Part shown: positions 1-64,000 of the stretch, piece after piece
Position numbering within the stretch: position 1 is the stretch's first letter
Layout of the letters: every line of letters begins with the position of its first letter
NCBI GenBank assembly: GCA_016187025.1
Contig: JACPKM010000001.1
Coordinates: 245,688 to 309,687 of the forward strand
DNA: 64,000 bases
From: Candidatus Daviesbacteria bacterium
Lineage (GTDB): Bacteria; Patescibacteriota; Microgenomatia; Daviesbacterales; UBA10151
Direction of reading: 5' to 3'
Notes under the pieces: generated by a model
The model's database searches: none
Told to the model about the DNA's origin: nothing
The model's input: the letters and a program-made list of their open reading frames with translations, nothing else
Made by a program: the position numbers and the translations under genes

Positions 1-888
1 ATATCAAGAAGAGAGCCAGTAAGAAAGATTTTAGTAAACCTGCTCAAAAAAAGCTTGTCTCCAAGAAAAGTAGGTAGAAATACCAGATTAGGTATTGAAG
101 AGGATCATCTGACAGTAGCCGAATATAGGGCTTTGCAAAAAGAATTTAGAAATATTGATAACTTTGATATGAGTTTGTCTAGAATAGTAAAAAATAACTT
201 GGAAATAGAGAATATAAGGAAAGCTTGTCATCTGGGAGATGAAGCATTTTTGCATGTAATCAAGAAAATAAAACCTGGTATAGCAGAGCTGGAACTGGTC
301 TTTGAGCTGGAAAATTATATTAGAAAAAGCAGAGCGGATATATCCTTTAAAACAATTGTAGCTTTTGGTAAAAACTCAGCTTATCCTCATCACCAAGCAG
401 GCTTAACAAAGTTTGAAAATACTCCAGGCCAAATTATTCTGATGGATTTTGGAGTTAAGTTAAATAGCTATTGCTCTGATATGACAAGAACAGTATTTTT
501 TGGAAAACCTTCTACTAAACAGGAAAAGCTTTATGAAACTGTATTAGAGGCACAAAAAAAGGCGGTAGATTTTATAAATTCAAAGATTAAATCAGGTAAG
601 GCTATAAAGTGCGCAGAAGTAGATAAAATTGCCCGGGGTTTTATAACTCAAAAAGGCTATCCGTCTATCCCGCACTCTCTAGGACATGGGATAGGACTTG
701 AGGTTCATGAGCACCCAACCCTTTCACCTAAAAGTAAGGATTATTTACAAGAAGGGATGGTTTTTTCTATAGAGCCCGGGATATATATCCCAAATTTTGG
801 AGGAGTAAGAATAGAAGATCTATTTGTTTACGAAAGTAACGGACTCATACAAACTACAAAATCTTCTAAAAATTTGACAGTCATTTAG
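1..888 (+). CDS. Xaa-Pro aminopeptidase / M24B metallopeptidase, 5'-partial (frame open to window start; TTG at 55 is only an internal candidate start)
   Basis: Pita-bread fold motifs in the translation (HSLGHGIGLEVHEHP, MVFSIEPGIY, GGVRIED); no stop codon upstream in frame back to nt 1, and the N-terminal creatinase-like domain is missing, so the gene probably starts before the window. Confidence 0.75.
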   Translation: MSRREPVRKILVNLLKKSLSPRKVGRNTRLGIEEDHLTVAEYRALQKEFRNIDNFDMSLSRIVKNNLEIENIRKACHLGDEAFLHVIKKIKPGIAELELVFELENYIRKSRADISFKTIVAFGKNSAYPHHQAGLTKFENTPGQIILMDFGVKLNSYCSDMTRTVFFGKPSTKQEKLYETVLEAQKKAVDFINSKIKSGKAIKCAEVDKIARGFITQKGYPSIPHSLGHGIGLEVHEHPTLSPKSKDYLQEGMVFSIEPGIYIPNFGGVRIEDLFVYESNGLIQTTKSSKNLTVI

Positions 889-900
889 GAGAACAGCTGG

Positions 901-1446
901 TCATCTTTGGTAAAAGTAAAAACTTCCTGCACCTTTAATATCTTTTGATAAATCAAATTCATTGAATAGGTCTAGTTTTTTGTATGGTTTCCAGTTTGTA
1001 AAATGAAAAGTTTGGGTAATCACAATTGCTCTTTTAGGTAATTGGTTTCTAAGCTGTTTTTCAAGGCGGCTTACTCCTTTTGGAAGAAGATAAATATATA
1101 CAATATCTGCATCCTGGTAGTTTTTTGAAAATACATTTCCATGCAAGAATCTAGCATTAGATAAATTTAGCTTTTTTGCAACAATCTTTGAATAAACTAT
1201 TCTCAAAATTGATTGTTCAATACCAATACTTTCTGCACCCAGTTTTGCAGCTTCTATAACTACCCTGCCATCACCAGATCCCAGCTCATAGAATTTTTTA
1301 CCTTTTTTTACACCAGCAGTATTTAATATCTTTTTTAGCAGCTCTATTTTAGTTGGAACATATGGAGCATCAGATCCAGCAAACCATGAGATAGCTACCA
1401 GGCAACCAACCAAAAGACCACTTGAGATTGTTAGTATAAGCTCCAT
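901..1446 (-). CDS. class I SAM-dependent methyltransferase with N-terminal membrane anchor
   Basis: Motif I ELGSGDGRVVIEAAKLG (GxGxG) followed by acidic motif II region; hydrophobic N-terminus LILTISSGLLVGCLVAISWF. Confidence 0.6.
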   Translation of the reverse strand: MELILTISSGLLVGCLVAISWFAGSDAPYVPTKIELLKKILNTAGVKKGKKFYELGSGDGRVVIEAAKLGAESIGIEQSILRIVYSKIVAKKLNLSNARFLHGNVFSKNYQDADIVYIYLLPKGVSRLEKQLRNQLPKRAIVITQTFHFTNWKPYKKLDLFNEFDLSKDIKGAGSFYFYQR

Positions 1447-1455
1447 TTTTACATT

Positions 1456-2502
1456 TTATCTACTTAGAAGTTTTAGTAGAAATACCTTAACAGGGGTTAG
1501 TTTATCAACAAAAGTGAATAGCCAATAAAGAGGCCAGTTTAGTACAAGGTCATATGTGCCGATATATTCTACTAACTCTCCACCATAGCCTTGTTTGAAG
1601 CGATGAAAGCCATACCAGGGGTCTTTGGAGTCAGCACTCGGGCCCAGTGCTCCCCACATATCAAATTGTTTTAAGTTTAATTTTTTGCCAAGTCTTATTG
1701 CTTCCCAAGCTACTAAGTTATTTGACATTACTTCTTTATATTCAGTACTTGATCCACCATAGGGATAAAATAATGTATCCTTAAAATTTAATAACATCCA
1801 GGCTGTTAAGGGCTTGTTTTTGTAAAACCCAATCAAAAGCCTTGCCATCCCCGCCTTTTTTAAAGTATCCCAGATTTGTTTGTGATAAGAAGTATTGTGA
1901 CCATGGTAGTTTTGCCGTTTTGTAGTATCAAAATATAGTTTTAAATACATATCAAATGCTTTATCATCCATCCGCTCCTCAACTACTACACCGCGTTTTT
2001 GGGCCAGTCGGACATTATAGCGGGTTTTTGAATGCAGATTTTTGAATAATTCACCCTCTGTTTTATCAAGGCTTAATACGAAATTATATTTAGTAAAAAG
2101 AGGTTTAGGAGACTTGATGAATTGAGAATTGACAATGGAAAATTGAGAATTTTGATTTCTTTTTTTGTCCATTGCCCATTGTCTATTGTCCATTTCTATA
2201 TTTGGTTCAATTTTAATAAAAGCACAGTTTTTATCCTTGGCAATTTTTATTAATGCATCCGCTAAATCCTTATCAGGAAATGGACCTTTTGGTAAATATC
2301 CAACAGACTGGTTTACAAAGGGAATCTTATGAAAAGTTATCTGAAATGCTTTTACCAATTTTCCATTCCTGGACAGCCCATATCTTTCCAGTGGAGTACC
2401 CAAGCTTATTCTAGCCTCTCCCCATTCCCATGATTGCATAACATGAGTAATAACTAAGTTATAACTTTTTCTATCTTTTTCAGATAAACTTTTTAAATCC
2501 AT
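1456..2502 (-). CDS. FemAB-family peptidoglycan interpeptide-bridge aminoacyltransferase
   Basis: 348 aa; global pattern typical of FemX/MurM family (two GNAT-like halves, conserved Y/W/K-rich segments, FYPYGGSS...); adjacent to other cell-wall genes. Confidence 0.55.
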   Translation of the reverse strand: MDLKSLSEKDRKSYNLVITHVMQSWEWGEARISLGTPLERYGLSRNGKLVKAFQITFHKIPFVNQSVGYLPKGPFPDKDLADALIKIAKDKNCAFIKIEPNIEMDNRQWAMDKKRNQNSQFSIVNSQFIKSPKPLFTKYNFVLSLDKTEGELFKNLHSKTRYNVRLAQKRGVVVEERMDDKAFDMYLKLYFDTTKRQNYHGHNTSYHKQIWDTLKKAGMARLLIGFYKNKPLTAWMLLNFKDTLFYPYGGSSTEYKEVMSNNLVAWEAIRLGKKLNLKQFDMWGALGPSADSKDPWYGFHRFKQGYGGELVEYIGTYDLVLNWPLYWLFTFVDKLTPVKVFLLKLLSR

Positions 2503-2545
2503 GAAGCTATTATATCAGTGGGTGAGGTTGGATTAGAATAGTATT

Positions 2546-3271
2546 TTAAAAGATCTTAATATCAGCTTGTTGTTTTAATTCTTGGAACTTTTGGGAAAAG
2601 ATTTGAGATACTTTTTGTTGTTTGATTAACTTCTCAGCTTCCACTTTTTGAGTAGCAGATTCACTGGCTGTTAATAGGGCTGAGTTTTGTTCAATAAATT
2701 TATCAACTTCTTCAGCAGACACAGTTGCTTCATTGGCATATAATTTTTCGACTGTTAGCTGAAGTTTAATTTGGTCTTTTAAGCCTTCTTTAGTTAAATT
2801 TTGTTGGGTCAGTAAGCTTTCAAAAGTCTCTTGTCCTCCAACACTTGTAATCAATTCTGAAATTTTGTTGTCTACTTCTTGGGAGGATACAGTGACATTT
2901 TGTTTTCTCGCAGCATCCAAAATAAGTTTTTCATTAATAATCTGGTTTAAAGTTTGGCTTCTATACTGCGCGTTCATTTTATTCAAAAGCTCAAAATTGG
3001 TAATTGGGCTACTATTGACAGTTCCTGCCACAAACCACTCTTTTTTCCAGAGTCCCAGAATTATCAGCGCCAAAACTACCAAAACTAGATAACCTCTTTT
3101 ATCCAGCTTAACTTTTTTTATATTATTTAATCTTTCTAAAATTTGATTGAGGAGGTTTTGACTAGCGTCTTTTTGCGTTAGTTCAGGTTTTGATTGCTTT
3201 ACAGTTTTTGGTTTTTGACTTATTTGCGCAGTAGTTGCGTTTGTCTTTGATTTTTGAGTTTTTCTTGCCAT
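2546..3271 (-). CDS. membrane-anchored SurA-N-terminal-domain-like chaperone (no PPIase domain)
   Basis: Basic N-terminus, single TM (LVLVVLALIILGLW), then SurA_N-like helical region (NFELLNKMNAQYRSQTLNQIINEKLILDAARKQNVTVSSQEVD). Confidence 0.45.
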   Translation of the reverse strand: MARKTQKSKTNATTAQISQKPKTVKQSKPELTQKDASQNLLNQILERLNNIKKVKLDKRGYLVLVVLALIILGLWKKEWFVAGTVNSSPITNFELLNKMNAQYRSQTLNQIINEKLILDAARKQNVTVSSQEVDNKISELITSVGGQETFESLLTQQNLTKEGLKDQIKLQLTVEKLYANEATVSAEEVDKFIEQNSALLTASESATQKVEAEKLIKQQKVSQIFSQKFQELKQQADIKIF

Positions 3272-4145
3272 GTGGCCGATAATAACACAGCAGTTTTTAT
3301 TAATGCAAGATATCAGATATAATAAAATAGTGCATTTCTACTTTGCTCAGTGTTATAATCAAAAAGGTTTTGCCCAACCCTTTTTGATTATTGCAGTTTT
3401 AATACTTGTGGCTTTTGGAGTTTACCGATTAACAACTCCTCTTTCTACCTCTAACCCCCCAAGCACCCTAAGCTCCCCAACTGTCCCCGATGTGTCCGAG
3501 TTTAATAATTATTCAAATGAGTCTCTGGGGTTTTTATTTAAGCATGCAAAGAATCTAGCAGTTAAGCAAGACTCAGAGGAAGAATTTAATAAAAGAGAGA
3601 ATGGGGATTTCAGGAAAAATTTTAAAGGATATGTGATGTATGAGCCGGCTCAAGTCTTAGGAGCGGTAACTGTGTTAGAAAAGGATAACTCTTTTGATTT
3701 AGCGCCGTTTTCTGTTTGGGTTTTTGACAATTCTGAACAGTTAAATAGCTCTCAATGGTTTGAAAAGTACTGGTTTTATCCTTATCTTTGGGGAGTTTTT
3801 TCAGAGCCAGATAAAGGCCATATCAGGCCTGAAAAAGAGGCTACAGTATCCGGACAAACTGTTAAATATTCAGTAGTTTCATATCAGCCCGGTTCCCCGA
3901 AATATATCTTGATTTCACAAAACCAACGGATATATTTGCTAAGGGTGGTAGGTGGTGAGGGAGAGAAGATTTTACAAAGCTTTAAATTTGGGGGGAGTCA
4001 AGATAAGACTGCTTATACCTGTCCACAGAATGGTTGGGAAAATTGTATGCCCGTTTTGACGCCTGAAAGTCAAAAGCAGTGTAGTGAAGAAGCTTTGAGT
4101 TGGAAAAAAATAAACTGTTCTAATTTCAAAGGGGCGGCTTATTAG
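3270..4145 (+). CDS. hypothetical membrane-anchored secreted protein (true start probably internal, e.g. MQDIRY...)
   Basis: Long ORF with N-terminal TM (FLIIAVLILVAFGVY), Pro/Ser/Thr linker, W/Y-rich extracellular part and C-terminal cysteines; no recognisable family. Confidence 0.45.
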   Translation: MWPIITQQFLLMQDIRYNKIVHFYFAQCYNQKGFAQPFLIIAVLILVAFGVYRLTTPLSTSNPPSTLSSPTVPDVSEFNNYSNESLGFLFKHAKNLAVKQDSEEEFNKRENGDFRKNFKGYVMYEPAQVLGAVTVLEKDNSFDLAPFSVWVFDNSEQLNSSQWFEKYWFYPYLWGVFSEPDKGHIRPEKEATVSGQTVKYSVVSYQPGSPKYILISQNQRIYLLRVVGGEGEKILQSFKFGGSQDKTAYTCPQNGWENCMPVLTPESQKQCSEEALSWKKINCSNFKGAAY

Positions 4146-4153
4146 ATGTTATA

Positions 4154-4249
4154 ATGATAATAACAACAGTTGGTGGAGCATATTATTTTTGTAAATCCCA
4201 AGCCACAAAACCTCAGTCACAAAACCCTGAATTTGTAGGCTGGTATTGA
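4154..4249 (+). pseudogene. 31-codon remnant resembling the N-terminus of the downstream secreted protein gene (5100..5726)
   Basis: Translation MIITTVGGAYYFCKSQATKPQSQNPEFVGWY matches GIVAGGAYYFGKSQVAKPQQQN of the 5100 ORF; nucleotide similarity about 75% over 60 nt (4172-4232 vs 5163-5222). Confidence 0.4.
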
Positions 4250-4268
4250 AGGTGCTATACTTCATAGC

Positions 4269-4676
4269 ATGATAGACGATAAACTCATTTCACAAATTCA
4301 GCAGGCTCTATCTAAAGAACCTAAGATCAAATTGGCCTATGTTTTAGGTTCTACTGTTAGCGGAAGAGTAAAAACCGACAGCGATTTTGATTTAGCAGTA
4401 GTGACAGATGATAAGGCTCAGGTAAGTTACGATCAGATCTATCAGCTAATCTCCGGTTTAAGTTTTCCTAAAGATTTAGATTTATCCATAGTTGATAAAA
4501 ACTCTTCCCCGCTTTTTTTATTTCAAATTACCAGTACAGGCGAGTGTGTTTACCAAAAATCTGATACTGAGGGAATTGCTTTTGAAGCGTATGCTATGAA
4601 AAATTATTATGATACTGCTCACTTAAGAAGTATCTACTCCTCTTATCTAAAAGAAAGGTTTCCGTATGCCCATTAA
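4269..4676 (+). CDS. mntA: minimal nucleotidyltransferase, MntA-type antitoxin
   Basis: GS-x9-13-DxD nucleotidyltransferase motif (LGSTVSGRVKTDSDFDLAVV); overlaps the downstream HEPN gene by 11 nt. Confidence 0.75.
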   Translation: MIDDKLISQIQQALSKEPKIKLAYVLGSTVSGRVKTDSDFDLAVVTDDKAQVSYDQIYQLISGLSFPKDLDLSIVDKNSSPLFLFQITSTGECVYQKSDTEGIAFEAYAMKNYYDTAHLRSIYSSYLKERFPYAH

Positions 4677-5088
4677 TAAAACTCTGGTTTTTAAAAAGCT
4701 GGATTTCTTAAATAGCTATCTTCATAAAATAGAGAGTATGGATTTTAGCGAGGAAGCTTTTGTGGAGGATGCTGATATTCATGATCTGATAGTTTTTCGG
4801 TTGCAGCAGGCGGTAGAAACATGTATTGATATAGCAGCACATATTATTGCTGGTCTGGATGCGCCACAAAAAGAGACAGCAAAAGATGCCTTTATATTCT
4901 TAGGTGAGAAGGAAATTATAGATGTTGATTTAGCAAAAAGAATGGGCCAGGCAGCAGATTTTAGAAATAGGGCAGTCCATGGATACAATAATTTTGATTA
5001 CAGGTTACTCTTTAAAGATTATAGAGAAGACCTAAAAGATCTCCGCCAATTTGGAGCAGAAATAATTAAATATCTGGAAGGCGTATAA
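4666..5088 (+). CDS. hepT: HEPN-domain (DUF86) HepT-type toxin
   Basis: R-x4-6-H HEPN motif (FRNRAVHGY); 140 aa; coupled to the upstream nucleotidyltransferase gene. Confidence 0.75.
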   Translation: MPINKTLVFKKLDFLNSYLHKIESMDFSEEAFVEDADIHDLIVFRLQQAVETCIDIAAHIIAGLDAPQKETAKDAFIFLGEKEIIDVDLAKRMGQAADFRNRAVHGYNNFDYRLLFKDYREDLKDLRQFGAEIIKYLEGV

Positions 5089-5099
5089 AGCTGGAATTT

Positions 5100-5726
5100 A
5101 TGCAAAAAGGACAAACAGCCGTTCTGGTTGTGTTGGGAATACTAATCTTGGGAATTGTCGCCGGCGGAGCGTATTATTTTGGAAAATCCCAAGTCGCAAA
5201 ACCACAACAGCAGAATGCTGTAATTACTTCTCAAACCTCACAGCTAACTCCTGCCTCAAGTCCTAGTCCGGTTGATGAAACAGCCAATTGGAAAGCATAT
5301 AAAGATTCAAAATATGCATATTCATTTAAGTACCCTAATACTTGGTATCTTGTATCTGTTGAAGGAGATCAAAAACTTTATAATGTGCCTCCGGAAACTG
5401 CTGGCCCAGCTTACGAAATTTCTTTTTTTGTTGCTCCCATTAGTAGGGGAATTAATCTATCAGACCGAATTGGGGCCGGAAAAGAAGTGGCGGATAAAGT
5501 GTTTGAGGAGAAAACGGGTGATTATAATTTAGGTAATGTATCGGGTGCTAAGATAAAGACCGAAGTACTAAGTGGTAGTCAAACAGACGCTGTTCCTACG
5601 ATAGGTGTAAAAATTGCTCTGAATACGTTGGAGGTTTTATATGTTGAAATGATATGTACTGAAAGCAACTGCACTACCATCGATGAATTATTTGATCAAA
5701 TTCTTTCAAGTCTTCGGTTAAAGTAG
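5100..5726 (+). CDS. hypothetical secreted protein with N-terminal signal anchor
   Basis: TM AVLVVLGILILGIVAGGAYYF, then S/P/Q-rich linker and a W/Y-rich globular domain; unassigned family. Confidence 0.5.
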   Translation: MQKGQTAVLVVLGILILGIVAGGAYYFGKSQVAKPQQQNAVITSQTSQLTPASSPSPVDETANWKAYKDSKYAYSFKYPNTWYLVSVEGDQKLYNVPPETAGPAYEISFFVAPISRGINLSDRIGAGKEVADKVFEEKTGDYNLGNVSGAKIKTEVLSGSQTDAVPTIGVKIALNTLEVLYVEMICTESNCTTIDELFDQILSSLRLK

Positions 5727-6413
5727 ATAGATATCCACAAATCTTGCACTCCAGCCGGCTGTGCGGGCATCATTAAATCCTAAGTCTATAATATTTCCTT
5801 TGATTGCTCCACCAGTGTCACCGGCAACAGCTTCTCCATACCCCGGGATATAGACTTTAGATCGCATTGGTATAACTTTCGGATCAACTGCAATTACTCC
5901 TTTTCCAGCCCTCATTCCAATTGCAGTCCACTCATCACAACCTGGGCATTTTGAATCATAGTGTGTTGCATAAACTCTCATTTTCTTCCAGTATTTAATC
6001 TCTCCATCTGCAGTGCTCAAAGTTTTCCAAACAATTTTTGTTCCTCTCGATATTTTTTTATCTTTTGCTGGGGTAGTATCTATTGATACAACCTCCCGGT
6101 TATATTCTTTGTTGTCATAGTAGGTAATCTTGATTATCTTTACTTTTTTCCCAGCTCCTCCTTCTTCTAAAACTTTTTCTTCTCCTGCTTCTGTTTCTGG
6201 GTCGTCTTCGTAAACGGTTTTTTTGGGAATAATCTCAACATTCTCCTCTAGTTTGTCTGTAAATCTAGATTGAGTTTCAAGTGGTTGATATGCAGGAAGC
6301 TTATGATCACCTTCCTCGATACTGGCCTGAACTGGAGGTGGGAAGATTGGCCAGATGAATCTGGCTGTTAAAAGCAAAACTGCTATCAGAAAAAATCCCC
6401 AGTATCGGTCCAT
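5718..6413 (-). CDS. G5-domain plus 3D (RlpA/MltA-like double-psi beta-barrel) domain cell-wall protein
   Basis: N-terminal TM, acidic linker, G5-like segment (KKVKIIKITYYDNKEYNREVVSIDTTPAKDKKISRGTK), C-terminal 3D domain (ATHYDSKCPGCDEWTAIGMRAGKGVIAVDPKVIPMRSKVYIPGYGEAVAGDTGGAIKGNIIDL). Confidence 0.6.
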   Translation of the reverse strand: MDRYWGFFLIAVLLLTARFIWPIFPPPVQASIEEGDHKLPAYQPLETQSRFTDKLEENVEIIPKKTVYEDDPETEAGEEKVLEEGGAGKKVKIIKITYYDNKEYNREVVSIDTTPAKDKKISRGTKIVWKTLSTADGEIKYWKKMRVYATHYDSKCPGCDEWTAIGMRAGKGVIAVDPKVIPMRSKVYIPGYGEAVAGDTGGAIKGNIIDLGFNDARTAGWSARFVDIYLL

Positions 6414-8281
6414 TAGCTATTTAGCCAGTCATCTGCATCAATCTGACTGATATCAGAATCGATTATATCATCTGAATTCTTAAAATCACTGTAATTGGTG
6501 TTGCTGATTATTAGCTTCTCTGGAATATCAGACAAAAACCTGGAAACCAAGTTATTTGATCTTTGGCCAAAATATAACCTTTGTCTTGTATAGGTTAAAA
6601 AAAGCTTTTCCTTTGCCCTTGTGATGCCAACATAGCAAAGTCTTCTTTCTTCTTCCAGTTCATTCGGATCAAGCATTGAACGGGAATGGGGAAATAACCC
6701 CTCTTCCATTCCTATCATAAATACAATGGGAAACTCCAGTCCCTTTGCACTGTGGAGAGTCATTAAAGTCACAGCATTCACTTCCTCTTTTCCTTTTAAA
6801 GCTTTTTTAGGCAGGTTACCATTTTCAACCAGCGCGGCATTTTCTAAAAATTCAATTAAATTAGGAAACTCTTCCGCAACAGAAAGTAGCTCTTTGACAT
6901 TTTCTACTCTGCCTTTTCCCACCTCTGTTCCATCATCTATATATGCTAAATACCTGGTTTTTGATAAAGCTTTTTCAAGCAGTTCTCTGGTTGTATAAGA
7001 TGTTGGATTTATAGCAATTTCTTGGTAAATTTCTAAAACCTGAGAAAGTCTACCTTTGCCAATTTTTTCAGCGCGTTTTAGGGCAACAGAATCTTGAGGA
7101 TTTTGCAAAAGCCTAAGGTAGGACAGAATGTCCTTAATCTCTTTTCTTTCATAAAATGAAACCCCGCCAAATAACTTATATGGCACACCAGACCTTAAAA
7201 ATTGTTCTTCCAAAGCACGGGATTGTGCATTAGTTCTATAAAGCACTGCGTAATTCGACAACCTTTTTTTGTCTATTTGGGAAAGAATAAATAGCGCTTC
7301 TTCTACCTCATTTCTGGTTTCAACTATCTCAATTTTTTCTCCGCCATCTTTGTCAGTCCACAGTTTTAAAATCGGATGAGTTCTATTTTTGGAAATGATT
7401 GCATGGGCTGCATCCAAAATGTTTTGAGTAGAGCGGTAGTTTTGTTCCAGATAGAAAATTTTTGCGCCGGGATAATCCTTTTCAAAATTAATTATATTTC
7501 GGTAGTCTGCGCTTCTGAATGAGTATATCGACTGGCTGGCATCTCCAACCACACAGATATTTTTGTGACGGTTTGCTAAATACTTGGAAATTAGGTATTG
7601 CGCCGGGTTTGTATCCTGGTATTCATCTATTAAGATATATTGAAATTGTATTTGGTAGCGTGTAAGAATTGTTGGTTCTGCCTGAAACAGGCGGATGGTT
7701 TTTAATAAAAGATCGTCAAAATCTAAAGCCTGGTTTCTTTCTAAAATCTTTTGATATTCCAAATATATTTTGGCTACAGTTTCCTGGAAAAAGCCTCGGG
7801 CATATTGAGGATATTCGGTTGCAGAAATCAGTTCGTTTTTTGCACCAGAAATAGTGCTTCTTACAGCATAAGGTGAGGTTTTTTGAATAGGGATTTTTAA
7901 ATTACCCATGGCTTCTTTGATAGCATCCAGTGCGTCTTTTTCATCATAGATTGCAAAACCCGGGGGAAGCCCCAACACTTGTCCTTCACGGCGAAGTATT
8001 TTGGCACAAAATGAATGAAATGTTCCCATAACAGGTAAAGTGGGTAAATCGCCGATTAATTTTTTAATTCTTTTAATCATCTCGCCGGCTGCTTTATTGG
8101 TAAAAGTTAAGGTTAAGATATTTTCTGGGGAGATCTTTTTTTCAGCAATAAGATATGCAACACGATATGTTAAGACCCTCGTTTTTCCGGATCCTGCCCC
8201 GGCCAAAATTAAACAAGGTCCTTCTGTATTTTTGACAGCTTCCTGTTGTTCGGGATTTAGATCATCAAGAAGAGCAGACAT
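6413..8281 (-). CDS. pcrA: ATP-dependent DNA helicase PcrA/UvrD family (start probably at M13, MSALLDDLNPEQQEAV; ORF track extends to 8317)
   Basis: Walker A LILAGAGSGKTRVLTYR, helicase motifs throughout (DEYQDTN, VGDASQSIYSFR, TLHSAKGLEFP, GITRAKE). Confidence 0.85.
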   Translation of the reverse strand: MSALLDDLNPEQQEAVKNTEGPCLILAGAGSGKTRVLTYRVAYLIAEKKISPENILTLTFTNKAAGEMIKRIKKLIGDLPTLPVMGTFHSFCAKILRREGQVLGLPPGFAIYDEKDALDAIKEAMGNLKIPIQKTSPYAVRSTISGAKNELISATEYPQYARGFFQETVAKIYLEYQKILERNQALDFDDLLLKTIRLFQAEPTILTRYQIQFQYILIDEYQDTNPAQYLISKYLANRHKNICVVGDASQSIYSFRSADYRNIINFEKDYPGAKIFYLEQNYRSTQNILDAAHAIISKNRTHPILKLWTDKDGGEKIEIVETRNEVEEALFILSQIDKKRLSNYAVLYRTNAQSRALEEQFLRSGVPYKLFGGVSFYERKEIKDILSYLRLLQNPQDSVALKRAEKIGKGRLSQVLEIYQEIAINPTSYTTRELLEKALSKTRYLAYIDDGTEVGKGRVENVKELLSVAEEFPNLIEFLENAALVENGNLPKKALKGKEEVNAVTLMTLHSAKGLEFPIVFMIGMEEGLFPHSRSMLDPNELEEERRLCYVGITRAKEKLFLTYTRQRLYFGQRSNNLVSRFLSDIPEKLIISNTNYSDFKNSDDIIDSDISQIDADDWLNS

Positions 8282-8328
8282 GGTGCATATCTTAACACCA
8301 GGACTAGCTTTTGACAAAAGCTAGGACA

Positions 8329-8479
8329 CCCGCTACTTACCACTTAGTCCAAAAGAAATTTATATCACGAAGAGGTCCTGCGACGTCTATCAAATTGCGC
8401 ATACAAAACAGCCTCCCGTACATCAGTAAGGGAATGCCCTAAGGATTCCAGTATACTGGCTCCTATATTTTCACCTTCC
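8329..8479. repeat. left copy of a ~150-bp imperfect direct repeat (about 85% identity to 9865..10017); contains the 3' end of the Clp_N gene plus downstream spacer
   Basis: Direct sequence comparison of the two stretches (shared ...atcacg(a/g)agagg..ctgc(c/g)a...tatcaaat(t/c)gcgcatacaaaacagcctcccgtaca...ggctcctatattttcaccttcc). Confidence 0.7.
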
Positions 8480-9021
8480 AGTACCAGACCTAAGAGAAGG
8501 TGTTCCCCTGTGGTCTGTAGATGTTCTAATCTTTGTGCCGCATATCCTGCATGTTCTATAACTGTTCTTGCTCGTGGTGTCAAACCAGGAAACCCTTGTG
8601 TAGGTCTATCGCCTCGTTCAATCATAAATTCTACTGCACTGTGAACCTTTGCTTTATTCACACCAAGATCACTAAGAATTGGTGCTGCCGGGCATCCTTC
8701 GTGAAGCATTGCCAAAATTAAATGTTCAGTACCTATATATTGATGATTAAAGCTTTTTGCTACTTCAAAACAATCAAGTGTAAGTGTTGCTTGGAGATCA
8801 AAAGAAAAATCCCTTCCTCGAAATTCCGGATATAAAAAATCAAATAACTGCCTTACGGCTTCAGGATCTCTGTCAGTAGTAGTTGCTAAAAGCTCTTCCT
8901 GCCGAAATTTTCTATAAGTACCACGAGCTGCCTCAAGCTGCCCTATCATTAACTCTCTCTCGCCTTGAGGAATATCCCCTCTAGTAAGTATCCTATCACC
9001 AGCTTTGATCCATTCTCGCAT
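8365..9021 (-). CDS. Clp N-terminal-domain repeat protein (double Clp_N repeat, no AAA+ module)
   Basis: Two Clp_N repeats (YIGTEHLILAMLHE... and TGEHLLLGLVLEGENIGASIL); local GC about 48-50% versus about 35% for neighbours. Confidence 0.65.
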   Translation of the reverse strand: MREWIKAGDRILTRGDIPQGERELMIGQLEAARGTYRKFRQEELLATTTDRDPEAVRQLFDFLYPEFRGRDFSFDLQATLTLDCFEVAKSFNHQYIGTEHLILAMLHEGCPAAPILSDLGVNKAKVHSAVEFMIERGDRPTQGFPGLTPRARTVIEHAGYAAQRLEHLQTTGEHLLLGLVLEGENIGASILESLGHSLTDVREAVLYAQFDRRRRTSS

Positions 9022-9094
9022 ATGTAGTCGAATGCTAACTCACTATAAGTCATTTGTCAATACTATGCCATATATCTTGTTTTATTGTACCTTC

Positions 9095-9195
9095 GAAATA
9101 CCACGAGTGTAAACTCGTGGATGAAGAAGGTTCCGACAAAGTCGGACTCACCGAAGGTGAGAACAAGAGGATACCACATGCGTTAGCTTGTGGTA
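9095..9195. ncRNA. candidate structured RNA / leader: cluster of four GC-rich hairpins
   Basis: Stem-loops at 9101-9120 (CCACGAG-TGTAAA-CTCGTGG), 9133-9145 (CCGAC-AAA-GTCGG), 9147-9161 (CTCACC-GAA-GGTGAG) and 9174-9193 (CCACA-N10-TGTGG); lies between the Clp_N gene start (minus) and the brnT promoter (plus); no T-tract, no match to tRNA/tmRNA/SRP consensus by eye. Confidence 0.25.
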
Positions 9196-9249
9196 GATTC
9201 ATTTACCTTCTAGTCTTTCCGTAGAGAGCTTTACTATGTAAGTACGTAT

Positions 9250-9278
9250 TGACAAGATTATATTTGTGTAGTATGGTA
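9250..9278 (+). promoter_or_regulatory. sigma70-type promoter for brnTA (TTGACA-17-TATGGT)
   Basis: TTGACA at 9250-9255, 17-nt spacer, TATGGT at 9273-9278, about 16 nt before the brnT ATG; the TTG start used by the ORF track is the -35 hexamer itself. Confidence 0.4.
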
Positions 9279-9293
9279 TATACATATTTCTGG

Positions 9294-9590
9294 ATGAGAA
9301 CCGATAAAGATGTTTTTGAATTTGAGTGGAATAACGGAAACAGCGGGAAAAATAAAAAGCATAAAGTGGAAGACAAAGAAGCCGAGGAAGTATTTTTTGA
9401 TGAGAACAAAGTAACTTTTCCTGATAGTCTCCATTCCACAGACAATGAGGAACGTTTAAGAATAATTGGTAAAACTAAAAAAGGAAGGTTACTATTTATT
9501 GTCTTTACCAAAAGAGGTCAAAAAATTAGAATCATTTCAGCAAGAGATATAAACCGAAAGGAGGTGCCTCTTTATGAAAAAACCGCTTAA
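9294..9590 (+). CDS. brnT: BrnT (DUF497) ribonuclease toxin of type II TA system (start at internal ATG, MRTDKDVFEFEWN...)
   Basis: Characteristic FEFEWNNGNSGKNKKHKV N-terminus and RIISARDINRKEVPLYE C-terminal segment of the BrnT family; overlaps brnA by 17 nt. Confidence 0.7.
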   Translation: MRTDKDVFEFEWNNGNSGKNKKHKVEDKEAEEVFFDENKVTFPDSLHSTDNEERLRIIGKTKKGRLLFIVFTKRGQKIRIISARDINRKEVPLYEKTA

Positions 9591-9834
9591 ACTACCAAAG
9601 TTTAAAAATGAAGATGAAGAGAGAGGCTTCTGGGCGAAGATAGATTTGTCTAAATACTATGAGCCTTCGGATATGGAAAAGGTTAGTTTTCCTAATTTGA
9701 AACCTACCAGCAGGTCTATTTCCATTAGAATTCCGGAATATCTTTTAAATAGAGTCAAAGAAAAGGCTAATGAGATTAATGTACCCTATCAATCTTTAAT
9801 CAAAGATTATATTAAAAGGGGTATATTATCCTAG
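9574..9834 (+). CDS. brnA: BrnA antitoxin (RHH/CopG-like)
   Basis: C-terminal ISIRIPEYLLNRVKEKANEINVPYQSLIKDYI matches the BrnA ribbon-helix-helix consensus (ISLRLP...L...A....VPYQSLIK); translationally coupled to brnT. Confidence 0.7.
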   Translation: MKKPLKLPKFKNEDEERGFWAKIDLSKYYEPSDMEKVSFPNLKPTSRSISIRIPEYLLNRVKEKANEINVPYQSLIKDYIKRGILS

Positions 9835-9864
9835 TAAATGGGTTGTAGCATCTGAAAAAGAACA

Positions 9865-10017
9865 CCCATTACTTACAACTGATCCTAAAGAAACTTACAT
9901 CACGGAGAGGTTCTGCCGATACTTCTATCAAATCGCGCATACAAAACAGCCTCCCGTACACTAACAGGGGAATGTCCTAAGGATACCAGTATACAGGCTC
10001 CTATATTTTCACCTTCC
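9865..10017. repeat. right copy of the ~150-bp direct repeat; on the minus strand encodes a decayed Clp_N C-terminal fragment (..SLGHSPVSVREAVLYARFDRSIGRTSP*)
   Basis: About 85% nucleotide identity to 8329-8479; minus-strand translation parallels the C-terminus of the intact Clp_N protein (..SLGHSLTDVREAVLYAQFDRRRRTSS*). Confidence 0.65.
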
Positions 10018-10037
10018 CCACTATATACGAAAAAAGA

Positions 10038-10805
10038 TCAAATGATGAACTGGCTGACAGTTGTTTCTAAAGACTTTTTATCAATCCGGGTTTTCAGTTT
10101 TTTTAACCAGGTTAAATCAACACAAAACTGTTGAGATATTTCTTCAGGGGAAATCTGCTTCTCAGTCAGCAAAAACAAGATTGGGTCTATTTTATCCCAG
10201 GTTAGAGCGATATTTTCCGGATAGAGTAACCCCTGGTAATTAGTAAGAGGTATGAATTGACCGGGAATATTTAGAAATTGGGCTAGATCATAAAGTTCTG
10301 ACTTGTACAATGAATAAAAAGGCATAAGATGTCCATAAAAACCTTCAGGTCTGTTGCCTAGTAGTCTGTCGCTTTTATCAAAGGTGTCAACTATTACAGC
10401 TTTCATATTCTCCGCTTGAATAGCTGAATGATAATTTATAAAACGTTGATAGAATCTTTTAAGGCTTGCAGGGGTATGCAGTTGATAAGCAGAAATTTCA
10501 GATTGATAAGCTGCACCGCGTTTTAAAATAAAAGTTTCCAGCCCGGAATATTTACAGAGCTCGACCAAGCTATTTGTTTCATCGGTTCCAAAATCAAAAA
10601 TCATTGCCACAATGTTTTCTTTCGATGCTTGTCTGAGTAACGCTCCGGCAACGATAGAATTAATGTCTCCGGATATCCGCACCATGATTTTGTGATGGCC
10701 GTGTTTTGACAAGTACTGGTAATAGTGTTGCAGATAATCAGTTAATTTGGTAACCAGTTGCTCATCAACTGGTTTTTTATATTTAAACAGATTGAGCAGG
10801 TCCAT
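10038..10805 (-). CDS. nadE: NAD+ synthetase (NadE, NH3-dependent) family protein with degenerate PP-loop
   Basis: PP-loop-like RISGDINSIVAGALL (SGGxDS reduced to SGDINS) and the NadE C-terminal pattern VIVDTFDKSDRLLGNRPEGFYGHLMPFYSLYKSELYDLAQFLNIP. Confidence 0.5.
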   Translation of the reverse strand: MDLLNLFKYKKPVDEQLVTKLTDYLQHYYQYLSKHGHHKIMVRISGDINSIVAGALLRQASKENIVAMIFDFGTDETNSLVELCKYSGLETFILKRGAAYQSEISAYQLHTPASLKRFYQRFINYHSAIQAENMKAVIVDTFDKSDRLLGNRPEGFYGHLMPFYSLYKSELYDLAQFLNIPGQFIPLTNYQGLLYPENIALTWDKIDPILFLLTEKQISPEEISQQFCVDLTWLKKLKTRIDKKSLETTVSQFII

Positions 10806-10819
10806 ATCAGGTACTAATA

Positions 10820-11761
10820 TTGTATACTAATTTAATGGATGATAAACTGCCCCCGCCAATCAAAATTACCCCAAACTCCCCGGATATACCTAATCCCCCA
10901 AATGACGATGACCCCATATTTGAGGCTAAAATCAATAACCCCTTTAGTAAATTTTTTAGCTGGATCAAAGATTTCCTTAAAAAACAAAGTAATATAACTA
11001 TTAAAATACCCATTATTGGTATTATCATGGGATTATCAGGTCTGGGGATCGGATGGGGCACAGGATACAACTGGGGTTTTAATACTGCACTTGCTAAACT
11101 ATTTCCCAACTCCTCTCCTGTTTTTCATAGGGCAGTTTCTTTAGAAGGAGTAATTCAAAAATCTGCTTCAGCGCAATTTTATCTAAAATCAGAGGATAAC
11201 TTATGGATTTTGAAACCAAAATCCCCAATCACCCCGGCAATCATAGAAACCTCAGTTGAAAAACAAGTGAAAGTTTTAGGTAATTTAACCAAAGAAGCAA
11301 ACGCTGTTGAAGTCTCAGAAATTATCCCGCTTGAGTCTCCCCAACCTACCCTAACGCCCCTTACCTCCCTTGTAAATTCTTATTCCTCTACTTCTTCTAA
11401 CCCTTCTAATCCCCCTGACTCTGAGCTTAAATTACCGGATCTCTTCACAGGGCTGCAATGGGTATCCACCCAAAAAAAGGTTTTAGTTTTTACCTCGGGT
11501 AAAAGAAGGATGGATGTGGAAGGGTTTCACATTGAATCATCCCAGCTTACTTCTTTCCCTCAGGATTTTATTAACTACTATATTACTGAGCTTAAAAACA
11601 AAGGCTTTAAAGAAACTCTAAATTCTATTAATCCTGAAGGGATAACAGTAACTTATTCCAAAGATGACCTCTTTTTAACTTTTGGAGTCAAAAATATCTA
11701 TCAAGGCAAAGCAGATAAAAAACAACTTGCAGGTTATGTTGCCTATCTAGAACATAATTAA
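10820..11761 (+). CDS. hypothetical membrane protein with Pro-rich N-terminus and extracellular domain
   Basis: 313-aa ORF, TM IKIPIIGIIMGLSGLGIGWG, S/T/P-rich linker; no recognisable family. Confidence 0.4.
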   Translation: MYTNLMDDKLPPPIKITPNSPDIPNPPNDDDPIFEAKINNPFSKFFSWIKDFLKKQSNITIKIPIIGIIMGLSGLGIGWGTGYNWGFNTALAKLFPNSSPVFHRAVSLEGVIQKSASAQFYLKSEDNLWILKPKSPITPAIIETSVEKQVKVLGNLTKEANAVEVSEIIPLESPQPTLTPLTSLVNSYSSTSSNPSNPPDSELKLPDLFTGLQWVSTQKKVLVFTSGKRRMDVEGFHIESSQLTSFPQDFINYYITELKNKGFKETLNSINPEGITVTYSKDDLFLTFGVKNIYQGKADKKQLAGYVAYLEHN

Positions 11762-12147
11762 GTCTTTGGGGTAAAGAGCTTTATCCCCTTGATATTCTCA
11801 AAATCTTTCCGGTTTAATGTAGCCAGTTCTAATTTGTGGAAAAGAGTAGTGGCGGCAATAATTGCATCGGAAAGGTTTCTGCCATATTTTGCCCTAGTTT
11901 CCCCGGCTTTCTCTGAAATCTCTTCTTCTAATGGCAAAATTTTGATATCCGAAAAAAGTGACTTTAATGTCTGCAAAGCCTCTGTTTTCTCCCATATACT
12001 TTTTCCAGAAAAGCATTCTGTATGAGTAATAATGGAAGCATAAAGCGGAATTTGGCTTTGTTCTAACTTGATCTGTATTGTTTTACGTTTATCTTTTTGA
12101 CGCAGGAAATCTATAATAATGGAAGTATCAACTAATACGCCATTCAT
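11758..12147 (-). CDS. vapC: PIN-domain ribonuclease toxin VapC
   Basis: N-terminal LVDTSIIIDFL with conserved acidic residues; 129 aa; start overlaps the stop of the upstream RHH gene. Confidence 0.7.
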   Translation of the reverse strand: MNGVLVDTSIIIDFLRQKDKRKTIQIKLEQSQIPLYASIITHTECFSGKSIWEKTEALQTLKSLFSDIKILPLEEEISEKAGETRAKYGRNLSDAIIAATTLFHKLELATLNRKDFENIKGIKLFTPKT

Positions 12148-12404
12148 TACCAGTTATATTTTTTTAATCTTTTTTCCAGATCCTTTCGAATTTTTTTGTA
12201 TTCCTGATAATCCTTATCAGTAAACCAGTCGGTTTTCAAATTTAACAGCATTTTAATCCTATCCTTTTTAGACATTTTTTCCTTACTGCCGACCTTCTCC
12301 CTAATGATTGCAGAGAAACTTTTTCTTTTTTTGGCTGCTTCCTCTTTGAGTCTTAAATAATCTTCTTCAGGCAGTCTGATGTTAGTTACCACATAGTTAC
12401 TCAT
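12147..12404 (-). CDS. vapB: ribbon-helix-helix antitoxin VapB (start at MSNYVV...; the ORF-track N-terminal extension is rejected)
   Basis: NIRLPEEDYLRLKEEAAKKRKSFSAIIREKV is a typical RHH/CopG segment; immediately upstream of and coupled to vapC. Confidence 0.55.
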   Translation of the reverse strand: MSNYVVTNIRLPEEDYLRLKEEAAKKRKSFSAIIREKVGSKEKMSKKDRIKMLLNLKTDWFTDKDYQEYKKIRKDLEKRLKKYNW

Positions 12405-12572
12405 ACAATACCATTGTATCATGATATTGAAATTAGTCAATATTAAGTCTTGTCCAATACAAGATGAGCATGAAATAACAGGTTGTTCTAATACAAGAAG
12501 AGCATAAAAAACCGCAAACACAAAACGAAAGCTTTACAATTTATAGCAATCATAGTATCATCTACGGTTATT

Positions 12573-13409
12573 ATGGGCCTAAATACAGTTGAAAGTGATA
12601 CTTCAGCAGTCAGAAATTCTGGATATAGGAGTTTAGCGGGATTTCTCAACCCAATCGTAGAAAAAGGGCAGGCACGTTTCCCCGGGGTCAAAGCATGGCA
12701 CATTACAGCTACTGGGATAGCTTTGACAATAGCAGGAACCGAGCTTGAAGAATATCAAAATCGAAGAGGCAAACATACAACATCGCTAGACTTGCTATCC
12801 GGTGCATTAACAGTTCTGGGAGTAGTTTGTGATCTTTTAGATGGTAAATGGGCAAGACTGGCAAGAAGTGAGATGTGGGATCCTGTAAAAAGAGAGGATA
12901 ATGAAAAATGGGGACAGGCGATAGACCCGGCTGCAGATGGGGTTATAGAAGCGCACCGGGCGTTTGCTGGGGCAGTAACAGCCTGGCATTTAGGTGATAA
13001 AGAAGGCTTTAATGCTGCAATGAGAAATATGGAAAGTACCAATCGGCCCAGGACTGCAAAAGCTTTTGTAGGGGCTTTCGGTAAAGCTACACCTGAAAGC
13101 TACCCCGTTTTTGATCCGAGATTCCTCGGCACAAGTTTAGGCAGGAAAGTACCTAACTTTCTCAGTACATATGTTAGAAAGCTTAGAGGATGTCCTATAC
13201 AGTTTATGATGGATTCAAGGGTAGCTAATGCAAATGATGTGGTAACAGCTGAGCGTTTATGGATGGTAGTTAAGCCTGCGAAAAGATTGAATGGTAAGGA
13301 GGCTAAACATGCCCAGGCTAGACTAGTGGTACTTGGAGCAGAAACCTTGGCTATTGCAGGTGCTGCATACCTTGTACGAAAAACCCTTACCTTTCCAGAG
13401 AATAAGTAG
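12573..13409 (+). CDS. GC-rich hypothetical membrane protein with partial CDP-alcohol phosphatidyltransferase-like motif
   Basis: DLLDGKWAR...GQAIDPAADG resembles DG-x2-AR...G-x3-D-x3-D; hydrophobic segments; GC about 47% versus about 35% background. Confidence 0.35.
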   Translation: MGLNTVESDTSAVRNSGYRSLAGFLNPIVEKGQARFPGVKAWHITATGIALTIAGTELEEYQNRRGKHTTSLDLLSGALTVLGVVCDLLDGKWARLARSEMWDPVKREDNEKWGQAIDPAADGVIEAHRAFAGAVTAWHLGDKEGFNAAMRNMESTNRPRTAKAFVGAFGKATPESYPVFDPRFLGTSLGRKVPNFLSTYVRKLRGCPIQFMMDSRVANANDVVTAERLWMVVKPAKRLNGKEAKHAQARLVVLGAETLAIAGAAYLVRKTLTFPENK

Positions 13410-13437
13410 CTTCCCTTTCAGGGAACGCAGGCATCTG

Positions 13438-13560
13438 TTATTTATTTCCTGTAACCAGATACGATGCTTGCCCTTCAACAGCTGCGGCTAGCACCATATT
13501 GTCATCAGGATCATTTTTTAAGCCATATGGGCAAAATATAATAATTTCTATAACCGCTAT
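13438..13560 (-). pseudogene. 3' fragment (40 codons) of a PIN-family toxin gene
   Basis: Minus-strand translation IAVIEIIIFCPYGLKNDPDDNMVLAAAVEGQASYLVTGNK* matches the conserved C-terminus of PIN-family toxins; preceded by an in-frame stop and has no start. Confidence 0.4.
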
Positions 13561-13589
13561 TTAACACTACATCATAATATATTAAGGTA

Positions 13590-13618
13590 TTGACATGTAG
13601 TATTATGTAGTATAATAT
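13590..13618 (+). promoter_or_regulatory. strong sigma70-like promoter upstream of fic (TTGACA-17-TAATAT), overlapping a direct repeat TGTAGTAT-TA-TGTAGTAT
   Basis: TTGACA 13590-13595, 17-nt spacer, TAATAT 13613-13618 (alternative TATAAT 13611-13616); 40 nt before the fic ATG. Confidence 0.45.
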
Positions 13619-13657
13619 AACAATCATGAGCAAGAAACTTGCCCCGCTCAATGCCAT

Positions 13658-14620
13658 ATGAACAATAAGTTAAGTTTATTGACACAAAAGAAACAAAAGC
13701 TAGATGGTTTTAGACCATTACCTCTAGAATTGGTTAAAAATCTTGATGAATGGTTTAAGGTAGAACTTACCTACACCTCTAATGCCATTGAAGGTAATAC
13801 TCTAACCAGGGCAGAGACAGCCCTAGTAGTAGAAAAAGGTATTACCGTACAAGGTAAGAGTTTAACAGAACATTTAGAGGCGACTAACCATGTTGATGCT
13901 TTGGAATATGTAAAAACACTGGTAGGCAAAAAAAGGCAAGATATAACAGAACAAGATATTTTAGATATAAACAGGCTAATCTTAAATAAGATTGAGGCTG
14001 TTAATGCGGGTAGATATAGGACACAACATGCACGGCTGACTGAAACTGATGTAATTTTACCCAACCCAGTTAAAATTCCAGAGCTTATGGAGGAGTTTAT
14101 GGGATGGCTGGTGGGTGATAATTCAGACCATGTAGCAAAGATAGGGGCTGATGCTCACTTCAAGTTAGTTAGTATTCATCCATTCTCGGATGGGAACGGT
14201 AGGACTTCCCGACTTCTCATGAACTTACTGTTTATGCAAGAAGGCTACCCACCTGCTATAGTCCGTAAAGAAGATAGATTAGCATATATAAACTCCTTGG
14301 AGAAAGCTCAGAAAGGCGGTGGGTTAGATGATTTTTATAATCTAATTTATGAAGCAGTTGACCGCTCGCTGGATATTTATTTAGAGGCACTCCAACCAGA
14401 AAGAGAGAGTTTAGCAGAGCCTATCCCAGCTCAGAGGTTTTATACTACAGATGAGGTGGCAAGATTACTTCAAGTAGATCCAGAGAGTGTTAGAAGATAT
14501 GTCAGGAGAGGGATACTGCGGGCAGTTAAGTTGGGTGGTAAGTTTATTAGAATAGACAAAGCTGATTTAGACAGGTTTATTGAGCAATTAAAAACAACTA
14601 GGACTGGACTTACGCAATAA
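13658..14620 (+). CDS. fic: Fic/DOC family protein with N-terminal inhibitory helix motif and C-terminal excisionase-type HTH
   Basis: Fic motif HPFSDGNGRTSRLLMN; N-terminal SNAIEGN ([S/T]xxxE[G/N] alpha-inh, class II-like); C-terminal YTTDEVARLLQVDPESVRRYVRRGILRAVKLGGKFIRIDKADLDRF resembles excisionase/MerR-family HTH. Confidence 0.75.
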   Translation: MNNKLSLLTQKKQKLDGFRPLPLELVKNLDEWFKVELTYTSNAIEGNTLTRAETALVVEKGITVQGKSLTEHLEATNHVDALEYVKTLVGKKRQDITEQDILDINRLILNKIEAVNAGRYRTQHARLTETDVILPNPVKIPELMEEFMGWLVGDNSDHVAKIGADAHFKLVSIHPFSDGNGRTSRLLMNLLFMQEGYPPAIVRKEDRLAYINSLEKAQKGGGLDDFYNLIYEAVDRSLDIYLEALQPERESLAEPIPAQRFYTTDEVARLLQVDPESVRRYVRRGILRAVKLGGKFIRIDKADLDRFIEQLKTTRTGLTQ

Positions 14621-14725
14621 CTAACTGATAACTGGTATGAAAAACTAGGCTTTACTCTGGCTGCTAACCTTTTTAAGAGATAAGTAGTAGACAGAGGTTG
14701 ACGGCAGTGTTAATATTTACTCCTT

Positions 14726-14983
14726 ATGATTAAACTTTTAGACTTTTGGGCTCCGTGGTGTGGTCCCTGCAGAATTATGAACCCAGTTTTGGAAGAGATA
14801 GAAAAAGAATTGCAGGGAAAAATAGCAGTGGAAAAATACAATGTGGATGAAGCTCAAGAGATAGCCTCCAAGTATGGGGTAATGAGTATTCCTACCTATG
14901 TTATAGAAAAAGATGATAAAGAGGTGGGAAGAAAAATTGGTGTCACCTCAAAAGCGGACCTTCTAAAATTACTGCAACAGTAA
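14726..14983 (+). CDS. trxA: thioredoxin (short, 85 aa; lacks the usual N-terminal ~20 residues)
   Basis: WCGPC active site, cis-Pro segment MSIPTYVI; in-frame stop just upstream precludes a longer N-terminus. Confidence 0.7.
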   Translation: MIKLLDFWAPWCGPCRIMNPVLEEIEKELQGKIAVEKYNVDEAQEIASKYGVMSIPTYVIEKDDKEVGRKIGVTSKADLLKLLQQ

Positions 14984-14985
14984 TT

Positions 14986-15291
14986 GTGAATTTCAAAGAC
15001 AAAGTTATTCAAATCACCAAAAAAATTCCTTATGGCCGGGTAAGCACTTATGGTACTATAGCCACATTGGCCGGAATGCCTCGGGGAGCAAGGTTTGTTG
15101 GAGGAGTGCTGCATTTTAACTCTGATAAATACAATCTCCCTTGGTATCGGGTAATTAACAGGCACGGGCTTATCTCCACTACATGTTTAGACCATTTAAG
15201 GCAAGCCCAAAAGGCTTTACTTGAGCAAGAGGGTATTAAAGTTAGCGAAGGTTTTATGGTAGACTTAGATCGTTATGGCTGGTGGGGATAG
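14986..15291 (+). CDS. atl: alkyltransferase-like (ATL) protein: MGMT DNA-binding domain without the active-site cysteine
   Basis: MGMT C-terminal domain pattern (YGRVSTYGTIATLAGMPRGARFVGGVL... LPWYRVINRHG) with PWYRV replacing PCHRV; GTG start. Confidence 0.6.
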   Translation: MNFKDKVIQITKKIPYGRVSTYGTIATLAGMPRGARFVGGVLHFNSDKYNLPWYRVINRHGLISTTCLDHLRQAQKALLEQEGIKVSEGFMVDLDRYGWWG

Positions 15292-15961
15292 TAAGAATAC
15301 CTGGATTATTGCAAACTGGAAGTCTAACATGACTATTGCTGAGGCTTTGGAGTGGGTTTCAAAAGTTGGATCGGAAATACCCAAGATAGACAATATAAAA
15401 GTAGTTGTTTGCCCAACATTCTCCGCCTTGTCTGAAGTAAAGAAAGCAATACAAATAGGAAATTACCCACTTCTTGTAGGTGCTCAAAACATCTCTCCAT
15501 TTGGGGTAGGTGCATACACAGGAGAAGAAAATGCCCAAACCTTATCTCAGTTTATTGACCTTGCTATTATCGGTCATTCAGAAAGGAGAGAAAATTTTAA
15601 AGAAACAGACGAAATGATTACAAACAAAGTAAATCAAGTGGTGGAAAATAAAATCACACCACTTGTTTGTGTTCAAAATTCTGAAACACCTATACCAGAA
15701 AATTGTAAAATTGTTGCTTACGAGCCTATCTTTGCAATAGGTACAGGTAATCCCGATACTCCGGGAAATGCCGATAAGATAGCAGATGTTTTGAAAGAAA
15801 GATATGGACAGAATTTAGCAGTAATTTATGGAGGTAGTGTTGATTCAGGTAATGTAAAAGGCTTTGTCGCTCAAGAAAACATTGCGGGTGTTTTAGTAGG
15901 AAAAGCCTCTCTTGATGCTGATGAGTTTATTAAAATAATTGCAGCTTGTGATAAAATCTAG
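15275..15961 (+). CDS. tpiA: triosephosphate isomerase
   Basis: IIANWKSN, catalytic AYEPIFAIGTG and IYGGSV motifs; 5' end overlaps atl, exact start uncertain. Confidence 0.75.
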   Translation: MAGGDSKNTWIIANWKSNMTIAEALEWVSKVGSEIPKIDNIKVVVCPTFSALSEVKKAIQIGNYPLLVGAQNISPFGVGAYTGEENAQTLSQFIDLAIIGHSERRENFKETDEMITNKVNQVVENKITPLVCVQNSETPIPENCKIVAYEPIFAIGTGNPDTPGNADKIADVLKERYGQNLAVIYGGSVDSGNVKGFVAQENIAGVLVGKASLDADEFIKIIAACDKI

Positions 15962-17246
15962 GCTCTTTAATAAAATGCACAAGATCAAATTTGCCCAGTC
16001 TGCATCAGAAAACCCACATCAAAAAAAGACGGGCAAAGTTTTTAAAAAACTATCGCCTGTGTTTGTGGTAATCTTTATTTTAACTTTTGGATACTTGTTT
16101 ATTAGTACGTCCTCGGGATTCAAAACTGTTAGTACAGTAACAGACTTTATTGCGAAGCAACAACCTTTGTTGATCTTTCAAAACAGAACCAGTGTCAAAT
16201 CAACCGATAATAAAACAAATATACTACTACTTGGTAATCCTGGTGGTGTACATGCAGGACCATACCTGACCGATACAGTCATGGTGGCATCACTTCTTCA
16301 TAAAGAAAACAAAGTTTATTTAATATCTCTACCCCGTGATCTGTGGGTTGATCAAACCAAAACTAAGTTAAATGCAGTTTATGAGCTGGGATCAAGGAAA
16401 AATAACGGATTAGAATTTAGCAAAAAAATGGTAGGTGATGTTTTAGGTATCCCTATTCATTATGCAGTTAGGGCAGACTTTAGAGGATTTATTAAAGCAA
16501 TTGATGAGCTAGGGGATGTTGAGGTGAGTGTGGACAGAACCTTTGATGATTACAATTATCCAATTTCAGGTAAAGAAGATGATATGTGCGGTAATAAAGA
16601 AGAAGAAAAAGAGTTTAATGAAGAAGAAGCAAAGAAGCTAAATATTTCACCAGGAAAACAGAAAGTATTAATTTTAGCTGCTGGTCAAATAGCAACTGAT
16701 TCAGCAGATCCAGATAAAAGTTCTGATTACTTTGCTTGTAGATTTGAACATATTCATTACGAAAAGGGATTATCATTGATGGATGGAGAGGAAGCTTTAA
16801 TATTTGTTAGATCAAGAAAAGGTACCAACGGAGAAGGATCGGATTTTGCCAGGTCAAAAAGACAGCAAAAAGTTTTAGAGTCAATAAAAGCCAAAGTCTT
16901 GTCTTTTGAAACCTTAACAGATCCAAAAAAGATCTCCTTGCTAATTGATACCTATGGGAATAGTGTTGAAACAGACATTCCAATTATGGATATTTTGGAA
17001 TTTTACAAACTAGTAAAAAAGATAGAGTCTATGAAGGCTCATGTAGTAGACAACTCTGAAAACTCCAAATTACCTGGTGAGAAATTCTCTGTATTGGTAC
17101 AACCAAGAGCATCTGATTATGGGGGCGCCTATGTACTAGTTCCCAGAACTGGTAGGTATGATATTATTCATGAGTTTGTTAATAAAATACTATCAGGAGA
17201 ATTAAATCGATATGAAGCCACTACTGCTGCACGGGTCAGCAATTAA
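15939..17246 (+). CDS. LytR-CpsA-Psr (LCP) family cell-envelope phosphotransferase
   Basis: N-terminal TM, NILLLGNPGG...LTDTVMVASL...SLPRDLWVD core of the LCP domain. Confidence 0.65.
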   Translation: MQLVIKSRLFNKMHKIKFAQSASENPHQKKTGKVFKKLSPVFVVIFILTFGYLFISTSSGFKTVSTVTDFIAKQQPLLIFQNRTSVKSTDNKTNILLLGNPGGVHAGPYLTDTVMVASLLHKENKVYLISLPRDLWVDQTKTKLNAVYELGSRKNNGLEFSKKMVGDVLGIPIHYAVRADFRGFIKAIDELGDVEVSVDRTFDDYNYPISGKEDDMCGNKEEEKEFNEEEAKKLNISPGKQKVLILAAGQIATDSADPDKSSDYFACRFEHIHYEKGLSLMDGEEALIFVRSRKGTNGEGSDFARSKRQQKVLESIKAKVLSFETLTDPKKISLLIDTYGNSVETDIPIMDILEFYKLVKKIESMKAHVVDNSENSKLPGEKFSVLVQPRASDYGGAYVLVPRTGRYDIIHEFVNKILSGELNRYEATTAARVSN

Positions 17247-17859
17247 CACATCTAGAAAAAAGCTTTCAGAGATAAGGCAGAAATTTGAAGATATTACAAC
17301 TTTTGGTAAGAATACATCTTTTCAGGAGCTGGTAGGCAGTTTGATGACAGTTCCCCTGTTATCAGAACAAAGATTAATAATCTTAGAAAACCCACCTGAA
17401 GATTTTGAGTTTGGAGATATTGGAACCCAAACTTTTTTGGCTATCTGGTTTGACCATGAAGTATCAGAAAAGAAAAAAATTATAATTTGGGCCAAACAAA
17501 ATGCCCATGTTTTTTATTTTCCTCCAGAAAAAGAAATAACAATCTTTCCATTCTTGGACTTACTGGCAAATAAAGACAAGAAAGCTTTTGTACAAATTGA
17601 GAAGTTAAAAGAGAGTAAAGATTTTGATAGTTTCTATTTTTTAACAATGTCTTTTTATCTACTAAGAAATTTAACAACTGATTCTAAAGCCATGCCTGTC
17701 TTTGTAAAACAAAAACTGGAAAAACAACGAAAAAACTTTTCTAAGAAAGAAATTAAAAAAATATACAAACAAATTTTAGAGATAGAATACAAGCTTAAAA
17801 ACGGGTTGATGGAGCAGGACCAAGCAGAATTTTTACTGATTTACTCTTTTGTTAATTAG
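17212..17859 (+). CDS. possible DNA polymerase III delta subunit-like protein (short)
   Basis: Weak resemblance to the HolA N-terminal region (LLLHGSAINTSRKKLSEI...QRLIILENP); assignment tentative. Confidence 0.3.
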   Translation: MKPLLLHGSAINTSRKKLSEIRQKFEDITTFGKNTSFQELVGSLMTVPLLSEQRLIILENPPEDFEFGDIGTQTFLAIWFDHEVSEKKKIIIWAKQNAHVFYFPPEKEITIFPFLDLLANKDKKAFVQIEKLKESKDFDSFYFLTMSFYLLRNLTTDSKAMPVFVKQKLEKQRKNFSKKEIKKIYKQILEIEYKLKNGLMEQDQAEFLLIYSFVN

Positions 17860-18796
17860 AGCTTTTTATTTCATCAATTCTTTTGCTGATCAAGTCCAAA
17901 TCTTTTTGATTCACAACACCATCACTGTTTAAATCAGCCCTTTTATCTTTGGGGCTTTTACCAAAGTTTTTTAATACAATTGCATGGTCTGATGCATTAA
18001 TTTTTCCGTCACTATTTAAATCATAAATTACTTCTTTGCTTGATAAAGATGGACTAGGGGACGGGCTTGACTGCTTGGCAGTTAAATCCAGGTTTTGGCC
18101 GATTTTTATTACTCCTATTGTTTCTCCATCTTGTCTAATTTTAAAAATTGCCGTGCCTTGTGAGTCTGCAGAAATGACAATCAGTTTGGCCAAAGTATCT
18201 TCTTCTAATTTAAAAGCATCTCCTAAATCATCGGTCTTCATGTTACTAATTGGAATGATAAAGTTACCAAAATCTTTAATCAGCGATGATTGGGTGGTTG
18301 CTCCGGCAATAGATAGATACACAATGCCATCTTTAAGTGGTTGATTACCTGATACCACAGATCCGATGATAGGTTTAAAACCATTGTTGTCAAGTTTAGG
18401 TGGCGCAGTTTTAAACGTTAAAATCTCACTTGCTTGTCTACCAGCGACAATTTTAAATTTATATTCACTCTGAGGGCTCAAATCCTTTAGGGTGACATAG
18501 TGAATTTGGCGGGGTTGCGGGGTATTAGTGTCTCTATCATCCAAAGCAGTCTTTTCATTCGGAGAGGATAAACCAAAAGTAACAAATCCGGATGTAATTA
18601 CAACTGTTTTCCAGGAAATAATAACGGAATTATCTTCAATGTTTGAGAAAGTAATGTTTTGCGGTGCAGTATCTGGACCAGCAAAACTTGTTATTGTTTG
18701 TTGATTTAAAACCAAAAATACTCCAGCAGAAGTCCCTAAAATTATAATGGCAAGTCCTAGTAAGGTTGGTATTCTAAACTTAGTAAAAAAACTCAT
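17852..18796 (-). CDS. secreted fibronectin-type-III plus dockerin-like (double EF-hand Ca-binding) repeat protein
   Basis: Signal anchor, FN3-like segment (PQNITFSNIEDNSVIISWKT...YKFKIVAG), SPSPSPS linker, two DxNxDGxxNxxD repeats (DLNSDGKINASD, DLNSDGVVNQKD). Confidence 0.55.
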   Translation of the reverse strand: MSFFTKFRIPTLLGLAIIILGTSAGVFLVLNQQTITSFAGPDTAPQNITFSNIEDNSVIISWKTVVITSGFVTFGLSSPNEKTALDDRDTNTPQPRQIHYVTLKDLSPQSEYKFKIVAGRQASEILTFKTAPPKLDNNGFKPIIGSVVSGNQPLKDGIVYLSIAGATTQSSLIKDFGNFIIPISNMKTDDLGDAFKLEEDTLAKLIVISADSQGTAIFKIRQDGETIGVIKIGQNLDLTAKQSSPSPSPSLSSKEVIYDLNSDGKINASDHAIVLKNFGKSPKDKRADLNSDGVVNQKDLDLISKRIDEIKSSN

Positions 18797-18799
18797 ACA

Positions 18800-18973
18800 T
18801 TAGTTACCTTCTAGCCCGCTCAAGTCAAAGTTAGGATTTATAGGCTCGATTATTTCTTTTGTTTTGGCAGGAATCTCAACTTGACTTCTGGCATGCAAGA
18901 CATCAAAGAGAACCCATGAGCAAATTGTAACAAATGTGGCAATAGCAATGATCAAAATATCTTTTCTTGTCAT
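18800..18973 (-). CDS. 57-aa small single-TM protein, translationally coupled between pilO and the FN3/dockerin gene (below ORF-track size cutoff)
   Basis: ATG overlaps the pilO stop (ATGA); its stop lies 3 nt before the next ATG; MTRKDILIIAIATFVTICSWVLFDVLHARSQVEIPAKTKEIIEPINPNFDLSGLEGN. Confidence 0.35.
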   Translation of the reverse strand: MTRKDILIIAIATFVTICSWVLFDVLHARSQVEIPAKTKEIIEPINPNFDLSGLEGN

Positions 18974-19578
18974 CTTAGATAATATGCCTTTCCGGTAATC
19001 GACATTAAAAGGTTGGAAGATTCCTCAGATCCCTTATTGATAATTAAATCGTCAATAGATATAAGCCTAGGGCTTTTTTGAATTTCTGCAAGAATTTTTA
19101 ATAAAGGCTCATAAGGTCCTTCGATATTCACTGTAAACGAAACCTCACTTAGTGTGTTATCAAACTTAGTTGAGGTTGTATGGGGTATGGTTAAGGGTTG
19201 TATTTGAATTGCCGAAATTGTGGCATCATATGTTTTTGAGGATAGCTCAAAAGTTTGTATTAGAGTGGTGTAAGTAATATTACCGGGAATTGCAGATTGA
19301 ATTTTAGTTTTAAGCTGAGTGTTGAGATTATCATAATTTTGTTTACCTAGTGATAAATTTTCAGCTTTTTGGGTAACTTGTTTTAGGATTTCTCTGGAAT
19401 CTTCCAGTTTTATTTGCAAAGTTAATATTGTTTCTATAGTTGGTTTGATGGCAAATAATAAAAAGATACTCATTGCAGCAAATGTAATTACAGTTGTTCC
19501 ATAAGTTCTAATGACCGGAATTTTTGTAACCGGTTTTATATATGTAAAATACCGGGAATTTTTATTTGGTGAGGTCAT
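18970..19578 (-). CDS. pilO: PilO-like type IV pilus/competence assembly protein
   Basis: Short cytoplasmic N-terminus, one TM, coiled-coil, C-terminal ferredoxin-like region; 4-nt overlap with the upstream PilN-like gene. Confidence 0.45.
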   Translation of the reverse strand: MTSPNKNSRYFTYIKPVTKIPVIRTYGTTVITFAAMSIFLLFAIKPTIETILTLQIKLEDSREILKQVTQKAENLSLGKQNYDNLNTQLKTKIQSAIPGNITYTTLIQTFELSSKTYDATISAIQIQPLTIPHTTSTKFDNTLSEVSFTVNIEGPYEPLLKILAEIQKSPRLISIDDLIINKGSEESSNLLMSITGKAYYLR

Positions 19579-20162
19579 AGTTTCTTTCCTCCATCCTTTC
19601 CTGCATTGCTTGTTGCTGTAACATTGAAGGAGATTGCTCCTTCATCCAGCCCAACTCCTGATAAAATTACATCTTTAAAATTTTCATCTTTTTTGAAAGC
19701 ATTAATCATGCTATTTAAATCAAGGTTGTTTCTAGCACGGCCTTTTAATTTAATAGTTATCTTGCCAACATCTTTTGTTATTGTAATGTTTGATATTTTA
19801 ATATCATTGGGAATTTTATCAGAAATCTCTTTTAATAGGTTAATATAATCGGCACTATTTTGACTGTTTACTTTGATAGTGGATAACTTAAGCTGCGTTT
19901 GGCGAATCAGTAGCTCATATGGCTTTAGGCTTTCGATGTAGGGAATCTGGTTTTCAATAGCTTCTTTAGTGGAGGCCAAGTCTGCGTCCAGTTTAAACCT
20001 AGACAAAAAAACAGTTAAAACCAGTAGCTCTACAAAAACTAAAATATATCTTCCTGTGGAAAGTAGCCATTTAGTAAAGGTAATCCAAATCTTTTCTGGA
20101 TTACTCTGTGGGTGAAGTAAGTCAAGCTTTAGCTTGAAAGGTTCATTTCTCTTGTGGGACAT
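19575..20162 (-). CDS. pilN: PilN-like fimbrial assembly protein
   Basis: Cytoplasmic N-terminal peptide, single TM (YILVFVELLVLTVFL), periplasmic domain of PilN length. Confidence 0.45.
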   Translation of the reverse strand: MSHKRNEPFKLKLDLLHPQSNPEKIWITFTKWLLSTGRYILVFVELLVLTVFLSRFKLDADLASTKEAIENQIPYIESLKPYELLIRQTQLKLSTIKVNSQNSADYINLLKEISDKIPNDIKISNITITKDVGKITIKLKGRARNNLDLNSMINAFKKDENFKDVILSGVGLDEGAISFNVTATSNAGKDGGKKL

Positions 20163-20213
20163 AGGATTATTTTAGCAGGGAATGACAAAAGAAATAAGGG
20201 TAAAAACTTATGA

Positions 20214-20450
20214 TTAACTAGCAGCTAGTTTAGCTAGCCTGCTTTTAATTCTATCTGATTTGTTAGGGTGGATTAATTTTACTTTTGCAGCTTTGTCCAA
20301 AGCCGAAAAGGCAAGCTTTAAACTCTGGGGAGTTTTCTTATCTCTTGCATCTTTTACCAGCCTCTTGACGGTTGTTTCCCTTTTGTAATTTCTGATCGTG
20401 CGTATTTTGTCCTGACGCATCTTTTTAATTGCACTTTTAATGATAGGCAT
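20214..20450 (-). CDS. rpsT: 30S ribosomal protein S20 (start at MPIIKSAIKK)
   Basis: IKSAIKKMRQDKIRTIRN...LDKAAKVKLIHPNKSDRIKSRLAKL matches S20 consensus. Confidence 0.75.
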   Translation of the reverse strand: MPIIKSAIKKMRQDKIRTIRNYKRETTVKRLVKDARDKKTPQSLKLAFSALDKAAKVKLIHPNKSDRIKSRLAKLAAS

Positions 20451-20511
20451 AGATGCAAATATAACATGTAGCCTGGTTTTGTTCAAGCTGCAATGCTAAA
20501 ATGACACGTAC

Positions 20512-22152
20512 ATGGTTAAAAATCTTTTTTCTCTTCTGTATTCAAGGCAGACTTCAATTTTATCCGGCGCCTTCATCATGATGGCTACCATGATTTTAGC
20601 AAAGGTATTAGGTCTTGTAAGAGACAGGTTACTAGCGCACACATTCCCACCGGATAGGATCGATATTTTCTGGGCAGCATTTCGTATCCCTGATTTTATA
20701 TTTCAAGTGGTTATTCTGGGAGCTTTATCGGTTGCCTTTATCCCTGTTTTTACTGAACACTTGGAAAACAAGAGTAAAGAAGAAGCCTTTGAATTATCAA
20801 GAGCCTTATTAAATGTTTTTTCATCGGCATTTATTGTTGTAACCTTAGTGATGTTTATTTTTACACAACCAATAATTACCTCTGTTGTTGCTCCCGGATT
20901 TACTGCTGCCAAGCAAGCCCAAGTTGTGGATTTAACCAGAATAATCCTTTTCGGACAGGTGATCTTGGTGTTCGGAGCTTTTTTTATTGGTATTTCACAC
21001 TCTTTCCAAAGGTTTATTGTCCCTTCCTTGGCTCCGGTGCTTTACAACTTAGGGATTATTTTAGGAATTTTTATTTTTGGTAAAGAATTCGGAATACGGG
21101 GGGCAGCATATGGTGTTGTGATCGGTGCACTTTTACATGTTTTAGTGCAGCTTCCTCTTGTTTGGTCCTTAGGCTTTAGATTCAGATTTCCTCCCAGATT
21201 CATACACTCCGGAGTAAAGGAAATTGTGAAGCTGATGAGTATGAGAACTTTTGGACTGGCCGCAGAACAGATAAATGAAACAGTGGGAGCAAGTCTGGCA
21301 TCCTGGGTATCAGGGGGAATAACATATCTAACCTATGCCCAGCATTTGCAAGTTGTGCCGATAGGTCTTTTTGGCGCAACTTTAGCACAGGCTGCCCTTC
21401 CTGTGTTGTCTTCAGAAAAAGCCCGGGGCAGGATAGAAGAGTTTAAAATCACGCTTTTGACAACACTTCACCAGATACTATTTTTGGCGCTTCCTGCAAC
21501 CGCCATTTTAATCGTTATCAGGATACCGGTTGTAAGACTTATTTTTGGTGCCTCGCAGTTTGACTGGGAAGCAACGGTTTTAACAGGCGCAACACTTGCT
21601 TTTCTTTCCATAGGTCTTAGTGCCCAGGCCATATCACTGCTTTTAGTAAGAGGCTTTTATGCGCTGAAAGATACAAAAACCCCTGTTTTTGTATCTTTGT
21701 TTGTAGTGGCTTTAAATATTATTTTGAGCATCTATTTTATTACTTTCCTAAAGCTTGGTGTCTGGAGTATTGGTCTTGCAAACTCCATTTCAGCAATCGT
21801 ATCAGGGGTTTTACTTTTTTGGACTTTACATATAAAGGTAGGTAAATTTGACTTAAAACAAGTACTTTTCCCCTTTTTAAAAATGCTGATGGCTGCAATA
21901 ATTATGGGTGTAGCGATCTATGTTCCAATTAAGCTTTTGGATCAGGTGATTTTTGACACGACCAAAACTATTAATTTATTGGTTTTAACAGGCATCTCTT
22001 CAATGTTTGCTCTCTCGGTTTATGTCGTACTGGTGGGGTTTTTAAAGGTTAGAGAGCTAAAAACCTATGCAGATTTAATCCGGAGAGTAACCAAGTTTCA
22101 GAATAAACTTAAATCGGAAGAGATCATTCCTCCTGAAACTGGTACAGTTTAG
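20512..22152 (+). CDS. murJ: lipid II flippase MurJ
   Basis: Multi-TM protein with MurJ N-terminal signature LGLVRDRLLAHTFPPDRIDIFWAAFRIPDFIFQVVILGALSVAFIPVF. Confidence 0.8.
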   Translation: MVKNLFSLLYSRQTSILSGAFIMMATMILAKVLGLVRDRLLAHTFPPDRIDIFWAAFRIPDFIFQVVILGALSVAFIPVFTEHLENKSKEEAFELSRALLNVFSSAFIVVTLVMFIFTQPIITSVVAPGFTAAKQAQVVDLTRIILFGQVILVFGAFFIGISHSFQRFIVPSLAPVLYNLGIILGIFIFGKEFGIRGAAYGVVIGALLHVLVQLPLVWSLGFRFRFPPRFIHSGVKEIVKLMSMRTFGLAAEQINETVGASLASWVSGGITYLTYAQHLQVVPIGLFGATLAQAALPVLSSEKARGRIEEFKITLLTTLHQILFLALPATAILIVIRIPVVRLIFGASQFDWEATVLTGATLAFLSIGLSAQAISLLLVRGFYALKDTKTPVFVSLFVVALNIILSIYFITFLKLGVWSIGLANSISAIVSGVLLFWTLHIKVGKFDLKQVLFPFLKMLMAAIIMGVAIYVPIKLLDQVIFDTTKTINLLVLTGISSMFALSVYVVLVGFLKVRELKTYADLIRRVTKFQNKLKSEEIIPPETGTV

Positions 22153-22161
22153 AGATATAAT

Positions 22162-23961
22162 TTGAGCATAGCGAAAATTTCAAGCTATGCTTATAATTGC
22201 TGGATGAATATTCGGAACTTTTCAATTATCGCGCACGTTGATCACGGCAAGTCTACTTTGGCAGATAGGTTGCTTGAGGTAACAGGGACGGTGACCGGAG
22301 ATAAGATGAAGCCACAGCTTTTAGATTCTTTGGCTTTGGAGCGTGAACGTGGCATTACTATTAAGCTTGCCCCTGTGCGATTATCCTACACTTTGAACTC
22401 TGAACTTTTCACTTTGAACTTAATTGATACTCCCGGCCATGTAGATTTTTCTTATGAAGTATCACGCGCTTTGGCGGCAGTTGAAGGAGCAATACTAATG
22501 GTTGATGCGACCAAAGGGGTTCAAGCCCAAACTTTGGCTCATGGCTTGGCAGCTTTAGAGCAAAATCTTACTTTAATCCCGGTTATAAACAAAGTTGATC
22601 TACCTAATGCAGACATAGAAAAAGTTAAAAAAGAGTTAGTTGAAACATTCGGTTTCCTAGAAAACGAGATTATTTTAGCGTCCGGAAAAACCGGTGAAGG
22701 AGTGGAAGGTTTATTAAAAGCAATTATCGAGAGAATCCCTCCTCCGCTACAACCTACTACCTACAGCCTACGCGCTCTCATCTTTGACTCTTTCTTTGAT
22801 GCATATAAAGGAGTAATAGCACAAATTAGAGTAATAGAAGGTGAGGTTCCTCAGAATCAAACTCAAATTCACTTTCTTGGTGCAAAGTCTAGTGGACAAG
22901 TGTTGGAAAAGGGTTATTTTGCTCCTGCTTTAGCACAAACTGAAAAGTTGGTTGCAGGGGAAATTGGATATATTGCAACGGGTGTAAAGATTCCTGATTT
23001 AGTAAGGGTTGGAGATACTATTTCCACAGACCCTCATGCCCAAGCACTTCCAGGCTACAAACAGGTTAAGCCCATGGTGTTTGTTGGGCTTTATCCAATT
23101 GATCAGGATGAATATCACGACATTAAAGAAGCTTTAGAGCGTTTCCGCCTAAGTGACCCAGCTTTTATCTACGAAGTGGAAAACTCAAAGGCTTTAGGGG
23201 CAGGTTTCAGATGTGGATTTTTAGGCTTACTCCATGCTGAGGTTGTACAAGAAAGACTGTCCGGAGAATTTAATGCGGATTTAATAGCAACTGCACCATC
23301 GGTTGAGTATTTAGTTGATAACCAGCTAATCCATAATCCAGCAGATTTAGATCCTTCACGCTTGCAGGAGATTAAAGAACCTTGGGTTAAATTACAAATT
23401 TTTGTACCCCAAACTTTTATTGGATCAGTCATGGAGCTTGTTCAAGACCGCAGGGGAAAATTTATTAATATGGTGCATTTTGGAGCGCAAGTAGAACTTT
23501 CTTATGAAATGCCTTTGTCTGAAATGATCACTGATTTTTATGATAGGTTAAAATCAGTTTCTTCTGGGTTTGCCTCACTGGATTGGTCATTTTTAGAGTT
23601 TAGGATAGTGGATGCAGTAAGAGTAGACTTTCTAGTTGGTGGAGAAAAAGTGGATGCTCTATCAATAATTATTTTTAGATCAAAAGCGGAATTTGTTGCA
23701 AGAAAACTGGTAGAAAGATTAAAAGAAGTCTTACCCCGGCAAAATTTTGCTATTGCCATACAGGCCACAATTGGAGGCACGATTATTGCTAGAGAGACTA
23801 TATCGCCGTTTAGAAAAGATGTAACGGCAAAACTATATGGAGGTGATAGGACCAGAAAAGATAAGCTTTTGGAAAAACAGAAGAAAGGGAAAAAGAGGAT
23901 GAAGATGGTAGGAAGTGTTGAGATTCCCCAGGAAGCTTTCTTAAGTATACTAAAATCTTAG
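22162..23961 (+). CDS. lepA: elongation factor 4 (LepA)
   Basis: GTPase G1 [28 protein letters not shown]; LepA-specific C-terminal domain. Confidence 0.9.
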   Translation: MSIAKISSYAYNCWMNIRNFSIIAHVDHGKSTLADRLLEVTGTVTGDKMKPQLLDSLALERERGITIKLAPVRLSYTLNSELFTLNLIDTPGHVDFSYEVSRALAAVEGAILMVDATKGVQAQTLAHGLAALEQNLTLIPVINKVDLPNADIEKVKKELVETFGFLENEIILASGKTGEGVEGLLKAIIERIPPPLQPTTYSLRALIFDSFFDAYKGVIAQIRVIEGEVPQNQTQIHFLGAKSSGQVLEKGYFAPALAQTEKLVAGEIGYIATGVKIPDLVRVGDTISTDPHAQALPGYKQVKPMVFVGLYPIDQDEYHDIKEALERFRLSDPAFIYEVENSKALGAGFRCGFLGLLHAEVVQERLSGEFNADLIATAPSVEYLVDNQLIHNPADLDPSRLQEIKEPWVKLQIFVPQTFIGSVMELVQDRRGKFINMVHFGAQVELSYEMPLSEMITDFYDRLKSVSSGFASLDWSFLEFRIVDAVRVDFLVGGEKVDALSIIIFRSKAEFVARKLVERLKEVLPRQNFAIAIQATIGGTIIARETISPFRKDVTAKLYGGDRTRKDKLLEKQKKGKKRMKMVGSVEIPQEAFLSILKS

Positions 23962-23967
23962 AGGGTT

Positions 23968-24117
23968 ATGAATATTTATCACTATACACATTTAGATAAT
24001 TGGTCTGGTCTAAAAATAGAAAAACAGGAGTTTATCTTTTTTATGATAGAGCCAAGTTTGAAAAAGTTTAGACTATACCAAAATTACGCAATTGCGAAAA
24101 AATGGTACAAACTATGA
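23968..24117 (+). CDS. possible 49-aa small ORF (speculative)
   Basis: ATG 3 nt after a GAGGG Shine-Dalgarno-like sequence, directly downstream of lepA; no family recognised. Confidence 0.15.
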   Translation: MNIYHYTHLDNWSGLKIEKQEFIFFMIEPSLKKFRLYQNYAIAKKWYKL

Positions 24118-24147
24118 TAACAATAGTTGTAAGATAATATTTACAAT

Positions 24148-25125
24148 ATGAAAGTTATTAAGCCAAAAAAGCTAAATAAAGGAGATACCATTGGCATTGT
24201 TGCATCTTCTTTACCAGTTCTCCCTGTTTTCAAAAAAAATTACGAGCAAGGTAAAAAAGTAATTAAAGATTTAGGATTTAAAATTAAAGAAGGGGAAACA
24301 ATCGGTAAGCAAAGATGGTGGATGGCAGGGACTCCAAAAGAAGTAGCAGAGGATATTAATAATATGTTTGCTGATAAAGGCGTTAAAGCCATTATGGCCC
24401 AAACTGGTGGTTATTCTGCTATTTCTGTCTTGGAGCATCTAGACTATGAACTTATAACTCAAAACATAAAACCTTTTGTTGGTATGTCTGATATGACCGC
24501 ATACCATTTAGCAATTTTTGCTAAAACTGGAATGGTGGGTTTTCATATGGATGATGTAACCTTTGGTCTTGGTATGAATGCATCATCTGGTAAAGATAAA
24601 AAACTTTTAGAATTTGATGAAGAGATGTTTATAAAGTTTTTAACCAGAACAGATCCACCCGGAATTATTAAACCCTTAACAGAATGGGAGGAATGGAAAA
24701 AAGGAAAAGCTAAAGGTCATTTAATTGGAGGAATATTGCAACTTCTCACAAGACACATAGGTACACCATATTTTCCGAAATTGGAGGAATTTGATGGAGC
24801 TATTCTATTTTGGGAGGAAGTGGGTAAAGAAAGATATGAAATTGCCAGATGTCTTTATCAGCTTAAATATGCTGGTATATTAGATAGAATTTCTGGGATG
24901 TTAATAGGTAAAATAAAATATGTAAAACCGATTAGAGATCAGGAGGTGAGGGAGCCTGAAGTTAAAGATTTAGTTTTGGAAATACTAAAAGATTACAAAT
25001 TTCCTATAATGCAAAATTTGGACTTTGGTCATTTTACTGTCAATATCCCTATGCCAATTGGAACCAAAGTGGAATTTGATACAAAAAATCTGTTGCTTAA
25101 TTTTTTGGAGTCTCCGGTTTCTTAA
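24148..25125 (+). CDS. ldcA: LD-carboxypeptidase (S66 family, LdcA-like)
   Basis: N-terminal GDTIGIVASS, nucleophile segment GMSDMTAYH, C-terminal DFGH motif. Confidence 0.7.
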   Translation: MKVIKPKKLNKGDTIGIVASSLPVLPVFKKNYEQGKKVIKDLGFKIKEGETIGKQRWWMAGTPKEVAEDINNMFADKGVKAIMAQTGGYSAISVLEHLDYELITQNIKPFVGMSDMTAYHLAIFAKTGMVGFHMDDVTFGLGMNASSGKDKKLLEFDEEMFIKFLTRTDPPGIIKPLTEWEEWKKGKAKGHLIGGILQLLTRHIGTPYFPKLEEFDGAILFWEEVGKERYEIARCLYQLKYAGILDRISGMLIGKIKYVKPIRDQEVREPEVKDLVLEILKDYKFPIMQNLDFGHFTVNIPMPIGTKVEFDTKNLLLNFLESPVS

Positions 25126-25847
25126 TAGTTCATACGATTTACTCTACAATTAGGACATCTTAAGGTGTCTGATTGAAAAAGCCGCATAATCTTATCTGAG
25201 GATTTAAAGCTAACTTCAGTGTTGTTTTCTAAAGTGTAGATATCAGGATTGTTATCAAAGCTTAAGGTGGCAGGTCCTCTTAATAGCTTAATTTTTACTA
25301 AATCTTTCTGCTTAAAAAGAATTGGTTTTAGTTTTTCAGTGGTGTTATTAAGAGCAACTCCGTAAAAACCATTTGAAAAAGTTTGGTGAGTAATACTTTT
25401 ATAATAGCCGCTTGCTCCAAACTCAGTTGCAACCACAGCACCATCTCCAATAATTAGTTTATCTGTAACTTGTTCTCCATTTTTTGATATTAGGAATCTA
25501 ATTGCATGAATAGGTAGTTGGTTTCTAATGACAAAATCATTTACAGCAGTTAGTGTTGTCTGTTCAAAGCTTGCCTCTAGCTTTGCAAATTCTGTTAATT
25601 TTAAATGTCCATCTTTTAATTTTCTAAATAGTTCTACGTCTTTGTGAGGGGTGCATTTGACACAAATTGAATTATCCCTGATTGCAAGCTTGGGAATTTG
25701 GGGGTACCTGCTTTCAGCAGATAAAAGAGTGCCATCGCCACCATATGTAATTATGACTTCTGGATTACTATCAGTTAGGTTAAAACCTAAAGGTTCCAAA
25801 AGGGGAGTTAACTCATCAGATCTTTTGCCAAAAAGAGAAGCCTTCAT
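25122..25847 (-). CDS. nadK: NAD kinase
   Basis: GGDGTLL motif and DGAVVATEFGASGYYKS (DGxxxxTPTGSTAY-like) segment. Confidence 0.6.
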   Translation of the reverse strand: MKASLFGKRSDELTPLLEPLGFNLTDSNPEVIITYGGDGTLLSAESRYPQIPKLAIRDNSICVKCTPHKDVELFRKLKDGHLKLTEFAKLEASFEQTTLTAVNDFVIRNQLPIHAIRFLISKNGEQVTDKLIIGDGAVVATEFGASGYYKSITHQTFSNGFYGVALNNTTEKLKPILFKQKDLVKIKLLRGPATLSFDNNPDIYTLENNTEVSFKSSDKIMRLFQSDTLRCPNCRVNRMNY

Positions 25848-25900
25848 CTGCTAAATTATACTCTGAAATTACTTATTATTGCTAGGATCTTGACAGATTA

Positions 25901-25927
25901 TTAGCAGTCATGGTATCTTAGTGCTAA
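25901..25927 (+). promoter_or_regulatory. CIRCE-like HrcA operator (TTAGCAGTC-N9-TAGTGCTAA) overlapping a TTGACA -35 box at 25890-25895
   Basis: One mismatch per half-site relative to TTAGCACTC-N9-GAGTGCTAA; 10 nt upstream of hrcA. Confidence 0.6.
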
Positions 25928-25937
25928 GACTAATCTT

Positions 25938-26669
25938 ATGTCAAATCTATCTGATAGACAGAAGGCTCTGCTTAAAGCGATTATAGAAGAGTATATTAAT
26001 TCAGCCGAACCAGTCGGATCTGAGGTTATCGAAAGAAAACATAACCTTGGTGTTTCCCCCGCCACTATCCGCATTGAAATGGGAAAACTTACCGAAGCAG
26101 GATTTTTGCGCCAGCCTCATACTTCAGCCGGACGAATCCCAACCTCAGTTGGTTTAAGACTTTATGTGCAAGAGTTGATGAAAGAAAAGCAGGTGCCAGT
26201 TACAGCTGAGGTTTCTATAAAAGAGAGCCTTTGGCAGCAAAGATTGCAAAGAGAAAGAGTGCTAAAAGAAGCAGTAAAGGCCTTGGCGCAAAAATGTAGT
26301 ATGTTGGGAATGGCTGTTACTGATGATGGAGAGACTTATTATGCTGGAGCAGCAAATATTTTGGATTGGCCGGAGTTTTATGACATTGATGTGGCAAGAT
26401 TTGTGTTATCGCTTTTTGATGAGGATCCTAGACTCCAGGAAATTATAGGTAAGGCTCAAGGATCAGATCCAATACATATTCTGTTTGGAGAGGAATTAGG
26501 TTTTGAGTACTTGAGGTCAACTGGCTTTGTGTTTACCAGATTTGAGCTGGGGCCAAAAATTGGAGTGCTGGGAATAGTTGGACCAGCCAGGATGAACTTC
26601 GCCTTGGTTTTACCTTATGTTAAGTATGTGAGGGATTTGGTTTATGAGGCAGGCACTCATTGGGTATGA
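25938..26669 (+). CDS. hrcA: heat-inducible transcription repressor HrcA (short form)
   Basis: N-terminal winged-helix LSDRQKALLKAIIEEYINSAEPVGSEVI; first gene of the grpE-dnaK-dnaJ operon. Confidence 0.75.
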   Translation: MSNLSDRQKALLKAIIEEYINSAEPVGSEVIERKHNLGVSPATIRIEMGKLTEAGFLRQPHTSAGRIPTSVGLRLYVQELMKEKQVPVTAEVSIKESLWQQRLQRERVLKEAVKALAQKCSMLGMAVTDDGETYYAGAANILDWPEFYDIDVARFVLSLFDEDPRLQEIIGKAQGSDPIHILFGEELGFEYLRSTGFVFTRFELGPKIGVLGIVGPARMNFALVLPYVKYVRDLVYEAGTHWV

Positions 26670-27208
26670 AAAATATGATAAAAAAACAAGATAAGCAAAC
26701 TCAAGATAAAATAACACAACTTGAACAAAGGGTTGTTGATTTAGAAAATCAGCTTAAACGGGCAGTGGCTGATTATAGGAATTTGGAATCACGGATCAGC
26801 CAGGGAAGGTCGGAACTCACTTCTTTTGTGGGGGCAGAGTTAATAAGAAAGCTTTTACCGGTTTTGGATCATTTGGAAACAGCTTTAGGCGGATTATCTG
26901 AAGAAGAGAAACAGTCTGGTTGGGCAAAAGGGGTGGGGCTGGCGGTTAAAGAGTTTAAAAATGTTTTACAATCTGAAGGATTGGATGAAATTGCAGCAGA
27001 TGGGCAATTTGATCCAAGTTTGCATGAGGCAGTTGACATAAGGGAGGGTGATAATAATAAAATATTAGAAGTAGTAAGAAAAGGGTATAGGCTAAATGGT
27101 AAGGTGATAAGACCAGCGCAGGTGATCGTGGGACGAAAGTCGAACGGTCATCCTGAGCAAGCGGAGCGAGTCGAAGGATCTATAAATGAACTAAAGGAGG
27201 ACAAATAA
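26660..27208 (+). CDS. grpE: nucleotide exchange factor GrpE
   Basis: Coiled-coil followed by [12 protein letters not shown] and the C-terminal beta domain. Confidence 0.85.
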
Positions 27209-27209
27209 T

Positions 27210-29153
27210 ATGGCTAAAATTATTGGTATTGATTTAGGGACAACAAATTCAGCAGTGGCGGTGATGGAGGGTGGAAAGCCCAAAGTTATTCATAGTGCAG
27301 AGGGGGAAAATATTATCCCCTCTGTTGTTAATCCGACCAAAAATATAGTTGGAAGAGTAGCCAAGCGCCAGGCTGTGGTAAACCCCAAAGAGACAATTTT
27401 TTCTGTGAAAAGACTGATGGGCAGAAAGTACAAGGACTCCGAGGTACAAAGGGATATTAAATGGCTTCCATACACGATTAAAGAAGGCCGCGAAGGTATG
27501 GCTGTTGTAGAAGTTGAAGGTCATGAATATACCCCTCAAGAAATTTCCGCCCAAATTCTGCAAAAAATTAAATCCGATGCAGAGTCTTATTTAGGTGAGA
27601 AAGTTACGGATGCGGTCGTTACAGTTCCTGCTTATTTTGATGATGCCCAAAGGCAAGCTACCAAACAAGCAGGGGAAATTGCCGGACTTAATGTTCAAAG
27701 GATTATTAACGAACCAACTGCTGCAGCTTTGGCTTATGGGCTGGATAAATCCCATGCTCACACGATAGCTGTTTATGATCTGGGTGGAGGGACTTTTGAT
27801 ATCTCAATTTTGGAGCTTGGGGACGGTGTGTTTGAGGTCAAATCAACCAACGGTGATACTCACTTAGGAGGCGATGATTTTGACCAGGTAATCTTAGATC
27901 ATTTGGCAGAAGAGTTTAAAAAGGAACAGGGAATTGATCTAAAGGGGGACAGGCAAGCTCTGCAAAGGCTTCGGGATGCAGCTGAAAAAGCCAAGATTGA
28001 ACTCTCTTCCACTACCGAGGCTGAAATCTCGATCCCGTTTGTGACTGCTGATGCCTCAGGACCCAAGCATTTAGAAATGAAGTTATCCAGGTCAAAGCTT
28101 GAGGCTATGGTTAAACCTTTGATTGATAAAACTTTTGAGGCTGTTAAGGCTGCTTTGAAGGATTCAAAACATGAACCCAAAGAGATAGGTGAGGTGGTTT
28201 TAGTAGGGGGCATGACCAGAATGCCTGCAGTCCAAAAGGCAGTATCCGACTTTTTTGGCAAAGAACCACACAAAGGTATTAATCCGGACGAGGTGGTAGC
28301 TGTGGGAGCAGCCATTCAAGGAGGGGTTTTGGGCGGAGAGGTTAAAGACGTATTGCTTTTGGATGTGACTCCCCTGACTTTAGGCATTGAAACTTTGGGC
28401 GGAGTCAGAACTTCATTAATCTCTCGAAATACTACTATCCCAACTTCAAAGAGTGAAGTTTTCTCAACAGCTGCAGACAATCAGCCTGCAGTAGAGATTA
28501 ATGTCTTGCAAGGTGAAAGAGAGATGGCAGCAGATAACAAATCTTTAGGCAGGTTTGTGTTAGATGGAATTCCTCCTGCGCCCCGTGGTGTACCGCAAGT
28601 TGAAGTAACCTTTGACATTGATGCCAGCGGAATTTTGAATGTAACAGCTCATGACAAAGCAACCGGTAAGAAGCAAAATATCACCATTACCGGATCAACT
28701 GGTCTATCTAAAGATGAAGTGGAGAAAATGACCAAGGAGGCAGAAGCTCATGCTGAAGAAGATAAAAAGAGGAAAGAAGAAATTGAAATCAGAAATACAG
28801 CCGATTCCCTGGTATATTCAACTGAGCGAACCCTAAAAGACGCTGGAATAAAAGTGTCAGAAGATGTTAAAAAAGATGTGCAGGGAAAGGTGGATGAATT
28901 AAAGGAAGCTTTGAAAGGCGCATCCGTTGATGAAATTAAATCCAAAGCAGACGCTTTGGCTGAAAGCTCGCAAAAAATAGGGCAAGCAATGTACCAAGGC
29001 CAGCAAGCAGCTGGGGCACCAGGTGCTGAGACTCAATCTACTGAACAACCCGCAGGAGAGCAATCGCAGAGCGGAGAAGCTCCAAAAACTGAAGAAGCAG
29101 TCGAAGGTGAGGTGGTAGAAGAGGAGAAAAAGGATGACAGCGGAAAAGCCTGA
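27210..29153 (+). CDS. dnaK: chaperone DnaK (Hsp70)
   Basis: [22 protein letters not shown], full NBD and SBD, acidic C-terminus. Confidence 0.95.
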
Positions 29154-29186
29154 AATTAGACAATTAACACTTCTTATGGATATCCA

Positions 29187-29209
29187 GCCTCGGGAATCCG
29201 AGGCTTTTT
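29187..29209 (+). terminator. intrinsic terminator after dnaK (GCCTCGG-GAAT-CCGAGGC + TTTTT)
   Basis: 7-bp GC-rich stem, tetraloop, followed by a T5 run. Confidence 0.55.
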
Positions 29210-29217
29210 AAAAGGAA

Positions 29218-29547
29218 ATGAAAAAAAATATTATCAGTGAAAAATTAAAAGGTTTTGAAATCAAGTTTAGCACCAAACCAGGTGTTTTTTCTGAACATGG
29301 GCTTGATGAAGGTAGTAAGCTGCTGATTGATCATATGGCAATAACAGATGAAACTATTTTGGCTGATTTAGGTTGTGGCTCTGGAGTAATAGGTTTTGTG
29401 CATTTAAAGCCTAAAGGGGAAACTACTTGGGTAGTTCAAACTCAAATCAAACCTGTTGTTGAGCGTTTATTTGAAAAGTATTTTGGAAACTGTAAAATAG
29501 TGGCAGCTGGAAAAAGACACGTGATTATAAAAGCGCAGAAAGGATAA
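29218..29547 (+). pseudogene. RsmC/RlmG-like small-domain methyltransferase with in-frame internal deletion (N-terminal region plus motif I fused to the C-terminal strand; catalytic NPPxH region absent)
   Basis: FSTKPGVFSEHGLDEGSKLL...DLGCGSGVIG followed directly by ...FGNCKIVAAGKRHVIIKAQKG; only 109 aa. Confidence 0.4.
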
Positions 29548-29549
29548 AT

Positions 29550-30476
29550 ATGGCAGCTAAAAAAGATTACTATGACATATTAGGGATTACAAAAAATTCC
29601 TCAGAGGCAGAAATTAAATCTGCCTATCGTAAGTTGGCAAGAAAACATCATCCGGATATAGACAAGTCAGCTGGTGCAGCGGAAAGATTTAAAGAAATCT
29701 CAGAAGCTTATCAGGTTTTATCTGATACACAAAAAAAGGGTGCTTACGATCAGTTTGGTCATGCAGCCTTTGATAGAGGAGCGGGTGGGACTGGACCATT
29801 TGGAGCAGGGGCAGGTGGGTTTAACCCCTTTGGGCAAGGAGGATTTAGAACATACACCTGGTCTACAGGTGGAGGAGGGTCAAACACTGGATTTGATTTT
29901 GGCGGGTTTGAAGATCCGTTTGACCTTTTTGAACAGATTTTTGGTGGAGCATCTCCCTTTGGAGGGTTTAGCAGAAGACCTACCTATCAAATGAACCTAA
30001 TATTTGATGAAGCTATAAAAGGAGTTACTAAAGAGATAGAAATAGAGCAGAGAAACCAAAAAGGGACGATAGAGCGAAAGAGAATGAAAATTAAAGTTCC
30101 TGCTGGTGTTACTAATGGAACCAAAATACGGTTTGGGGATATCGATATTGTTTTTCAGGTGGAAAGGCATCCAGAGTTTATCAGAGAGGGAGCAGATGTT
30201 TTTTCAGATATCAGAGTCTCTATTCCGCAACTGGTTTTAGGGGAGACTTTAGAAGTAAATACTGTAGGAGGAAAGGTTAAGGTGAAATTACCTGCTGCTA
30301 CCCAGCCTGGTTCACTGGTAAAGTTAAAGGGTAAAGGTGCACCTTCGCTTCGAGGAGGATATGGTGATCATTATGTTAGGGTGAATGTTTCTATTCCAAA
30401 GACCCTTTCAAAACAGGAAAAAGAGCTTTATGAGAAACTGAAAGAACTCTCTTCAAATAAAAAAGGGTGGTTTTGA
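29550..30476 (+). CDS. dnaJ: DnaJ-class co-chaperone, type II (J domain + G/F region + C-terminal domains, no zinc finger)
   Basis: KDYYDILGI...KHHPD J domain, Gly/Phe-rich region, no CxxCxGxG repeats. Confidence 0.8.
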   Translation: MAAKKDYYDILGITKNSSEAEIKSAYRKLARKHHPDIDKSAGAAERFKEISEAYQVLSDTQKKGAYDQFGHAAFDRGAGGTGPFGAGAGGFNPFGQGGFRTYTWSTGGGGSNTGFDFGGFEDPFDLFEQIFGGASPFGGFSRRPTYQMNLIFDEAIKGVTKEIEIEQRNQKGTIERKRMKIKVPAGVTNGTKIRFGDIDIVFQVERHPEFIREGADVFSDIRVSIPQLVLGETLEVNTVGGKVKVKLPAATQPGSLVKLKGKGAPSLRGGYGDHYVRVNVSIPKTLSKQEKELYEKLKELSSNKKGWF

Positions 30477-30932
30477 TTACCAATACTCCGGATCAAAAAA
30501 TCCATGATATACTCTCACTATCAAAAAATAAAATCCTAATGGTTGATTATGGTCAATTTGGTCAACTAGTAAGTGTCCAAATACTCCCAGACTTAGAGAT
30601 AGCAGTATTGTTTTATATCGAACAAAACTTTTTCTTTTACTCAAGATAAACAAAACAATCGCTATCTCCCAGGAATGAAGAGGTACAAACACTCTATTTG
30701 TTATATCAAAATAATCTCCACTTATAATGTTAGTTAAGTTTATATTTAGACCGTAAGCATAAAAGTAGTCTATAAAATGGTCTATATCCAAAAACATAGA
30801 AGCAACAACTGTCCAAAATAATGCTTTCCATTCTTTAGTCTTTTGAAAGATAACAACTCCAGTTGCTATTGCCAAAAACAGGTGGATTAGTTCATGGGTC
30901 AGTAGTTCATTTAGCATGAATTTAAAAATCAA
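30477..30932 (-). CDS. hypothetical integral membrane protein (possible metal-dependent membrane hydrolase, DxDH-like)
   Basis: Four to five hydrophobic segments; FLDIDHFIDY and LLVDQIDH motifs. Confidence 0.35.
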   Translation of the reverse strand: MIFKFMLNELLTHELIHLFLAIATGVVIFQKTKEWKALFWTVVASMFLDIDHFIDYFYAYGLNINLTNIISGDYFDITNRVFVPLHSWEIAIVLFILSKRKSFVRYKTILLSLSLGVFGHLLVDQIDHNQPLGFYFLIVRVYHGFFDPEYW

Positions 30933-31849
30933 ATACCTTGTGTTTGAGAAGGGGGTTGGGTAGTTTCATAAATTTTTTCCAGGTTTTGTTGTGGTTTAGG
31001 GCTAATTTGCGGAAGATATCTGGTTCCTAAAAAACCCAGGATAAATATTAATATCCAACCAGCCAAGGAAACTAAAACAGGAATTAAAAGTTTAGCTTGC
31101 TGGTTAGGGGCAGTTGCTTTTGTTTGTTTATAGGCTGTGAAGATATAACATAAGCTAAACCAGCCAAAAAGTATGTTGGCTATAAACTGAAGAACTGGAA
31201 AATCATTTAAAACAGAAATTATCAAAATACTAATTACCCAAATTATAAAAAACCTTAATGCCAAAGGCCAAAAGTTGCTCTTGATCAAAGATACACTTGA
31301 TCTGATGGAATCTAATCCTTTTTTACCCCCCAAGATAAGCTCAAAGTAATAAAAACTGAATAAAAAGCCAATTACTATTCCTGGAATAATAAACAAAAAC
31401 ACTCCTCCTAATACAATCAAACTTGATAGAAGGCCGATAAGTATTAAAGGGAGCATAAATTTCAGGCTGGTTTTGAAGATTTCTCTAAAAGAAACCTTTG
31501 CGTTATCAGGGTAATCTAGAATTAAAATCGATCCTATAACTACAAAAATAGTCATAACGGTAAAACCAATCAGAAGCAAAATTAGTATGATACTAAACAA
31601 AGGTATCATTCCCGAAAATGTAGCTGGGTTAAAGTTTCCAGATTGAAATGCTGAAGAAAAAACTCCTATGCCTACACCGGAAATTAGCAATATTACTGCT
31701 GCTACTATAGCCAAAAAGACAAAACCTGCTAGGCCTATGATATTAACAATGAATAAGTTTAATAATTTTTTGGCAAATAATTTCCAGGAATCTTTAAAAA
31801 GAGTTTGGATTGCAGGAAGGCTTTTATCCACTAATTCAGTGTAAAGCAA
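30929..31849 (-). CDS. hypothetical polytopic membrane protein
   Basis: 306 aa with at least eight hydrophobic helices; overlaps the downstream gene by 4 nt. Confidence 0.45.
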   Translation of the reverse strand: MLYTELVDKSLPAIQTLFKDSWKLFAKKLLNLFIVNIIGLAGFVFLAIVAAVILLISGVGIGVFSSAFQSGNFNPATFSGMIPLFSIILILLLIGFTVMTIFVVIGSILILDYPDNAKVSFREIFKTSLKFMLPLILIGLLSSLIVLGGVFLFIIPGIVIGFLFSFYYFELILGGKKGLDSIRSSVSLIKSNFWPLALRFFIIWVISILIISVLNDFPVLQFIANILFGWFSLCYIFTAYKQTKATAPNQQAKLLIPVLVSLAGWILIFILGFLGTRYLPQISPKPQQNLEKIYETTQPPSQTQGI

Positions 31850-31930
31850 AGCCAGTTGAGTGTCAATATAAGATTAGGCTTGACTTAAAATAAGTAAAGA
31901 GAGTAAAATATCTGTGGTTAATAATCCAAA

Positions 31931-31954
31931 GGAATATATTAACTAATATATTCC
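31931..31954 (+). promoter_or_regulatory. perfect 10-bp AT-rich inverted repeat (GGAATATATT-AACT-AATATATTCC) in the nusA leader
   Basis: Direct reading; 45 nt upstream of the nusA ATG. Confidence 0.3.
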
Positions 31955-31964
31955 AAAATCCTTA

Positions 31965-31994
31965 AAGGTGGGACTAGTGCCCACCTTAATTTTT
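31965..31994 (+). promoter_or_regulatory. terminator-like hairpin with T-tract immediately upstream of the nusA start codon (candidate attenuator)
   Basis: AAGGTGGG-ACTAGTG-CCCACCTT followed by AATTTTT, ending 4 nt before the ATG at 31999. Confidence 0.35.
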
Positions 31995-31998
31995 AGAT

Positions 31999-33129
31999 AT
32001 GGCACAGGCTAGAACAGAATTTGCAGCTGCATTAAATCAAATTGCCTCTGAAAAAGGGGTTGAACCTTCTGTGGTTTTAGAAGCAATTAAAGCTGCAGCA
32101 ATTGCTGCTTATAAAAAAGATTTAGTCTTAAGAAATGAAACAGTTCCCGAGGATTTTAGCGATTACTCATCTAAAGTAGATCCTGTAACAGGTGAAATCA
32201 CTATCTTTCGTGGCAGTGATAATGTAACCCCTCCTGGTTTTGCCAGAATTGCCGCATCCATTGCCAAACAGGTAATAATGCAAAAGCTAAACGAGGCAGA
32301 GAGAAGTGCGATTTTATCAGAGTATGAGAATAAAGTAGGATCTGTTATTTCTGGAGCAATCCAAAGACAAGAAGGAAACACCTATTTTGTAGACTTAGGT
32401 AGAGCTGAAGGAATTCTACCTCCTTCAGATCAAAGCCGGGATGAAATTTATCATCAAAATCAAAGATTAAAGTTTTATATTAAAGAGATTAGGGAAGGCG
32501 GACGGGGTTCCGAAGTAGTCGTTTCCAGGACTGATCCAGGACTTATTAAGGGACTTTTTACAATAGAGGTTCCGGAAATACAATCCGGAAATGTTGAAGT
32601 GAAAGCCATTGCCCGTGAAGCCGGTTCAAGAACCAAAATTGCTGCTATCTCCACACAAGATGGTGTTGATCCAGTCGGATCCTTGGTTGGTCAAAAAGGA
32701 GTAAGAGTTCAGGCTGTTATGAGTGAGTTAGGAGATGAAAAAATTGACATTATTCAATACTCAGAAGATCCAGCCAGGTTTATTGCTGCAGCACTATCTC
32801 CGGCAAAAGATGTAATAGTAAGGTTAGATAAGGAAAGTAAAGTTGCCAAAGTGATTGTTCCGCAAAATCAGCTGTCACTCGCCATTGGTAAAGGTGGACA
32901 AAATGTTAGACTGGCTGCAAAACTAACAGGGTGGAAGATTGATATTGAGGGATCAGGAGAACCTGAGATACAAGCCGAGGCGGTAAGTGAGGAAGAAGCT
33001 GGAACAGGTGAGAGAAAAGAAAAACCTGCCACAGCACCAACTCAAGCAACACCAGTTGATGACACACAAACAACAGATCTTTCTGCAGAAGAAACCACAG
33101 CTAAAGAAGAAGCAAGAAGCAAGAAGTAA
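31999..33129 (+). CDS. nusA: transcription termination/antitermination factor NusA
   Basis: N-terminal domain, S1 and two KH domains, acidic C-terminal tail. Confidence 0.9.
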   Translation: MAQARTEFAAALNQIASEKGVEPSVVLEAIKAAAIAAYKKDLVLRNETVPEDFSDYSSKVDPVTGEITIFRGSDNVTPPGFARIAASIAKQVIMQKLNEAERSAILSEYENKVGSVISGAIQRQEGNTYFVDLGRAEGILPPSDQSRDEIYHQNQRLKFYIKEIREGGRGSEVVVSRTDPGLIKGLFTIEVPEIQSGNVEVKAIAREAGSRTKIAAISTQDGVDPVGSLVGQKGVRVQAVMSELGDEKIDIIQYSEDPARFIAAALSPAKDVIVRLDKESKVAKVIVPQNQLSLAIGKGGQNVRLAAKLTGWKIDIEGSGEPEIQAEAVSEEEAGTGERKEKPATAPTQATPVDDTQTTDLSAEETTAKEEARSKK

Positions 33130-33227
33130 GAATAATGGTTATGACACGTTTTTTAAATTTCCTTGATTCAAAATTCTAGCTTCTAAATTCTTCTAAAAGG
33201 TTTAATATAAAGACAGGAAAAAAATTA

Positions 33228-34679
33228 ATGGCAGAAATATCACGTCCACCTATTGTTACGATCCTAGGCCATGTTGATCATGGAAAAACTACCCTGCTCG
33301 ATTTTATAAGAAAAGCAAATGTTGCCTCCAAAGAACATGGGGGTATTACCCAGCATATTGGAGCATATCAGGCAGAGCACGAAGGTAAGTTAATAACTTT
33401 TATTGATACTCCAGGTCATGCTGCATTTGAAAATATGAGATCAAGAGGAGCAAGGGTGGCAGATGTTGCAGTTTTGGTAGTTGCCATAGACGATGGGATT
33501 ATGCCTCAAACAGTTGAGGCAATCAAACATATAAAAAGTGCAAAGGTATCGATGGTTGTAGCCATCAACAAAGTTGACCTTCCAGGAATTGAAAAACAAG
33601 TCCAGCTGCAAAAGATAAAAAAACAGTTGTCTGATCATGAGGTGGTCGTTGAGGAGTACGGCGGTGATGTACCTTTAATAACCTTGTCTGCAAAATCAGG
33701 TGACGGGGTAGATAAACTGCTAGAAATGATTAATTTGGTCGCTGAAGTCAATGAGATCAAAGGGGATCCTGATACTGCTCCTGGGGGAGTAGTAATAGAA
33801 TCAACTCTGGATAAATTTAAAGGACCTATTGCAACAATTTTGATCAGAAATGGATCTTTAAAAAAAGGAGACCAGATTTTGGTTGGTGGAGTTAAAGGAA
33901 AGGTTCGGGCAATGTTTGACTACAGTGGCAAACAACTTGAAAAAGCCTTACCGTCTATGCCGGTTGAGATATTGGGTTTAGAAGGAGTTCCTCCAGTAGG
34001 GTCAACTTTAGGCGAGGAAATGGAAGCAAAAAAGCGGGAAGTAACTGACTCAAGTTTACTGGGGAAGTTAAGAGATAAAGACAAGAAAACCTTGAAACTT
34101 GTTATTAAAGCAGACAAACAAGGTTCACTGGAAGCCATAGAAACATCTTTGGAAAAGTTCAATCAGGAGGGACAAGTGGTTGAGTTTATTTTTATAGGTA
34201 CAGGAGATGTCACAGAAGATAATGTTAAAAGAGCTGCTGCAGTTGGTGCAATTGTTTTAGGATTTAATGTAAAGGTAGTTCCAGCAGCAACAAAACTGGC
34301 AGAAAATGAGGGAGTTTTAATCAGAACCTACAATATTATTTATGAGTTGCTGGACGAGATGGAAGAGGTAGTAGAAGATTTACTGAGGGTAGGACAAGTA
34401 GAGGAAATTTTAGGAAGTGCCCAGGTTATTGCGGAGTTTCCTTATGGCAAAAATGAGAAAATAGCAGGTTGTAGGGTAGAAGAAGGAATAATTTCAAAAG
34501 GCCATAGGATAAGAATAGTGAGGGACGGAGAGATATTGAACGAAACAAGGATTAAATCTTTGAAAAAAGTGAAAGAAGAGGTCGCAAGGGTGGAAAAGGG
34601 AAATGATTGCGGAATGATGTTTGATTCTCAGGTAGAGTTTAGAATAGGTGATACTGTTGAATCCTTCAGGGTTATATGA
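33228..34679 (+). CDS. infB: translation initiation factor IF-2 (short form starting at the G domain)
   Basis: ILGHVDHGKTTLLD, DTPGH, NKVD; C-terminal beta-barrel domains. Confidence 0.9.
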   Translation: MAEISRPPIVTILGHVDHGKTTLLDFIRKANVASKEHGGITQHIGAYQAEHEGKLITFIDTPGHAAFENMRSRGARVADVAVLVVAIDDGIMPQTVEAIKHIKSAKVSMVVAINKVDLPGIEKQVQLQKIKKQLSDHEVVVEEYGGDVPLITLSAKSGDGVDKLLEMINLVAEVNEIKGDPDTAPGGVVIESTLDKFKGPIATILIRNGSLKKGDQILVGGVKGKVRAMFDYSGKQLEKALPSMPVEILGLEGVPPVGSTLGEEMEAKKREVTDSSLLGKLRDKDKKTLKLVIKADKQGSLEAIETSLEKFNQEGQVVEFIFIGTGDVTEDNVKRAAAVGAIVLGFNVKVVPAATKLAENEGVLIRTYNIIYELLDEMEEVVEDLLRVGQVEEILGSAQVIAEFPYGKNEKIAGCRVEEGIISKGHRIRIVRDGEILNETRIKSLKKVKEEVARVEKGNDCGMMFDSQVEFRIGDTVESFRVI

Positions 34680-34739
34680 CTTAGCTTGAAATTAGCGTCT
34701 CACTGAGTAATTTCGCGCTGCGCTTGAAATTATAGGATA

Positions 34740-35723
34740 TTGGTGGTAGAATCACCCTTACAAATGCAATACGATTCGCAACTAACAGAGCTAAAAAACC
34801 TACTTCCGGCAGCCAAGAGTATTCTTATTGCCCTTCCTATTGGTGCAAGTATTGATAAACTGGCTTCAGGATTGGCTCTTTTTCTGTCTTTGCAACAGCA
34901 AGGAAAAGAAGTTTCTATAGTTTCTGATGATAATGTAAACGTTTCCCAAGCCTACCTTTTTGGAGTAGACCGTATTCAAAAAAATGTCTCTCAAGCAGGA
35001 GGAGCAGGTGGAAACATGACTCTTGTATTGGAGGGGGTTGCTGCATCAGATGGAACAGTTCCAGCATTACAAAAGTTGGACTGGTTTGCAGAAAACAACA
35101 ATTTAAACTTAGTATTTCATATTATGCCAGGGCAGACCTTTCAGCCTGCAAAAATCACTCCCAAATACCAGGTTTCCGGATTTAGTTTAGTTTTCGTTAT
35201 TGGAGCAACAAATTTAAATAATTTAGGAAATTTATATACTCAAAATTCACAAATGTTTTCCGGGGCACATATTGTAAATTTTGATAATCAAACCTCAAAT
35301 AGTAACTTCGGGCAAACAAACCTACTAGATACTAACGCTGCCTCTCTCTCTGAAATGACTCAATCAGTGATTTCTTCACTGGGATTACCAGTTGATGCAG
35401 ATATAGCTAGTAACTTACTGGCAGGTATATTTGAAGCAACCAACAATCTGACAAGTTCAAATGTAACTGCCGATACTTTTATATCTGTAGCAGACTGCTT
35501 AAGAGCAGGTGGTAAAAAGCCACAAGGGATTCAAACCCAGGAGGGTCCAAAGCTAGAATTAAACCAATTCATGCCTCCGTCACAACAAGTTACTCAAACA
35601 CCGCAAAACCAGCCTTCTCAAGAGGAGCGTCCTGCCGGCGAGGGTTTAAGGTCTGCAGAATCTGTTGAAGTAGAGCCGGAATGGTTAACTCCAAAAATAT
35701 TTAAAGGTTCATCTATAGGATGA
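34740..35723 (+). CDS. hypothetical protein, possibly a degenerate DHH-family (NrnA-like) protein lacking the catalytic Asp/His residues
   Basis: Position downstream of infB where nrnA/rbfA usually sit; N-terminus SILIALPIGASIDKLASGLALFLSL resembles DHH motif I region but with DGD replaced. Confidence 0.3.
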   Translation: MVVESPLQMQYDSQLTELKNLLPAAKSILIALPIGASIDKLASGLALFLSLQQQGKEVSIVSDDNVNVSQAYLFGVDRIQKNVSQAGGAGGNMTLVLEGVAASDGTVPALQKLDWFAENNNLNLVFHIMPGQTFQPAKITPKYQVSGFSLVFVIGATNLNNLGNLYTQNSQMFSGAHIVNFDNQTSNSNFGQTNLLDTNAASLSEMTQSVISSLGLPVDADIASNLLAGIFEATNNLTSSNVTADTFISVADCLRAGGKKPQGIQTQEGPKLELNQFMPPSQQVTQTPQNQPSQEERPAGEGLRSAESVEVEPEWLTPKIFKGSSIG

Positions 35724-35826
35724 CTCCTTGCAAAATAGAAGATTCTTTGCTAGACTACGCATACAAATAAGGAATGACTTTTTGGCACCAAGGTTATTCC
35801 ATAAAAACATTTAAAAGGAGGATGCC

Positions 35827-36096
35827 ATGCCACTTGATCCAAAGATTAAGCAGAAAATAATTAAAGAGTTTGCAACTAAATCCGGTGATACAGGCTCTCC
35901 TGAAGTACAAGTTGCTCTTTTAACTGAACAAATTAAAAATCTTACTTCTCACTTAAAAGAACACACCCATGATATCCATTCAAGAAGAGGGCTTTTATCT
36001 ATGGTTAACAAGCGCAGAAGGTTATTGCAGTATTTAGTTAAAAAAGACGCGGACAGGTATAAAATCGTTATAGAAAAGTTAGGATTATCCAAGTAA
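35827..36096 (+). CDS. rpsO: 30S ribosomal protein S15
   Basis: 89 aa; [17 protein letters not shown]...HSRRGLL...RRRLLQYL consensus. Confidence 0.9.
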
Positions 36097-36244
36097 GAGA
36101 TAGGTTACATGAAATTTGAAGTTAGTGTGTTATACTAACAAGCAAAGGATTTGGGGATTGCAAATTGTAGATAAGTAATAGACTTGCTTATCTTCAGTTC
36201 CACAGTTTCCAAATCTTCATAACTCACCGACTCTCTGCTAAAAA

Positions 36245-38539
36245 TTGATGAATAAGATAATAAATAAAGAGATTGATTTAAACGGTAGAAAGTTAAAACT
36301 TGAAACCGGTAAGATAGCCCAGCAAGCAGATGCTGCGGTAGTTGCTTCGTGGGGAGAAACAGTTGTTTTGGCAACCGTTGCAACCCAGCCTCAAAAAATA
36401 GATATTGGTTATTTTCCCTTGTCTGTTGAATATGTTGAAAAATATTATGCTGGGGGAAGAATTTCTTCTTCAAGATTTATTAAAAGAGAAGCAAGACCAT
36501 CAGAGGAAGCTGTTTTAACAGGAAGGTTGATTGACAGATCAATTCGCCCGCTTTTTCCTAAAGATTTTAAAAATGAGGTTCAGGTGATTGTGACTGTGTT
36601 ATCAATAGACCAAGCCAATGATCCAGATATAGTAGGTTTAATTGGGGCATCAGCTGCTTTATCCATATCTTCAGTTCCTTGGAATGGTCCTATTAGCGGC
36701 GTAAGAGTAGGAGTCAAAGAAGGAAAATTTGAAATAAATCCTACTATTGCAGAATTAGAACACTTAGAAATGGATTTGTTTATAGCTTCCACCCCGGAAA
36801 AAATAATTATGGTTGAGGCCCAAGGTAATCAGGTAGAGGATGAAGTTGTTTTTGAAGGAATAAAACTGGCATTTGAGTCATCCCAGCCAATAGTAAATCT
36901 TATAAAAGAGTTTGCCAAAGAAGCTGGAAAGCCTAAGATAGAGTATTCGCATATTGAAGAGCAAATTGAGGAAGCCCTTTTTAAAGAAGCCAAAGGGTTA
37001 ATGAAGGAAAAAGTCGAGAAAGCTCTCCTTGATTTAGAAAGCCCTTGGAGAGATGCCAAAGGGGAAGAAATTAAAGCAGAGCTTTCGGAAAAATATGCTG
37101 AGAGTTTGACTCCGGAGGTCATCTCTGGAATCTTTGAAAAGGTTGCCAGGGAGATCATGCATGAGACAGTTTTAGTTAAAAAACAAAGAGTAGATGGTAG
37201 GGCAATGGATGAGGTAAGACACATTGAAATGGAAGTTGGGGTTCTACCAAGAACTCATGGAAGTGCCATATTTACCCGCGGCGAGTCACAGGTTTTATCA
37301 GTAGCAACGCTTGGCGCTCCTTCTTTGCAACAAACCTTAGAAGGGATGGAAGGTGAAAGACAAAAGCGCTATATGCACCACTACAATATGGGTAATAATC
37401 CTTTTGCCTCAGGAGAAGTTAAAAGGCTTGGTACTCCCAACAGAAGAGATATAGGTCATGGTGCTTTGGCAGAAAAAGCTTTAATAGCAGTTTTGCCTAC
37501 ACAAGAAGAGTTTCCTTATGCAGTCAGGGTTGTTTCAGAAGTATTAGGGGCCAATGCTTCTACTTCCATGGCCTCTGTTTGTGGGTCAACTTTGGCTCTG
37601 CTTAATGCCGGAGCGCCATTAAAAGCTCCAGTTGCTGGAATTGCCCTTGGACTTTTATCTGATGAAAAAAGTTTTCAGGTAATCACTGATATGCAGGCAA
37701 TTGAAGACTTCTTCGGAGAGATGGATTTTAAAGTTGCAGGTACCCAAAAAGGAGTCACTGCAATTCAAATGGATACTAAACTTAATGGTTTAACTTTTGA
37801 AATCATTGAGGAAGCCTTAAAACAAGGTAAGCAAGCCAGACTTTTTATCTTAAAAGAGATGGAAAAAGTTATCCCAACTGCTGGTCCGCTATCTCCCCAT
37901 GCTCCTAGAGTGGATATATTACATATAAAACCAGAAGAGATTGGAATGTTGATTGGACCAGGTGGAAAAAATATTAATGGTATTATTGCAAAAACTGGAG
38001 CTCAAATTGACATTGAAGATGATGGTACGGTTATGGTATCTGGTACAGATCCTGAAGGGGTAGAAAAAGCTCTTCAGGCAATCGAGGGAATGTTTAAAAC
38101 AGTGACACCAGGAGAGGTATACACAGGTAAAGTGGTAAGACTGGCTCCGTTTGGTGCATTTGTGGAAATTTTACCTGGAAAAGATGGGTTGGTGCATATA
38201 TCTCAAATGGCTCCAGGGCATGTTGATACAGCAGAGGATATTGTGTCAGAAGGACAAGAGGTTCAAGTAAGAGTAACAGATGTTTCTCCTGACGGTAAAA
38301 TTGCTTTATCCATGTTGTTTGGTGAGGATATGAAACCAGAAACCGAAGGAAGGCCATCACGTACACCAGGTGGCTCATCTAGAGACAGAGGTGGGTTTGG
38401 AGGAGAAAGAAGAAGCGGTGGTGGATCTCGCAGGTTTGGCTTTGACCGGTCAGGTGGAGAAAGGCGTGGGGGATTTGATAGAGGAGGTTTTGACCGAAGA
38501 CGCGCAGGCGGTGGTAGAAGAGGTGGGTTTGGTAGATAG
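36245..38539 (+). CDS. pnp: polynucleotide phosphorylase with C-terminal Arg/Gly-rich (RGGF/RGGFD repeat) tail
   Basis: Two RNase PH domains, KH and S1 domains; about 60-aa RGG-type extension after the S1 domain. Confidence 0.9.
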   Translation: MMNKIINKEIDLNGRKLKLETGKIAQQADAAVVASWGETVVLATVATQPQKIDIGYFPLSVEYVEKYYAGGRISSSRFIKREARPSEEAVLTGRLIDRSIRPLFPKDFKNEVQVIVTVLSIDQANDPDIVGLIGASAALSISSVPWNGPISGVRVGVKEGKFEINPTIAELEHLEMDLFIASTPEKIIMVEAQGNQVEDEVVFEGIKLAFESSQPIVNLIKEFAKEAGKPKIEYSHIEEQIEEALFKEAKGLMKEKVEKALLDLESPWRDAKGEEIKAELSEKYAESLTPEVISGIFEKVAREIMHETVLVKKQRVDGRAMDEVRHIEMEVGVLPRTHGSAIFTRGESQVLSVATLGAPSLQQTLEGMEGERQKRYMHHYNMGNNPFASGEVKRLGTPNRRDIGHGALAEKALIAVLPTQEEFPYAVRVVSEVLGANASTSMASVCGSTLALLNAGAPLKAPVAGIALGLLSDEKSFQVITDMQAIEDFFGEMDFKVAGTQKGVTAIQMDTKLNGLTFEIIEEALKQGKQARLFILKEMEKVIPTAGPLSPHAPRVDILHIKPEEIGMLIGPGGKNINGIIAKTGAQIDIEDDGTVMVSGTDPEGVEKALQAIEGMFKTVTPGEVYTGKVVRLAPFGAFVEILPGKDGLVHISQMAPGHVDTAEDIVSEGQEVQVRVTDVSPDGKIALSMLFGEDMKPETEGRPSRTPGGSSRDRGGFGGERRSGGGSRRFGFDRSGGERRGGFDRGGFDRRRAGGGRRGGFGR

Positions 38540-38568
38540 TTTAAAGAATTTAGATTAAAATAACAGGT

Positions 38569-39606
38569 ATGGAAGGTACTGCCCAGGATTTAACTATCAA
38601 TTTCAAACAACAGATTACATCATCAAATATTCCTAACGAGATAAAAGAAAAGCTTTTAAATTTATTAAAGTTTTCAGGTTCACAAACTGGTGGATGGGCT
38701 GAATTTGAAAAAACAGCAAGCTACATTGAGTTTACACTGGCACTTCCGTTTGGAAAAGTAAGTAATGATATATTAGATCTAAACCGGGCAAAACAAATTT
38801 TAGACAGAGATCATTATGGTCTACAATCTGTAAAAGATAGAGTCTTAGAGTATTTATCAGTATTGATTTTACACAAGCAAAAAGGTGTTGGCTCAAGTTT
38901 CCATGCACCAATCCTGGCATTTATAGGACTTGTTGGTACCGGTAAAACTACAATTGCTTATTCAATAGCAGAAAGCTTAGGTAGACCAATCTTCCGTATA
39001 CCTTTTGGCGGGTTAGGAGATCCAGCTACCTTAAGGGGACAATCTAGAATCAAAGTTGATGCTGAAGCTGGACAGATTATGAAAGCAATAAAGCTTGCTC
39101 AAGTAAATAACCCTGTAATTCTTCTTGATGAGATTGACCGTGTCTCTGAAGAAGGAAAACTCGATATAATGGGAGTGTTAATTGAGCTTTTGGATCCGCA
39201 ACAAAATCATGCATTTATAGACAGATATTTAGATTTTTCTTATGATCTTTCACAAGTAATGTTTATTGCAACAGCCAACAACACTGGGAATATTTCTACT
39301 GCAGTTTTAGACAGGATTGAGCCTATTCAAATGCCTTCTTATTCAGACGAAGAAAAGATGGTGATTGGTAAAAAGCACTTGTTTCCAAAGGCATTGTCCG
39401 AAGCAGGGGTGGATAGTAGTAAAATAAATTTAGATGAATCAATTTGGCCAATGTTAATAAGGCCTTTGGGTTATGATGCCGGAATTAGATCTTTGTCTCG
39501 CAACCTACAGGGTTTAGCAAGAAAGGTTGCCAGAAAAATCGTTGAAGGAAATACTGGACCATTTAATATAAATAGTCAGAACTTAGGAGAATATTTAGAA
39601 AGTTAA
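38569..39606 (+). CDS. Lon-like AAA+ ATPase module without N-domain or S16 protease domain
   Basis: Collinear with the Lon segment ...ILDTDHYGLERVKDRILEYL...GPPGVGKTS...LLDEIDK...ATSN...LLDRME...EAGVRGL (here ILDRDHYGLQSVKDRVLEYL, GLVGTGKTT, ILLDEIDR, ATANN, VLDRIE, DAGIRSL); stops where the Lon protease domain would begin; next gene starts 4 nt later. Confidence 0.7.
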   Translation: MEGTAQDLTINFKQQITSSNIPNEIKEKLLNLLKFSGSQTGGWAEFEKTASYIEFTLALPFGKVSNDILDLNRAKQILDRDHYGLQSVKDRVLEYLSVLILHKQKGVGSSFHAPILAFIGLVGTGKTTIAYSIAESLGRPIFRIPFGGLGDPATLRGQSRIKVDAEAGQIMKAIKLAQVNNPVILLDEIDRVSEEGKLDIMGVLIELLDPQQNHAFIDRYLDFSYDLSQVMFIATANNTGNISTAVLDRIEPIQMPSYSDEEKMVIGKKHLFPKALSEAGVDSSKINLDESIWPMLIRPLGYDAGIRSLSRNLQGLARKVARKIVEGNTGPFNINSQNLGEYLES

Positions 39607-39609
39607 CCT

Positions 39610-41304
39610 ATGAAAAGTTTTGTACCAAAATTCAGTTTAAATAAAAATAATAATCAACCCCTAAAACTTATTCCCCTCGGGGGTGTTGGTGATGTGACAA
39701 AAAATATGTATATTTATGAATATGGTGACGATATTATAATCGTTGATTGCGGAGTAGGTTTTCCGGATGAAGCCATGCCAGGAGTTGATTTGGTAATTCC
39801 TGATATATCGTATTTAAGAGATAAAAAAAATAAGATAAAAGCAATCTTGATTACTCATGGTCATGATGATCATATAGGTGGACTGCCCTACCTTTGGCCA
39901 GAACTTCAGGTTCCAATATATACTCAAAAATTAACTTGTGGGTTTATTCGAACAAAATTTACCGAGTTTGGTTTACCAAAAAATTCAATTCATGAGGTAA
40001 AAATTTCTGATAAGCTAACCTTAGGAGCATTTAATATTTCTTTTTATCAAGTGTCTCATTCAGTACCAGACTCCATGGGAATTGTAATTGAAACCCCAGT
40101 TGGCAGAATCATACACCAGGCTGATTTTAAAATTGATTGGACACCTGTTTCTGGCCAGGTTACAGATGTAGGAAGGGTAGCCAATTTAGGGACAGCAGGA
40201 GTAAAGCTGCTTTTACTAGATTGTTTAAGAGTAGAAAAGCCCGGTTTTAATCCTTCAGAAAAATCAATTGAATCATCATTTGAAAAAGCAGCATTGGAAA
40301 CTTCTGGAAAAGTTTTAATTACTATGACCTCATCTAATGTTTCTAGAATGCAACAAGCGATAAATGTTGCAGCCAGGTTGGGAAGAAAGGTAGCTTTAGT
40401 AGGAAGGTCTTTTGAAAATAATTTTCAGGTTGCAAGAGATTTAGGATATCTACATGTACCACCTGGAGTCATAATAGCCTCAGATGCTATGTCTACATTT
40501 CCAGCAAATAAGCTACTAATTCTTATAGCCGGATCTCAGGGTCAAGCTGGTTCTTCATTATCAAGAGTTGCAAATGGTGAGCATAAATTAGTAAGAATTG
40601 GGGAGGGTGATAGTGTGGTTTTTTCAGCTGATCCTATACCTTCAACTGAAACAGAGTATAATGCCTTAATAGATTCATTAACCAGAATTGGCGTCAATGT
40701 TTATTATTCAGCAGTAACTTCTAATTTGCATGTGTCTGGTCATGCAGCAGCGGATGAATTAAAATTAATGATAAATTTGGCAAAACCTCAATACTTAATG
40801 GGTATTGGTGGAACTTTCAGGCATAACAAACTTTTTGCTAAAATGGCTCAGGATATGGGGTATAAACAAAATCAGGTTTTGGATGTAGAAGATGGAGACA
40901 TTATTAATATTTTACAAAATGATATAAAAGTTGAAGGTAAAATTGAGGTGCAAAATATTTACGTAGATGGTTTAGGAGTAGGAGATATTGGAAGTATTGT
41001 TTTAAGGGATAGAAGACTCATGAGCGAGGAGGGGATTATAGTTACGGTAATCTCTCTTGATCCTCAAACTGGAAAGATGGAAGGAGAACCAGAGATAATC
41101 TCTCGTGGTTTTGTTTTTGAGGCTTTGGCTACAGACTTATTAGACGAGGCAAAGCAAGTTGTCAAAGATAGTTTCCGTCAACACAGCAAGGGCAAGCTTG
41201 ATTGGAGGTTTTTAAGAAAAATGATAGAAGATGATTTAGAGAAGTTTTTATACAAGCATACAGAAAGGAGACCGATTATTTTACCTGTTATTGTGGAGAT
41301 ATAG
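39610..41304 (+). CDS. rnj: ribonuclease J (beta-CASP metallo-beta-lactamase)
   Basis: HGHDDHIGGLPYL motif, beta-CASP region, C-terminal domain; 564 aa. Confidence 0.85.
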   Translation: MKSFVPKFSLNKNNNQPLKLIPLGGVGDVTKNMYIYEYGDDIIIVDCGVGFPDEAMPGVDLVIPDISYLRDKKNKIKAILITHGHDDHIGGLPYLWPELQVPIYTQKLTCGFIRTKFTEFGLPKNSIHEVKISDKLTLGAFNISFYQVSHSVPDSMGIVIETPVGRIIHQADFKIDWTPVSGQVTDVGRVANLGTAGVKLLLLDCLRVEKPGFNPSEKSIESSFEKAALETSGKVLITMTSSNVSRMQQAINVAARLGRKVALVGRSFENNFQVARDLGYLHVPPGVIIASDAMSTFPANKLLILIAGSQGQAGSSLSRVANGEHKLVRIGEGDSVVFSADPIPSTETEYNALIDSLTRIGVNVYYSAVTSNLHVSGHAAADELKLMINLAKPQYLMGIGGTFRHNKLFAKMAQDMGYKQNQVLDVEDGDIINILQNDIKVEGKIEVQNIYVDGLGVGDIGSIVLRDRRLMSEEGIIVTVISLDPQTGKMEGEPEIISRGFVFEALATDLLDEAKQVVKDSFRQHSKGKLDWRFLRKMIEDDLEKFLYKHTERRPIILPVIVEI

Positions 41305-41345
41305 ACAATAACCCATAGTAAATGTGATATAATATAGCAAGCTTT

Positions 41346-43475
41346 ATGTCCCGCCGCCGTTCTCTCTACCATGTGCCTAAATTAAGGCTTAAGCAAAAAA
41401 CTATAATTGGCATTGCCACAATTATTGCTCTAATATCGGCTATTTTATCTGCAGTTGCTTTGGCTACAAACTCATCATATTTACAGTTTTGGCAAGAGTT
41501 TCTAATTGAAGTTTTCGGTTGGACCGCCTTTGTCTCACCCATCCTTTTTATTTTAGTTGGGTTGGTTTTACAAAGAGTTAAATGGTCTTTTGCTCAGATG
41601 AATGTGTTACTAGGATTGATTTTGATAATTTTAGGATCAACAAGTCTAACTGCTGCTATTTCTCAACAAAAAGCCGGGATCATTGGGTTAAACATATGGG
41701 AGCAACTATCAACCTTTTTGACTACAATTGGAGCCGGAGCTTTGCTTTTGGGATTATTACTGGTTGGGGTTGTAGTGATGCTTAATGCTTCACTTAGCCA
41801 AATCTTTGGAATATTTGGAAATATATTTTCACTTCTTAAAAATACTGTTTTTAAGGCACTGTTTTCTTTGTTCAACCGTCCGAAAACTTTTGAAGCCAAA
41901 AATATCCCTATAAGGGTTTCTGGAGTAGATGAAAAAAATAGAAGAGCTCAAGTTGGAAGAGAGCAACAACCAGCAAAAGATATGGTGATTGCTGATACTT
42001 TAGTACAAAACGTTGCCGGTCAATCAAAGATCTGGAAATATCCTAATTTAGGTCTTTTATCTGATAAAGTCGGATCAGCGGCAGACAGAGGAGATGTTAA
42101 GAAAAATGCTGCTACTATCGAAAGAACTTTGGATTCATTTGGAATCCAAGCTAGAGTCGCTGAAGTCAACGGTGGTCCGGCTGTTACTCAATATGCATTA
42201 GAGATTTCTGCTGGAACTAAAATATCAAAAATTGCCAACCTGCAGCATGATATAGCACTGGCTTTGGCAACTCCAACAGGAACTGTCCGTATTGAGGCAC
42301 CAATTCCGGGAAAGTCTTTAGTTGGAATTGAGGTGCCAAACCGGTCACTGGAAGTTGTCGGACTGAAAAATGTTTTAGCATCAGATGAAATAAGTAAACA
42401 TAAATCAAAATTGGCAGTTGCTTTAGGAAGGGATACTGCTTCTAAGCCGGTTGTGGTTGATATTGATCGGATGCCGCATTGTTTAGTTGCAGGAACAACC
42501 GGTTCTGGTAAATCAATACTTCTAAATGCTTTTATTTCTACCCTTTTGTTCAGGAACTCACCGGATGAGTTAAAGTTAATCTTGATAGATCCAAAAAGAG
42601 TGGAATTAACAAACTTCAATGGGATTCCTCATTTGCTAACACCGGTTATAACAGAGCCTGAGAAGATTCTTTCTTCTTTAAAATGGGCGATGGCAGAGAT
42701 GGATAGAAGGTATAAACTGTTCCAATCTGTGGGAGTGAGAAATATCCAGGGTTATAACGAAATGTCAGGGTTTCAAGCCTTGCCCTATATTGTAATTATT
42801 GTTGACGAGCTTGCTGATTTGATGATGTTTGCACCAGTTGAGGTTGAGGATTCAATTACTCGTATTGCCCAACTTGCCAGGGCAACAGGTATTCATTTGG
42901 TGGTAGCCACTCAAAGACCATCAGTTGATGTAATTACAGGTTTAATCAAAGCAAATATTCCATGCAGGGTAGCATTTAATGTTTCCTCAATGATTGATTC
43001 AAGAGTTATTTTAGATGGACCAGGAGCAGAAAAACTACTTGGACGAGGAGATATGTTGTTTTTACCTCCTGATGCCAGCAAACCAATGCGTGTTCAAGGT
43101 GTATATGTTCAAGATGCAGAAATTAATAACCTGATCAAATACTTAAAGGAGTTAGGGGTTGCTCCGCAATATACAGCAGAGGTAACTGAGATGCCAATTG
43201 GCAGAATGAATGGTAGGGGTGGATCAAGTGTATCTGCTGATGGGAGAGATGATCTATTTGAAGAAGCAGTTAGAACTGTGTGTCAGTACGACAGAGCTTC
43301 AGCATCACTTTTACAAAGAAGACTTAAAGTGGGATATGCCAGAGCTGCAAGGATTTTGGACGAGTTAGAAGAAGCCGGGATTGTAGGAACAGGAGAGGGT
43401 TCAAAACCCCGGGATGTTTTGGTCAAAAACGCTGATGAATATCTTGCCCAAAGTGCAGGAGCTTCTGAAGGCTAA
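41346..43475 (+). CDS. ftsK: DNA translocase FtsK/SpoIIIE
   Basis: N-terminal TM helices, Walker A GTTGSGKS, Walker B IIVDELADLM, C-terminal gamma winged-helix domain. Confidence 0.85.
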   Translation: MSRRRSLYHVPKLRLKQKTIIGIATIIALISAILSAVALATNSSYLQFWQEFLIEVFGWTAFVSPILFILVGLVLQRVKWSFAQMNVLLGLILIILGSTSLTAAISQQKAGIIGLNIWEQLSTFLTTIGAGALLLGLLLVGVVVMLNASLSQIFGIFGNIFSLLKNTVFKALFSLFNRPKTFEAKNIPIRVSGVDEKNRRAQVGREQQPAKDMVIADTLVQNVAGQSKIWKYPNLGLLSDKVGSAADRGDVKKNAATIERTLDSFGIQARVAEVNGGPAVTQYALEISAGTKISKIANLQHDIALALATPTGTVRIEAPIPGKSLVGIEVPNRSLEVVGLKNVLASDEISKHKSKLAVALGRDTASKPVVVDIDRMPHCLVAGTTGSGKSILLNAFISTLLFRNSPDELKLILIDPKRVELTNFNGIPHLLTPVITEPEKILSSLKWAMAEMDRRYKLFQSVGVRNIQGYNEMSGFQALPYIVIIVDELADLMMFAPVEVEDSITRIAQLARATGIHLVVATQRPSVDVITGLIKANIPCRVAFNVSSMIDSRVILDGPGAEKLLGRGDMLFLPPDASKPMRVQGVYVQDAEINNLIKYLKELGVAPQYTAEVTEMPIGRMNGRGGSSVSADGRDDLFEEAVRTVCQYDRASASLLQRRLKVGYARAARILDELEEAGIVGTGEGSKPRDVLVKNADEYLAQSAGASEG

Positions 43476-43481
43476 ATAGCA

Positions 43482-44210
43482 TTAATTATTCTGAGTACAA
43501 ACTTCTAAATCTATTAAAAGAGGGTAATGATCTGAGGCATCTGTTTCCACAATCTGGAAATTTTCTGCTTTTAAATCAGGTGTTGTAAAGATATAATCTA
43601 TTCTATATTTGGTTTTATTTGGATCACGGTAGTTGATCCAGCTTAGTTCTTTCATTTCAGGGTCAGTGTTTATTAACTTTTCACTCAACTTTCTAACTAC
43701 ATCAGATTCTGGTACTGAGTTAAAATCTCCCATTAAAACTGTATTTTTTTTATCAATTACTTTCAGCAAAGTATTTAGCTGAATTTCTCTAATTGCAACT
43801 GGTTTGCACTCTAGAGAAAACGCCAGATGAGTAGAGATAAAAGTAATTTCCCCCCCATTAATATTTATTTTTGCGATACATGCTCCTCTGGGCTCAGTCA
43901 TTGCCGCTTCTTCTTTTTTGTAGTCTTCAAGAGTACTTAGCAAAATACATTCATTTTCTGTAATTGAGAATTTAGACAAGACGGCATTGCCTAAATCATA
44001 TGGTGGGGTATGACGGTCTGTGGTGTAAGCTTTGCAATAAACAAAATCATATCCTAGTTTTTCAGCAATGATTTCTGCAATGTTTGTACCATCTTGTACT
44101 TTAATCTCCTGTAGACCTATGATATCAGCACTCTCTTTTTCTAAAACTTCAATAATTTTATCTAGGTGTTGTCCTTTCCAAATATTCCACGATAACACTT
44201 TGAGTTTCAT
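43482..44210 (-). CDS. xth: exodeoxyribonuclease III / EEP-family nuclease
   Basis: LKVLSWNI...GLQE N-terminal motifs and C-terminal SDHYPLLIDL. Confidence 0.65.
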   Translation of the reverse strand: MKLKVLSWNIWKGQHLDKIIEVLEKESADIIGLQEIKVQDGTNIAEIIAEKLGYDFVYCKAYTTDRHTPPYDLGNAVLSKFSITENECILLSTLEDYKKEEAAMTEPRGACIAKININGGEITFISTHLAFSLECKPVAIREIQLNTLLKVIDKKNTVLMGDFNSVPESDVVRKLSEKLINTDPEMKELSWINYRDPNKTKYRIDYIFTTPDLKAENFQIVETDASDHYPLLIDLEVCTQNN

Positions 44211-44240
44211 GTCGCTCTATTATATTAAATCTGCTAATAT

Positions 44241-44762
44241 TTGCACATGCAGTTTAAAAAAGGGATTTCTGAGAAACAGATTAATCAATTAATTTACTAT
44301 ACAAATAATGATTTGGATATCGGCAAGTTCACTAGTGACTTGAAACGGTTTAAAAATAGACAGATGTTTGATAAATGGCAGAAGAAAAAAAGAACTATCT
44401 TTACCATAACTGATGAAAAATCAAACTTGTTGGGGATTTTTTGGATTGGGGAAGAAGATTTGGCCGGTGAAAAGATTCCAAATCAAGATCTGCTCTTTTC
44501 TTTTAAAAGGGAAGATTATGGAATAACTTTTGCAGTTAGAATTTATGGGCAGGCAAGAGGAAAAGGTTTGGCAAAAGAATTTATTGAAAGATCTTTCAAA
44601 GAATTTAATGCCAAAAAGAAAATTTGGCTTGACACAAAAGTAGAGAACGAAAGAGCAATAAGTTTATACAAAAAATTAGGATTTAAAACTGCTACTAGGG
44701 CAGATAAAGAAGGTTGGATTATTATGATCCAAGAAGAAAGCCATGAAGCTCACACCAATTAA
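44241..44762 (+). CDS. GNAT family N-acetyltransferase
   Basis: Acetyl-CoA binding segment IYGQARGKGLAKEFIERS. Confidence 0.6.
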   Translation: MHMQFKKGISEKQINQLIYYTNNDLDIGKFTSDLKRFKNRQMFDKWQKKKRTIFTITDEKSNLLGIFWIGEEDLAGEKIPNQDLLFSFKREDYGITFAVRIYGQARGKGLAKEFIERSFKEFNAKKKIWLDTKVENERAISLYKKLGFKTATRADKEGWIIMIQEESHEAHTN

Positions 44763-45486
44763 AACTCACAAAATTACAAAAGAAGATAAAGATATTTTAA
44801 AAATTCTTGATAAATATATTGTTTCTATGAAAGAAAATTCTGTACTTGCAATTACCTCTAAAATTGTTGCGGTTTGTGAAGGAAGAGTAGTTGAAATATC
44901 TAAAACAAATAGAGATGAGTTAGTTGAGAAAGAAGCTGAGATTTATTTGTCACCCCGGGAAAACAAATATGGTTTTCATATAACTGTAAAACACAATATG
45001 TTGATTGCCTCTGCTGGGATAGATGAATCAAACGGTAATGGTTATTATGTGCTGTGGCCAAAAGATCCTCAGCAGGCAGCAAATCAAATTAGACAATACC
45101 TTAAGGCCCGGTTTAGCTTAACCAATGTCGGAGTAATAATCACTGACAGCAAAACAACTCCTTTAAGATGGGGTGTAACAGGGATTGCTTTGTCACATAG
45201 TGGTTTTGTAGCTTTAAACACATACGTTGGAAAACCGGATCTCTTTGGAAGGCCTTTACATGTTACTAAGGCAAATGCTATGGATGGGTTAGCAGCCAGT
45301 GCAGTTTTAGTTATGGGTGAAGGAGCAGAACAAACACCGATGGCAATTATAGAAGATGTTCCATTTGTTGAGTTTCAAGATAGAAATCCAACTCAGCAGG
45401 AATTAGACATGCTCAAAATCGAAATTGATGATGATATCTATGCTCCATTTTTAAAAAATGCTTCTTGGAGGAGGGGTAAGGGTTAA
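44743..45486 (+). CDS. CofE-like gamma-glutamyl ligase family protein
   Basis: IASAGIDESNGNG segment characteristic of F420-0:gamma-glutamyl ligase-like proteins; about 250 aa. Confidence 0.5.
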   Translation: MKLTPIKTHKITKEDKDILKILDKYIVSMKENSVLAITSKIVAVCEGRVVEISKTNRDELVEKEAEIYLSPRENKYGFHITVKHNMLIASAGIDESNGNGYYVLWPKDPQQAANQIRQYLKARFSLTNVGVIITDSKTTPLRWGVTGIALSHSGFVALNTYVGKPDLFGRPLHVTKANAMDGLAASAVLVMGEGAEQTPMAIIEDVPFVEFQDRNPTQQELDMLKIEIDDDIYAPFLKNASWRRGKG

Positions 45487-45971
45487 TCTTTTTGGCTTGG
45501 TATAACAGCTTCAATATTAGAAATCTGATCTAAGACCTTATCAACAGGAGCCAGAGCCTCTTTCAGTCTTTTTTCTTCCTCTGCCTTTTTAATTCTAAAG
45601 AGCTGGTCATCAGCGGTTTTTTTAAACCTGTTAAATTGAGCAACTTCTAAATGAAGGTAAGCCAGAATTAATTTTTCACATCTGTTTTCAATCATATTTT
45701 TAATATTTGTAAATAGCATAATGTAGGAATCCTTTCCTGAATCCGGATGTTTACTATGGCTTATTTCAACCTGATAATCTTTTAAATTTATCCGGTAGTG
45801 AAATTGCAGAGAACTTGGGTCAAACCTGGATAAATCTGTATGAGATACGGTGATCAAATCCTTGTCTATTAATTTTATAAGTTGTAAGATATACTTTTCT
45901 GCTTGCCCGGAGTCTCCGTTAGGAGGCAAGCCTACTGGACTGTTAATATCTACATCATCAGAATTAGGCAT
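45483..45971 (-). CDS. hypothetical protein
   Basis: 162-aa ORF convergent with and overlapping the preceding gene by 4 nt; no motif recognised. Confidence 0.35.
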   Translation of the reverse strand: MPNSDDVDINSPVGLPPNGDSGQAEKYILQLIKLIDKDLITVSHTDLSRFDPSSLQFHYRINLKDYQVEISHSKHPDSGKDSYIMLFTNIKNMIENRCEKLILAYLHLEVAQFNRFKKTADDQLFRIKKAEEEKRLKEALAPVDKVLDQISNIEAVIPSQKD

Positions 45972-46083
45972 TGGTCCCTATATTAAAAGTTTTACTTCAA
46001 AGTGTCAATTGGATCAAATAGTAAAGTAGTATAAACAAATAACTTAATCTAAACTGCTAACCATATGCGCTATACTATACAGC

Positions 46084-46722
46084 ATGAGAACAGTAGGACA
46101 GATTTTAAAAGACGAAAGAGAAAGGAAACTGCTTAAGCTGGAAGAAGTAGAAAAAGCAACCAAGATTAGAAAAGAATTACTTGAGGCATTAGAAAAAGAT
46201 GAGTACCATAGACTACCTCCGCCCACCTTTGTCCAGGGATTTATCAAAAACTACGGAAGATTTTTAAGCCTTGATACAGAAAAATTACTGGCAATTTATA
46301 GAAGGGAGTTTTCGGATCGGAAAAACCCGCCAAAAATAATGGAAGCTTGGACTAATCCTATTGACAAGAAAAGATTTAAAATTACCCCCTCTAAAGCTTT
46401 AGGTGCAGTAGTTTTTTCCCTGATAGTCACCTTTTTGATTTATCTTTGGATTGAATACCGGTTTTTGGTAGGTGCTCCTTTTTTGGAAGTGATATCTCCT
46501 TCTAACCAGTTTACTACCAGTAATGCTGTGGTTGTAGTAAAGGGTAAAACTGACCCAGAAGCAAAAGTTATGATAAACAATCAAGAGATTCAAGTTGATA
46601 TCTCGGGAAATTTTTCCCAAGAGGTCAAATTAAATGGCAGTGCCAATCAGCTAGTTATAACCTCAACTGGTAAGTCAGGGAAATCAAGCAGAGTTGAGAA
46701 AATGGTATTTCTAAAACCGTAG
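46084..46722 (+). CDS. rodZ: RodZ-like bitopic protein (N-terminal XRE-type HTH, TM, C-terminal domain)
   Basis: GQILKDERERKLLKLEEVEKATKIRKELLEALEKD HTH, TM ALGAVVFSLIVTFLIYLWI. Confidence 0.5.
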   Translation: MRTVGQILKDERERKLLKLEEVEKATKIRKELLEALEKDEYHRLPPPTFVQGFIKNYGRFLSLDTEKLLAIYRREFSDRKNPPKIMEAWTNPIDKKRFKITPSKALGAVVFSLIVTFLIYLWIEYRFLVGAPFLEVISPSNQFTTSNAVVVVKGKTDPEAKVMINNQEIQVDISGNFSQEVKLNGSANQLVITSTGKSGKSSRVEKMVFLKP

Positions 46723-46757
46723 GAAACCAGTTCAAATTTGTGTTATATTAAATCCTT

Positions 46758-47054
46758 ATGGATTTGTTACAAATTGCCCTGGTTTTTTTAATTGTCCTTT
46801 TATCTATTTTCCTGGCTATTACAGGGTTTCAGGTTTTTTTAATCTTAAGAGATTTAAAAAAAGCTTTAGATAAGCTAAATAGAATTATTGAAACAGGAGA
46901 AGAGATTGCTCAAGACATTGAAAGACCTGTACATGCAGCGTCAACTTTAGTTTCCACAATTTCAGAAGGGGCAAAGGCCTTGATAAAAGGTGAGAAAAAG
47001 GAGAGTAAAAGAGACTTACCAAAACCCCGCCGCTTCTATAAGCGAACTCTATAA
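46758..47054 (+). CDS. small membrane protein with C-terminal basic tail
   Basis: N-terminal TM LQIALVFLIVLLSIFLAITGF, helical remainder. Confidence 0.35.
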   Translation: MDLLQIALVFLIVLLSIFLAITGFQVFLILRDLKKALDKLNRIIETGEEIAQDIERPVHAASTLVSTISEGAKALIKGEKKESKRDLPKPRRFYKRTL

Positions 47055-47071
47055 AGATATATAATACCCCC

Positions 47072-48928
47072 ATGACCTCTAAAGAACTAAGAGCAAAATA
47101 TTTAAATTTTTTTAAAACTCGGAACCATAAAGTTATTGATCCAGCTCCACTTGTTTTAGAAAAAGATCCTACCACTCTTTTTACTTCATCCGGTATGCAG
47201 CCGCTTATTCCTTACTTGATGGGTAAAAAACACCCAAAAGGTAAAAGACTGGTGGATTCTCAACCTTCCTTTAGGGCAGAAGATATGGATGAGGTTGGGG
47301 ATAATCGTCATACTACTATGTTTGAGATGTTGGGTAACTGGTCTTTAGGGGACTATTTTAAAAAAGAGCAGCTTAAATGGTTTTGGATGTTTTTGACTGA
47401 GGAGCTAAGGTTTGACACTGCTAAATTATATGTTTCTGTTTTTGAGGGGAATGAGTTTGTGGAAAAAGATGAAGAGACTTTAAGCATATGGAAAAGTTTG
47501 GGGGTTGTAGAAGATCATATATATTTTTACGGAGTTGAAAAAAACTGGTGGTCCCGTTCAGGTACACCAGACCAGATGCCTGTTGGTGAGATTGGCGGGC
47601 CAGATTCTGAAGTGTTTTATGATTTTGGTACCCCACATAATTCACGGTTTGGTGATAAATGTCATCCTAATTGTGATTGCGGAAGGTTTTCTGAAATTGG
47701 AAATTCTGTTTTTATCCAGTATAAAAAAGTAGGTGACGGGCAATTTGAAAAATTACCTCAACAAAATGTTGATTTTGGAGGGGGCTTGGAAAGACTTGTT
47801 GGAGCTACTTTCAATACCCCAGATGTTTTTCAAACGGACTTGTTCATTCCTATTATTGAAAGACTGGAGGAGCAAACTGGCAAAAAATACCAAAAAGATG
47901 ATAACTTTACAAATATTTTTAGAATTGCTTCAGATCATATAAAAGCTGCAACATTTTTAATAAAGAGTGGGATTTTACCTTCAAATAAATTGCAAGGTTA
48001 TGTTTTAAGGAGGCTGTTAAGAAGAACTGCAGTCAAGCTTACCCAAGTTGGTTTTGACCCAGTATTAATACTGCCAAAACTTGTTGATCCAGCAATTGAT
48101 ATATATCAAGGCACTGATTATTTTAAAACAGGGGATTGGGACTCAATTCGCCAAGTTATTGAAGATGAGCTTAAAAAATTCCAGCAAACTCTAAAAAAGG
48201 GATTAAAAGAAGTAGAGAAATTGCAAGAGATTAATGGAAAAATAGCTTTTGATCTTTATCAAACTTATGGATTTCCTTGGGAATTAACAGAGGAGTTGTT
48301 TGACAAAAAAGGACAAAATATAGACAAAATCCAGTTTGAAGAGGAGTTTGAAAAACACCGTGAGCTATCAAGAACAGCATCAGCTGGTACTTTCAAAGGG
48401 GGTTTGGCAGGGCATTCTGAGGCAGAGATTAAATACCATACAGCTACTCATCTTCTACACCAGGCTTTAAGAGATATATTGGGTCCAAAGGTTTTTCAAA
48501 ATGGCTCTAATATCAACCAGGAAAGATTGAGATTTGATTTTTCATTTGATAGAAAAATGACTGATGAGGAAATAAAGCAAGTGGAGGATTTAATAAACCA
48601 AAAAATAAAAGAAGATCTTAGGGTTGATCATAAAACTGTCCCTATAGAAGATGCAAGAAAACTAGGTGCCATAGGGCTATTTGATGAAAAGTATGGCAAA
48701 GATGTCAGTATTTATGCTGTTGGTCCAAATTATCATCTAGATCCTGGGGCAAAAGATCAAAGAGATAGAGGAGGTTATTATTCACTTGAGTTTTGCGGTG
48801 GACCACATGTTGCTCATACTGGTGAGATAGGTGGGGTTAAAATTACTAAAGAAGAAGCAATTTCTCAAGGGATAAGAAGGATAAGGGCAGAATTGATTAG
48901 TGTAGAACAGACACGGATGTTGTGTTAA
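47072..48928 (+). CDS. alaS: alanine--tRNA ligase (catalytic, tRNA-recognition and editing domains; no C-Ala domain)
   Basis: N-terminal class II motifs (FFKTRNHKVIDPAPLV...DPTTLFTSSGMQP), editing-domain HTATHLLHQAL and CGGPHV. Confidence 0.85.
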   Translation: MTSKELRAKYLNFFKTRNHKVIDPAPLVLEKDPTTLFTSSGMQPLIPYLMGKKHPKGKRLVDSQPSFRAEDMDEVGDNRHTTMFEMLGNWSLGDYFKKEQLKWFWMFLTEELRFDTAKLYVSVFEGNEFVEKDEETLSIWKSLGVVEDHIYFYGVEKNWWSRSGTPDQMPVGEIGGPDSEVFYDFGTPHNSRFGDKCHPNCDCGRFSEIGNSVFIQYKKVGDGQFEKLPQQNVDFGGGLERLVGATFNTPDVFQTDLFIPIIERLEEQTGKKYQKDDNFTNIFRIASDHIKAATFLIKSGILPSNKLQGYVLRRLLRRTAVKLTQVGFDPVLILPKLVDPAIDIYQGTDYFKTGDWDSIRQVIEDELKKFQQTLKKGLKEVEKLQEINGKIAFDLYQTYGFPWELTEELFDKKGQNIDKIQFEEEFEKHRELSRTASAGTFKGGLAGHSEAEIKYHTATHLLHQALRDILGPKVFQNGSNINQERLRFDFSFDRKMTDEEIKQVEDLINQKIKEDLRVDHKTVPIEDARKLGAIGLFDEKYGKDVSIYAVGPNYHLDPGAKDQRDRGGYYSLEFCGGPHVAHTGEIGGVKITKEEAISQGIRRIRAELISVEQTRMLC

Positions 48929-48954
48929 GATTACTTTGACACCTAAAAACTTAG

Positions 48955-51222
48955 GTGAATTTTGATATGAGTTTACTAAGTAACCTCTCTGCCCGGTTAG
49001 GCTTAGGGAAAAAAGAGGAACATCCAGAATACTATTTTGCTATAAACATTGGACCCCAAAGTTTAACAGCAGCTTTATGGGCGATAGAACATAACCAACT
49101 TAAGGTAATTAACACCTCATCTTTCGAGTACTCATCAATGGAGGAAATAATTTCTGTTGTTGATAAACTTCTAGGAGAGTTACTAAGCAATGATTACCCA
49201 GAACCTCAAAAGGTTTTATTTGGAGTTCCAGACTCTTGGTTGCAAGATGAAGATTTACAGGAATCATATATGAAGTTTTTGAGAAGACTGGTAAAAGAGC
49301 TAGAGTTAACTCCAATGGCTTATGTAGCATCATCACATGCCCTTTCCCATTTCCTAGAAAAACAAACTGGTACTCCGACAACAGCAATCTTAGTAGGCTT
49401 GGATGAAAAATACGTTACAGTTACTGTAGTTAGAGCTGGAAAGCTTGATACTAGCAAAGTGTCACAAAGAGGCAACAATTTAGGAGAAGATATTGAAAAG
49501 CTGTTACTGAGCTTTACTGCAATAGAAGTTTTACCTTCAAAAATAATCCTTTATGGAAATGATCATCTAGGTTTAGATAAGCATAAAAATCAACTACTTG
49601 AGTATTCTTGGATGTCGAAATTGTCTTTCTTGCACGTTCCTAAAATCGAGTCTCTAGGTGAAAATGTTGAGATAGATTCAGTGGCGTTTGCTGGAGCAGT
49701 TGAACTCAATCCGGCAGTAGAGTTTAAAAAATTACATGCAAAAGAAGATAAAGATTTTAAACCAATGAGCGAAGAAGAAATAATTGAGCAAGTTGAAGAA
49801 GTAGAAGAAGAAAAAAAAGGTGAAGTTAGCAAGGAGTTAAAAGATATAGAAGAGGATAGCAAGTATGAAGCGGCAGAAAAAGAAGTAAATATCAATAAAG
49901 TTTCAGCAGAAGAATTAGGGTTTGTCACAGGCGATATAAGAGAGACTAATTTAGTTGTACCTGAGGCTGAAGATTTTGAAAAAGATATGATTACTACCCC
50001 TCCTGCCTATGATATTTCTACCAAAAAAGCTGCAGGTTTGGGAAAAAAGCTCAAATTTATACAGTTTTTAAGCATTAAAGACTATATAAAAGGAAGAGGA
50101 ATCTATCTTTCTATAGTTATTTCGGTTTTTCTTTTATTGCTGGGTGGGTACCTATTTTTATTAAAGTCTGATGTCAAAGTTTTTGTCGAACCACAAATAC
50201 TAGAAAAAGATGCTCAAATAGTTGCAGATCCGGCTATTAAAGAAGTAAATGAAGCAGACAATAAAATTCCAGGACAATCAGTCGATATTAGGATAAATGG
50301 TACTGGTAAAGGAGCTGCTACTGGAACTAAACAGGTTGGAGATCCTGCTAAGGGAACTGTTGTTGTTTACAACAAAACTTTTGAGCCTAAAAGTTTTAGC
50401 AAGGGAACTACCTTAACAGCAGCAAATGGGTTTAAATACACACTTGATGTCAATGTAAATATTGCTTCTCAATCTGCAAGCGATAGTGGAATTTCCTTTG
50501 GTAAAGCGAATGCCGAAGTAACAGCAGCAAATATTGGGGCAGATGGTAATCTGCCTTCTGGAAGCGATTTAAACTTTACTAATTTTTCTTCTTCACAGGT
50601 TGGGGTTAAAGCAGAAGGTAATTTTTCAGGGGGAACAAGTAAAGAGGTTACAGTTGTTTCGGATGCTGACCAAAAGAAATTACTGGCCCAGGTTGCATCA
50701 GACTTAAAAGGGCAAGCCAAAGCAAAGTTACAAGAAAAATATCCCGATAAGAAGATTTTAGAGGAAGCATTGCAAGAAGAGATAGTTAAAAAAACATTTA
50801 GTAAAAATATCAATGATCAAGCAAGTGAGCTGTCTTTGGATTTAACAGTCAACTTTAAAGGAACAGCTTTTGAAGATAAGGATTTAAAGCAGCTGGTGTC
50901 AAAGCTTGTTTCAGTTAATGTTCCAGAAGGCTTTGAGCTAAACTTAGCAGAAACCGAAACCTTAGCTGATGTATCAAAATTAGAAAAAGATGGAAGACTG
51001 GTATTTTTGGCAAGGTTTAAGGCAAAGCTTATTCCCAAGGTAGATATTTCAGAAATTAAAAAACTAATAAGAGGTAAGACTCCTTTGCAGGTGGAAGAGA
51101 TTCTAAAAAGAAATGAACATATCTTAGGAACAGAGATAAAGCTTATCCCCTCCTTGCCGTCAGTACTTCAGAGACTGCCAATATTTGATAAAAACATTAG
51201 GGTAGAGGTAGGCCTTAAATGA
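48955..51222 (+). CDS. large bitopic membrane protein: about 375-aa cytoplasmic N-terminal region (possibly actin-like FtsA/PilM-like fold), one TM, about 355-aa extracellular C-terminal region
   Basis: TM IYLSIVISVFLLLLGGYLFLL near residue 380; N-terminus YYFAINIGPQSLTAALWAIEHNQLKVINTS resembles the first strand-loop of actin-like ATPases (weak); acidic linker. Confidence 0.5.
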   Translation: MNFDMSLLSNLSARLGLGKKEEHPEYYFAINIGPQSLTAALWAIEHNQLKVINTSSFEYSSMEEIISVVDKLLGELLSNDYPEPQKVLFGVPDSWLQDEDLQESYMKFLRRLVKELELTPMAYVASSHALSHFLEKQTGTPTTAILVGLDEKYVTVTVVRAGKLDTSKVSQRGNNLGEDIEKLLLSFTAIEVLPSKIILYGNDHLGLDKHKNQLLEYSWMSKLSFLHVPKIESLGENVEIDSVAFAGAVELNPAVEFKKLHAKEDKDFKPMSEEEIIEQVEEVEEEKKGEVSKELKDIEEDSKYEAAEKEVNINKVSAEELGFVTGDIRETNLVVPEAEDFEKDMITTPPAYDISTKKAAGLGKKLKFIQFLSIKDYIKGRGIYLSIVISVFLLLLGGYLFLLKSDVKVFVEPQILEKDAQIVADPAIKEVNEADNKIPGQSVDIRINGTGKGAATGTKQVGDPAKGTVVVYNKTFEPKSFSKGTTLTAANGFKYTLDVNVNIASQSASDSGISFGKANAEVTAANIGADGNLPSGSDLNFTNFSSSQVGVKAEGNFSGGTSKEVTVVSDADQKKLLAQVASDLKGQAKAKLQEKYPDKKILEEALQEEIVKKTFSKNINDQASELSLDLTVNFKGTAFEDKDLKQLVSKLVSVNVPEGFELNLAETETLADVSKLEKDGRLVFLARFKAKLIPKVDISEIKKLIRGKTPLQVEEILKRNEHILGTEIKLIPSLPSVLQRLPIFDKNIRVEVGLK

Positions 51223-51869
51223 TTGCTTATGGCAAATCCCTTTCCTTAGTCCTTTTATTTCTGGGGGTTTTTGCAATAAGCCAGGTAGTATTTCCTTGGG
51301 TAAGTTTTAAGTTATGGGAGTTTAGAGGACAATATGAGGGCAATACTTATTTAACTAGTCCTCAGTTAACGAAAAACCAGGAAATACTTGGAGTCTCAAT
51401 TAAAAACAAAGCTAATTTTTCACAAATTGTATCATCTGCTACCAGAGTTAAACCGGCTTCTTATACACGCTTTAGCTTGATAATTCCCAGCATAAAATTA
51501 GATAATGAGACAGTTTATGTGGATACAAACGATCTTTCCCATGGTTTAGTGCATTTACCAGGATCTGCTCTTCCGGGTGAAAAAGGAAATGTATTTGTCT
51601 CTGGTCACTCTGCCCTACCTTCATATATTGGTCCTAAGGCAAAAGCGTTATTTGCAAACCTGCCGAAAGTTAAAAAAGGAGAAAAAATAATCATAGAAAC
51701 AGAAGGGGTAATATATAACTATCTGGTTGATTCTATAAAAGTTATTGACCCAAAGGACCTATCCGTTATTACCCCTCCTGACACTCAGGGTAGATTTATT
51801 ACTTTAATGACTTGCGTACCTCCTGGATTTAATACAAAACGCTTGATAGTTGTTGGTAAAATGATCTGA
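51219..51869 (+). CDS. sortase-family transpeptidase
   Basis: N-terminal TM, catalytic His region (VFVSGHSA) and TLMTCVP (TLxTC) cysteine motif; overlaps upstream gene by 4 nt. Confidence 0.6.
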   Translation: MIAYGKSLSLVLLFLGVFAISQVVFPWVSFKLWEFRGQYEGNTYLTSPQLTKNQEILGVSIKNKANFSQIVSSATRVKPASYTRFSLIIPSIKLDNETVYVDTNDLSHGLVHLPGSALPGEKGNVFVSGHSALPSYIGPKAKALFANLPKVKKGEKIIIETEGVIYNYLVDSIKVIDPKDLSVITPPDTQGRFITLMTCVPPGFNTKRLIVVGKMI

Positions 51870-52264
51870 TGCACTATTTAGGAGTTGATTTTGGTTTAAG
51901 AAAAATAGGTCTTGCAGTATCAGACGGAGAGATTGCATCCCCTTGGAAGATTATTGAAGCAAAAAGTTTAGATTCTGCTGTGGAACAGTTGTACTCCCTG
52001 ATTGTGCAAGAGGGGTTTGGTGAGGTAGTTGTTGGTATACCCGAAAGTGGAAAAATTGTTGGTGTTATAAAAAGGGTTATTAACAAATTAAAAAAAAGAG
52101 GGGTAAAAATAGAGCAAGTTGATGAGACCCTTTCTTCAAAATTAGGGCAGCGGAAAATGATAGAGTTAAATCTTTCCAAAAAAAAGAGAAGGTATAATGA
52201 TGCTTTTGCGGCAGCAGAGATATTGCAAAGTTTTTTAGATCAAAAAATAAAGGATGAAATGTAA
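51869..52264 (+). CDS. ruvX: Holliday-junction-resolvase-like RuvX/YqgF
   Basis: LGVDFGLRKIGLAVSD N-terminus with catalytic Asp; 131 aa. Confidence 0.8.
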   Translation: MHYLGVDFGLRKIGLAVSDGEIASPWKIIEAKSLDSAVEQLYSLIVQEGFGEVVVGIPESGKIVGVIKRVINKLKKRGVKIEQVDETLSSKLGQRKMIELNLSKKKRRYNDAFAAAEILQSFLDQKIKDEM

Positions 52265-52267
52265 TAA

Positions 52268-53224
52268 ATGAGAAAATTACTATCTATTTTTTTAATTGTA
52301 TCTTTTTTGGGAGTAGTTGTATGGGGTTGGTGGAATAATCAGTTATCTGCCCCGTCTTTTAGAAAAGAAACAAAAAAAATAGTTATTCCAAAAGGTACTG
52401 GGCTTAGTACTGTCTCTTCACAACTAAAAAAAGAGAATTTAATTAAATCTGAGCTAGCTTTTAAGCTTTTTGCCAGACAAAAAGGTTTGGCTGACAAACT
52501 GCAAACTGGAACATTTGAGCTTTCTTCTTCCATGAGTGCAGAAGAGGTTTTAAAAACCTTAACGTCTAATCCGAAAGAGGTTTGGGTAACTTTTCTGGAA
52601 GGATGGCGGGTAGAGGAGATGGCACAAAAACTTGGAGAGCAGTTAGGGATAAAAAAGGAGGATTTTTTAGAATATGCAAAAGAAGGTTATATGTTTCCTG
52701 ATACGTATTTGTTTCCAGATGAGGTAACAGCTGCCAGGGTTGCGGATATCATGAAGGATAATTTTAAGAATAAATATTCGGCTGAGCTGAGGAGTAAAAT
52801 TAAATCTCAAGGTTTAACAGAGCAAGAGGGTGTGGTTTTGGCATCAATTGTAGAAAGAGAGGCAAGGTCCGATATTGCAAGAACTGAAGTTGCCGGAATT
52901 TTGCTGAAAAGACTCAAGATTAATATGGGTCTTAATGCTGATGCTACTATCCAATATGCTCTTGGATACCAACCAAAAGAAAGGAGTTGGTGGAAGCGAA
53001 ACCTAACTTATGATGATTTAAAAATAGACTCTGTCTATAACACCTATATTCATGCTGGTTTACCCCCAACTCCAATTTGCAACCCTTCTCTTTCATCACT
53101 AAAAGCTGTTGCTAATGCAAACTCCTCTACGCCTTATCTTTATTACTTGCATGATTCCAAAGGAAACTCGTATTATGCAAAAACTTTGGAAGGTCATAAC
53201 CAAAACATAGCCAATCATCCATGA
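52268..53224 (+). CDS. mltG: endolytic murein transglycosylase MltG (YceG family)
   Basis: N-terminal TM, YceG domain with YLFPDTY motif. Confidence 0.8.
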   Translation: MRKLLSIFLIVSFLGVVVWGWWNNQLSAPSFRKETKKIVIPKGTGLSTVSSQLKKENLIKSELAFKLFARQKGLADKLQTGTFELSSSMSAEEVLKTLTSNPKEVWVTFLEGWRVEEMAQKLGEQLGIKKEDFLEYAKEGYMFPDTYLFPDEVTAARVADIMKDNFKNKYSAELRSKIKSQGLTEQEGVVLASIVEREARSDIARTEVAGILLKRLKINMGLNADATIQYALGYQPKERSWWKRNLTYDDLKIDSVYNTYIHAGLPPTPICNPSLSSLKAVANANSSTPYLYYLHDSKGNSYYAKTLEGHNQNIANHP

Positions 53225-53469
53225 AAAAAGTAAAACTTGGTGTATATCGTCATTATAAGGGTAATTACTATCTTGTTCTTGGGGTTGCCCAGCATAGCGA
53301 AGATTTAACACAAGAATTTGTGGTATATAAACCTTTATATAAAAGTTTGGTAGTGACAGATTTATGTATTAGACCTAAAGATATGTTTTTAGAAAAAGTA
53401 CAGCTAGGAAAAAAGCTTGTTCCCAGATTTAAATTTCAGAGCGTAAGCTCGCATACTGAAAGTCCTTGA
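53221..53469 (+). CDS. DUF1653 domain protein
   Basis: YRHYKGNYYLVLGVAQHSEDLTQEFVVYKPLY matches the DUF1653 signature. Confidence 0.55.
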   Translation: MKKVKLGVYRHYKGNYYLVLGVAQHSEDLTQEFVVYKPLYKSLVVTDLCIRPKDMFLEKVQLGKKLVPRFKFQSVSSHTESP

Positions 53470-53657
53470 CACAGTAAGTAACCTATGGTAAAGTAACCTC
53501 AACTGAATACGAAATAGGAGGGCGTACGTGTACGTATGCTTATCTTCGTTGATGCAAACGAAGACAGCTTGCCTGATTTTCGTTGACCCAGCTAAAATTA
53601 AATTCGTAATAGGCTTAAGCGAAGCACTAATCTGTCCCAAAATTAGGCCATCTACTG

Positions 53658-56600
53658 ATGTCAATAGCAGCGGATAATATAGCAATCGCACCAAGAAAAT
53701 ATTGGACCAAAACTACGGCACCTACGCCGGATATTAATCTAATAAAACTACAGCTTGATTCTTATTCATGGTTTTTACATCAAGGAATTATTGAAGTCCT
53801 TAACGAGATTACCCCTGTTGAGGACTTTACAGGAAAAAATTGGACCCTAGAGTTAGGGTCCATTTCTTTTGGAAAGCCTAACTACACTCCTGAACAAGCT
53901 TTAAACAAAGGTGTTACATTTGATGCTCCATTAAAAGTTGAGACAATTTTAACTAATAAGCAAACTGGCAAAAAATACCAACAAGAGGTATTTATGGGTG
54001 ACATTCCTCAAATGACAGAAAAGGGAACATTTATCATAAATGGAGTAGAAAGAGTGATTATCAATCAGCTGGTTAGATCTCCTGGAGTATTTTTCTCGGC
54101 AACAGACGATCCTATTACTGGAAGGAGATTGCATTCTGCAGAGATTAGGCCTTATCGGGGTTCCTGGTTGGAGTTTTCTGTTTCCCGAACAAGTGTTTTA
54201 ACAGCCAAGATCGATAGAAGGAGAAAATTTGCTGCTACAACGCTACTAAGAGCACTGGGTTTTTCATCAGACGAGGAGATAATAGCAGTTTTCAAAGATG
54301 TAGATACTGCTGAAACTAAGTTAATAGAAACAACACTGGCAAAGGATCCTACCAAAACTACAGATGAAGCCTTGGTTGAAATTTTCAGAAAGATGCGTCC
54401 AGGAGATCCAGTAGTTTTAGACAATGCCAAAACTATGCTAGACGGAATGTTTTTCAATGAAAGACGCTATAATCTTACCCGAGTCGGTAGATATAAAATC
54501 AACAAAAGATTAGAGCTTGATATCCCCAATACCCCAGAAAGCCTTATTTTGACAAAAGAAGATATTATTACCACCTTAAAATATCTAATTAAGTTGACAA
54601 ACGGCGAAGGAAAAGTTGATGATATTGATCATCTAGCAAACAGGCGTGTCAGATGTGCTGGAGAACTGGTTCAGCAAAACGCCTTTAGAATTGGTGTTTT
54701 ACGCTTAGAAAGAATCATCAAAGAGAGAATGAGTTTGGCTGCAGTAGATCAAGAGGTGACCCCAGGCGGGTTAATTAATGCCAAACCTGTTATTGCAGCA
54801 GTTAACGAATTTTTCAGATCCTCTCAGTTATCAAGCATTCTAGATCAGGTTAATCCGCTATCAGAAGTGGATCATTTAAGAAGGTTATCAGTCATGGGAG
54901 CAGGGGGAATAACAAGAGATAGAGCCAGCTTTTCGGTTCGTGATATTAACCACTCTCAATATGGAAGAATTGATCCTATTAGATCTCCGGAAGGACAAAA
55001 CATCGGACTTGTGACATATTTGGCACTTTATGCCCGTATTAATGAATACGGCTTCTTGGAAACTCCTTATAGGAAAGTAGTTTTAGAAAAAGGTAAGTCC
55101 CGTGTTACAAACGATATTATTTATTTGTCTGCTGATGATGAGGAAAGATTTCATATTACTGAGGCAGCAGTTGAAGTTGATGAAAAAGGGGTTATTGTTT
55201 CTGATCGCGTGCCGATGAGGTACATGGGTAACTTTTTTGAAGGAGATGCAAAAGATATTGAGTTAATAGATATTTCTCCTCAGCAGATTTTTGGTATTTC
55301 TGCCTCAATTATTCCATTTCTTGCAAACGATGATGCAAATCGCGCTTTGATGGGTACTCAAATGCAGTGTCAAGCGGTACCACTTTTAATCCCCCAAGCT
55401 CCAATTGTTGGAACTGGGATGGAAAGAGTGGTTGCTGATAATATGGGTAGAGTGGTAAGAGCTCCAGAGGATGGAATTGTAAGTAGCGTTGACGGGAAAA
55501 AATTAACCCTTAAGACCAAAAAAGATGAATATAAATATGAGATTAAAAAGTTTGTTCACTCTCCCCAAGGAACCTGTTACTCACAAAGACCAGTGGTGGC
55601 AGTGGGGCAAAAAATCAAAAAAGGAGATTTGCTAATTGATGGTGCTGCTACCCAAAACGGAGAATTGGCTTTAGGACAAAATTTAACTATCGCTTACATG
55701 AGTTATGAAGGGTTAGGTTATGAGGATGCTATCGTTATTTCTGATAGATTACTCAGAGAAGACCTTCTTACCTCAATACATATTGAGGAGTATGAGGTAG
55801 ATGTAGTAGAAACAAAACTAGGTCCGGAAGAGCTGACCCGGGATATTCCAAATGTTTCTGAAGAATCTTTGGCCAATCTTGATGATCAGGGTATTATCAG
55901 AATTGGTGCAGAGGTTGGTCCAAATGACATTTTAGTTGGTAAAGTTCAACCTAAAGGTGAAACAGAACTAACAGCAGAGGAAAGACTACTAAGAGCTATA
56001 TTTGGAGAAAAAGCAAAAGAAGTAAGAGATACATCATTGCGGGTGCCTCATGGAGAGAGGGGTACAGTAATTGGAATCCAAGTACTTTCTCGCGATGAAG
56101 GTGACGAGTTGGATACTGGAACTTTAATGAGAATTAAAGTCAAGGTAGCTCAGCTTCGAAAAGTGACTGAAGGTGACAAACTGGCTGGAAGGCATGGAAA
56201 CAAGGGTGTTATCTCAAGAATAGTTCCTATTGCTGATATGCCTCATATGGAAGATGGAACACCAGTTGATATTATCATTTCTCCTTTGTCTGTGTTATCG
56301 CGTATGAATCTAGGGCAGTTACTGGAAACTCATTGGGGATTTGTTGGATTCAAACAAGGCTATAAAATTGCTGCTCCAGTTTTCCAAAAGATATCAGAAG
56401 AGGCTTTAATGGATGAGCTTAAAAAAGCAGGGCTTCCTACAGATGGAAAGATTCAATTAATTGATGGTAGAACTGGAGAAAAATTTGATAACACCGTGGT
56501 GGTTGGCAAAAACTATATCTTAAAACTTATCCATATGGTCGAGGAAAAGATTCATGCCCGATCAACTGGACCTTACTCACTGGTAACCCAACAGCCATTG

Positions 56601-57023
56601 GGTGGAAAAGCTCAGATGGGTGGTCAAAGATTGGGAGAGATGGAAGTTTGGGCTCTTGAGGCATATGGTGCAGCCCATATCCTGCAAGAGATGTTGACTA
56701 TTAAATCAGATGATGTGGTAGGAAGAGCTAAGGCTTTTGAGGCCATAGTTAAGGGTATTGATATTCCTCAAGCTTTAATACCTGAATCATTTAAGGTTTT
56801 GGTAAAAGAACTACAAGCATTAGGCTTGAATGTTGAGACTCTGGGGGCTAAAATTGTCCAAGCTCAAGTTGCAGAAGAAGAAACTCAAGCAGCAGAACAG
56901 GTAGCTCAGATGGAAAATATAATGCAAATGACTACATCAGCATCTGAGGGAGAAATTGAAGCTGAAGAAAGTCCATTTGAGTTAGTAGATGCAGGAGGAG
57001 CAGAAGAAAAGGAGGGAAGCTAA
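53658..57023 (+). CDS. rpoB: DNA-directed RNA polymerase beta subunit
   Basis: Full-length collinear match to RpoB conserved regions. Confidence 0.95.
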   Translation: MSIAADNIAIAPRKYWTKTTAPTPDINLIKLQLDSYSWFLHQGIIEVLNEITPVEDFTGKNWTLELGSISFGKPNYTPEQALNKGVTFDAPLKVETILTNKQTGKKYQQEVFMGDIPQMTEKGTFIINGVERVIINQLVRSPGVFFSATDDPITGRRLHSAEIRPYRGSWLEFSVSRTSVLTAKIDRRRKFAATTLLRALGFSSDEEIIAVFKDVDTAETKLIETTLAKDPTKTTDEALVEIFRKMRPGDPVVLDNAKTMLDGMFFNERRYNLTRVGRYKINKRLELDIPNTPESLILTKEDIITTLKYLIKLTNGEGKVDDIDHLANRRVRCAGELVQQNAFRIGVLRLERIIKERMSLAAVDQEVTPGGLINAKPVIAAVNEFFRSSQLSSILDQVNPLSEVDHLRRLSVMGAGGITRDRASFSVRDINHSQYGRIDPIRSPEGQNIGLVTYLALYARINEYGFLETPYRKVVLEKGKSRVTNDIIYLSADDEERFHITEAAVEVDEKGVIVSDRVPMRYMGNFFEGDAKDIELIDISPQQIFGISASIIPFLANDDANRALMGTQMQCQAVPLLIPQAPIVGTGMERVVADNMGRVVRAPEDGIVSSVDGKKLTLKTKKDEYKYEIKKFVHSPQGTCYSQRPVVAVGQKIKKGDLLIDGAATQNGELALGQNLTIAYMSYEGLGYEDAIVISDRLLREDLLTSIHIEEYEVDVVETKLGPEELTRDIPNVSEESLANLDDQGIIRIGAEVGPNDILVGKVQPKGETELTAEERLLRAIFGEKAKEVRDTSLRVPHGERGTVIGIQVLSRDEGDELDTGTLMRIKVKVAQLRKVTEGDKLAGRHGNKGVISRIVPIADMPHMEDGTPVDIIISPLSVLSRMNLGQLLETHWGFVGFKQGYKIAAPVFQKISEEALMDELKKAGLPTDGKIQLIDGRTGEKFDNTVVVGKNYILKLIHMVEEKIHARSTGPYSLVTQQPLGGKAQMGGQRLGEMEVWALEAYGAAHILQEMLTIKSDDVVGRAKAFEAIVKGIDIPQALIPESFKVLVKELQALGLNVETLGAKIVQAQVAEEETQAAEQVAQMENIMQMTTSASEGEIEAEESPFELVDAGGAEEKEGS

Positions 57024-57028
57024 AAAAC

Positions 57029-60000
57029 GTGAACGATTTACTGGATTTTGAATCATTAAGAATAACGATTGCCAGTCCTGAACAAATCAGGTCGTGGTCA
57101 TTTGGTGAGGTGACCAAACCAGAGACTATAAATTACAGGACTTTAAAAGCGGAAAAAGACGGTCTTTTTTCTGAAAATATCTTTGGTCCAACCAAAGATT
57201 ATGAATGTTATTGTGGAAAGTATAAAAGAATCAGATATCGCGGAGTAATTTGTGATAAGTGTGGAGTTGAGGTTACTCAATCAAAGGTTAGAAGAGAAAG
57301 AATGGGTCATATTACTTTGGCATCTCCTGTTGCGCATAGCTGGTTTGTTAAAGGTGCTCCTTCCAAGTTATCCCTTGTTTTGGATATTTCTCCAAAGAAT
57401 TTGGAAAGCGTTGTTTATTTTGCTTCCTACTTGGTAACCAATATTGACCCAACTAAAAAGAATGCAAGCTTGGAAAGAGTAGACCAGGACCTACAAAAGA
57501 AATTAGAGGAGCAAAAGGCTCAGCTAGAAAAAGATATCAGGCTAAAAGAAGCAGAGTTTGAAACTCAGATTAAAGAGTTGAGAAAGAGTAAAGAGGGTGA
57601 GAAAGTAGAGTTACAAATTCAGGAAATAGAGCTAAAGAAAAGACAAGAGATCCAAAAGATGAGAGATAACAATGTGGTAGAGCAAGGGCAGTTAGAGAAT
57701 ATTTATAAAGCAGTTGGGGATTTAACAAAAAGTGTTACTTCACACAAACTTTTATCAGAAGATGAGTTTTATAAATTAGAAGAATATGGTGTATCTGATT
57801 TTATGGAGGTTGGAATGGGGGCTGAGGCCATTTTAGAAGTGCTAAAAAAGATGGATCTTGATAAGCTTTCCGCCTCCTTACGGGAGGAAGTCAGAAAAAC
57901 AACTGGTCAAAAACATGTCAAAGCCACAAAAAGACTGCGAATTATTGAAGGCATGAGATCAGCTGGAATGGCACCAGAAAATATGGTAGTCCGAATATTA
58001 CCTGTTCTTCCCCCAGACCTTCGTCCAATGGTTCAGCTGCCTGGAGGAAGGTTTGCAACATCTGATTTAAATGACTTATACAGAAGGGTAATCAACAGAA
58101 ACAACAGGCTAAACAGGCTTATTAATTTAGGCGCCCCGGAAATTATTTTAAGAAATGAAAAAAGAATGCTTCAGGAGGCAGTTGATGCATTGATTGATAC
58201 CACTCAAAGATCAGCCAGGCGCGGTGCAGGCACTCATACTTTAAGATCATTATCGGATATGTTAAGAGGAAAACAAGGCCGCTTTAGGCAAAATCTACTG
58301 GGTAAAAGAGTGGACTATTCAGGTAGATCAGTTATTGTGGTGGGTCCAAAGCTAAGACTTGATCAGGTTGGTTTACCAAAAGAGATGGCTTTGGAAATGT
58401 TTAAGCCATTTGTTTTGCGCGATATGATCGCAAGAGGTTTGGCATCAAACGTAAAGGGGGCAAAAAATGTTTTAGAAACACGTCCGTCAGAAGTTTGGGA
58501 TATCTTAGAAGAAATTATTAATGGGCATCCAATACTGATAAACCGCGCCCCTACTCTTCACAGGCTTGGTATCCAAGCCTTCTTCCCAGTATTAGTAGAT
58601 GGCAATGCTATTAAGATTCACCCTTGTATCTGTGCTGGGTTTAATGCTGATTTTGATGGAGATCAGATGGCAATCCATGTGCCTTTATCAGAAAAAGCAC
58701 AACAAGAAGCAAGAGATTTAATGACTGCCAAGGAAAACATTTTTGGTCCTGCTAACGCCCAACCTATTACAGTTCCAAACAGAGAAATGGCACTTGGTTG
58801 TTATTACCTAACTACCTTAAAAGATTTAAGCAGTGAAAAAGAAGTTAAGATATTTACCGATGAAACAGAGGCAATTTTAGCATACCAAAAGGAAGTAATT
58901 GGTTTGCAGGAAAAAATTAAAGTAAGAATATTCTCTGAGATTTTGGAAACTTCAGTTGGGAGAATTTTATTCAATCAGATCTTACCTGAAGGGATGAGGT
59001 TTTTGAATGCACCAGTTAAGGGTGGAACTATAAGAGATATTATTTTGAAAGCAACAGAAACATTTAGTAGAGAAGAGGTGGTAGAGTTAATAGATAGTAT
59101 CAAGTCGCTGGGTTTTTGGTCTGCAACACGGGCTGGAATTTCAATTGGTTTGTTTGATGCAAAGGTTGTTCCAGATAAACAGGAATACTTAGACAAAGCT
59201 GAAAAAGAGATAGAGGAAATCGAAAAAAATGTTGCAAAGGGACTTATAACTCCTCAGGAAAAATCCCAATTATCGCAAATGGTTTGGATTAGAGCAACTG
59301 AGGATTTAGCAAATGCTACCTGGGATTATATGGGTCAAAGTAATCCCATTAGAATGATGGTTGAAGCAGGTGCCCGGGGGTCAAGAGATCAAGCAAAGCA
59401 GCTATCCGCTATGAGAGGACTTTCCACAGATCCTACAGGAAAAATCGTTGAGCTCCCTACAAAGTCAAATTACAGGCAAGGTTTATCTGTGTTTGAATAC
59501 TTTACCTCGGCCAGAGGTGCAAGAAAAGGTGTTGCTGATAAAGCTCTAAAAACTGCAGATGCTGGGTATTTGACCAGAAGACTTGTTGATGTGGCGCACG
59601 ATATGATTATTAGAACTGAAGATTGCGGAACCAAACAAGGATTAGAAATTATTATTGGGGGCAATCTTTCCTCTGCCAGGGAAAAACTTTTGGGCAGAAA
59701 AATTTTAGAAAAGGCAGTTGATCCAAAAACTAAAAAAGAACTTTTCAAAGCTGGTGAAATAGTGATTGAAGATCAGATTGAACAGCTGGTTAAAGCAGGG
59801 GTTGATAAGCTTATGGTTAGGTCTCCGCTTACTTGTGAGAATAAGTTTGGAATCTGTGCCAATTGTTATGGATATGATTTGACTACCAGGAGACTGGTGC
59901 AAATTGGTACTCCTGTGGGTGTGGTTGCTGCTCAAGCTATTGGTGAACCTGGTACACAGCTAACAATGAGAACTTTCCATACTGGAGGTATTGTCGGGGT

Positions 60001-60712
60001 TGATATTACCCAAGGTTTGCCCCGTGTAGAAGAACTTTTTGAAGCCAGAACTCCTAAGATTATTGCTCCAATGTCTGAAATTGCAGGTAAGGTATCGGTG
60101 ATTGAAGGAGACATGGGGGTTAAGGTGGTAATAAGAACAACTCAAAAGCCACATGAGGAAAGAGAGTATCTAATACCAGCCACCTCTGAGCTTTTGGTCG
60201 AGGATGGGCAACTAATTCCTGCAGGAACTATTCTTGCCTCAGGTCACTTGGATGTAAAGGATGTATTAAGGGTTAAAGGCTTGACTGAGGCTCAAAAATA
60301 TATTGTAAATGAAGTTAGAAAAGTTTATGAATCTCAGGGTGTACCAATTAACGAAAAGCACTTTGAGGTAATTGTGCGAAAAATGTCTGATAAGGTAAGA
60401 ATTGAATCTCAAGGTGATACAAATCTTCTTCCTGGAGAAGTTGTGGATAAGATTAAATTCGAAGATGAGAATATGAGAGTTTTGGCAAGCGGTGGAGAGC
60501 CATCAACAGCAGAAGTGGTTATTTTGGGTATTACCAGAGCAAGCCTCCAAACAGAGAGCTTTTTGTCAGCTGCTTCCTTCCAGGAAACAACTACAGTATT
60601 ATCTGATGCAGCTATCCAGGGAAAGACGGATAGGTTGTTAGGCCTTAAGGAAAATGTTATAATTGGCCGACTTATACCGACTAGTCCTGATAGGGCTAAA
60701 ATGGAGAGTTAA
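57029..60712 (+). CDS. rpoC: DNA-directed RNA polymerase beta' subunit
   Basis: Zn-finger CGKYKRIRYRGVICDKCGVEV, NADFDGDQM catalytic loop, bridge helix/trigger loop; GTG start. Confidence 0.95.
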   Translation: MNDLLDFESLRITIASPEQIRSWSFGEVTKPETINYRTLKAEKDGLFSENIFGPTKDYECYCGKYKRIRYRGVICDKCGVEVTQSKVRRERMGHITLASPVAHSWFVKGAPSKLSLVLDISPKNLESVVYFASYLVTNIDPTKKNASLERVDQDLQKKLEEQKAQLEKDIRLKEAEFETQIKELRKSKEGEKVELQIQEIELKKRQEIQKMRDNNVVEQGQLENIYKAVGDLTKSVTSHKLLSEDEFYKLEEYGVSDFMEVGMGAEAILEVLKKMDLDKLSASLREEVRKTTGQKHVKATKRLRIIEGMRSAGMAPENMVVRILPVLPPDLRPMVQLPGGRFATSDLNDLYRRVINRNNRLNRLINLGAPEIILRNEKRMLQEAVDALIDTTQRSARRGAGTHTLRSLSDMLRGKQGRFRQNLLGKRVDYSGRSVIVVGPKLRLDQVGLPKEMALEMFKPFVLRDMIARGLASNVKGAKNVLETRPSEVWDILEEIINGHPILINRAPTLHRLGIQAFFPVLVDGNAIKIHPCICAGFNADFDGDQMAIHVPLSEKAQQEARDLMTAKENIFGPANAQPITVPNREMALGCYYLTTLKDLSSEKEVKIFTDETEAILAYQKEVIGLQEKIKVRIFSEILETSVGRILFNQILPEGMRFLNAPVKGGTIRDIILKATETFSREEVVELIDSIKSLGFWSATRAGISIGLFDAKVVPDKQEYLDKAEKEIEEIEKNVAKGLITPQEKSQLSQMVWIRATEDLANATWDYMGQSNPIRMMVEAGARGSRDQAKQLSAMRGLSTDPTGKIVELPTKSNYRQGLSVFEYFTSARGARKGVADKALKTADAGYLTRRLVDVAHDMIIRTEDCGTKQGLEIIIGGNLSSAREKLLGRKILEKAVDPKTKKELFKAGEIVIEDQIEQLVKAGVDKLMVRSPLTCENKFGICANCYGYDLTTRRLVQIGTPVGVVAAQAIGEPGTQLTMRTFHTGGIVGVDITQGLPRVEELFEARTPKIIAPMSEIAGKVSVIEGDMGVKVVIRTTQKPHEEREYLIPATSELLVEDGQLIPAGTILASGHLDVKDVLRVKGLTEAQKYIVNEVRKVYESQGVPINEKHFEVIVRKMSDKVRIESQGDTNLLPGEVVDKIKFEDENMRVLASGGEPSTAEVVILGITRASLQTESFLSAASFQETTTVLSDAAIQGKTDRLLGLKENVIIGRLIPTSPDRAKMES

Positions 60713-60718
60713 AAAACA

Positions 60719-61165
60719 ATGCCTACAATCAATCAATTAGTTAGAAAGCCAAGAAAAAAAGTAGCAAAAAAAGTTAAAGCAACAGTTTTGCGGCGTAACT
60801 TTAACGCTAAAGATAGAAAATACTCAACAACTTTTAACCCACAAAAGCGAGGAGTGGTAACTTTAGTCAAAACCATGACTCCTAAAAAACCAAATTCAGC
60901 ACTACGAAAGGTGGCAAGAGTGAGATTATCTAATAGAACAGAGGTCACAGCCTATATCCAAGGTGAAGGTCATAACTTAGCAGAGCATGGAATCGTGATG
61001 GTTAGAGGTGGAAGAGTGAGAGACTTACCAGGTGTGAAATATCATTTAATTAGAGGAAAATATGACCTAGAAGGCGTGCAAAAGAGAAATCAAAGCAGGT
61101 CCATTTACGGAACCAAAAAAGGAGGAGGAGGAGCTGTTAAAAAGTCAGCACCAGCACCTAGTTAA
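60719..61165 (+). CDS. rpsL: 30S ribosomal protein S12 (with internal insertion and Gly/Lys-rich C-terminal extension)
   Basis: [10 protein letters not shown]...[16 protein letters not shown]...[29 protein letters not shown]; 148 aa versus the usual ~124. Confidence 0.9.
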
Positions 61166-61168
61166 AAT

Positions 61169-61645
61169 ATGCGTGGTAAAAGAGTGGAAAAGAAAATATT
61201 ACAGCCAGATCCAATTTTTGGGTCAAGGCTGCTACACCGGTTTATCAATAAAATTATGTATGATGGCAAAAAATCAATTGCCCAAAACTTGGTTTATAAA
61301 GCTTTAGAGGAAATAAAAGAACAAACCAAACAAGATCCACTTAGTGTTTTCGAAAGAGCCATTCAAAATATCTCTCCTAGAATGGAGGTCCGTCCAAGAA
61401 GAGTGGGAGGGGCTTCCTACCAGGTGCCTGTTGAGGTAAGAGGAGATAGGAAAGAGGCCTTGGCTATCAGATGGTTGGTGACCTCAGCCAGAGCCAGGTT
61501 AAATTCTCAATACCACAGCTTTTCTCAAAAACTGGCTGCAGAGATTATGGATGCTGCAAATAATGCTGGTGGTGCGGTGAAGAAAAAAGAAGACGTTCAA
61601 AAAGTTGCATCTGCCAATAGGGCGTTTTCCCACTTTCGTTGGTAA
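61169..61645 (+). CDS. rpsG: 30S ribosomal protein S7
   Basis: PDPIFGS...MYDGKKSIAQNLVY...NAGGAVKKKEDVQKVA consensus. Confidence 0.9.
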   Translation: MRGKRVEKKILQPDPIFGSRLLHRFINKIMYDGKKSIAQNLVYKALEEIKEQTKQDPLSVFERAIQNISPRMEVRPRRVGGASYQVPVEVRGDRKEALAIRWLVTSARARLNSQYHSFSQKLAAEIMDAANNAGGAVKKKEDVQKVASANRAFSHFRW

Positions 61646-61737
61646 CGAAATGTGGTTTGCCGCCCTGCGATAGTTCCCCCGCTACGAGGGGTAGTTCTAT
61701 CTAATGGGCCTTTGCCCACTTCCGCTAGTAAATTTCC

Positions 61738-61746
61738 TGATATAAT
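61738..61746 (+). promoter_or_regulatory. extended -10 promoter element (TGaTATAAT) upstream of tsaC
   Basis: TG at 61738-61739, TATAAT at 61741-61746; no good -35. Confidence 0.3.
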
Positions 61747-61808
61747 CTTTTTGTGATTAAAGTAGTTTTGTTTGACATTGATGGGGTAGTGTAAGTCAAT
61801 GAAAGGCT

Positions 61809-62411
61809 ATGATCTATAAGCTCTCAGATTTGACTAAAGAAAAAATTGAGATAATTGGAAATTACCTAAAAGAAGGAAAAATAGGGGTAATTCCTACAGA
61901 TACTATATATGGAATTGTGGGAGCTGCATTTTTACAAGAAACTGTAGAAAGAATTTATGAGTTAAGAAAAAGGTCAAAAGATAAGCCAATGATTATTCTA
62001 ATATCATCTCTGGATGATTTAAAAAAGTTTGAAATTGTCCTCACTAAAAAGCAGAAAGAGTTTTTAGCAAAAAACTGGCCAAATCCTTTGAGTGTGGTTT
62101 TAGAATGTAAAAATGAAAAATATAAATATCTGCACAGAGGTAAAGATAGCCTGGCTTTTAGAGTGCCAAAAGATAAATTTTTACAACAAATTTTAAATAT
62201 CAGTGGTTCACTAGTTGCCCCAAGTGCAAATTTTGAAGGAGAAAAGCCTTCTGAAACCATCGCTGATGCTAAAAACTACTTTGGACAAAACGTCGGTTTA
62301 TATATTGATAAAGGTAAAATTACCTCTTCCTCATCCACATTAGTAATGGTTTTAGAAGATGGAGCTGTAAAAATATTGAGAGAAGGGGCGTTTAAAGGGT
62401 TTGCGAGTTGA
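61809..62411 (+). CDS. tsaC: L-threonylcarbamoyladenylate synthase (TsaC/YrdC/Sua5 family, single-domain)
   Basis: IGVIPTDTIYGIVGAAF N-terminal YrdC signature; 200 aa. Confidence 0.75.
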   Translation: MIYKLSDLTKEKIEIIGNYLKEGKIGVIPTDTIYGIVGAAFLQETVERIYELRKRSKDKPMIILISSLDDLKKFEIVLTKKQKEFLAKNWPNPLSVVLECKNEKYKYLHRGKDSLAFRVPKDKFLQQILNISGSLVAPSANFEGEKPSETIADAKNYFGQNVGLYIDKGKITSSSSTLVMVLEDGAVKILREGAFKGFAS

Positions 62412-62445
62412 CTTTTAGCCAAATTGATCTTATTATTTACAATTA

Positions 62446-62471
62446 GCCTCCGGATTCGAGGAGGTTTTTTT
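62446..62471 (+). terminator. intrinsic terminator after tsaC (GCCTCC-GGATTCGA-GGAGG + TTTTTTT); 3' stem doubles as SD-like GGAGG for the next ORF
   Basis: GC stem plus T7 run. Confidence 0.55.
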
Positions 62472-62476
62472 AATCT

Positions 62477-62710
62477 ATGATGATTACTACGGTAAAGGAA
62501 GAAAAGTTAAAAATGTGGAGAGCCAATTTAAAACAGCTTGAAGAAGAGCTGAATCAAATAATGACCAAAAAAGGAGAAGCTGCAAGAGAAGGAGATTTGA
62601 GAGAAAACGCTGCATATCAAATGGCAGTTGAAGATGCTGAGACGTGGAGAGTAAGGATTGAGGAAATTAAAAAGATTATTGAGAATCTAGAAAAGGAGAA
62701 ACAAAAATAA
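62477..62710 (+). CDS. GreA/GreB N-terminal coiled-coil domain-only protein (77 aa)
   Basis: [36 protein letters not shown] parallels E. coli GreA [31 protein letters not shown]; no C-terminal FKBP-like domain. Confidence 0.55.
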
Positions 62711-64000
62711 TGGCTGCTATCACTAAAACAACCAATCGTAATTTTCCTCTAGACCGGATCCGCAACATGGGAATCATCGCTCATATTGATGCAGGGAAAA
62801 CTACCACCACAGAACGCATTCTTTTTTATACGGGGAGAACTTACAAAATTGGTGATATTGACGAAGGAAATACGGTTACAGATTGGATGGAGCAAGAAAG
62901 AGAAAGGGGTATTACTATTGTCTCTGCTGCCATCACCACCTTTTGGACTCCAAAGGAAGGTCCATACAAGGATCAAGAAACCAGGATTAACTTAATTGAT
63001 ACTCCAGGACATGTTGATTTTACAGCTGAGGTTGAAAGGTCTTTGCGTGTTTTGGATGGAGGAGTAATAGTTTTAGATTCATCCTCAGGTGTTCAATCGC
63101 AAACTGAAACTGTGTGGAGACAAGCAAATAAGTATAAAGTTCCTTTGGTAGCATTTGCAAATAAAATGGATGTTTTGGGAGCAGACTTTTTTGGAACAAT
63201 TCAATCTGCAAGAGACAGACTAGGAGCAAATGCAATTGCCCTAAATATTCCAATCGGGAAAGAAAATGACTTTAAGGGAGTCGTGGATTTACTTGGCCAA
63301 AAAGCGCTGATTTGGGAAGATGATGGGACTGGTGCAAAGTTTAATACTGTTGATATTCCGCAAGATTTGGTTGAAGAGGCCAAAACTCACCGCGAGAAAT
63401 TAGTTGAAGAAATTGCAGGAACCGATGATGCTTTAATGGAGAAATACCTAAATAGCGAAGATATCTCAGTAGAGGAGTTGAAAAAAGCACTCCGCCAAGC
63501 AGTGATTGATAATAAAATAGTTCCAGTACTGGCAGGTTCATCTTTAAGAAATAAAGGAGTGCAACCAATGCTTGATGCGGTTGTAGAATACCTTCCATCA
63601 CCTCAAGATATTGGTTCTGTTTTTGGACAAGATACAGACGATTTAGAACAGCAATTAGAAAGAAAAGCTGACCCATCTGCTCCGCTGTCTGCGCTGGCTT
63701 TTAAAGTCCAAGTAGATCCACACGTAGGAAAGCTGACCTATCTTAGAATTTATTCCGGAACTCTAAAAGGTGGAACGTATATTTATAATCCCACCAAAAG
63801 AACAAAAGAAAGAGTTGGAAGACTTCTATTAATGCATGCAAATGATAGAGAAGAGATTGATGAGGCCTATGCAGGAGAAATAGTAGCAGCAGTTGGACTC
63901 AAAGATACAATTACCGGAGATACCCTTTGTGATGAGGATTCCCCAATTGTACTGGAAAATATTTCCTTTCCTGATCCAGTGATATCTTTGGCAATCGAAC
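62710..64000 (+). CDS. fusA: elongation factor G, 3'-partial (runs off the window end; absent from the ORF track for lack of a stop)
   Basis: [42 protein letters not shown]..., [12 protein letters not shown]; frame open to nt 64000. Confidence 0.9.

Follow-up and report, generated by a model that had tools for sequence, protein, structure and literature searches.

Integrase-mediated genomic islands usually target tRNA or tmRNA genes, and islands that target the 3' end of a gene carry this end as one repeat and a partial copy of it at the far end. Relics of tandem duplications are truncated in-frame 3' fragments with neutral-looking substitutions and a co-duplicated flank, whereas REP/BIME or MITE-like elements are short, highly structured and intergenic. 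Chromosomal type II toxin-antitoxin cassettes populate variable hot spots as compact units with a promoter of their own, and the BrnT/BrnA pair was first described in Brucella abortus. Mycobacterial ClpC2 represents a stand-alone ClpC N-terminal-domain protein (PMC10030653; preprint PMC13345244). The locus of Candidatus Daviesbacteria that is compared here with these systems is located between a nadE-like gene and pcrA; its features are compiled in Table 1, with positions counted in the window, i.e., the whole stretch of 64,000 nucleotides that was analysed.

Table 1. Features of the nadE-pcrA locus in the window (., no strand assigned)
Feature	Position	Strand	Description
pcrA/uvrD-type helicase	6413..8281	-	UvrD-helicase 9e-90 and UvrD_C (Pfam); left border of the slot
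pcrA native promoter region	8289..8324	-	TTGTCA-17-TAAGAT within palindrome CTAGCTTTTGTCAAAAGCTAG; left insertion edge
Repeat A	8323..8479	-	last 38 clpN codons, stop codon and ~42 nt of 3' flank
clpN	8365..9021	-	218 aa; Pfam Clp_N in two stretches, 1.4e-24
Predicted clpN promoter	9032..9060	-	TTGACA-17-TAGCAT, ends 10 nt before the ATG (near-leaderless); consensus scan only
Hairpin element	9085..9215	.	outer stem P1 around H1, two small hairpins, CAAGAGGAUACCAC motif, H4
brnTA cassette	9249..9834	+	promoter to stop; Pfam and promoter scan
brnTA predicted promoter	9249-9277	+	TTGACA-17-TATGGT
brnT	9294-9590	+	BrnT_toxin (PF04365), 5e-23
brnA	9574-9834	+	CopG_antitoxin (PF12441), 9e-28
Repeat A'	9860..10017	-	relic of the clpN 3' end and 3' flank, 157 nt
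Junction	10018..10037	.	20 nt separating A' from the stop codon of nadE; right insertion edge
nadE-like gene	10038..10805	-	NAD_synthase family (Pfam 3.9e-12); backbone gene, right border of the slot

The relatives share a common backbone with the gene order TIM-MGMT-trx-(about 300 aa)-nadE / pcrA-G5/3D. The nadE homologues of the syntenic relatives exhibit 59-69% identity, and pcrA is a conserved backbone gene with orthologues of 55-85% identity, whose -10 box is predicted by the promoter scan 7 nt ahead of the ATG. In one relative (L094) the junction is empty, the nadE stop codon being followed by 43 nt including the pcrA promoter and then by pcrA itself, and positions 8284-8319 of the window are 94% identical to this spacer. 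The similarity between the native spacer and the 20-nt junction at the other edge is not significant. The slot contains MazE and PIN genes with 50% GC in L096, an 86-aa membrane ORF in L095 and 537 nt of unrelated sequence in L091-L093; a decayed PIN toxin in the slot of L091 was considered and rejected for absence of Pfam support. The clpN gene, the hairpins, brnTA and the repeat are absent from the slots of L091-L096. Synteny with the relatives, not composition, shows that the segment from ~8320 to 10037 represents an apparently acquired, lineage-specific insertion. Repeat A abuts its left edge and A' lies 20 nt from its right edge. The sequence-only reading had predicted an empty site in which clpN remains between nadE and pcrA, whereas the empty site that was found in L094 lacks clpN as well. 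The neighbourhood of the slot is rich in toxin-antitoxin genes (MNT/HepT, VapBC, Fic).

The two copies A and A' are the sole pair of direct repeats of at least 40 nt in the 64-kb window. Their secure extent, as determined by gapped alignment, is ~85% identical, with an ungapped core of 97 nt (8383-8479 versus 9921-10017) at 90% identity, and blastn recovers 94 nt at 90.4% (E = 1.9e-28). The repeat claimed from the sequence was confirmed, and the assignment of the left copy to the 3' end of the Clp_N gene plus its downstream spacer was likewise corroborated. The right copy had been described as a decayed C-terminus on the same strand, and its in-frame translation is exactly as stated (GEGENIGACILVSLGHSPVSVREAVLYARFDRSIGRTSP*). 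It comprises 39 in-frame sense codons and a stop codon, including one additional codon, and has no start codon. The homology stops at 10017/8479, and the copies are 1.36 kb apart with unique sequence between them. In the coding part 98 of 114 positions are identical, apart from one 3-nt indel, compared with 32 of 42 in the spacer behind the stop codon. The spacer (~24%) is roughly twice as diverged as the coding part (~13%), which is consistent with a single duplication after which one copy remained constrained and the other was free. Ten codon changes are nonsynonymous and two synonymous, and the differences are distributed 7/7/3 over the codon positions, all of these being small counts (17 differences in 117 nt); one change replaces Leu by Pro within a helix. 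A', which is located upstream of the intact clpN, is a relic under relaxed constraint.

In the ClpN protein, one helical unit of the TPR-like kind (residues ~23-60) precedes an entire N-terminal domain of the ClpC type (~69-210), in which two tandem Clp_N repeats form one domain of ~145 aa. Residues 84-207 align to structures of the ClpC1 N-terminal domain (residues 16-140) with E = 7.5e-24. An AAA+ module is absent, with Pfam reporting Clp_N only and all PDB matches confined to the N-terminal domain; a Clp/Hsp100 ATPase (ClpA/B/C) was therefore rejected for this protein of 218 aa without a nucleotide-binding module after the N-terminal domain. ClpN resembles mycobacterial ClpC2 in being small, in the order of an N-terminal extension and a ClpC1-NTD-like domain, in the absence of the ATPase and in the presence of the GTEH/TGEH motifs of both Clp_N repeats. 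It differs in its N-terminal part, a single TPR-like unit without detectable similarity to ClpC2, and in its host, a CPR bacterium. A ClpC2-like autorepressor is not supported, because ClpC2 chains match the N-terminal-domain part alone and a dimerisation/DNA-binding domain of the ClpC2 type was not detected. A search of 1.84 billion representatives with the N-terminal 75 aa returned a TPR-repeat protein as the sole match. BLAST and MAFFT offered tempting alignments in which the N-terminus is paired with the first of the domains in 340-aa homologues; taken alone, however, the N-terminal 72-78 aa reached E >= 0.06 by blastp and scored no better than shuffles against the family profile, and clpN was accordingly rejected as a 5'-truncated double-NTD gene. 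A homologue above 217 bits is absent among 5.8 billion proteins (self-score 485), and the named close matches belong to Ktedonobacteraceae only; clpN is unique in the databases searched. The consensus scan also predicted an alternative clpN promoter at 9113->9084, and palindromes of the form TACCAC...GTGGTA are located upstream of the gene. Neither clpN nor brnTA has a PADLOC match as a member of a defence system.

The presence of a complete brnT-brnA module with its own promoter, as claimed by the sequence-only reading, was confirmed by Pfam and the promoter scan. BrnT scores 81.6 bits with the BrnT_toxin family (Pfam cut-off 34.5) and BrnA, which is encoded downstream of the toxin gene, 97.2 bits with PF12441 (cut-off 28). 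The two genes overlap by 17 nt and form a single operon behind one upstream promoter, so that the cassette represents a predicted BrnT/BrnA type II toxin-antitoxin pair. It agrees with the chromosomal hot-spot cassettes in being toxin-first and overlapping, with a sigma-70-type promoter of its own, and in its occurrence as a compact promoter-to-stop unit in many unrelated contexts of related genomes. The brnTA cassettes of other Daviesbacteria exhibit 80-83% nucleotide identity from exactly 9264/9265 to 9833 and none beyond, and in their unrelated contexts clpN is not nearby. The limits of this homology coincide with the promoter and the stop codon, and the comparison shows that brnTA is modular and independent of clpN. 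Flanking repeats or a recombinase are absent in every context seen.

The hairpin element, whose two small hairpins have the loops AAA and GAA, folds with -54.6 kcal/mol (z = -7.0) on the plus strand and -47.9 kcal/mol (z = -6.2) on the minus strand. It had been designated a leader, but it is located between the divergent predicted promoters and upstream of both, and is thus not a demonstrated leader. A look-alike is present in another Daviesbacteria genome (L005, 16658-16773), where 6 of 25 pairs are compensatory. Rfam 15 provided no relevant match at E <= 10 for positions 8000-10500 of the window, and for the look-alike only 22.9 bits to a family with a gathering score of 114. Two covariance models, run over ~0.87 Mb of CPR loci, identified the L005 copy as the sole further member; the 25-bit matches in 71 pattern-selected viral loci, a set biased by this selection, concern the P1-H1 part alone. 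Every short-read contig is interrupted within the hairpin cluster, at the ~33-nt stretch 9136-9168, and there is evidence in the same metagenome for a second copy of ~33 nt of the element. A GTTRRRY core was not seen in the cluster by eye, and an integron integrase is also absent. The element shares its short, highly structured, intergenic nature with REP/BIME or MITE-like elements, as well as the occurrence of a look-alike in another genome with a different gene context. It differs in that only two members are known, terminal inverted repeats and target duplications are not seen, and the stems covary like structured RNA. Possibly, Daviesbacteria possess an as yet undescribed family of structured intergenic elements in multiple copies, of which the hairpins would be a member and which might mark or promote the insertion of small cassettes such as brnTA. 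The clpN repeat would then be a by-product of recombination at such an element and not a plain duplication scar, a scenario that we regard as rather unlikely. Such an element would act as RNA or single-stranded DNA.

The foreign appearance of the segment had been deduced from 45-50% GC of the Clp_N gene and the repeats in a genome of ~35%. The measured values are 42.5% for clpN, ~44% for the repeats and 37.5% for the window, which places clpN and the repeats at the 89th-95th percentiles; the whole segment has 38.5% and brnTA 33%. The third-position GC of clpN (25.6%) is host-like and below the window mean of 28.7%, and its overall GC content is raised because of the amino-acid composition. The insertion is upheld by synteny with the relatives, whereas the GC argument fails.

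In agreement with the earlier claim, the comparison of ORFs of at least 100 aa with Pfam revealed no recombinase at 1-18.8 kb of the window. A transposase is absent from the same range, inverted repeats are lacking at the segment ends, and the window contains no tRNA or tmRNA. An IS element, transposon or MITE was rejected for the absence of transposase, terminal inverted repeats and significant target duplication. The sole candidate for a target duplication (GACAAAAG / GAAAAAAG) is not significant, nor are the degenerate copies of the -35 palindrome; an extension of the repeat to the -35 palindrome of pcrA, or a target-site duplication, is not established by an 11/14 match that was equalled by 436 of 5,000 shuffles, and the anchored tests gave p ~0.04 and ~0.14. 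A plasmid or phage origin was also rejected, with zero blastn matches of 8320-10037 to PLSDB and INPHARED. Exact searches of metagenome and viral contigs with a 23-mer of the hairpins and a 26-mer of the repeat returned 0 hits, and the source organism is apparently absent from these collections. The arrangement is reminiscent of 3'-end-targeting genomic islands in that one of the repeats coincides with the 3' end of an intact gene and the partial copy is located at the far end. However, the segment lacks an integrase and a tRNA, its partial copy is located upstream rather than downstream, the intact clpN was itself inserted, and the repeats have diverged by 13-24%. An integrase-mediated island is not supported, given the lack of a recombinase at 1-18.8 kb of the window, the upstream position of the partial copy and the lack of the intact gene in the empty site.

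The repeats are probably a passive scar, left in an insertion hot spot by a second clpN copy that is now lost, and not active attachment sites. The few bases that separate the stop codon of nadE from the promoter of pcrA would represent a permissive slot in which foreign modules accumulate, and its content a 1.7-kb mosaic of independent pieces, namely, clpN, the ~130-nt hairpin element, brnTA and A'. The second clpN copy would have arisen either when the unit was duplicated in tandem or when a further copy was inserted through homology, and would then have lost its 5' three-quarters by deletion, with the remaining stump drifting neutrally ever since. With A' read as the stump of a lost clpN copy, a passive scar is favoured over sites at which an active element attaches. 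The "partly overwritten duplicate gene" that the sequence-only reading had offered comes close to this scar. We infer the two-copy intermediate and the 5' deletion; neither two full clpN genes nor clpN without brnTA were found in any genome, the nearest relatives having 67-69% NadE identity. At most, the repeats could still permit the 1,538-bp unit that they enclose to be deleted by RecA-type recombination. A' agrees with tandem-duplication pseudogenes in being a truncated in-frame 3' fragment with neutral-looking substitutions and a co-duplicated flank, but unrelated modules are located between the copies and the relic lies at the very edge of the insertion. It is somewhat surprising that a dead stump of 157 nt persisted through ~13% neutral divergence in a streamlined CPR genome.

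A single insertion event involving terminally redundant DNA would likewise account for the way in which A and A' bracket the insertion almost exactly. This DNA would be a linear copy, ~1.1 units long, of a small replicon with circular or tandem organisation that was joined illegitimately at the nadE-pcrA junction. Its terminal repeats would have been identical at first and would have diverged later. One event would suffice for an insertion that consists of A, the intervening sequence and A' plus just 20 nt, with the same sequence at both ends. We nevertheless consider this origin unlikely: a replication gene is absent, no similar replicon is present in plasmid, phage and viral collections, and the affinities of the Daviesbacteria-like brnTA (80-83% nucleotide identity) and of clpN, which has no close relative, are different and thereby argue for stepwise assembly. 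Campbell-type integration of a circular element had been proposed from the sequence, and a further reading in this fashion is an active mobile unit of 1,538 bp that would be excised and integrated as a circle through the ~157-bp att-like or RecA-homology repeats. The unit would consist of the 5' part of clpN, the hairpins, brnTA and one repeat. This would account for direct repeats that almost exactly bracket a lineage-specific insertion, for a toxin-antitoxin pair as typical cargo of small selfish elements, and for a hairpin cluster that could serve as origin or recombination site. The probability of such an active unit is nonetheless small, because the first 18.8 kb of the window contain neither integrase nor transposase, the repeats are just 76-87% identical with one of them decaying, and brnTA moves without clpN in other genomes, while plasmid and phage matches are missing and the repeat and hairpin scans of metagenome and viral contigs came back empty. 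Moreover, the relic is located upstream of the intact clpN, whereas an element directed to a gene's 3' end would leave it on the opposite side, and a single Campbell crossover leaves two full-length clpN genes, so that an additional 5' deletion is required regardless.

A retention of A' for a function, be it as regulatory RNA or, between the convergently oriented nadE and brnA, as insulator or terminator, would explain its persistence despite ~13% divergence, and A' contains one terminator-like site on the nadE strand (9968->9953, scan) and shares the reading frame of nadE. This site folds like its shuffles (z = -0.2; the equivalent in copy A z = -0.65), the single terminator-like site of the region compares with 1.4 expected by chance, and the frame match has a one-in-three chance, all of which makes a function of A' very improbable. 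An exaptation of A' as terminator was rejected with the same folding result. Finally, it is hardly credible that the contig is a chimera that joins the clpN 3' ends of two strain alleles. Such chimeras are possible in metagenome-assembled genomes, and the breaks of every short-read contig inside the hairpin cluster would accord with one, but seven independent per-sample Logan contigs give the orders nadE-A'-brnA-brnT and hairpin-clpN-A-pcrA with 0 mismatches to the window across A and A', which documents that the repeat did not arise during assembly. The distance of 1.36 kb with unique sequence between the copies also speaks against it, and the nadE-pcrA adjacency that is conserved in four relatives supports the contig join.

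Two modest leads emerge from the locus: a small protein, unique in the databases, in which a TPR-like head precedes a ClpC-NTD, and a structured hairpin element with two members. The case of clpN illustrates that a GC difference may stem from amino-acid composition and does not require a foreign origin. The gap between nadE and pcrA is a documented example of gene gain and loss in small CPR genomes, in which the cargo differs by lineage, mostly consists of toxin-antitoxin pairs, and leaves scars when it is replaced.

The direct repeat described in the sequence-only reading is genuine and far above chance expectation. Its ungapped core of 97 nt is 90% identical between the left copy A and the right copy A' (blastn E = 1.9e-28), a gapped alignment stretches it to 157/158 nt, and no further direct repeat of at least 40 nt is found in the 64 kb. 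The peptide quoted for the right copy was likewise recovered by in-frame translation of A'. An assembly artefact as the source of the repeat deserves hardly any weight, because seven per-sample contigs, assembled from short reads of the same project, show no mismatch to the window over nadE-A'-brnAT and hairpin-clpN-A-pcrA, which makes a chimera very unlikely.

Features of the nadE-pcrA slot and of the neighboring block 11758-14620; gene identities at the locus were assigned via Pfam
Feature	Position	Strand	Assignment	Remarks
nadE-like gene	10805->10038	-	Pfam	
Junction				20 nt, between nadE-like gene and A'
Repeat copy A'	10017->9860	-		
brnT + brnA (toxin + antitoxin)	9294-9834	+	Pfam	convergent with nadE
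Hairpin cluster	9215->9085			
clpN (small Clp_N gene)	9021->8365	-	Pfam	
Repeat copy A	8479->8323	-		final 115 nt of clpN + 42 nt of 3' flank
pcrA	8281->6413	-	Pfam	preceded by its own promoter
VapBC	PIN 11758-12147, RHH 12147-12521			in block 11758-14620
278-aa ORF			no Pfam match	in block 11758-14620
Fic-HTH protein	13658-14620		PADLOC SoFic / PDC-S04-like	

GTDB representative genomes reached via PcrA were too distant, with upstream synteny lost, and closer relatives were obtained through NadE homologues. All of the latter share the backbone TIM - MGMT - thioredoxin - ~300-aa protein (a homologue of the window 10820-11761 product) - nadE, followed by pcrA and a G5/3D protein. The slot between nadE and pcrA is empty in one of them (L094), and this empty site is not the predicted nadE - clpN - pcrA arrangement but consists of the nadE stop, 43 nt representing the pcrA promoter (36 nt at 94% identity to window 8284-8319) and pcrA. 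The slot harbors a MazE-PIN pair of 50% GC in a sibling genome from the same project (L096), a membrane ORF of 86 aa in L095, and, in the closest relatives (L091-L093; PcrA 80-85%), unrelated DNA of 537 nt that is apparently non-coding. Neither clpN nor the hairpins, brnTA or the repeat are found in the slots of L091-L096. This absence, together with the differing contents, identifies the segment ~8320-10037 as lineage-specific cargo of a slot that takes other cargo in each lineage. The MazE-PIN pair of L096 is located at 8715-9397, and the sampled slot region (8596-9540; ~50% GC) is a clear compositional outlier that likely reflects a recent transfer. The pcrA genes of L091 (2609-4462) and L095 (9213-12461) are split by an intein, as documented by a 1.2-kb interruption of the PcrA match in the former and by Intein_splicing and LAGLIDADG_3 in the latter; pcrA of the window is devoid of an intein.

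The foreign nature of the segment had thus been recognized correctly, but from its GC content and not from the comparison with relatives. The GC of clpN (42.5%) and of the repeats (~44%) does exceed that of the window (37.5%), but the contrast is modest, with values of 38.5% for the whole segment and 33% for brnTA. The third-position GC of clpN (25.6%) is below the mean of 48 long ORFs (28.7%), which indicates that the excess results from amino-acid composition rather than from a foreign base composition. BrnT homologues with 78-84% identity are numerous in Daviesbacteria and related groups, and in four other brnTA contexts the nucleotide homology begins precisely at the promoter (9264) and ends with the brnA stop (9833). 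These contexts comprise a glycosidase-like gene / yebC/ruvC gap, positions alongside tRNA genes and a tandem brnTA pair, and none of the four contains clpN or similar hairpins. The brnTA cassette is hence an independent module, and the cargo in the slot of the window is a mosaic. In L103, two tandem brnTA modules (163-1533) adjoin a tRNA 3' end, and the same sample contains the closest relative of the window; in L104, brnTA is flanked by two tRNA genes.

The right copy A' comprises 39 sense codons, one more than A, and lacks an in-frame ATG, GTG or TTG start. Its coding part differs from A at 17 of 117 nucleotides, which are distributed 7/7/3 over the codon positions and cause ten amino-acid changes versus two silent ones, including a Leu to Pro change within the last helix of the domain. 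This substitution pattern is that of a sequence released from protein-level selection. The co-duplicated non-coding flank is ~24% different, about twice as much as the coding part (13%), a ratio that, with small counts, supports drift of both flanks and of one of the two coding copies. The TGA stop of nadE shares the reading frame with the relic (9900-10040), so that read-through would append 46 residues; a common frame is expected in one of three cases by chance, and no evidence of recoding was found.

The simplest account of this arrangement, and a fairly probable one, is a passive scar, in which a former second clpN copy was reduced to a drifting stump. The second copy would once have been present via tandem duplication of the unit or homology-driven insertion, the upstream copy would then have lost its 5' part by deletion, and the remaining stump (A') would now be drifting. 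Campbell-type integration of a circular element was one possibility raised in the sequence-only reading; a single Campbell crossover between a clpN circle and a resident clpN leads to two complete genes, and every route accordingly requires a later 5' deletion of the upstream copy.

When an element targets the 3' end of a gene, the gene is restored and the partial copy comes to lie downstream of it. The present relic is, in contrast, located upstream of the intact gene, and the intact clpN itself belongs to the insertion. The left edge of the insertion coincides with the start of copy A, and A' ends 20 nt short of the right one. A one-step insertion of DNA with terminal redundancy is an unlikely origin, and slightly less probable still is an active 1.5-kb unit. 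Recombinases are absent from window 1-18.8 kb and tRNAs from the whole window, inverted repeats were not found at the segment ends, no significant target duplication is present at the insertion, and the segment lacks similarity to plasmids or phages. The retention of A' for a function is the most improbable of these three alternatives.

ClpN has the same sequence as MBI2600616.1, a protein encoded in a Candidatus Daviesbacteria genome (CPR, Microgenomates), and no close relative was detected among 5.8 billion proteins. The best matches are proteins of 300-380 aa with two ClpC-type N-terminal domains and 55-59% identity across one domain; the few named ones belong to Ktedonobacteraceae. ClpN holds one complete domain of this type (E = 7.5e-24 versus ClpC1 NTD structures), which is preceded by ~68 residues. 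Among 1.84 billion representatives, this extension matches only the repeat unit of one TPR protein, and residues 23-60 (window 8842-8955) resemble one repeat of the 643-aa TPR protein P0346 (E = 7.6e-12 over seven stretches). From analogy alone with ClpC2 and other stand-alone NTD proteins (PMC10030653; PMC13345244), ClpN may bind ligands or partners of a Clp unfoldase; it is likewise a stand-alone ClpC NTD protein, but lacks the N-terminal domain of ClpC2. This TPR-plus-ClpC-NTD protein is unique and a minor curiosity.

The hairpin cluster exhibits a very stable fold on either strand (z ~-7 and ~-6) and has no Rfam match. It had been regarded as a leader, but the predicted promoters of clpN (9060->9032, or 9113->9084) and brnT (9249-9277) both face away from it, so that it is demonstrated as the leader of neither gene. 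For pcrA, clpN and brnT, the distance from the end of the predicted -10 box to the ATG is 7, 10 and 16 nt, respectively, with no Shine-Dalgarno sequence (8281-8324, 9022-9060, 9249-9296), which points to leaderless or near-leaderless mRNAs in the organism; the predicted -35 box of pcrA lies inside a perfect palindrome with 10-bp arms. A single-sequence covariance model retrieved one look-alike of the cluster between unrelated genes of another Daviesbacteria genome (L005 16658-16773), which matches it in architecture and folds just as strongly (z = -7.2). The outer stems mostly differ in sequence with pairing kept (3/6 pairs altered on both sides), and both elements share an enclosed hairpin ACCACG...CGUGG, a GAA-triloop hairpin, the motifs UGAA and CAAGArGAUACCAC, and a last hairpin followed by UUCAUUU. 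Compensatory changes affect 6 of 25 pairs and 98% of cells pair in the two-member alignment, which was fitted to the model; a second covariance model, run over 0.87 Mb of CPR loci, added no members. The window's strain is represented by seven per-sample Logan contigs, all of which end at 9139-9165 with a 27-nt overlap, their other ends being variable; this suggests that ~33 nt (9136-9168) recur elsewhere in the genome or community; the 64-kb window contains no second copy. The element is a two-member candidate whose two strands fold equally well, a lead rather than a finding and a minor curiosity. A 71-nt motif with a stem around GGUACCACG...CGUGGGUGAA, present in L106 (2885-2955) and ~10 similar IMG/VR contigs (large phage), resembles its P1-H1 part, but these loci were pattern-selected and the likeness may be biased; the motifs are not tRNAs.

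A second lineage-specific block (11758-14620) is located between thioredoxin and the 313-aa gene; thioredoxin directly adjoins the ~300-aa gene in L091, L095 and L096, and repeats flanking the block were not found. An MNT/HepT toxin-antitoxin pair (Polbeta nucleotidyltransferase + HepT) is present at 4269-5088 and at the matching position in L096. Taken together, the original observation is confirmed and its interpretation partly supported: the acquired segment stands, but the GC argument, the hairpin leader and the proposed empty site do not. As an evolutionary scar in an insertion hot spot rich in toxin-antitoxin genes, the feature is of an ordinary kind.

Follow-up and report, generated by a model that had tools for sequence, protein, structure and literature searches.

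A variable slot of probably independent gene modules in a Candidatus Daviesbacteria genome

Results

Gene content of the locus

The window analysed here is a 64-kb (64,000-nucleotide) stretch of DNA from Candidatus Daviesbacteria, a CPR bacterium with a tiny genome. An earlier note on this DNA had placed four accessory elements within 2.9 kb, and all four, namely vapBC, a 278-aa ORF, a PIN_3 fragment and a Fic-HTH gene, are present where it had put them. The PIN, RHH, PIN_3, Fic and HTH_17 assignments likewise pass profile searches (Table 1). Each element is of a known kind, and the region is in that respect fairly ordinary.

Table 1. Genes and sequence features between the helicase gene and trx (positions count from the first nucleotide of the window)
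Feature	Position	Strand	Remarks
UvrD/PcrA-like helicase	6413..8317	-	Pfam UvrD-helicase E 9e-90; left backbone anchor
Clp_N-domain-only protein, 218 aa	8365..9021	-	Pfam Clp_N E 1.4e-24; inside slot
BrnT/BrnA toxin-antitoxin pair	9249..9834 (9249-9590, 9574-9834)	+	Pfam BrnT_toxin E 7e-23, CopG_antitoxin E 9e-28; inside slot
NadE-like gene	10038-10805	-	Pfam NAD_synthase E 3.9e-12; inside slot
313-aa protein	10820-11761	+	no family match in a Pfam search; inside slot
VapC-type PIN toxin, 129 aa	11758..12147	-	Pfam PIN E 8.8e-18
VapB antitoxin, ribbon-helix-helix, 85 aa	12147..12404	-	RHH_1 22.7 bits (cut-off 20.5)
vapB promoter-like TTGACT-16-TACAAT	12413..12440	-	with upstream TG
Two 23-nt direct repeats	12453-12475, 12487-12509		between divergent vapB and 278-aa gene promoters
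278-aa gene promoter-like TTTACA-17-TATCAT	12533..12561	+	
Stand-alone divergent CDP-alcohol phosphotransferase, 278 aa	12573..13409	+	PIP-synthase-like fold, low hydrophobicity
GC-rich hairpin TTCCCTGAAAGGGAA, terminator-like	13411..13425		between convergent 278-aa gene and PIN_3 fragment
PIN_3 toxin pseudogene, last ~40 codons	13438..13560	-	PF13470 match
ACTACAT, inverted copy of ATGTAGT; putative operator half-site	13566..13572	+	upstream of Fic -35
Fic promoter TTGACA-17-TAATAT	13590..13618	+	architecture conserved in relatives
Extra Fic leader	13626..13661	+	this copy only; 11-codon uORF (MSKKLAPLNAI, then stop) overlapping Fic ATG
Class II Fic protein with C-terminal HTH_17 (excisionase/MerR-like), 320 aa	13658..14620	+	Pfam Fic E 2.9e-21, HTH_17 E 1.9e-15
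trx promoter-like site TAGACA-17-TAATAT	14688-14716	+	TAGACA also upstream of L043 trx
Thioredoxin gene trx	14726-14983	+	right backbone anchor

The helicase-trx interval varies among relatives

Four related loci (L034-L036 and L043) preserve the synteny of trx, ogt, tpiA and LCP and differ in the genes between helicase and trx. Specifically, L034 and L035 have no genes there; the spacing in L034 is 51 bp versus 6.4 kb (8318-14725) in the window, and the L034 and window helicases share 80% identity. L036 carries a LAGLIDADG-like ORF and a 157-aa ORF, and L043 carries Lpd and vapBC, the latter being the only slot genes shared with the window. Neither the NadE-like gene nor the 313-aa protein was detected by tblastn of the relatives' slots, and the Clp_N gene was not found between helicase and trx in any of the four loci. 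These relatives are distant (TIM 61-64% identical), so that gains are not strictly separable from losses in the comparison. The region is indeed accessory rather than core backbone, as the earlier note had proposed, but its extent is 6.4 kb, not 2.9 kb.

The vapBC pair is intact

The vapB stop and the vapC start overlap by 1 nt, in agreement with the coupled RHH/PIN pair read earlier, and both genes of this type II toxin-antitoxin system are intact. The acidic residues D7, E44, D94 and D115 of VapC can be read off the sequence; it does not reach the cut-offs of the NCBIfam VapC equivalogs (41 vs 140 and 37 vs 80). The true start of vapB is the ATG at 12404, not the GTG at 12521, and the L043 VapB homologue, 71% identical, begins MSNYVV. 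The L043 vapC gene product is 60% identical and occupies the same position adjoining trx. The vapB -10 element overlaps the palindrome TATCATGATA and is followed after 8 nt by the ATG; most likely VapB, a ribbon-helix-helix protein, represses this promoter, and VapC would act as a PIN RNase.

The direct repeats upstream of vapB, previously described as about 14 bp long, do exist, but they are 23 nt long and the coordinates given for them were off by 3-9 nt. The two copies are identical at 20 of 23 positions, lie 34 nt apart start to start, and sit upstream both of the vapB -35 element and of the -35 element of the divergent 278-aa gene. Their 19-nt consensus matches two sites in the 64 kb, versus 0.06 expected by chance, and none of 100 shuffles gave two matches. 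The repeats were not found upstream of L043 vapB, and they may be unrelated to VapB.

The 278-aa protein is a divergent CDP-alcohol phosphotransferase

The CDP-alcohol phosphotransferase signature is D1xxD2G1xxAR...G2xxxD3xxxD4 (PMC6506517). The 278-aa protein, thought to bear a partial motif, has the complete signature, D87xxD90G91xxA94R95...G114xxxD118xxxD122, including all four metal-binding aspartates. Taken alone it stays under the Pfam cut-off for PF01066 (15.3 bits vs 22), but 43 of 60 relatives match that family (E<=0.01). At 50% clustering the family comprises 151 cluster representatives at E<=1e-3. R19, D87, D90, G91, G114, D122, G186 and R228 are invariant, and the family profile matches M. 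tuberculosis PgsA1 with E 1.4e-10. The AF2 model of the protein (pLDDT 93.9) has PgsA1/PIPS as its best Foldseek matches, with probability 1.0 and a TM-score of 0.73-0.76 on the target. The earlier description as a membrane protein is weakly supported, since the protein is unusually polar for its family (GRAVY -0.23) and has two hydrophobic segments (Kyte-Doolittle threshold 1.6). We conclude that the protein is a divergent, predicted catalytically complete CDP-alcohol phosphotransferase, not a toxin or defence protein.

In the nearest homologues a HAD-like domain forms part of the same polypeptide, and the next gene is of the Tam41_Mmp37 family (Tam41-type CDP-DAG synthase); one homologue is itself a Tam41 fusion; no Tam41 gene was found within the 64-kb window. 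AGCTTTACAATTT of the promoter region also occurs upstream of the L001 homologue, which is 41% identical. Most likely, the enzyme takes a phosphatidyl group, or another substituted phosphate, from a CDP-activated donor and passes it to an alcohol acceptor, which would make it a lipid or envelope headgroup enzyme. The GC content of the gene, put at about 47% before, is 44.8%, the highest of the 54 ORFs in the window (z 2.4); its GC3, at 32.3%, is host-like (z 1.0), and the high GC is therefore not a sign of recent import.

A Fic-HTH_17 gene with a conserved promoter adjoins a PIN_3 remnant

The minus-strand frame beyond the hairpin translates to IAVIEIIIFCPYGLKNDPDDNMVLAAAVEGQASYLVTGNK followed by a stop and covers positions 90-114 of the 115 of PF13470 (E 2.9e-7, 31.7 bits, cut-off 27), bearing out the 40-codon PIN remnant of the earlier note. 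Upstream of 13560 this frame contains numerous stop codons, and the fragment represents real decay. The PIN_3 homology ends where the conserved Fic upstream region starts. It is from this sharp end of homology that we infer an insertion of the Fic gene into the PIN_3 gene, and the order in which the slot modules inserted is likewise inferential; the first two thirds of the toxin gene would have been lost, and the break would fall at the Fic cassette's left edge. Target duplications of 16-34 bp flank 5 of 19 related Fic-HTH_17 loci, and a search for a flanking duplication at the window copy found none.

The Fic protein contains an inhibitory motif, S41xxxE45G46N47, and a catalytic motif, H174PFSDGNGRTSR185, both invariant in 23 sequences, and its C-terminal domain scores 41.5 bits against the TIGR01764 excisionase domain (cut-off 28.8), as the earlier reading of an SxxxEGN helix with an excisionase-type HTH had it. 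More than 8000 homologues were found, the top 120 at 76-92% identity, and the gene neighbours differ in every relative examined.

The near-consensus Fic promoter with its tandem repeat, also noted before, was recovered and is conserved in relatives. Two tandem copies of ATGTAGTAT lie within it (13595-13603 and 13605-13613), spaced 10 bp. The layout TTGAC-N(11-12)-GTAGT-ATAAAAT is conserved across relatives, the ACTAC copies upstream of the -35 element are kept in 12 of 15, and the motifs move together with the gene. The region shows no excess of promoter-like hexamer pairs (6 found vs 8.6 expected), and support for the promoter accordingly comes from conservation in relatives, not from the scan. 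The ATG follows the -10 element by ~8-15 nt in 13 of 15 promoter-bearing relatives, L046 and L017 having longer leaders; the window leader contains a hairpin at 13627-13650. The cassette would thus be a ~1.05-kb single-gene unit, comprising a promoter with putative operators and a class II, glutamate-autoinhibited Fic-HTH_17 enzyme. Most likely, the HTH binds the GTAGT/ACTAC motifs overlapping the gene's own -35 and -10 elements and represses transcription, while the Fic domain would AMPylate or de-AMPylate a cellular protein on relief of autoinhibition, as might occur in stress or during phage attack. Its substrates and any role in defence are putative.

Discussion

We consider it probable that the 2.9 kb are the right-hand part of the 6.4-kb variable slot, in which independent modules were acquired at different times; a UvrD-like helicase flanks the slot on one side and the conserved trx-ogt-tpiA-LCP block on the other. 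The slot content is not uniformly recent, because vapBC occupies the same position in L043 and its identity is similar to that of the flanking core genes; the pair looks vertically inherited along with the flanks. It is very unlikely that a single acquisition brought in the whole of 8318-14725 as one integrated element, whether a genomic island or the remnant of a prophage. The block is absent as such from L034 and L035, and the Fic homologue on one IMG/VR contig has a serine recombinase and an IS1595 transposase as neighbours; against this, a search of the slot for integrase, transposase, tRNA and flanking repeats found none, L043 has vapBC alone at the same place, and, apart from one gene whose GC is driven by its amino acids, the composition is host-like. 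With no integrase, tRNA or att-like boundary, the interval is better described as a variable slot than as a classical integrated island. We also doubt that the 2.9 kb are a graveyard or accumulation zone for toxin and defence genes, with the GC-rich 278-aa gene as a recent foreign import. The slot does hold two intact toxin-antitoxin pairs, vapBC and brnTA, together with one remnant of a toxin gene and a Fic gene whose product is hit by two PADLOC models, PDC-S04 (E 1.8e-31) and SoFic (E 5e-28), and no ORF in the window exceeds the 278-aa gene in GC. However, that gene encodes a phosphotransferase with intact catalytic residues and host-like GC3, the NadE-like and Clp_N genes share the slot, vapBC appears to be inherited with its surroundings, and decay affects only one of ~10 slot genes. 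The accumulation and decay of toxin and defence genes proposed earlier is therefore real for PIN_3 but too narrow for the region.

For the Fic protein, a role as a DNA-tethered modifier that AMPylates nucleoid-bound proteins, instead of a mainly autorepressed stress or defence enzyme, seems improbable. Coxiella CbFic2 offers a precedent, since in this class II enzyme, which also ends in an HTH, dimerisation induced by DNA stimulates both AMPylation and de-AMPylation (PMC10628234), and the HTH of the Fic-HTH_17 family is conserved as strongly as the catalytic core. CbFic2, however, binds DNA non-specifically and through a different, DeoR-type winged HTH, whereas GTAGT/ACTAC is kept exactly over the gene's own -35 and -10 elements in 12-15 relatives, which points to sequence-specific self-regulation.

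Comparison with known systems

The window pair resembles VapBC type II systems in the overlap between its RHH antitoxin and PIN toxin genes, in the full set of four acidic PIN residues and in a promoter of its own; it differs in that the 23-nt repeats lie upstream of the -35 element, not over the promoter. The 278-aa protein shares the complete signature and a superposable predicted fold with the bacterial phosphatidylinositol-phosphate synthases (M. tuberculosis PgsA1, Renibacterium PIPS), but is ~60 residues longer, has 10 extra residues between D2 and D3, and has two hydrophobic segments in contrast to the six transmembrane helices of PgsA1; the invariant R19, G186, G190-R191, N221 and R228 of its family are without assignable counterpart.

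In class II Fic enzymes, the inhibitory glutamate is the switch between AMPylation and de-AMPylation. The window protein has the N-terminal SxxxEG inhibitory helix and canonical Fic motif of the FICD/HYPE-type enzymes (also EfFic, CdFic and BtFic), which are its best solved-structure matches by sequence, but it has a C-terminal HTH_17 instead of a TPR or membrane anchor, and it comes from a bacterium whose genome is tiny. Autorepression is suggested by analogy with CccR and SoFic. CccR, a Fic protein with an HTH, represses its own gene through two 10-bp inverted repeats near -35 and -10 (PMC9755527), and SoFic, which AMPylates EF-Tu, also binds its own promoter (bioRxiv 10.64898/2026.07.09.737422). 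Like both, the window protein joins a Fic core with HxFx(D/E)GNGRxxR to a C-terminal HTH in one polypeptide, and, as for CccR, repeated motifs overlap the gene's own -35 and -10 elements. Unlike their winged HTH, its DNA-binding domain is an HTH_17 (TIGR01764), and its putative operator includes 10-bp-phased direct copies. Its Fic core is nearest FICD/BtFic-type class II (human FICD E 1e-41, versus E 2.7e-4 for SoFic), and it scores 27 bits against the NCBIfam SoFic equivalog (cut-off 550). The HTH_17 itself has a fold like that of the BldC/Xis-type small MerR-like proteins (NCBIfam BldC E 4e-5). Cooperative BldC multimers bind direct repeats head to tail (PMC5859096); the window carries ATGTAGTAT twice at a spacing of 10 bp, and L055 has three 10-bp-phased copies. 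In the window protein, by contrast with BldC and Xis, the HTH_17 is fused to an enzyme and its DNA binding is predicted.

The region lies in a variable slot

In four relatives (L034–L036 and L043), sampled among loci fetched around homologues of the downstream tpiA gene, the order trx-ogt-tpiA-LCP is kept, with TIM 61–64% identical. In L034 and L035, the UvrD-like helicase gene starts 51 bp upstream of trx; in the window, the two anchors are separated by 6.4 kb, so the slot is larger than the 2.9 kb that the earlier note had described as an accumulation and decay zone for toxin and defence genes. The same helicase–trx place holds a LAGLIDADG-like ORF and a 157-aa ORF in L036, and a dihydrolipoamide-dehydrogenase-like gene and a vapBC pair in L043; presence/absence polymorphism of the slot content is seen among these relatives. 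The LAGLIDADG_3-domain ORF of L036 (6005–6817, minus strand) overlaps the helicase start. Besides the elements of the 2.9-kb segment, the slot of the window includes genes for BrnT/BrnA, a protein made up of Clp_N only, a NadE-like product, and a 313-aa protein that matches no family. As to the other hallmarks of a classical genomic island or integrated element, no tRNA was detected in positions 1–22000, no recombinase domain (integrase or transposase) was found among six slot proteins and the 313-aa protein, and no repeats flank the Fic gene.

Every element listed in the earlier note, namely the vapBC pair and its repeats, the 278-aa gene, the PIN fragment, the Fic-HTH gene and its promoter, is found in place. 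The accessory reading is borne out by the four syntenic loci, in which these genes do not form a core backbone. The toxin and defence zone survives in part: the slot is accessory, and toxin modules occur in it together with a single toxin gene in decay, but the region is larger and more mixed, and its GC-rich gene encodes a lipid-type transferase. Every component belongs to a known kind, and the region is an ordinary variable slot of the sort common in small genomes of the CPR, of which Daviesbacteria, as Microgenomates, are part. The 278-aa and 320-aa proteins have identical counterparts in a Candidatus Daviesbacteria MAG (locus tag HYW42_, 512-kb contig).

Features of the slot, and direct repeats flanking the Fic cassette (promoter/operator plus Fic-HTH_17 ORF) in related loci; L-numbers denote loci fetched from relatives
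Feature	Locus	Coordinates	Strand	Details
UvrD-like helicase	window	6413–8317		80% identical to the L034 copy
Variable slot	window	8318–14725
Clp_N-repeats-only protein, 218 aa	window	8365–9021	−	slot's left edge; GC 42.5%, third-highest in window
VapC-type toxin, PIN domain	window	11758–12147	−	PF01850 E 8.8e-18, 65.5 bits vs cut-off 23.6
VapB antitoxin, ribbon-helix-helix	window	12147–12404	−	RHH_1 22.7 bits vs cut-off 20.5
278-aa protein gene	window	12573–13409	+
PIN_3 fragment	window	13438–13560	−	PF13470 positions 90–114 of 115, 31.7 bits vs cut-off 27
Fic promoter TTGACA-17-TAATAT with tandem ATGTAGTAT repeats	window	13590–13618	+	sequence scan
Fic-HTH_17 protein, 320 aa	window	13658–14620	+	PF02661 Fic E 2.9e-21; HTH_17 E 1.9e-15
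Repeat, 32 bp, 3 mismatches	L014/L007	7897–7929 and 8924–8956		Fpg-type zinc-finger coding segment
Repeat, 34 bp, 1 mismatch	L015/L010	−85 from ATG, +13 from stop		3′ end of pth
Repeat, 16 bp	L016
Repeat, 31 bp, 4 mismatches	L018
Repeat, 27 bp, 1 mismatch	L025

The vapBC pair

The vapB gene lies upstream of vapC in the same orientation, with its stop overlapping the vapC start by 1 nt at 12147. Acidic residues D7, E44, D94, and D115 can be read in the VapC sequence. The curated VapC equivalog cut-offs are missed (NF047863, 41 versus 140 bits; NF047959, 37 versus 80 bits), and the toxin is probably of PIN/VapC type in the broad sense only. PADLOC returned no match for VapB, VapC, or the 278-aa protein. 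The public gene call for VapB, 124 aa from a GTG at 12521 (12147–12521, minus strand), is too long; the correct start is the ATG at 12404, giving 85 aa, as indicated by the L043 homologue, which opens with the same MSNYVV, and by the promoter position. The direct repeats noticed upstream of vapB are real and unique in the window, although their coordinates are shifted by a few bases.

In L043, the vapBC pair abuts trx and is 71% (VapB) and 60% (VapC) identical to the pair in the window. Since these values resemble the 62–75% identity of the flanking core genes between the two loci, the most economical reading is that vapBC would be an older slot resident. The 2.3 kb from vapB to the trx promoter, comprising the 278-aa gene, the PIN_3 fragment, and the Fic gene, would be one or more later additions.

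Only 8–11 nt (up to ~15) separate the −10 hexamer from the ATG in vapB (12413–12404), in the 278-aa gene (12556–12573), and in most Fic homologues, and no Shine-Dalgarno sequence is visible there, which suggests that mRNAs in these Microgenomates may be leaderless or near-leaderless.

The 278-aa protein belongs to a polar CDP-alcohol phosphotransferase family

A word-indexed homology search with the 278-aa protein retrieved a single homologue, 41% identical and located after ruvB on a short contig; the promoters of the two genes have AGCTTTACAATTT in common. An exhaustive HMM profile search recovered 151 cluster representatives, mostly ~270 aa in length and with 19 reaching E ≤ 1e-30, which overturns the reading of the protein as an orphan. 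In a 60-member alignment, R19, D87, D90, G91, G114, D122, G186, and R228 are invariant, while A94, D118, E126, G190, R191, N221, and R250 are nearly so. The CDP-alcohol phosphotransferase motif that the earlier note had called partial is present and is in fact a complete DxxDGxxAR...GxxxDxxxD signature (D87, D90, G91, A94, R95, G114, D118, and D122). The protein itself scores below the gathering threshold of PF01066 (15.3 versus 22 bits), and membership is reached indirectly, through 43 of the 60 relatives, which match PF01066 at E ≤ 0.01, and through the match of the family profile to the Mycobacterium tuberculosis PIP synthase PgsA1 (E 1.4e-10). A profile built from two sequences gave no match in the PDB.

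With the 60-sequence alignment as input, AlphaFold2 returned a model with a pLDDT of 93.9 (46 with two sequences only). The top Foldseek matches of the model are PgsA1 and other PIP synthases (6h59, 6wm5, and 5d92; probability 1.0), with TM-scores of 0.73–0.76, normalised on the target, and modest E-values (5.6e-3). The protein is thus predicted to share the helical-bundle fold of the CDP-alcohol phosphotransferases. The family, which has no Pfam model of its own and comprises about 150 clusters, consists of unusually polar CDP-alcohol phosphotransferases. Specifically, the GRAVY of the 278-aa protein is −0.23 (about −0.2 to +0.1 in the aligned relatives), and only residues 71–89 and 250–268 pass a Kyte-Doolittle threshold of 1.6 (zero to two such segments in relatives), so the label 'membrane protein' is weakly supported. 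The gene has the highest GC content among 54 ORFs, with a measured value of 44.8% rather than the about 47% of the earlier note. Its GC3 is host-like (z 1.0), indicating that the excess reflects amino-acid composition, with no sign of recent import.

The closest Daviesbacteria homologues (42–46% identity) carry an N-terminal HAD-like domain with a DxDxT motif and a weak Acid_phosphat_B match. Contigs were examined for two of the HAD-fused homologues (P0131 and P0273); in both, a gene for a Tam41_Mmp37-type phosphatidate cytidylyltransferase lies directly downstream. One further relative is a direct Tam41 fusion. HAD fusions (DxDxT) with the Tam41_Mmp37-type CDP-DAG synthase adjacent or fused are seen at L050 (151–2597) and L051 (5001–7482) and in the protein P0256. 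In those organisms, the gene context speaks for phosphatidyl transfer from CDP-diacylglycerol and subsequent dephosphorylation, and a phospholipid headgroup pathway in Daviesbacteria is possible. CPR bacteria are commonly assumed to rely on hosts for their lipids; the Tam41/HAD-linked family is a hint that such bacteria may make or remodel phospholipid headgroups. This polar, Tam41-linked family merits follow-up. The copy in the window stands alone, and no Tam41 gene is found within the 64 kb. As tblastn alignments start 15 codons upstream of its ATG, the ORF was also considered as the C-terminal stump of a HAD-fusion gene; this reading was rejected because the ORF is preceded by an in-frame stop and by vapB, and because most members, including P0002, are stand-alone proteins of ~270 aa.

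The Fic-HTH_17 protein and its promoter

Both the Fic and the HTH_17 assignments of the earlier note passed profile searches. The C-terminal domain matches HTH_17 (PF12728) at 57.3 versus 27 bits and the excisionase domain TIGR01764 at 41.5 versus 28.8 bits. In an alignment of 23 Fic-HTH_17 sequences spanning 54–92% identity, the H, F, D, G, N, G, R, and R of the Fic motif HxFx(D/E)GNGRxxR (H174PFSDGNGRTSR185) are invariant, as is the inhibitory helix S41-N-A-I-E45-G46-N47, located ~130 residues N-terminal to the Fic motif in the same chain. The HTH is as conserved as the Fic motifs, and variation is confined to the linker. These motifs place the protein among the class II Fic proteins. The family is very large: more than 8000 proteins pass E ≤ 1e-10, and identities of 76–92% are seen for the 120 best clusters. 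Literature searches on Fic with HTH_17, or on Fic in Patescibacteria, found nothing specific. Homologues with 65–78% identity lie on contigs binned to Gammaproteobacteria or Actinomycetota MAGs (L016, L017, L019, and L024); these are either mis-binned CPR contigs or cases of transfer between phyla.

The Fic promoter is present with its overlapping tandem repeat, and it is the part that travels with the gene among relatives. In particular, TTGAC(A/T)-N(11-12)-GTAGT fused to the −10 element (ATAAAAT or ATAAT) occurs in 15 of 16 loci, and one to three copies of ACTAC, the inverted form of the motif, occur upstream of the −35 element in 12 of 15. The Daviesbacteria copies, including that in the window, differ from other relatives in having two GTAGT motifs 10 bp apart within the spacer. 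In L055, the usual GTAGT motif is replaced by three 10-nt units in tandem (AAATAGTGTT), which follow the −35 element within the last 35 nt before the Fic ATG; this is possibly a variant operator that retains the 10-bp phasing. Conserved, gene-linked motifs over the −35/−10 region point to autorepression of the Fic promoter by the HTH.

The ATG lies about 8–15 nt after the −10 element in 13 of 15 promoter-bearing relatives. The window copy has an extra leader of ~30 nt (13626–13661) with a 9-bp-stem hairpin and an 11-codon uORF, the stop of which overlaps the Fic start codon (ATATGA). A 91%-identical copy (L046) has a GAGGAG Shine-Dalgarno-like sequence at the leader position instead.

Neighbourhoods of the Fic gene and possible cassette mobility

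The neighbourhood of the Fic-HTH_17 gene is different in every relative examined: the gene follows pth, a peptidase S51 gene, or a tRNA gene, lies by the ATP synthase operon or convergent with leuS, or adjoins an Fpg-type zinc-finger coding fragment, itself downstream of an intact fpg. At L022, the cassette begins right after an apparent tRNA 3′ end (GGTTCGATTCC...CCA), which precedes the Fic ATG (locus position 6001) by ~60–130 nt. A viral-contig scan yielded one Fic homologue only, so the gene is not mainly phage-borne. On that single IMG/VR contig (L045; features at 134–1909 and 6547–7215), the homologue adjoins an IS1595-type transposase, with a large serine recombinase and HTH_7 proteins nearby.

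In the window, the Fic gene adjoins the minus-strand PIN toxin remnant recognised earlier, of which the last 25 domain positions match above the Pfam cut-off. The homology ceases at ~13560, the frame upstream is crowded with stops, and the domain is incomplete; the remnant is a pseudogene fragment. Where PIN_3 homology ends, the conserved region upstream of Fic starts, with ACTACAT at 13566. Most simply, the first two thirds of PIN_3, and any antitoxin gene, would have been lost when the Fic cassette arrived or through a deletion linked to its arrival; inspection by eye of the minus strand downstream of Fic (14621–14725) showed nothing convincing of the missing N-terminal part. At L054 (2399–2990), the Fic cassette is directly preceded by an RHH gene and, after it, a PIN-like ORF that is degenerate and interrupted by stops, an echo of the PIN_3 remnant.

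In 5 of 19 related loci, the cassette is flanked by 16–34 bp direct repeats of local target sequence. Control scoring of 132 mismatched upstream/downstream pairs gave a maximum of 12, compared with 16–31 observed. For L015, the reconstructed uninterrupted target at the 3′ end of pth is GAACCCAATGAACTCCCCCAAGTAAAACACATGATTAAACAGGCGGTTGAGGCTGTAGAG. Fic-HTH_17 might on this pattern be a discrete ~1.05-kb mobile cassette of promoter/operator and one ORF that spreads among Microgenomates and beyond, landing in or beside genes, an idea that we hold to be rather unlikely; on inserting into the window region, it would have cut the PIN_3 toxin gene short. In the most adventurous version, the excisionase-like HTH, and possibly Fic nucleotidyl-transfer chemistry, would help to move the cassette. 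Repeat lengths and exact cassette ends differ among loci, and homology-assisted or repair-mediated insertion could give rise to the flanking repeats. Around the window copy, a search within 300 bp on each side found no flanking direct repeat, so the duplications bear on the Fic family and not directly on the window region. The apparent single-gene mobility, possibly of a new kind, merits follow-up.

Comparison with known systems

To our knowledge, flanking duplications so long and variable match no known class of transposase or integrase. The predicted fold of the 278-aa protein is the six-helix bundle of PIP synthases, yet its subfamily is unusually polar. Compared with the signature D1xxD2G1xxAR...G2xxxD3xxxD4 defined for PgsA1 (PMC6506517), the stretch from D2 to D3 is 10 residues longer in the protein.

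By sequence, the nearest solved structures to the Fic-HTH_17 protein are those of FICD-type class II enzymes (E 1e-41) and of BtFic. Orthology to SoFic is rejected, as the NCBIfam SoFic equivalog cut-off is missed by far (27.4 versus 550 bits); the match to SoFic in the PDB has an E-value of 2.7e-4 over 50 residues, and that to the PADLOC SoFic HMM (E 5e-28) is confined to the Fic core common to both. The PADLOC PDC-S04 model likewise matches the Fic core. Few single genes in this analysis are as conserved and as widely scattered as Fic-HTH_17, and it has its own conserved operator-promoter, making it a tractable model of self-regulated Fic enzymes. We count three precedents as support for its putative autorepression: CccR represses itself via inverted repeats near −35 and −10 (PMC9755527), SoFic binds to its own promoter (bioRxiv 10.64898/2026.07.09.737422), and BldC-type HTH domains bind to phased direct repeats (PMC5859096).

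Follow-up and report, generated by a model that had tools for sequence, protein, structure and literature searches.

The locus lies in a genome of Candidatus Daviesbacteria (CPR; GCA_016187025.1), on contig JACPKM010000001.1, of which we analysed the 64-kb stretch at positions 245,688-309,687 (hereafter, the window, whose coordinates are used throughout). It consists of four coupled genes on the minus strand, read from 20162 to 17852: pilN (19575..20162; 195 aa), pilO (18970..19578; 202 aa), a gene encoding a 57-aa bitopic protein (18800..18973), and a gene encoding a 314-aa protein with fibronectin-III-like (FN3) and dockerin domains (17852..18796). The original prediction had placed their stop and start codons in overlap or adjacency, and both the ORF list and the sequence agree with it: ATGA stop/start overlaps join pilN to pilO and pilO to the 57-aa gene, and a gap of 3 nt separates the latter from the FN3/dockerin gene. 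Overlaps of 4 nt are kept at these three junctions in 19, 13, and 21 of 25 loci, respectively. Each product has a single N-terminal hydrophobic helix, positively charged on its N side, with the bulk of the protein outside, and the median identities of the four proteins (49-58%) point to similar evolutionary rates. Directly upstream of pilN lies rpsT, encoding ribosomal protein S20 (20214..20450, minus strand; Ribosomal_S20p in orthologous loci). The 51 nt between the two genes contain no minus-strand terminator-like site, and the cassette is probably co-transcribed with rpsT, which probably starts at ATG 20450 (MPIIKSAIKK) rather than at the listed TTG 20486.

The order rpsT-pilN-pilO-small gene-FN3 gene is found in around 110 loci of Daviesbacteria, Shapirobacteria, Gottesmanbacteria, and related metagenomic lineages. 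Of the Daviesbacteria-type loci, 27 at species level keep it, as do 55 of 83 further loci from Microgenomates; the other 28 of these sit on truncated contigs. The rpsT gene is immediately 5' of pilN in 23 of the 27 Daviesbacteria-type loci and close by in the others; nearly all loci of the sister clades have it there too, and the linkage of the four genes persists between lineages with only ~27% identity in the FN3 protein. This recurrence is far beyond chance, and the four genes are translationally coupled and co-inherited across Microgenomates. Their neighbours include MurJ, divergent and upstream, and an LCP ligase downstream, with FemAB, a G5-3D hydrolase, and an S66 LD-carboxypeptidase nearby; the long conserved stretches around the cassette also hold LepA, TIM, UvrD, and HrcA-GrpE-DnaK.

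The first two genes had been predicted to be PilN- and PilO-like, which the profile searches bear out. The PilN family of Pfam (PF05137) matches residues 109-183 of the first protein with 36.9 bits (threshold 22.8), and a profile of 20 PilN sequences matches PilN of the M. xanthus machine (3jc8) at 1.1e-4. The PilO family (PF04350) matches residues 57-199 of the second with 31.7 bits (threshold 22), and its profile matches M. xanthus PilO (3jc8) at 2.9e-9 over nearly the full length (positions 14-193) and P. aeruginosa PilO (2rjz) at 4e-4. The PilO protein also weakly matches GspM-type models, T2SSM_b with 21.5 bits and GspM of NCBIfam with 23.5 bits, both below threshold. NCBI names the two products PilN domain-containing protein (MBI2600634.1) and type 4a pilus biogenesis protein PilO. 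To judge by these matches, both are true members of their families. PilN is predicted to be oriented N-in, with one transmembrane (TM) segment at around residues 36-56, a positive charge on the N side, and a C-terminal PilN domain; PilO has one TM segment at around residues 28-48, followed by a coiled coil and the PilO domain. In characterised systems, PilM is bound by the INLLP peptide of PilN (PilM:PilN structures 2ych and 5eou). The cytoplasmic N-terminus of our PilN carries LKLDLLHP (residues 11-18; 20109..20132, minus strand), which appears to be the counterpart of this peptide, with PilM binding remaining putative here. The core of the motif is LDLLHP in the window and LNLLKP in most Daviesbacteria, where the consensus L(N/D)LL(K/H/R)PQSNPEK has one extra residue before the proline; sister lineages have SINLLP (L034) or ISLLP (L031).

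The third gene, which the original prediction proposed as a single-TM protein missed by its ORF track, is real. Its product (TM residues 5-23) is conserved in 25 Daviesbacteria-type loci with 44-68% identity (median 58%), has homologues of 64-109 aa at the same gene position in sister clades, and is called by NCBI as MBI2600632.1. The motifs W..FD..H and I.P(I/L).P..D are conserved, and its sole Pfam match is a sub-threshold one to ComGE (16 bits).

The fourth protein consists, in this order, of an N-terminal helix, an FN3 domain, a second beta-sandwich, a PSPSPS linker, and a C-terminal type I dockerin, and its AF2 model has a mean pLDDT of 86.8. The hydrophobic helix (residues 9-35; 18692..18772) is its best-conserved segment (mean majority-residue fraction 0.74), followed by the dockerin; P10, T11, L13, G14, G21, and A39 are invariant among 46 sequences, and the KIPT(L/I)LG motif of the helix is retained in sister clades. 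A putative signal-peptidase site at S-F-A39 belongs to a conserved S-x-A pattern. The helix may thus far be read as a membrane anchor or as a long signal peptide. The FN3 or purple-acid-phosphatase-N-type sandwich (residues 44-130; 18407..18667) matches fn3 (PF00041; 33.2 bits vs a threshold of 25) and Pur_ac_phosph_N (PF16656; 37.3 vs 30); AF2 places its strands at 46-129 with pLDDT >90, and Foldseek retrieves tandem FN3 proteins and PAP N-domains. The second sandwich (residues 143-237; 18086..18370) has AF2 strands over the same residues at pLDDT ~90 and is CarboxypepD_reg-like by weak or faint Pfam matches in orthologues. The dockerin (residues 255-313; 17858..18034) matches Dockerin_1 (PF00404) with 35.0 bits (threshold 22.9) over model positions 2-56 of 57. 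It contains two 12-residue Ca-binding loops with D1, N3, D5, and D12, DLNSDGKINASD (residues 259-270, D259-D270) and DLNSDGVVNQKD (residues 288-299, D288-D299), each followed by a helix in the AF2 model (268-276 and 297-313). The closest PDB sequences are cellulosomal dockerins (2y3n_B at 3.5e-7, 1daq at 9e-6, and also 2mte), with calmodulins ranking lower. D259, N267, D270, and D288 are invariant among orthologues, both loops are intact in 45 of 46 (dockerin conservation value 0.73-0.81), and the second loop is degenerate in a few (L008, L009, P0089). An FN3 domain followed by two dockerin-type repeats, as read from the sequence alone, is thus what profiles and structure prediction recover. 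Neither the third nor the fourth protein has an N-terminal cysteine (lipobox) or a match to PilP/HR in Pfam or NCBIfam, and any resemblance of the two to PilP is positional and functional only.

Full-length homologues of the 314-aa protein number more than 300 at 90% clustering, and its core (residues 1-240) recruits 1059 representatives of 50% clusters at E<=1e-10. Among the best 150 of these representatives, the C-terminal end is a dockerin in 83 and a TM segment in 40, 22 of which have xPxxG. The dockerin form is limited to Daviesbacteria; in the sister lineages, its place is taken by Big_13 with a sortase-like signal and a TM anchor. From these comparisons, the protein seems to have a conserved core of helix, FN3, and beta-sandwich, and a C-terminus that switches between two anchoring devices. 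Such replacement favours an anchoring module over an adhesive tip. The original prediction had gone from the domains to a pilus- or envelope-docked adhesin, or an episymbiont attachment factor; its structural statements hold, but this role is not established: the dockerin is not constant, no cohesin was found in the window, and the cassette is never beside other pilus genes. No window ORF has a Pfam match to Cohesin, tblastn with Microgenomates cohesin proteins gave no match, and the Daviesbacteria flanks likewise yielded no cohesin. In sister lineages, genes 3.5-5 kb away from the cassette encode cohesin proteins whose C-terminal sorting signal is like that of the FN3 proteins there, so that a cohesin-dockerin pairing is available in Microgenomates; since the FN3 protein lacks a dockerin where a cohesin gene is near, that cohesin is not its partner. 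In one Daviesbacteria genome, a gene for an S8 peptidase with LamG and dockerin domains adjoins the cassette.

Other genes of pilus machines are absent from the surroundings. Neither Pfam nor a motif scan found PilM, PilB, PilC, PilT, a prepilin peptidase, or a prepilin in the window; at up to 10 kb from the cassette, none of 116 loci (1.29 Mb in total) encodes a prepilin or an ATPase of the PilB/PilT type, and Pfam detects neither PilM nor PilC in the window or the annotated loci. The place directly 5' of pilN is occupied by rpsT, so pilM is, as had been noted, not adjacent. The only actin-like candidate that had been picked out in the window, a 755-aa bitopic protein (48955..51222, plus strand), is unlinked and 29 kb from the cassette. 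It is predicted to consist of a cytoplasmic domain (25-255), whose actin-like (ASKHA) fold comes nearest to FtsA/PilM, and an extracellular baseplate-J-like domain, with a disordered linker and a TM segment (382-402) between them. Its residues 1-267 match no Pfam family at E<=10, and hence no PilM_2/FtsA-type family (PF11104), and the protein has no PDB sequence match. It resembles FtsA at least as much as PilM, and could be the missing cytoplasmic partner of PilN.

Since the cassette is conserved across Microgenomates and never found by other pilus genes, it may fasten a pilus-type machine to the envelope; with this isolation, its tie to an actual pilus is one that we infer. The reading we tentatively prefer, with a little less than even confidence, is that PilN and PilO form a platform, which the FN3 protein ties to the wall, in Daviesbacteria by dockerin-cohesin binding. 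The four genes would form one operon, and their products would build a module within the membrane that belongs to a type IV pilus-type (type IV filament) machine and suits walled cells lacking an outer membrane. Like their counterparts in characterised machines, PilN and PilO would form a pair within the membrane. An FtsA/PilM-like protein whose gene lies elsewhere, be it a canonical PilM or the 755-aa protein, would be recruited by the INLLP-type peptide of PilN, and the PilN/PilO helix bundle would be joined by the 57-aa protein and by the FN3 protein with its N-terminal helix. If cleavage at S-x-A39 is real, this contact of the FN3 helix with PilN/PilO in the membrane would be lost. The FN3 protein would take the gene position and the role of PilP/PilQ of diderms, reaching outward from the platform and fastening it to the wall or surface layer by its C-terminal module. 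In Daviesbacteria, the dockerin would provide the fastening by Ca-dependent binding to a wall protein with a cohesin; the sister lineages would use Big_13 together with either a sortase-type sorting signal or a second membrane anchor. In agreement with a pilus context, T4P components including PilM/N/O are reported to be widespread in CPR, without PilQ (PMC6744442), and T4P components are essential in a cultivated Saccharibacterium (PMC10633639). The stronger proposal of an undescribed trans-envelope alignment complex of monoderm type, composed of PilN/PilO, a tiny bitopic protein, and an FN3 strut in the place of PilP/PilQ, the strut being held at the wall covalently by a sortase-type signal or, in Daviesbacteria, through cohesin and dockerin, seems to us improbable on present grounds.

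The same isolation from pilus genes could instead mean that PilN and PilO were co-opted as a scaffold that serves no pilus and organises wall synthesis, division, or surface-layer attachment, with the FN3 protein as extracytoplasmic arm and the FtsA-like protein as cytoplasmic partner. We regard this scheme, including its division of roles, as rather unlikely. It would account for the 116 loci without adjacent pilus ATPase or pilin genes, for a cassette always set among envelope genes (MurJ, LCP ligase, FemAB, G5-3D hydrolase, S66 LD-carboxypeptidase), for an apparent expression with a ribosomal protein gene that suggests constitutive expression, and for a window whose only actin-like protein is at least as FtsA-like as PilM-like; it also has a precedent in the PilM/N/O homologues recruited to the flagellar cage (PMC10823254). 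However, the top profile matches are specifically to T4aP PilN and PilO and not to other families, and the INLLP motif is a PilM-binding signature. The proximity of MurJ may carry no functional meaning because long-range gene order is conserved in these tiny genomes, and T4P genes are commonly scattered in CPR, with three loci in Southlakia (PMC10633639).

Other readings concern the fourth protein itself. It might be an independent surface adhesin or glycan binder for attachment to hosts or particles, merely sharing the transcript of pilN and pilO and seated by its dockerin on a cohesin scaffold beside other dockerin proteins, which is essentially the view of the original prediction. Domains such as FN3, CarboxypepD_reg-like, and Big_13 are what one would expect in a surface adhesin, the S-x-A site is compatible with signal-peptide cleavage, the nearby dockerin protein with S8 peptidase and LamG suggests a docking system shared by secreted proteins, and Southlakia has essential dockerin/FN3 envelope proteins proposed to target host glycans (PMC10633639). 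Yet rapid evolution and a variable number of domains are usual for adhesins, whereas this protein has a fixed core, keeps its N-terminal helix between clades, and evolves at the rate of PilN/PilO; its start overlaps the stop of the small gene in most loci, and the four-gene linkage outlasts the divergence of its sequence. We thus consider an independent adhesin unlikely. Very improbable is a merely superficial likeness, with generic coiled-coil bitopic proteins and generic EF-hand Ca sites that dock to nothing: the scores are modest (31-37 bits), EF-hand models and calmodulins weakly match the repeats, and cohesins are absent from the window and the Daviesbacteria flanks, but all four Pfam matches exceed their curated thresholds, the dockerin match covers the whole 57-position model with real dockerins ranking above calmodulins, independent profiles retrieve PilN and PilO of a solved T4aP machine, and spacing, helices, and loop residues are kept in 45 of 46 orthologues. 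This last reading is already largely refuted.

For attachment, motility, and DNA uptake, CPR bacteria depend on type IV pili, whose genes are essential in the one species studied genetically. The cassette bears on the way in which such a machine is fixed in an envelope that has a wall, and sometimes an S-layer, without outer membrane or secretin. It is a concrete candidate for the missing outer part because it is Microgenomates-wide and tightly coupled to pilN/pilO, with an interchangeable anchoring module. It also gives a non-cellulosomal dockerin, along with the cohesins encoded near the cassette in sister lineages, a testable structural role. The trans-envelope complex, if true, would be the first cohesin-dockerin pairing used as structural fastener of a pilus-type machine; a co-opted scaffold would add one more case of PilN/PilO serving some other envelope machine. 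Taken singly, the domains are ordinary and have been annotated before, NCBI naming the products one by one, and the interest lies in their combination. What is new here is the conserved gene order, the isolation from pilus genes, the Daviesbacteria-specific dockerin, and the retained INLLP-type motif.

The closest known counterpart is PilM-N-O-P(-Q) of T4aP (P. aeruginosa, M. xanthus, T. thermophilus), with which the cassette shares adjacent, coupled pilN and pilO, bitopic N-in products, an INLLP-type peptide, and two downstream genes for membrane-tethered extracytoplasmic beta-sandwich proteins at the pilP/pilQ position. It differs by having rpsT instead of pilM upstream and the 57-aa and FN3/dockerin genes downstream, by lacking PilP (no lipobox, no PilP/HR match) and a secretin, by not clustering with pilus genes, and by a host without outer membrane. 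Monoderm T4P loci (Clostridium perfringens, Streptococcus sanguinis) resemble it in that their hosts have a wall and no outer membrane, and PilN/PilO occur without secretin, but there pilM is adjacent, inside a pil cluster with pilB, pilC, pilD, and pilins; we know of no FN3/dockerin partner described for them. With GspL-GspM-GspC of type II secretion, the parallels are the weak GspM-type matches of PilO, a bitopic GspC that connects the platform in the inner membrane with the outer layer, as proposed here for the FN3 protein, and a GspL that fuses an actin-like domain to a TM segment, a topology similar to that of the 755-aa protein; in contrast, there are no matches to GspL, GspC, GspE, or GspF, and outside the cell, the 755-aa protein has a baseplate-J-like part and not a ferredoxin-like one. 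Cellulosomal type I dockerins, such as those of Clostridium thermocellum enzymes, are likewise C-terminal, have two Ca-loop repeats, and follow a Pro/Ser linker, and wall-anchored cohesins, such as the sortase-anchored ScaE of Ruminococcus flavefaciens, are mirrored by the sister-lineage cohesin proteins with their sorting-signal-like C-terminal tail. Unlike in cellulosomes, there is no glycoside hydrolase or scaffoldin context, and the dockerin is on a protein co-transcribed with pilus-machine genes. Finally, the flagellar motor cage of Campylobacterota (PMC10823254) also has PilN/PilO-type proteins encoded away from pilus genes, in another host group and another machine, flagellar genes being absent here.

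The four minus-strand genes of the cassette lie at exactly the coordinates of the original prediction in the ORF listing, namely pilN (20162-19575), pilO (19578-18970), a small gene encoding 57 aa (18973-18800) and the FN3/dockerin gene (18796-17852), in a window that is AT-rich (GC about 0.34-0.42). Their tight coupling is equally evident: the pilN/pilO and pilO/small-gene junctions are ATGA overlaps, and a 3-nt gap separates the small gene from the FN3 gene. Upstream, rpsT lies on the same strand 51 nt from pilN, with murJ and lepA divergent beyond it; downstream, a holA-like gene and a gene for an LCP-family ligase are convergent. The mechanical start of the rpsT ORF (20214-20486, minus strand) is a TTG; the conserved protein starts at the ATG at 20450 (MPIIKSAIKK). 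Because a promoter-like site (20486-20458) directly precedes this ATG, rpsT and the cassette may share a promoter. Predicted promoters were no more numerous than in shuffled sequence, and the promoter and terminator scan returned nothing decisive on operon boundaries.

This arrangement is widely conserved. Searching species-representative genomes with PilN yielded 29 loci. A Saccharibacteria locus from the genome scan, L032, proved a false positive, a VTT-domain protein where pilus genes are absent. Twenty-seven Daviesbacteria-type loci share the order rpsT, pilN, pilO, small gene, FN3/dockerin gene; most of them also keep the murJ-lepA and holA-LCP flanks, and four-nucleotide overlaps are usual at all three cassette junctions. 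Median identities to the window in these loci are 49% for PilN, PilO and the FN3 protein and 58% for the small protein, next to 48% for the holA-like product and 74% for MurJ. The cassette is also present in a Shapirobacteria genome (L031), a Gottesmanbacteria genome (L035), two further Microgenomates (L034 and L036) and 80 metagenomic loci, with at least 506 relatives detected in the metagenomes; the metagenome scan used a three-sequence PilN alignment, a six-sequence one being too divergent. The core of the FN3 protein (residues 1-240) has 1059 relatives at E<=1e-10 among 50%-identity cluster representatives, all aligning from their own N-terminus, with Blackburnbacteria as one named member. 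Several species-representative MAGs with the Daviesbacteria-type cassette and flanks, from binchicken TPA assemblies (L004, L007, L008, L010, L012, L015-L018, L020, L025, L028 and L029), are titled 'uncultured Gammaproteobacteria bacterium', evidently wrongly.

The assignment of the first two proteins to the PilN and PilO families held: they match the respective Pfam models at 36.9 bits (threshold 22.8) and 31.7 bits (threshold 22), the second with weaker GspM-type matches besides. Profiles built from 20 orthologues each find as best solved relatives their counterparts in the T4aP machine of Myxococcus (3jc8; PilO 2.9e-9, PilN 1.1e-4), and the PilO profile also matches P. aeruginosa PilO (2rjz) at 4e-4. 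Compared with one another, the two profiles give a weak alignment (E 8e-4, hhalign probability about 25%), compatible with a shared PilN/PilO fold and not strong evidence on its own. The cytoplasmic N-terminal motif of PilN is kept, as SINLLP in L034, ISLLP in L031 and L(N/D)LL(K/H)PQSNPEK in Daviesbacteria. In characterised systems PilM binds this peptide (PDB 2ych, 5eou), and its retention leads us to predict a PilM-type partner encoded elsewhere in the genome. Each of the four proteins has one N-terminal hydrophobic helix with a positively charged N side, so the predicted orientation of all four is N-in, C-out.

The third protein, proposed as a 57-aa single-TM product, is conserved, with homologues of 64-109 aa at the same position in other clades. 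It contains a single TM, and no family matches it significantly. Its retention in the Daviesbacteria-type loci, at the highest median identity of the four and with four-nucleotide overlaps, shows the gene to be real and constrained. We rejected a minor pilin or ComGE, as the 16-bit match is sub-threshold and covers the TM helix only, and the class III signal motif is absent.

The fourth protein (314 aa) does combine FN3-like and dockerin modules. Matches to fn3, Pur_ac_phosph_N and Dockerin_1 are each above the Pfam threshold, and the last 67 residues match cellulosomal dockerins first (2y3n_B 3.5e-7, 1daq 9e-6), with calmodulins lower. Its AF2 model (mean pLDDT 86.8) places a helix (9-35) ahead of two beta-sandwiches (46-129 and 143-237), from which a disordered PSPSPS linker leads to a C-terminal domain of helices (255-313); Foldseek matches are tandem FN3 proteins, purple-acid-phosphatase N-domains and a scaffoldin/dockerin complex. 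The protein is 100% identical to MBI2600631.1 of Candidatus Daviesbacteria bacterium (Patescibacteria/Microgenomates), and the NCBI pipeline names the four products "PilN domain-containing", "type 4a pilus biogenesis protein PilO", "hypothetical" and "fibronectin type III domain-containing". It was rejected as a PilP, the lipobox being absent and no model matching.

What varies between lineages is the C-terminus of this protein. The dockerin is confined to Daviesbacteria-type proteins, including the deep branches L028 and L030 (Dockerin_1 at 39 and 24 bits). There it is the best conserved part apart from the N-terminal helix: across 46 sequences the mean majority-residue fraction is 0.73 in the dockerin, 0.67 in the FN3 domain, 0.64 in the second sandwich and 0.34 in the linker, and both calcium loops are intact in 45 of the 46. 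In other clades the protein has about 420-480 aa, and the two beta-sandwiches are followed by Big_13, a Pro/Thr-rich linker and a conserved PSTESGVPxSG, which leads into a hydrophobic stretch of about 20 residues with a short, often basic terminus after it. This tail resembles a (variant) sorting signal for sortase or else a second membrane anchor. PSTESGVPxSG or LPEAG with a hydrophobic stretch and short basic end occurs at the C-termini of P0241-P0294, homologues of the FN3 protein, and in L031 (4340-5731, 7110-8186); such tails are found on surface proteins of non-Daviesbacteria Microgenomates, and a neighbouring Shapirobacteria protein has LPEAG plus a TM at its end. Dockerin loops occur in 83 of the 150 best representatives and a C-terminal TM in 40, with xPxxG in 22 of these 40. 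In this pattern the core stays constant and the fastening device at the C-terminus is exchangeable.

The window yielded no cohesin by Pfam (essentially all ORFs of at least 100 aa) or by tblastn. The Gottesmanbacteria-like clade does encode one (Cohesin at 41-45 bits, threshold 24.1), in a protein that also carries Big_13 and ends in an IPxxGT+TM tail. Its gene adjoins a GH39 gene 3.5-5 kb upstream of the pilN-pilO cassette in about 30 long loci (L035 4105-5169, L036 4203-5237, L095 4486-5472 and about 30 further loci within L042-L103). This protein was rejected as the partner of the dockerin, because the FN3 protein of those lineages has no dockerin (their loci contain almost no dockerin motif within 10 kb) and Daviesbacteria do not have this gene at the same position. 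It does establish that the group has cohesin modules on proteins anchored to the wall. In one Daviesbacteria genome (L007) a further secreted protein bears a dockerin: a subtilisin-type S8 peptidase with LamG and Dockerin_1 (31.7 bits), encoded convergently and directly after the cassette (12315-14540, minus strand).

We tentatively favour a membrane platform of PilN and PilO that has two lineage-specific partners and in which the FN3 protein would tie the platform to the wall, a reading that we hold plausible and a little short of probable. In this role the FN3 protein would stand in for PilP/PilQ, and the tie would be dockerin-cohesin binding in Daviesbacteria and a sorting signal or second anchor in the sister lineages. 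Whether the N-terminal helix is retained or cleaved at the invariant S-x-A39, a putative cleavage site, bears on this tie. PilB, PilT, PilC, PilM, PilN, PilO and PilD are reported to be widespread in CPR and PilQ to be absent (PMC6744442); in Southlakia the T4P genes are reportedly spread over three loci and essential (PMC10633639). As a candidate for the outer part of the pilus machines of CPR, the cassette is open to test.

The cassette is an orphan relative to the pilus core genes, since none of the ORFs of 250 aa or longer in 116 loci (1.29 Mb) has a PilB/PilT-type Walker A motif, a credible class III signal peptide is likewise lacking there, and the Pfam tables of the annotated loci, which bear out the proposed absence of an adjacent pilM, list no PilM, T2SSE or T2SSF. 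Against this stands the retained cytoplasmic motif of PilN. The orphan status and the constant envelope-gene neighbourhood speak for the co-option of a PilN/PilO scaffold by an envelope process other than a pilus, for which flagellar cages offer a precedent (PMC10823254); we judge such co-option somewhat unlikely. That the fourth protein is an independent docked adhesin seems to us quite unlikely, and a superficial resemblance, largely excluded by the data, highly improbable. The domains and individual annotations are already known. Literature searches found no description of the cassette; neither the four genes as a conserved set, nor their distance from every other pilus gene, their Microgenomates-wide spread or the dockerin/sorting-signal exchange could we find described.

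The actin-like candidate for the missing PilM, a 755-aa bitopic protein (48955-51222, plus strand), was rightly guessed, with FtsA/PilM as the closest subfamily and a domain that sequence models miss: Pfam gives nothing in the N-terminal 267 residues and only a weak Baseplate_J in the C-terminal half, and a PDB sequence search was empty. In this protein an FtsA/PilM-like cytoplasmic domain with a degenerate phosphate-1 motif (AINIG) is joined by a long, acidic and disordered linker to its one TM, beyond which lies an extracellular baseplate-J/gp47-like domain. Its gene overlaps a sortase gene (51219-51869, plus strand) that always directly follows it, the pair being set between alaS and ruvX-mltG, and the family is kept throughout Daviesbacteria (443 matches). 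We found no physical linkage between this gene and the cassette.

Elsewhere in the window, Rfam and tRNA scans gave no matches and PADLOC defence models nothing meaningful. Toxin-antitoxin-type genes (nucleotidyltransferase/HepT, BrnT, RHH/PIN and a Fic-HTH protein) occur at 4269-5088, 9249-9590, 11758-12521 and 13658-14620 in this very small genome. Five ORFs of 241-327 aa (3270-4145, 10820-11761, 12573-13409, 34740-35723 and 25122-25847) have no Pfam match at E<=0.01, those at 3270 and 10820 having a bitopic look with extracytoplasmic domains. Finally, the gene at 46084-46722 (plus strand) encodes an HTH_25 (RodZ-type) N-terminus with a Glucodextran_B-like C-terminal domain, and the protein is conserved in L117 at the corresponding position.
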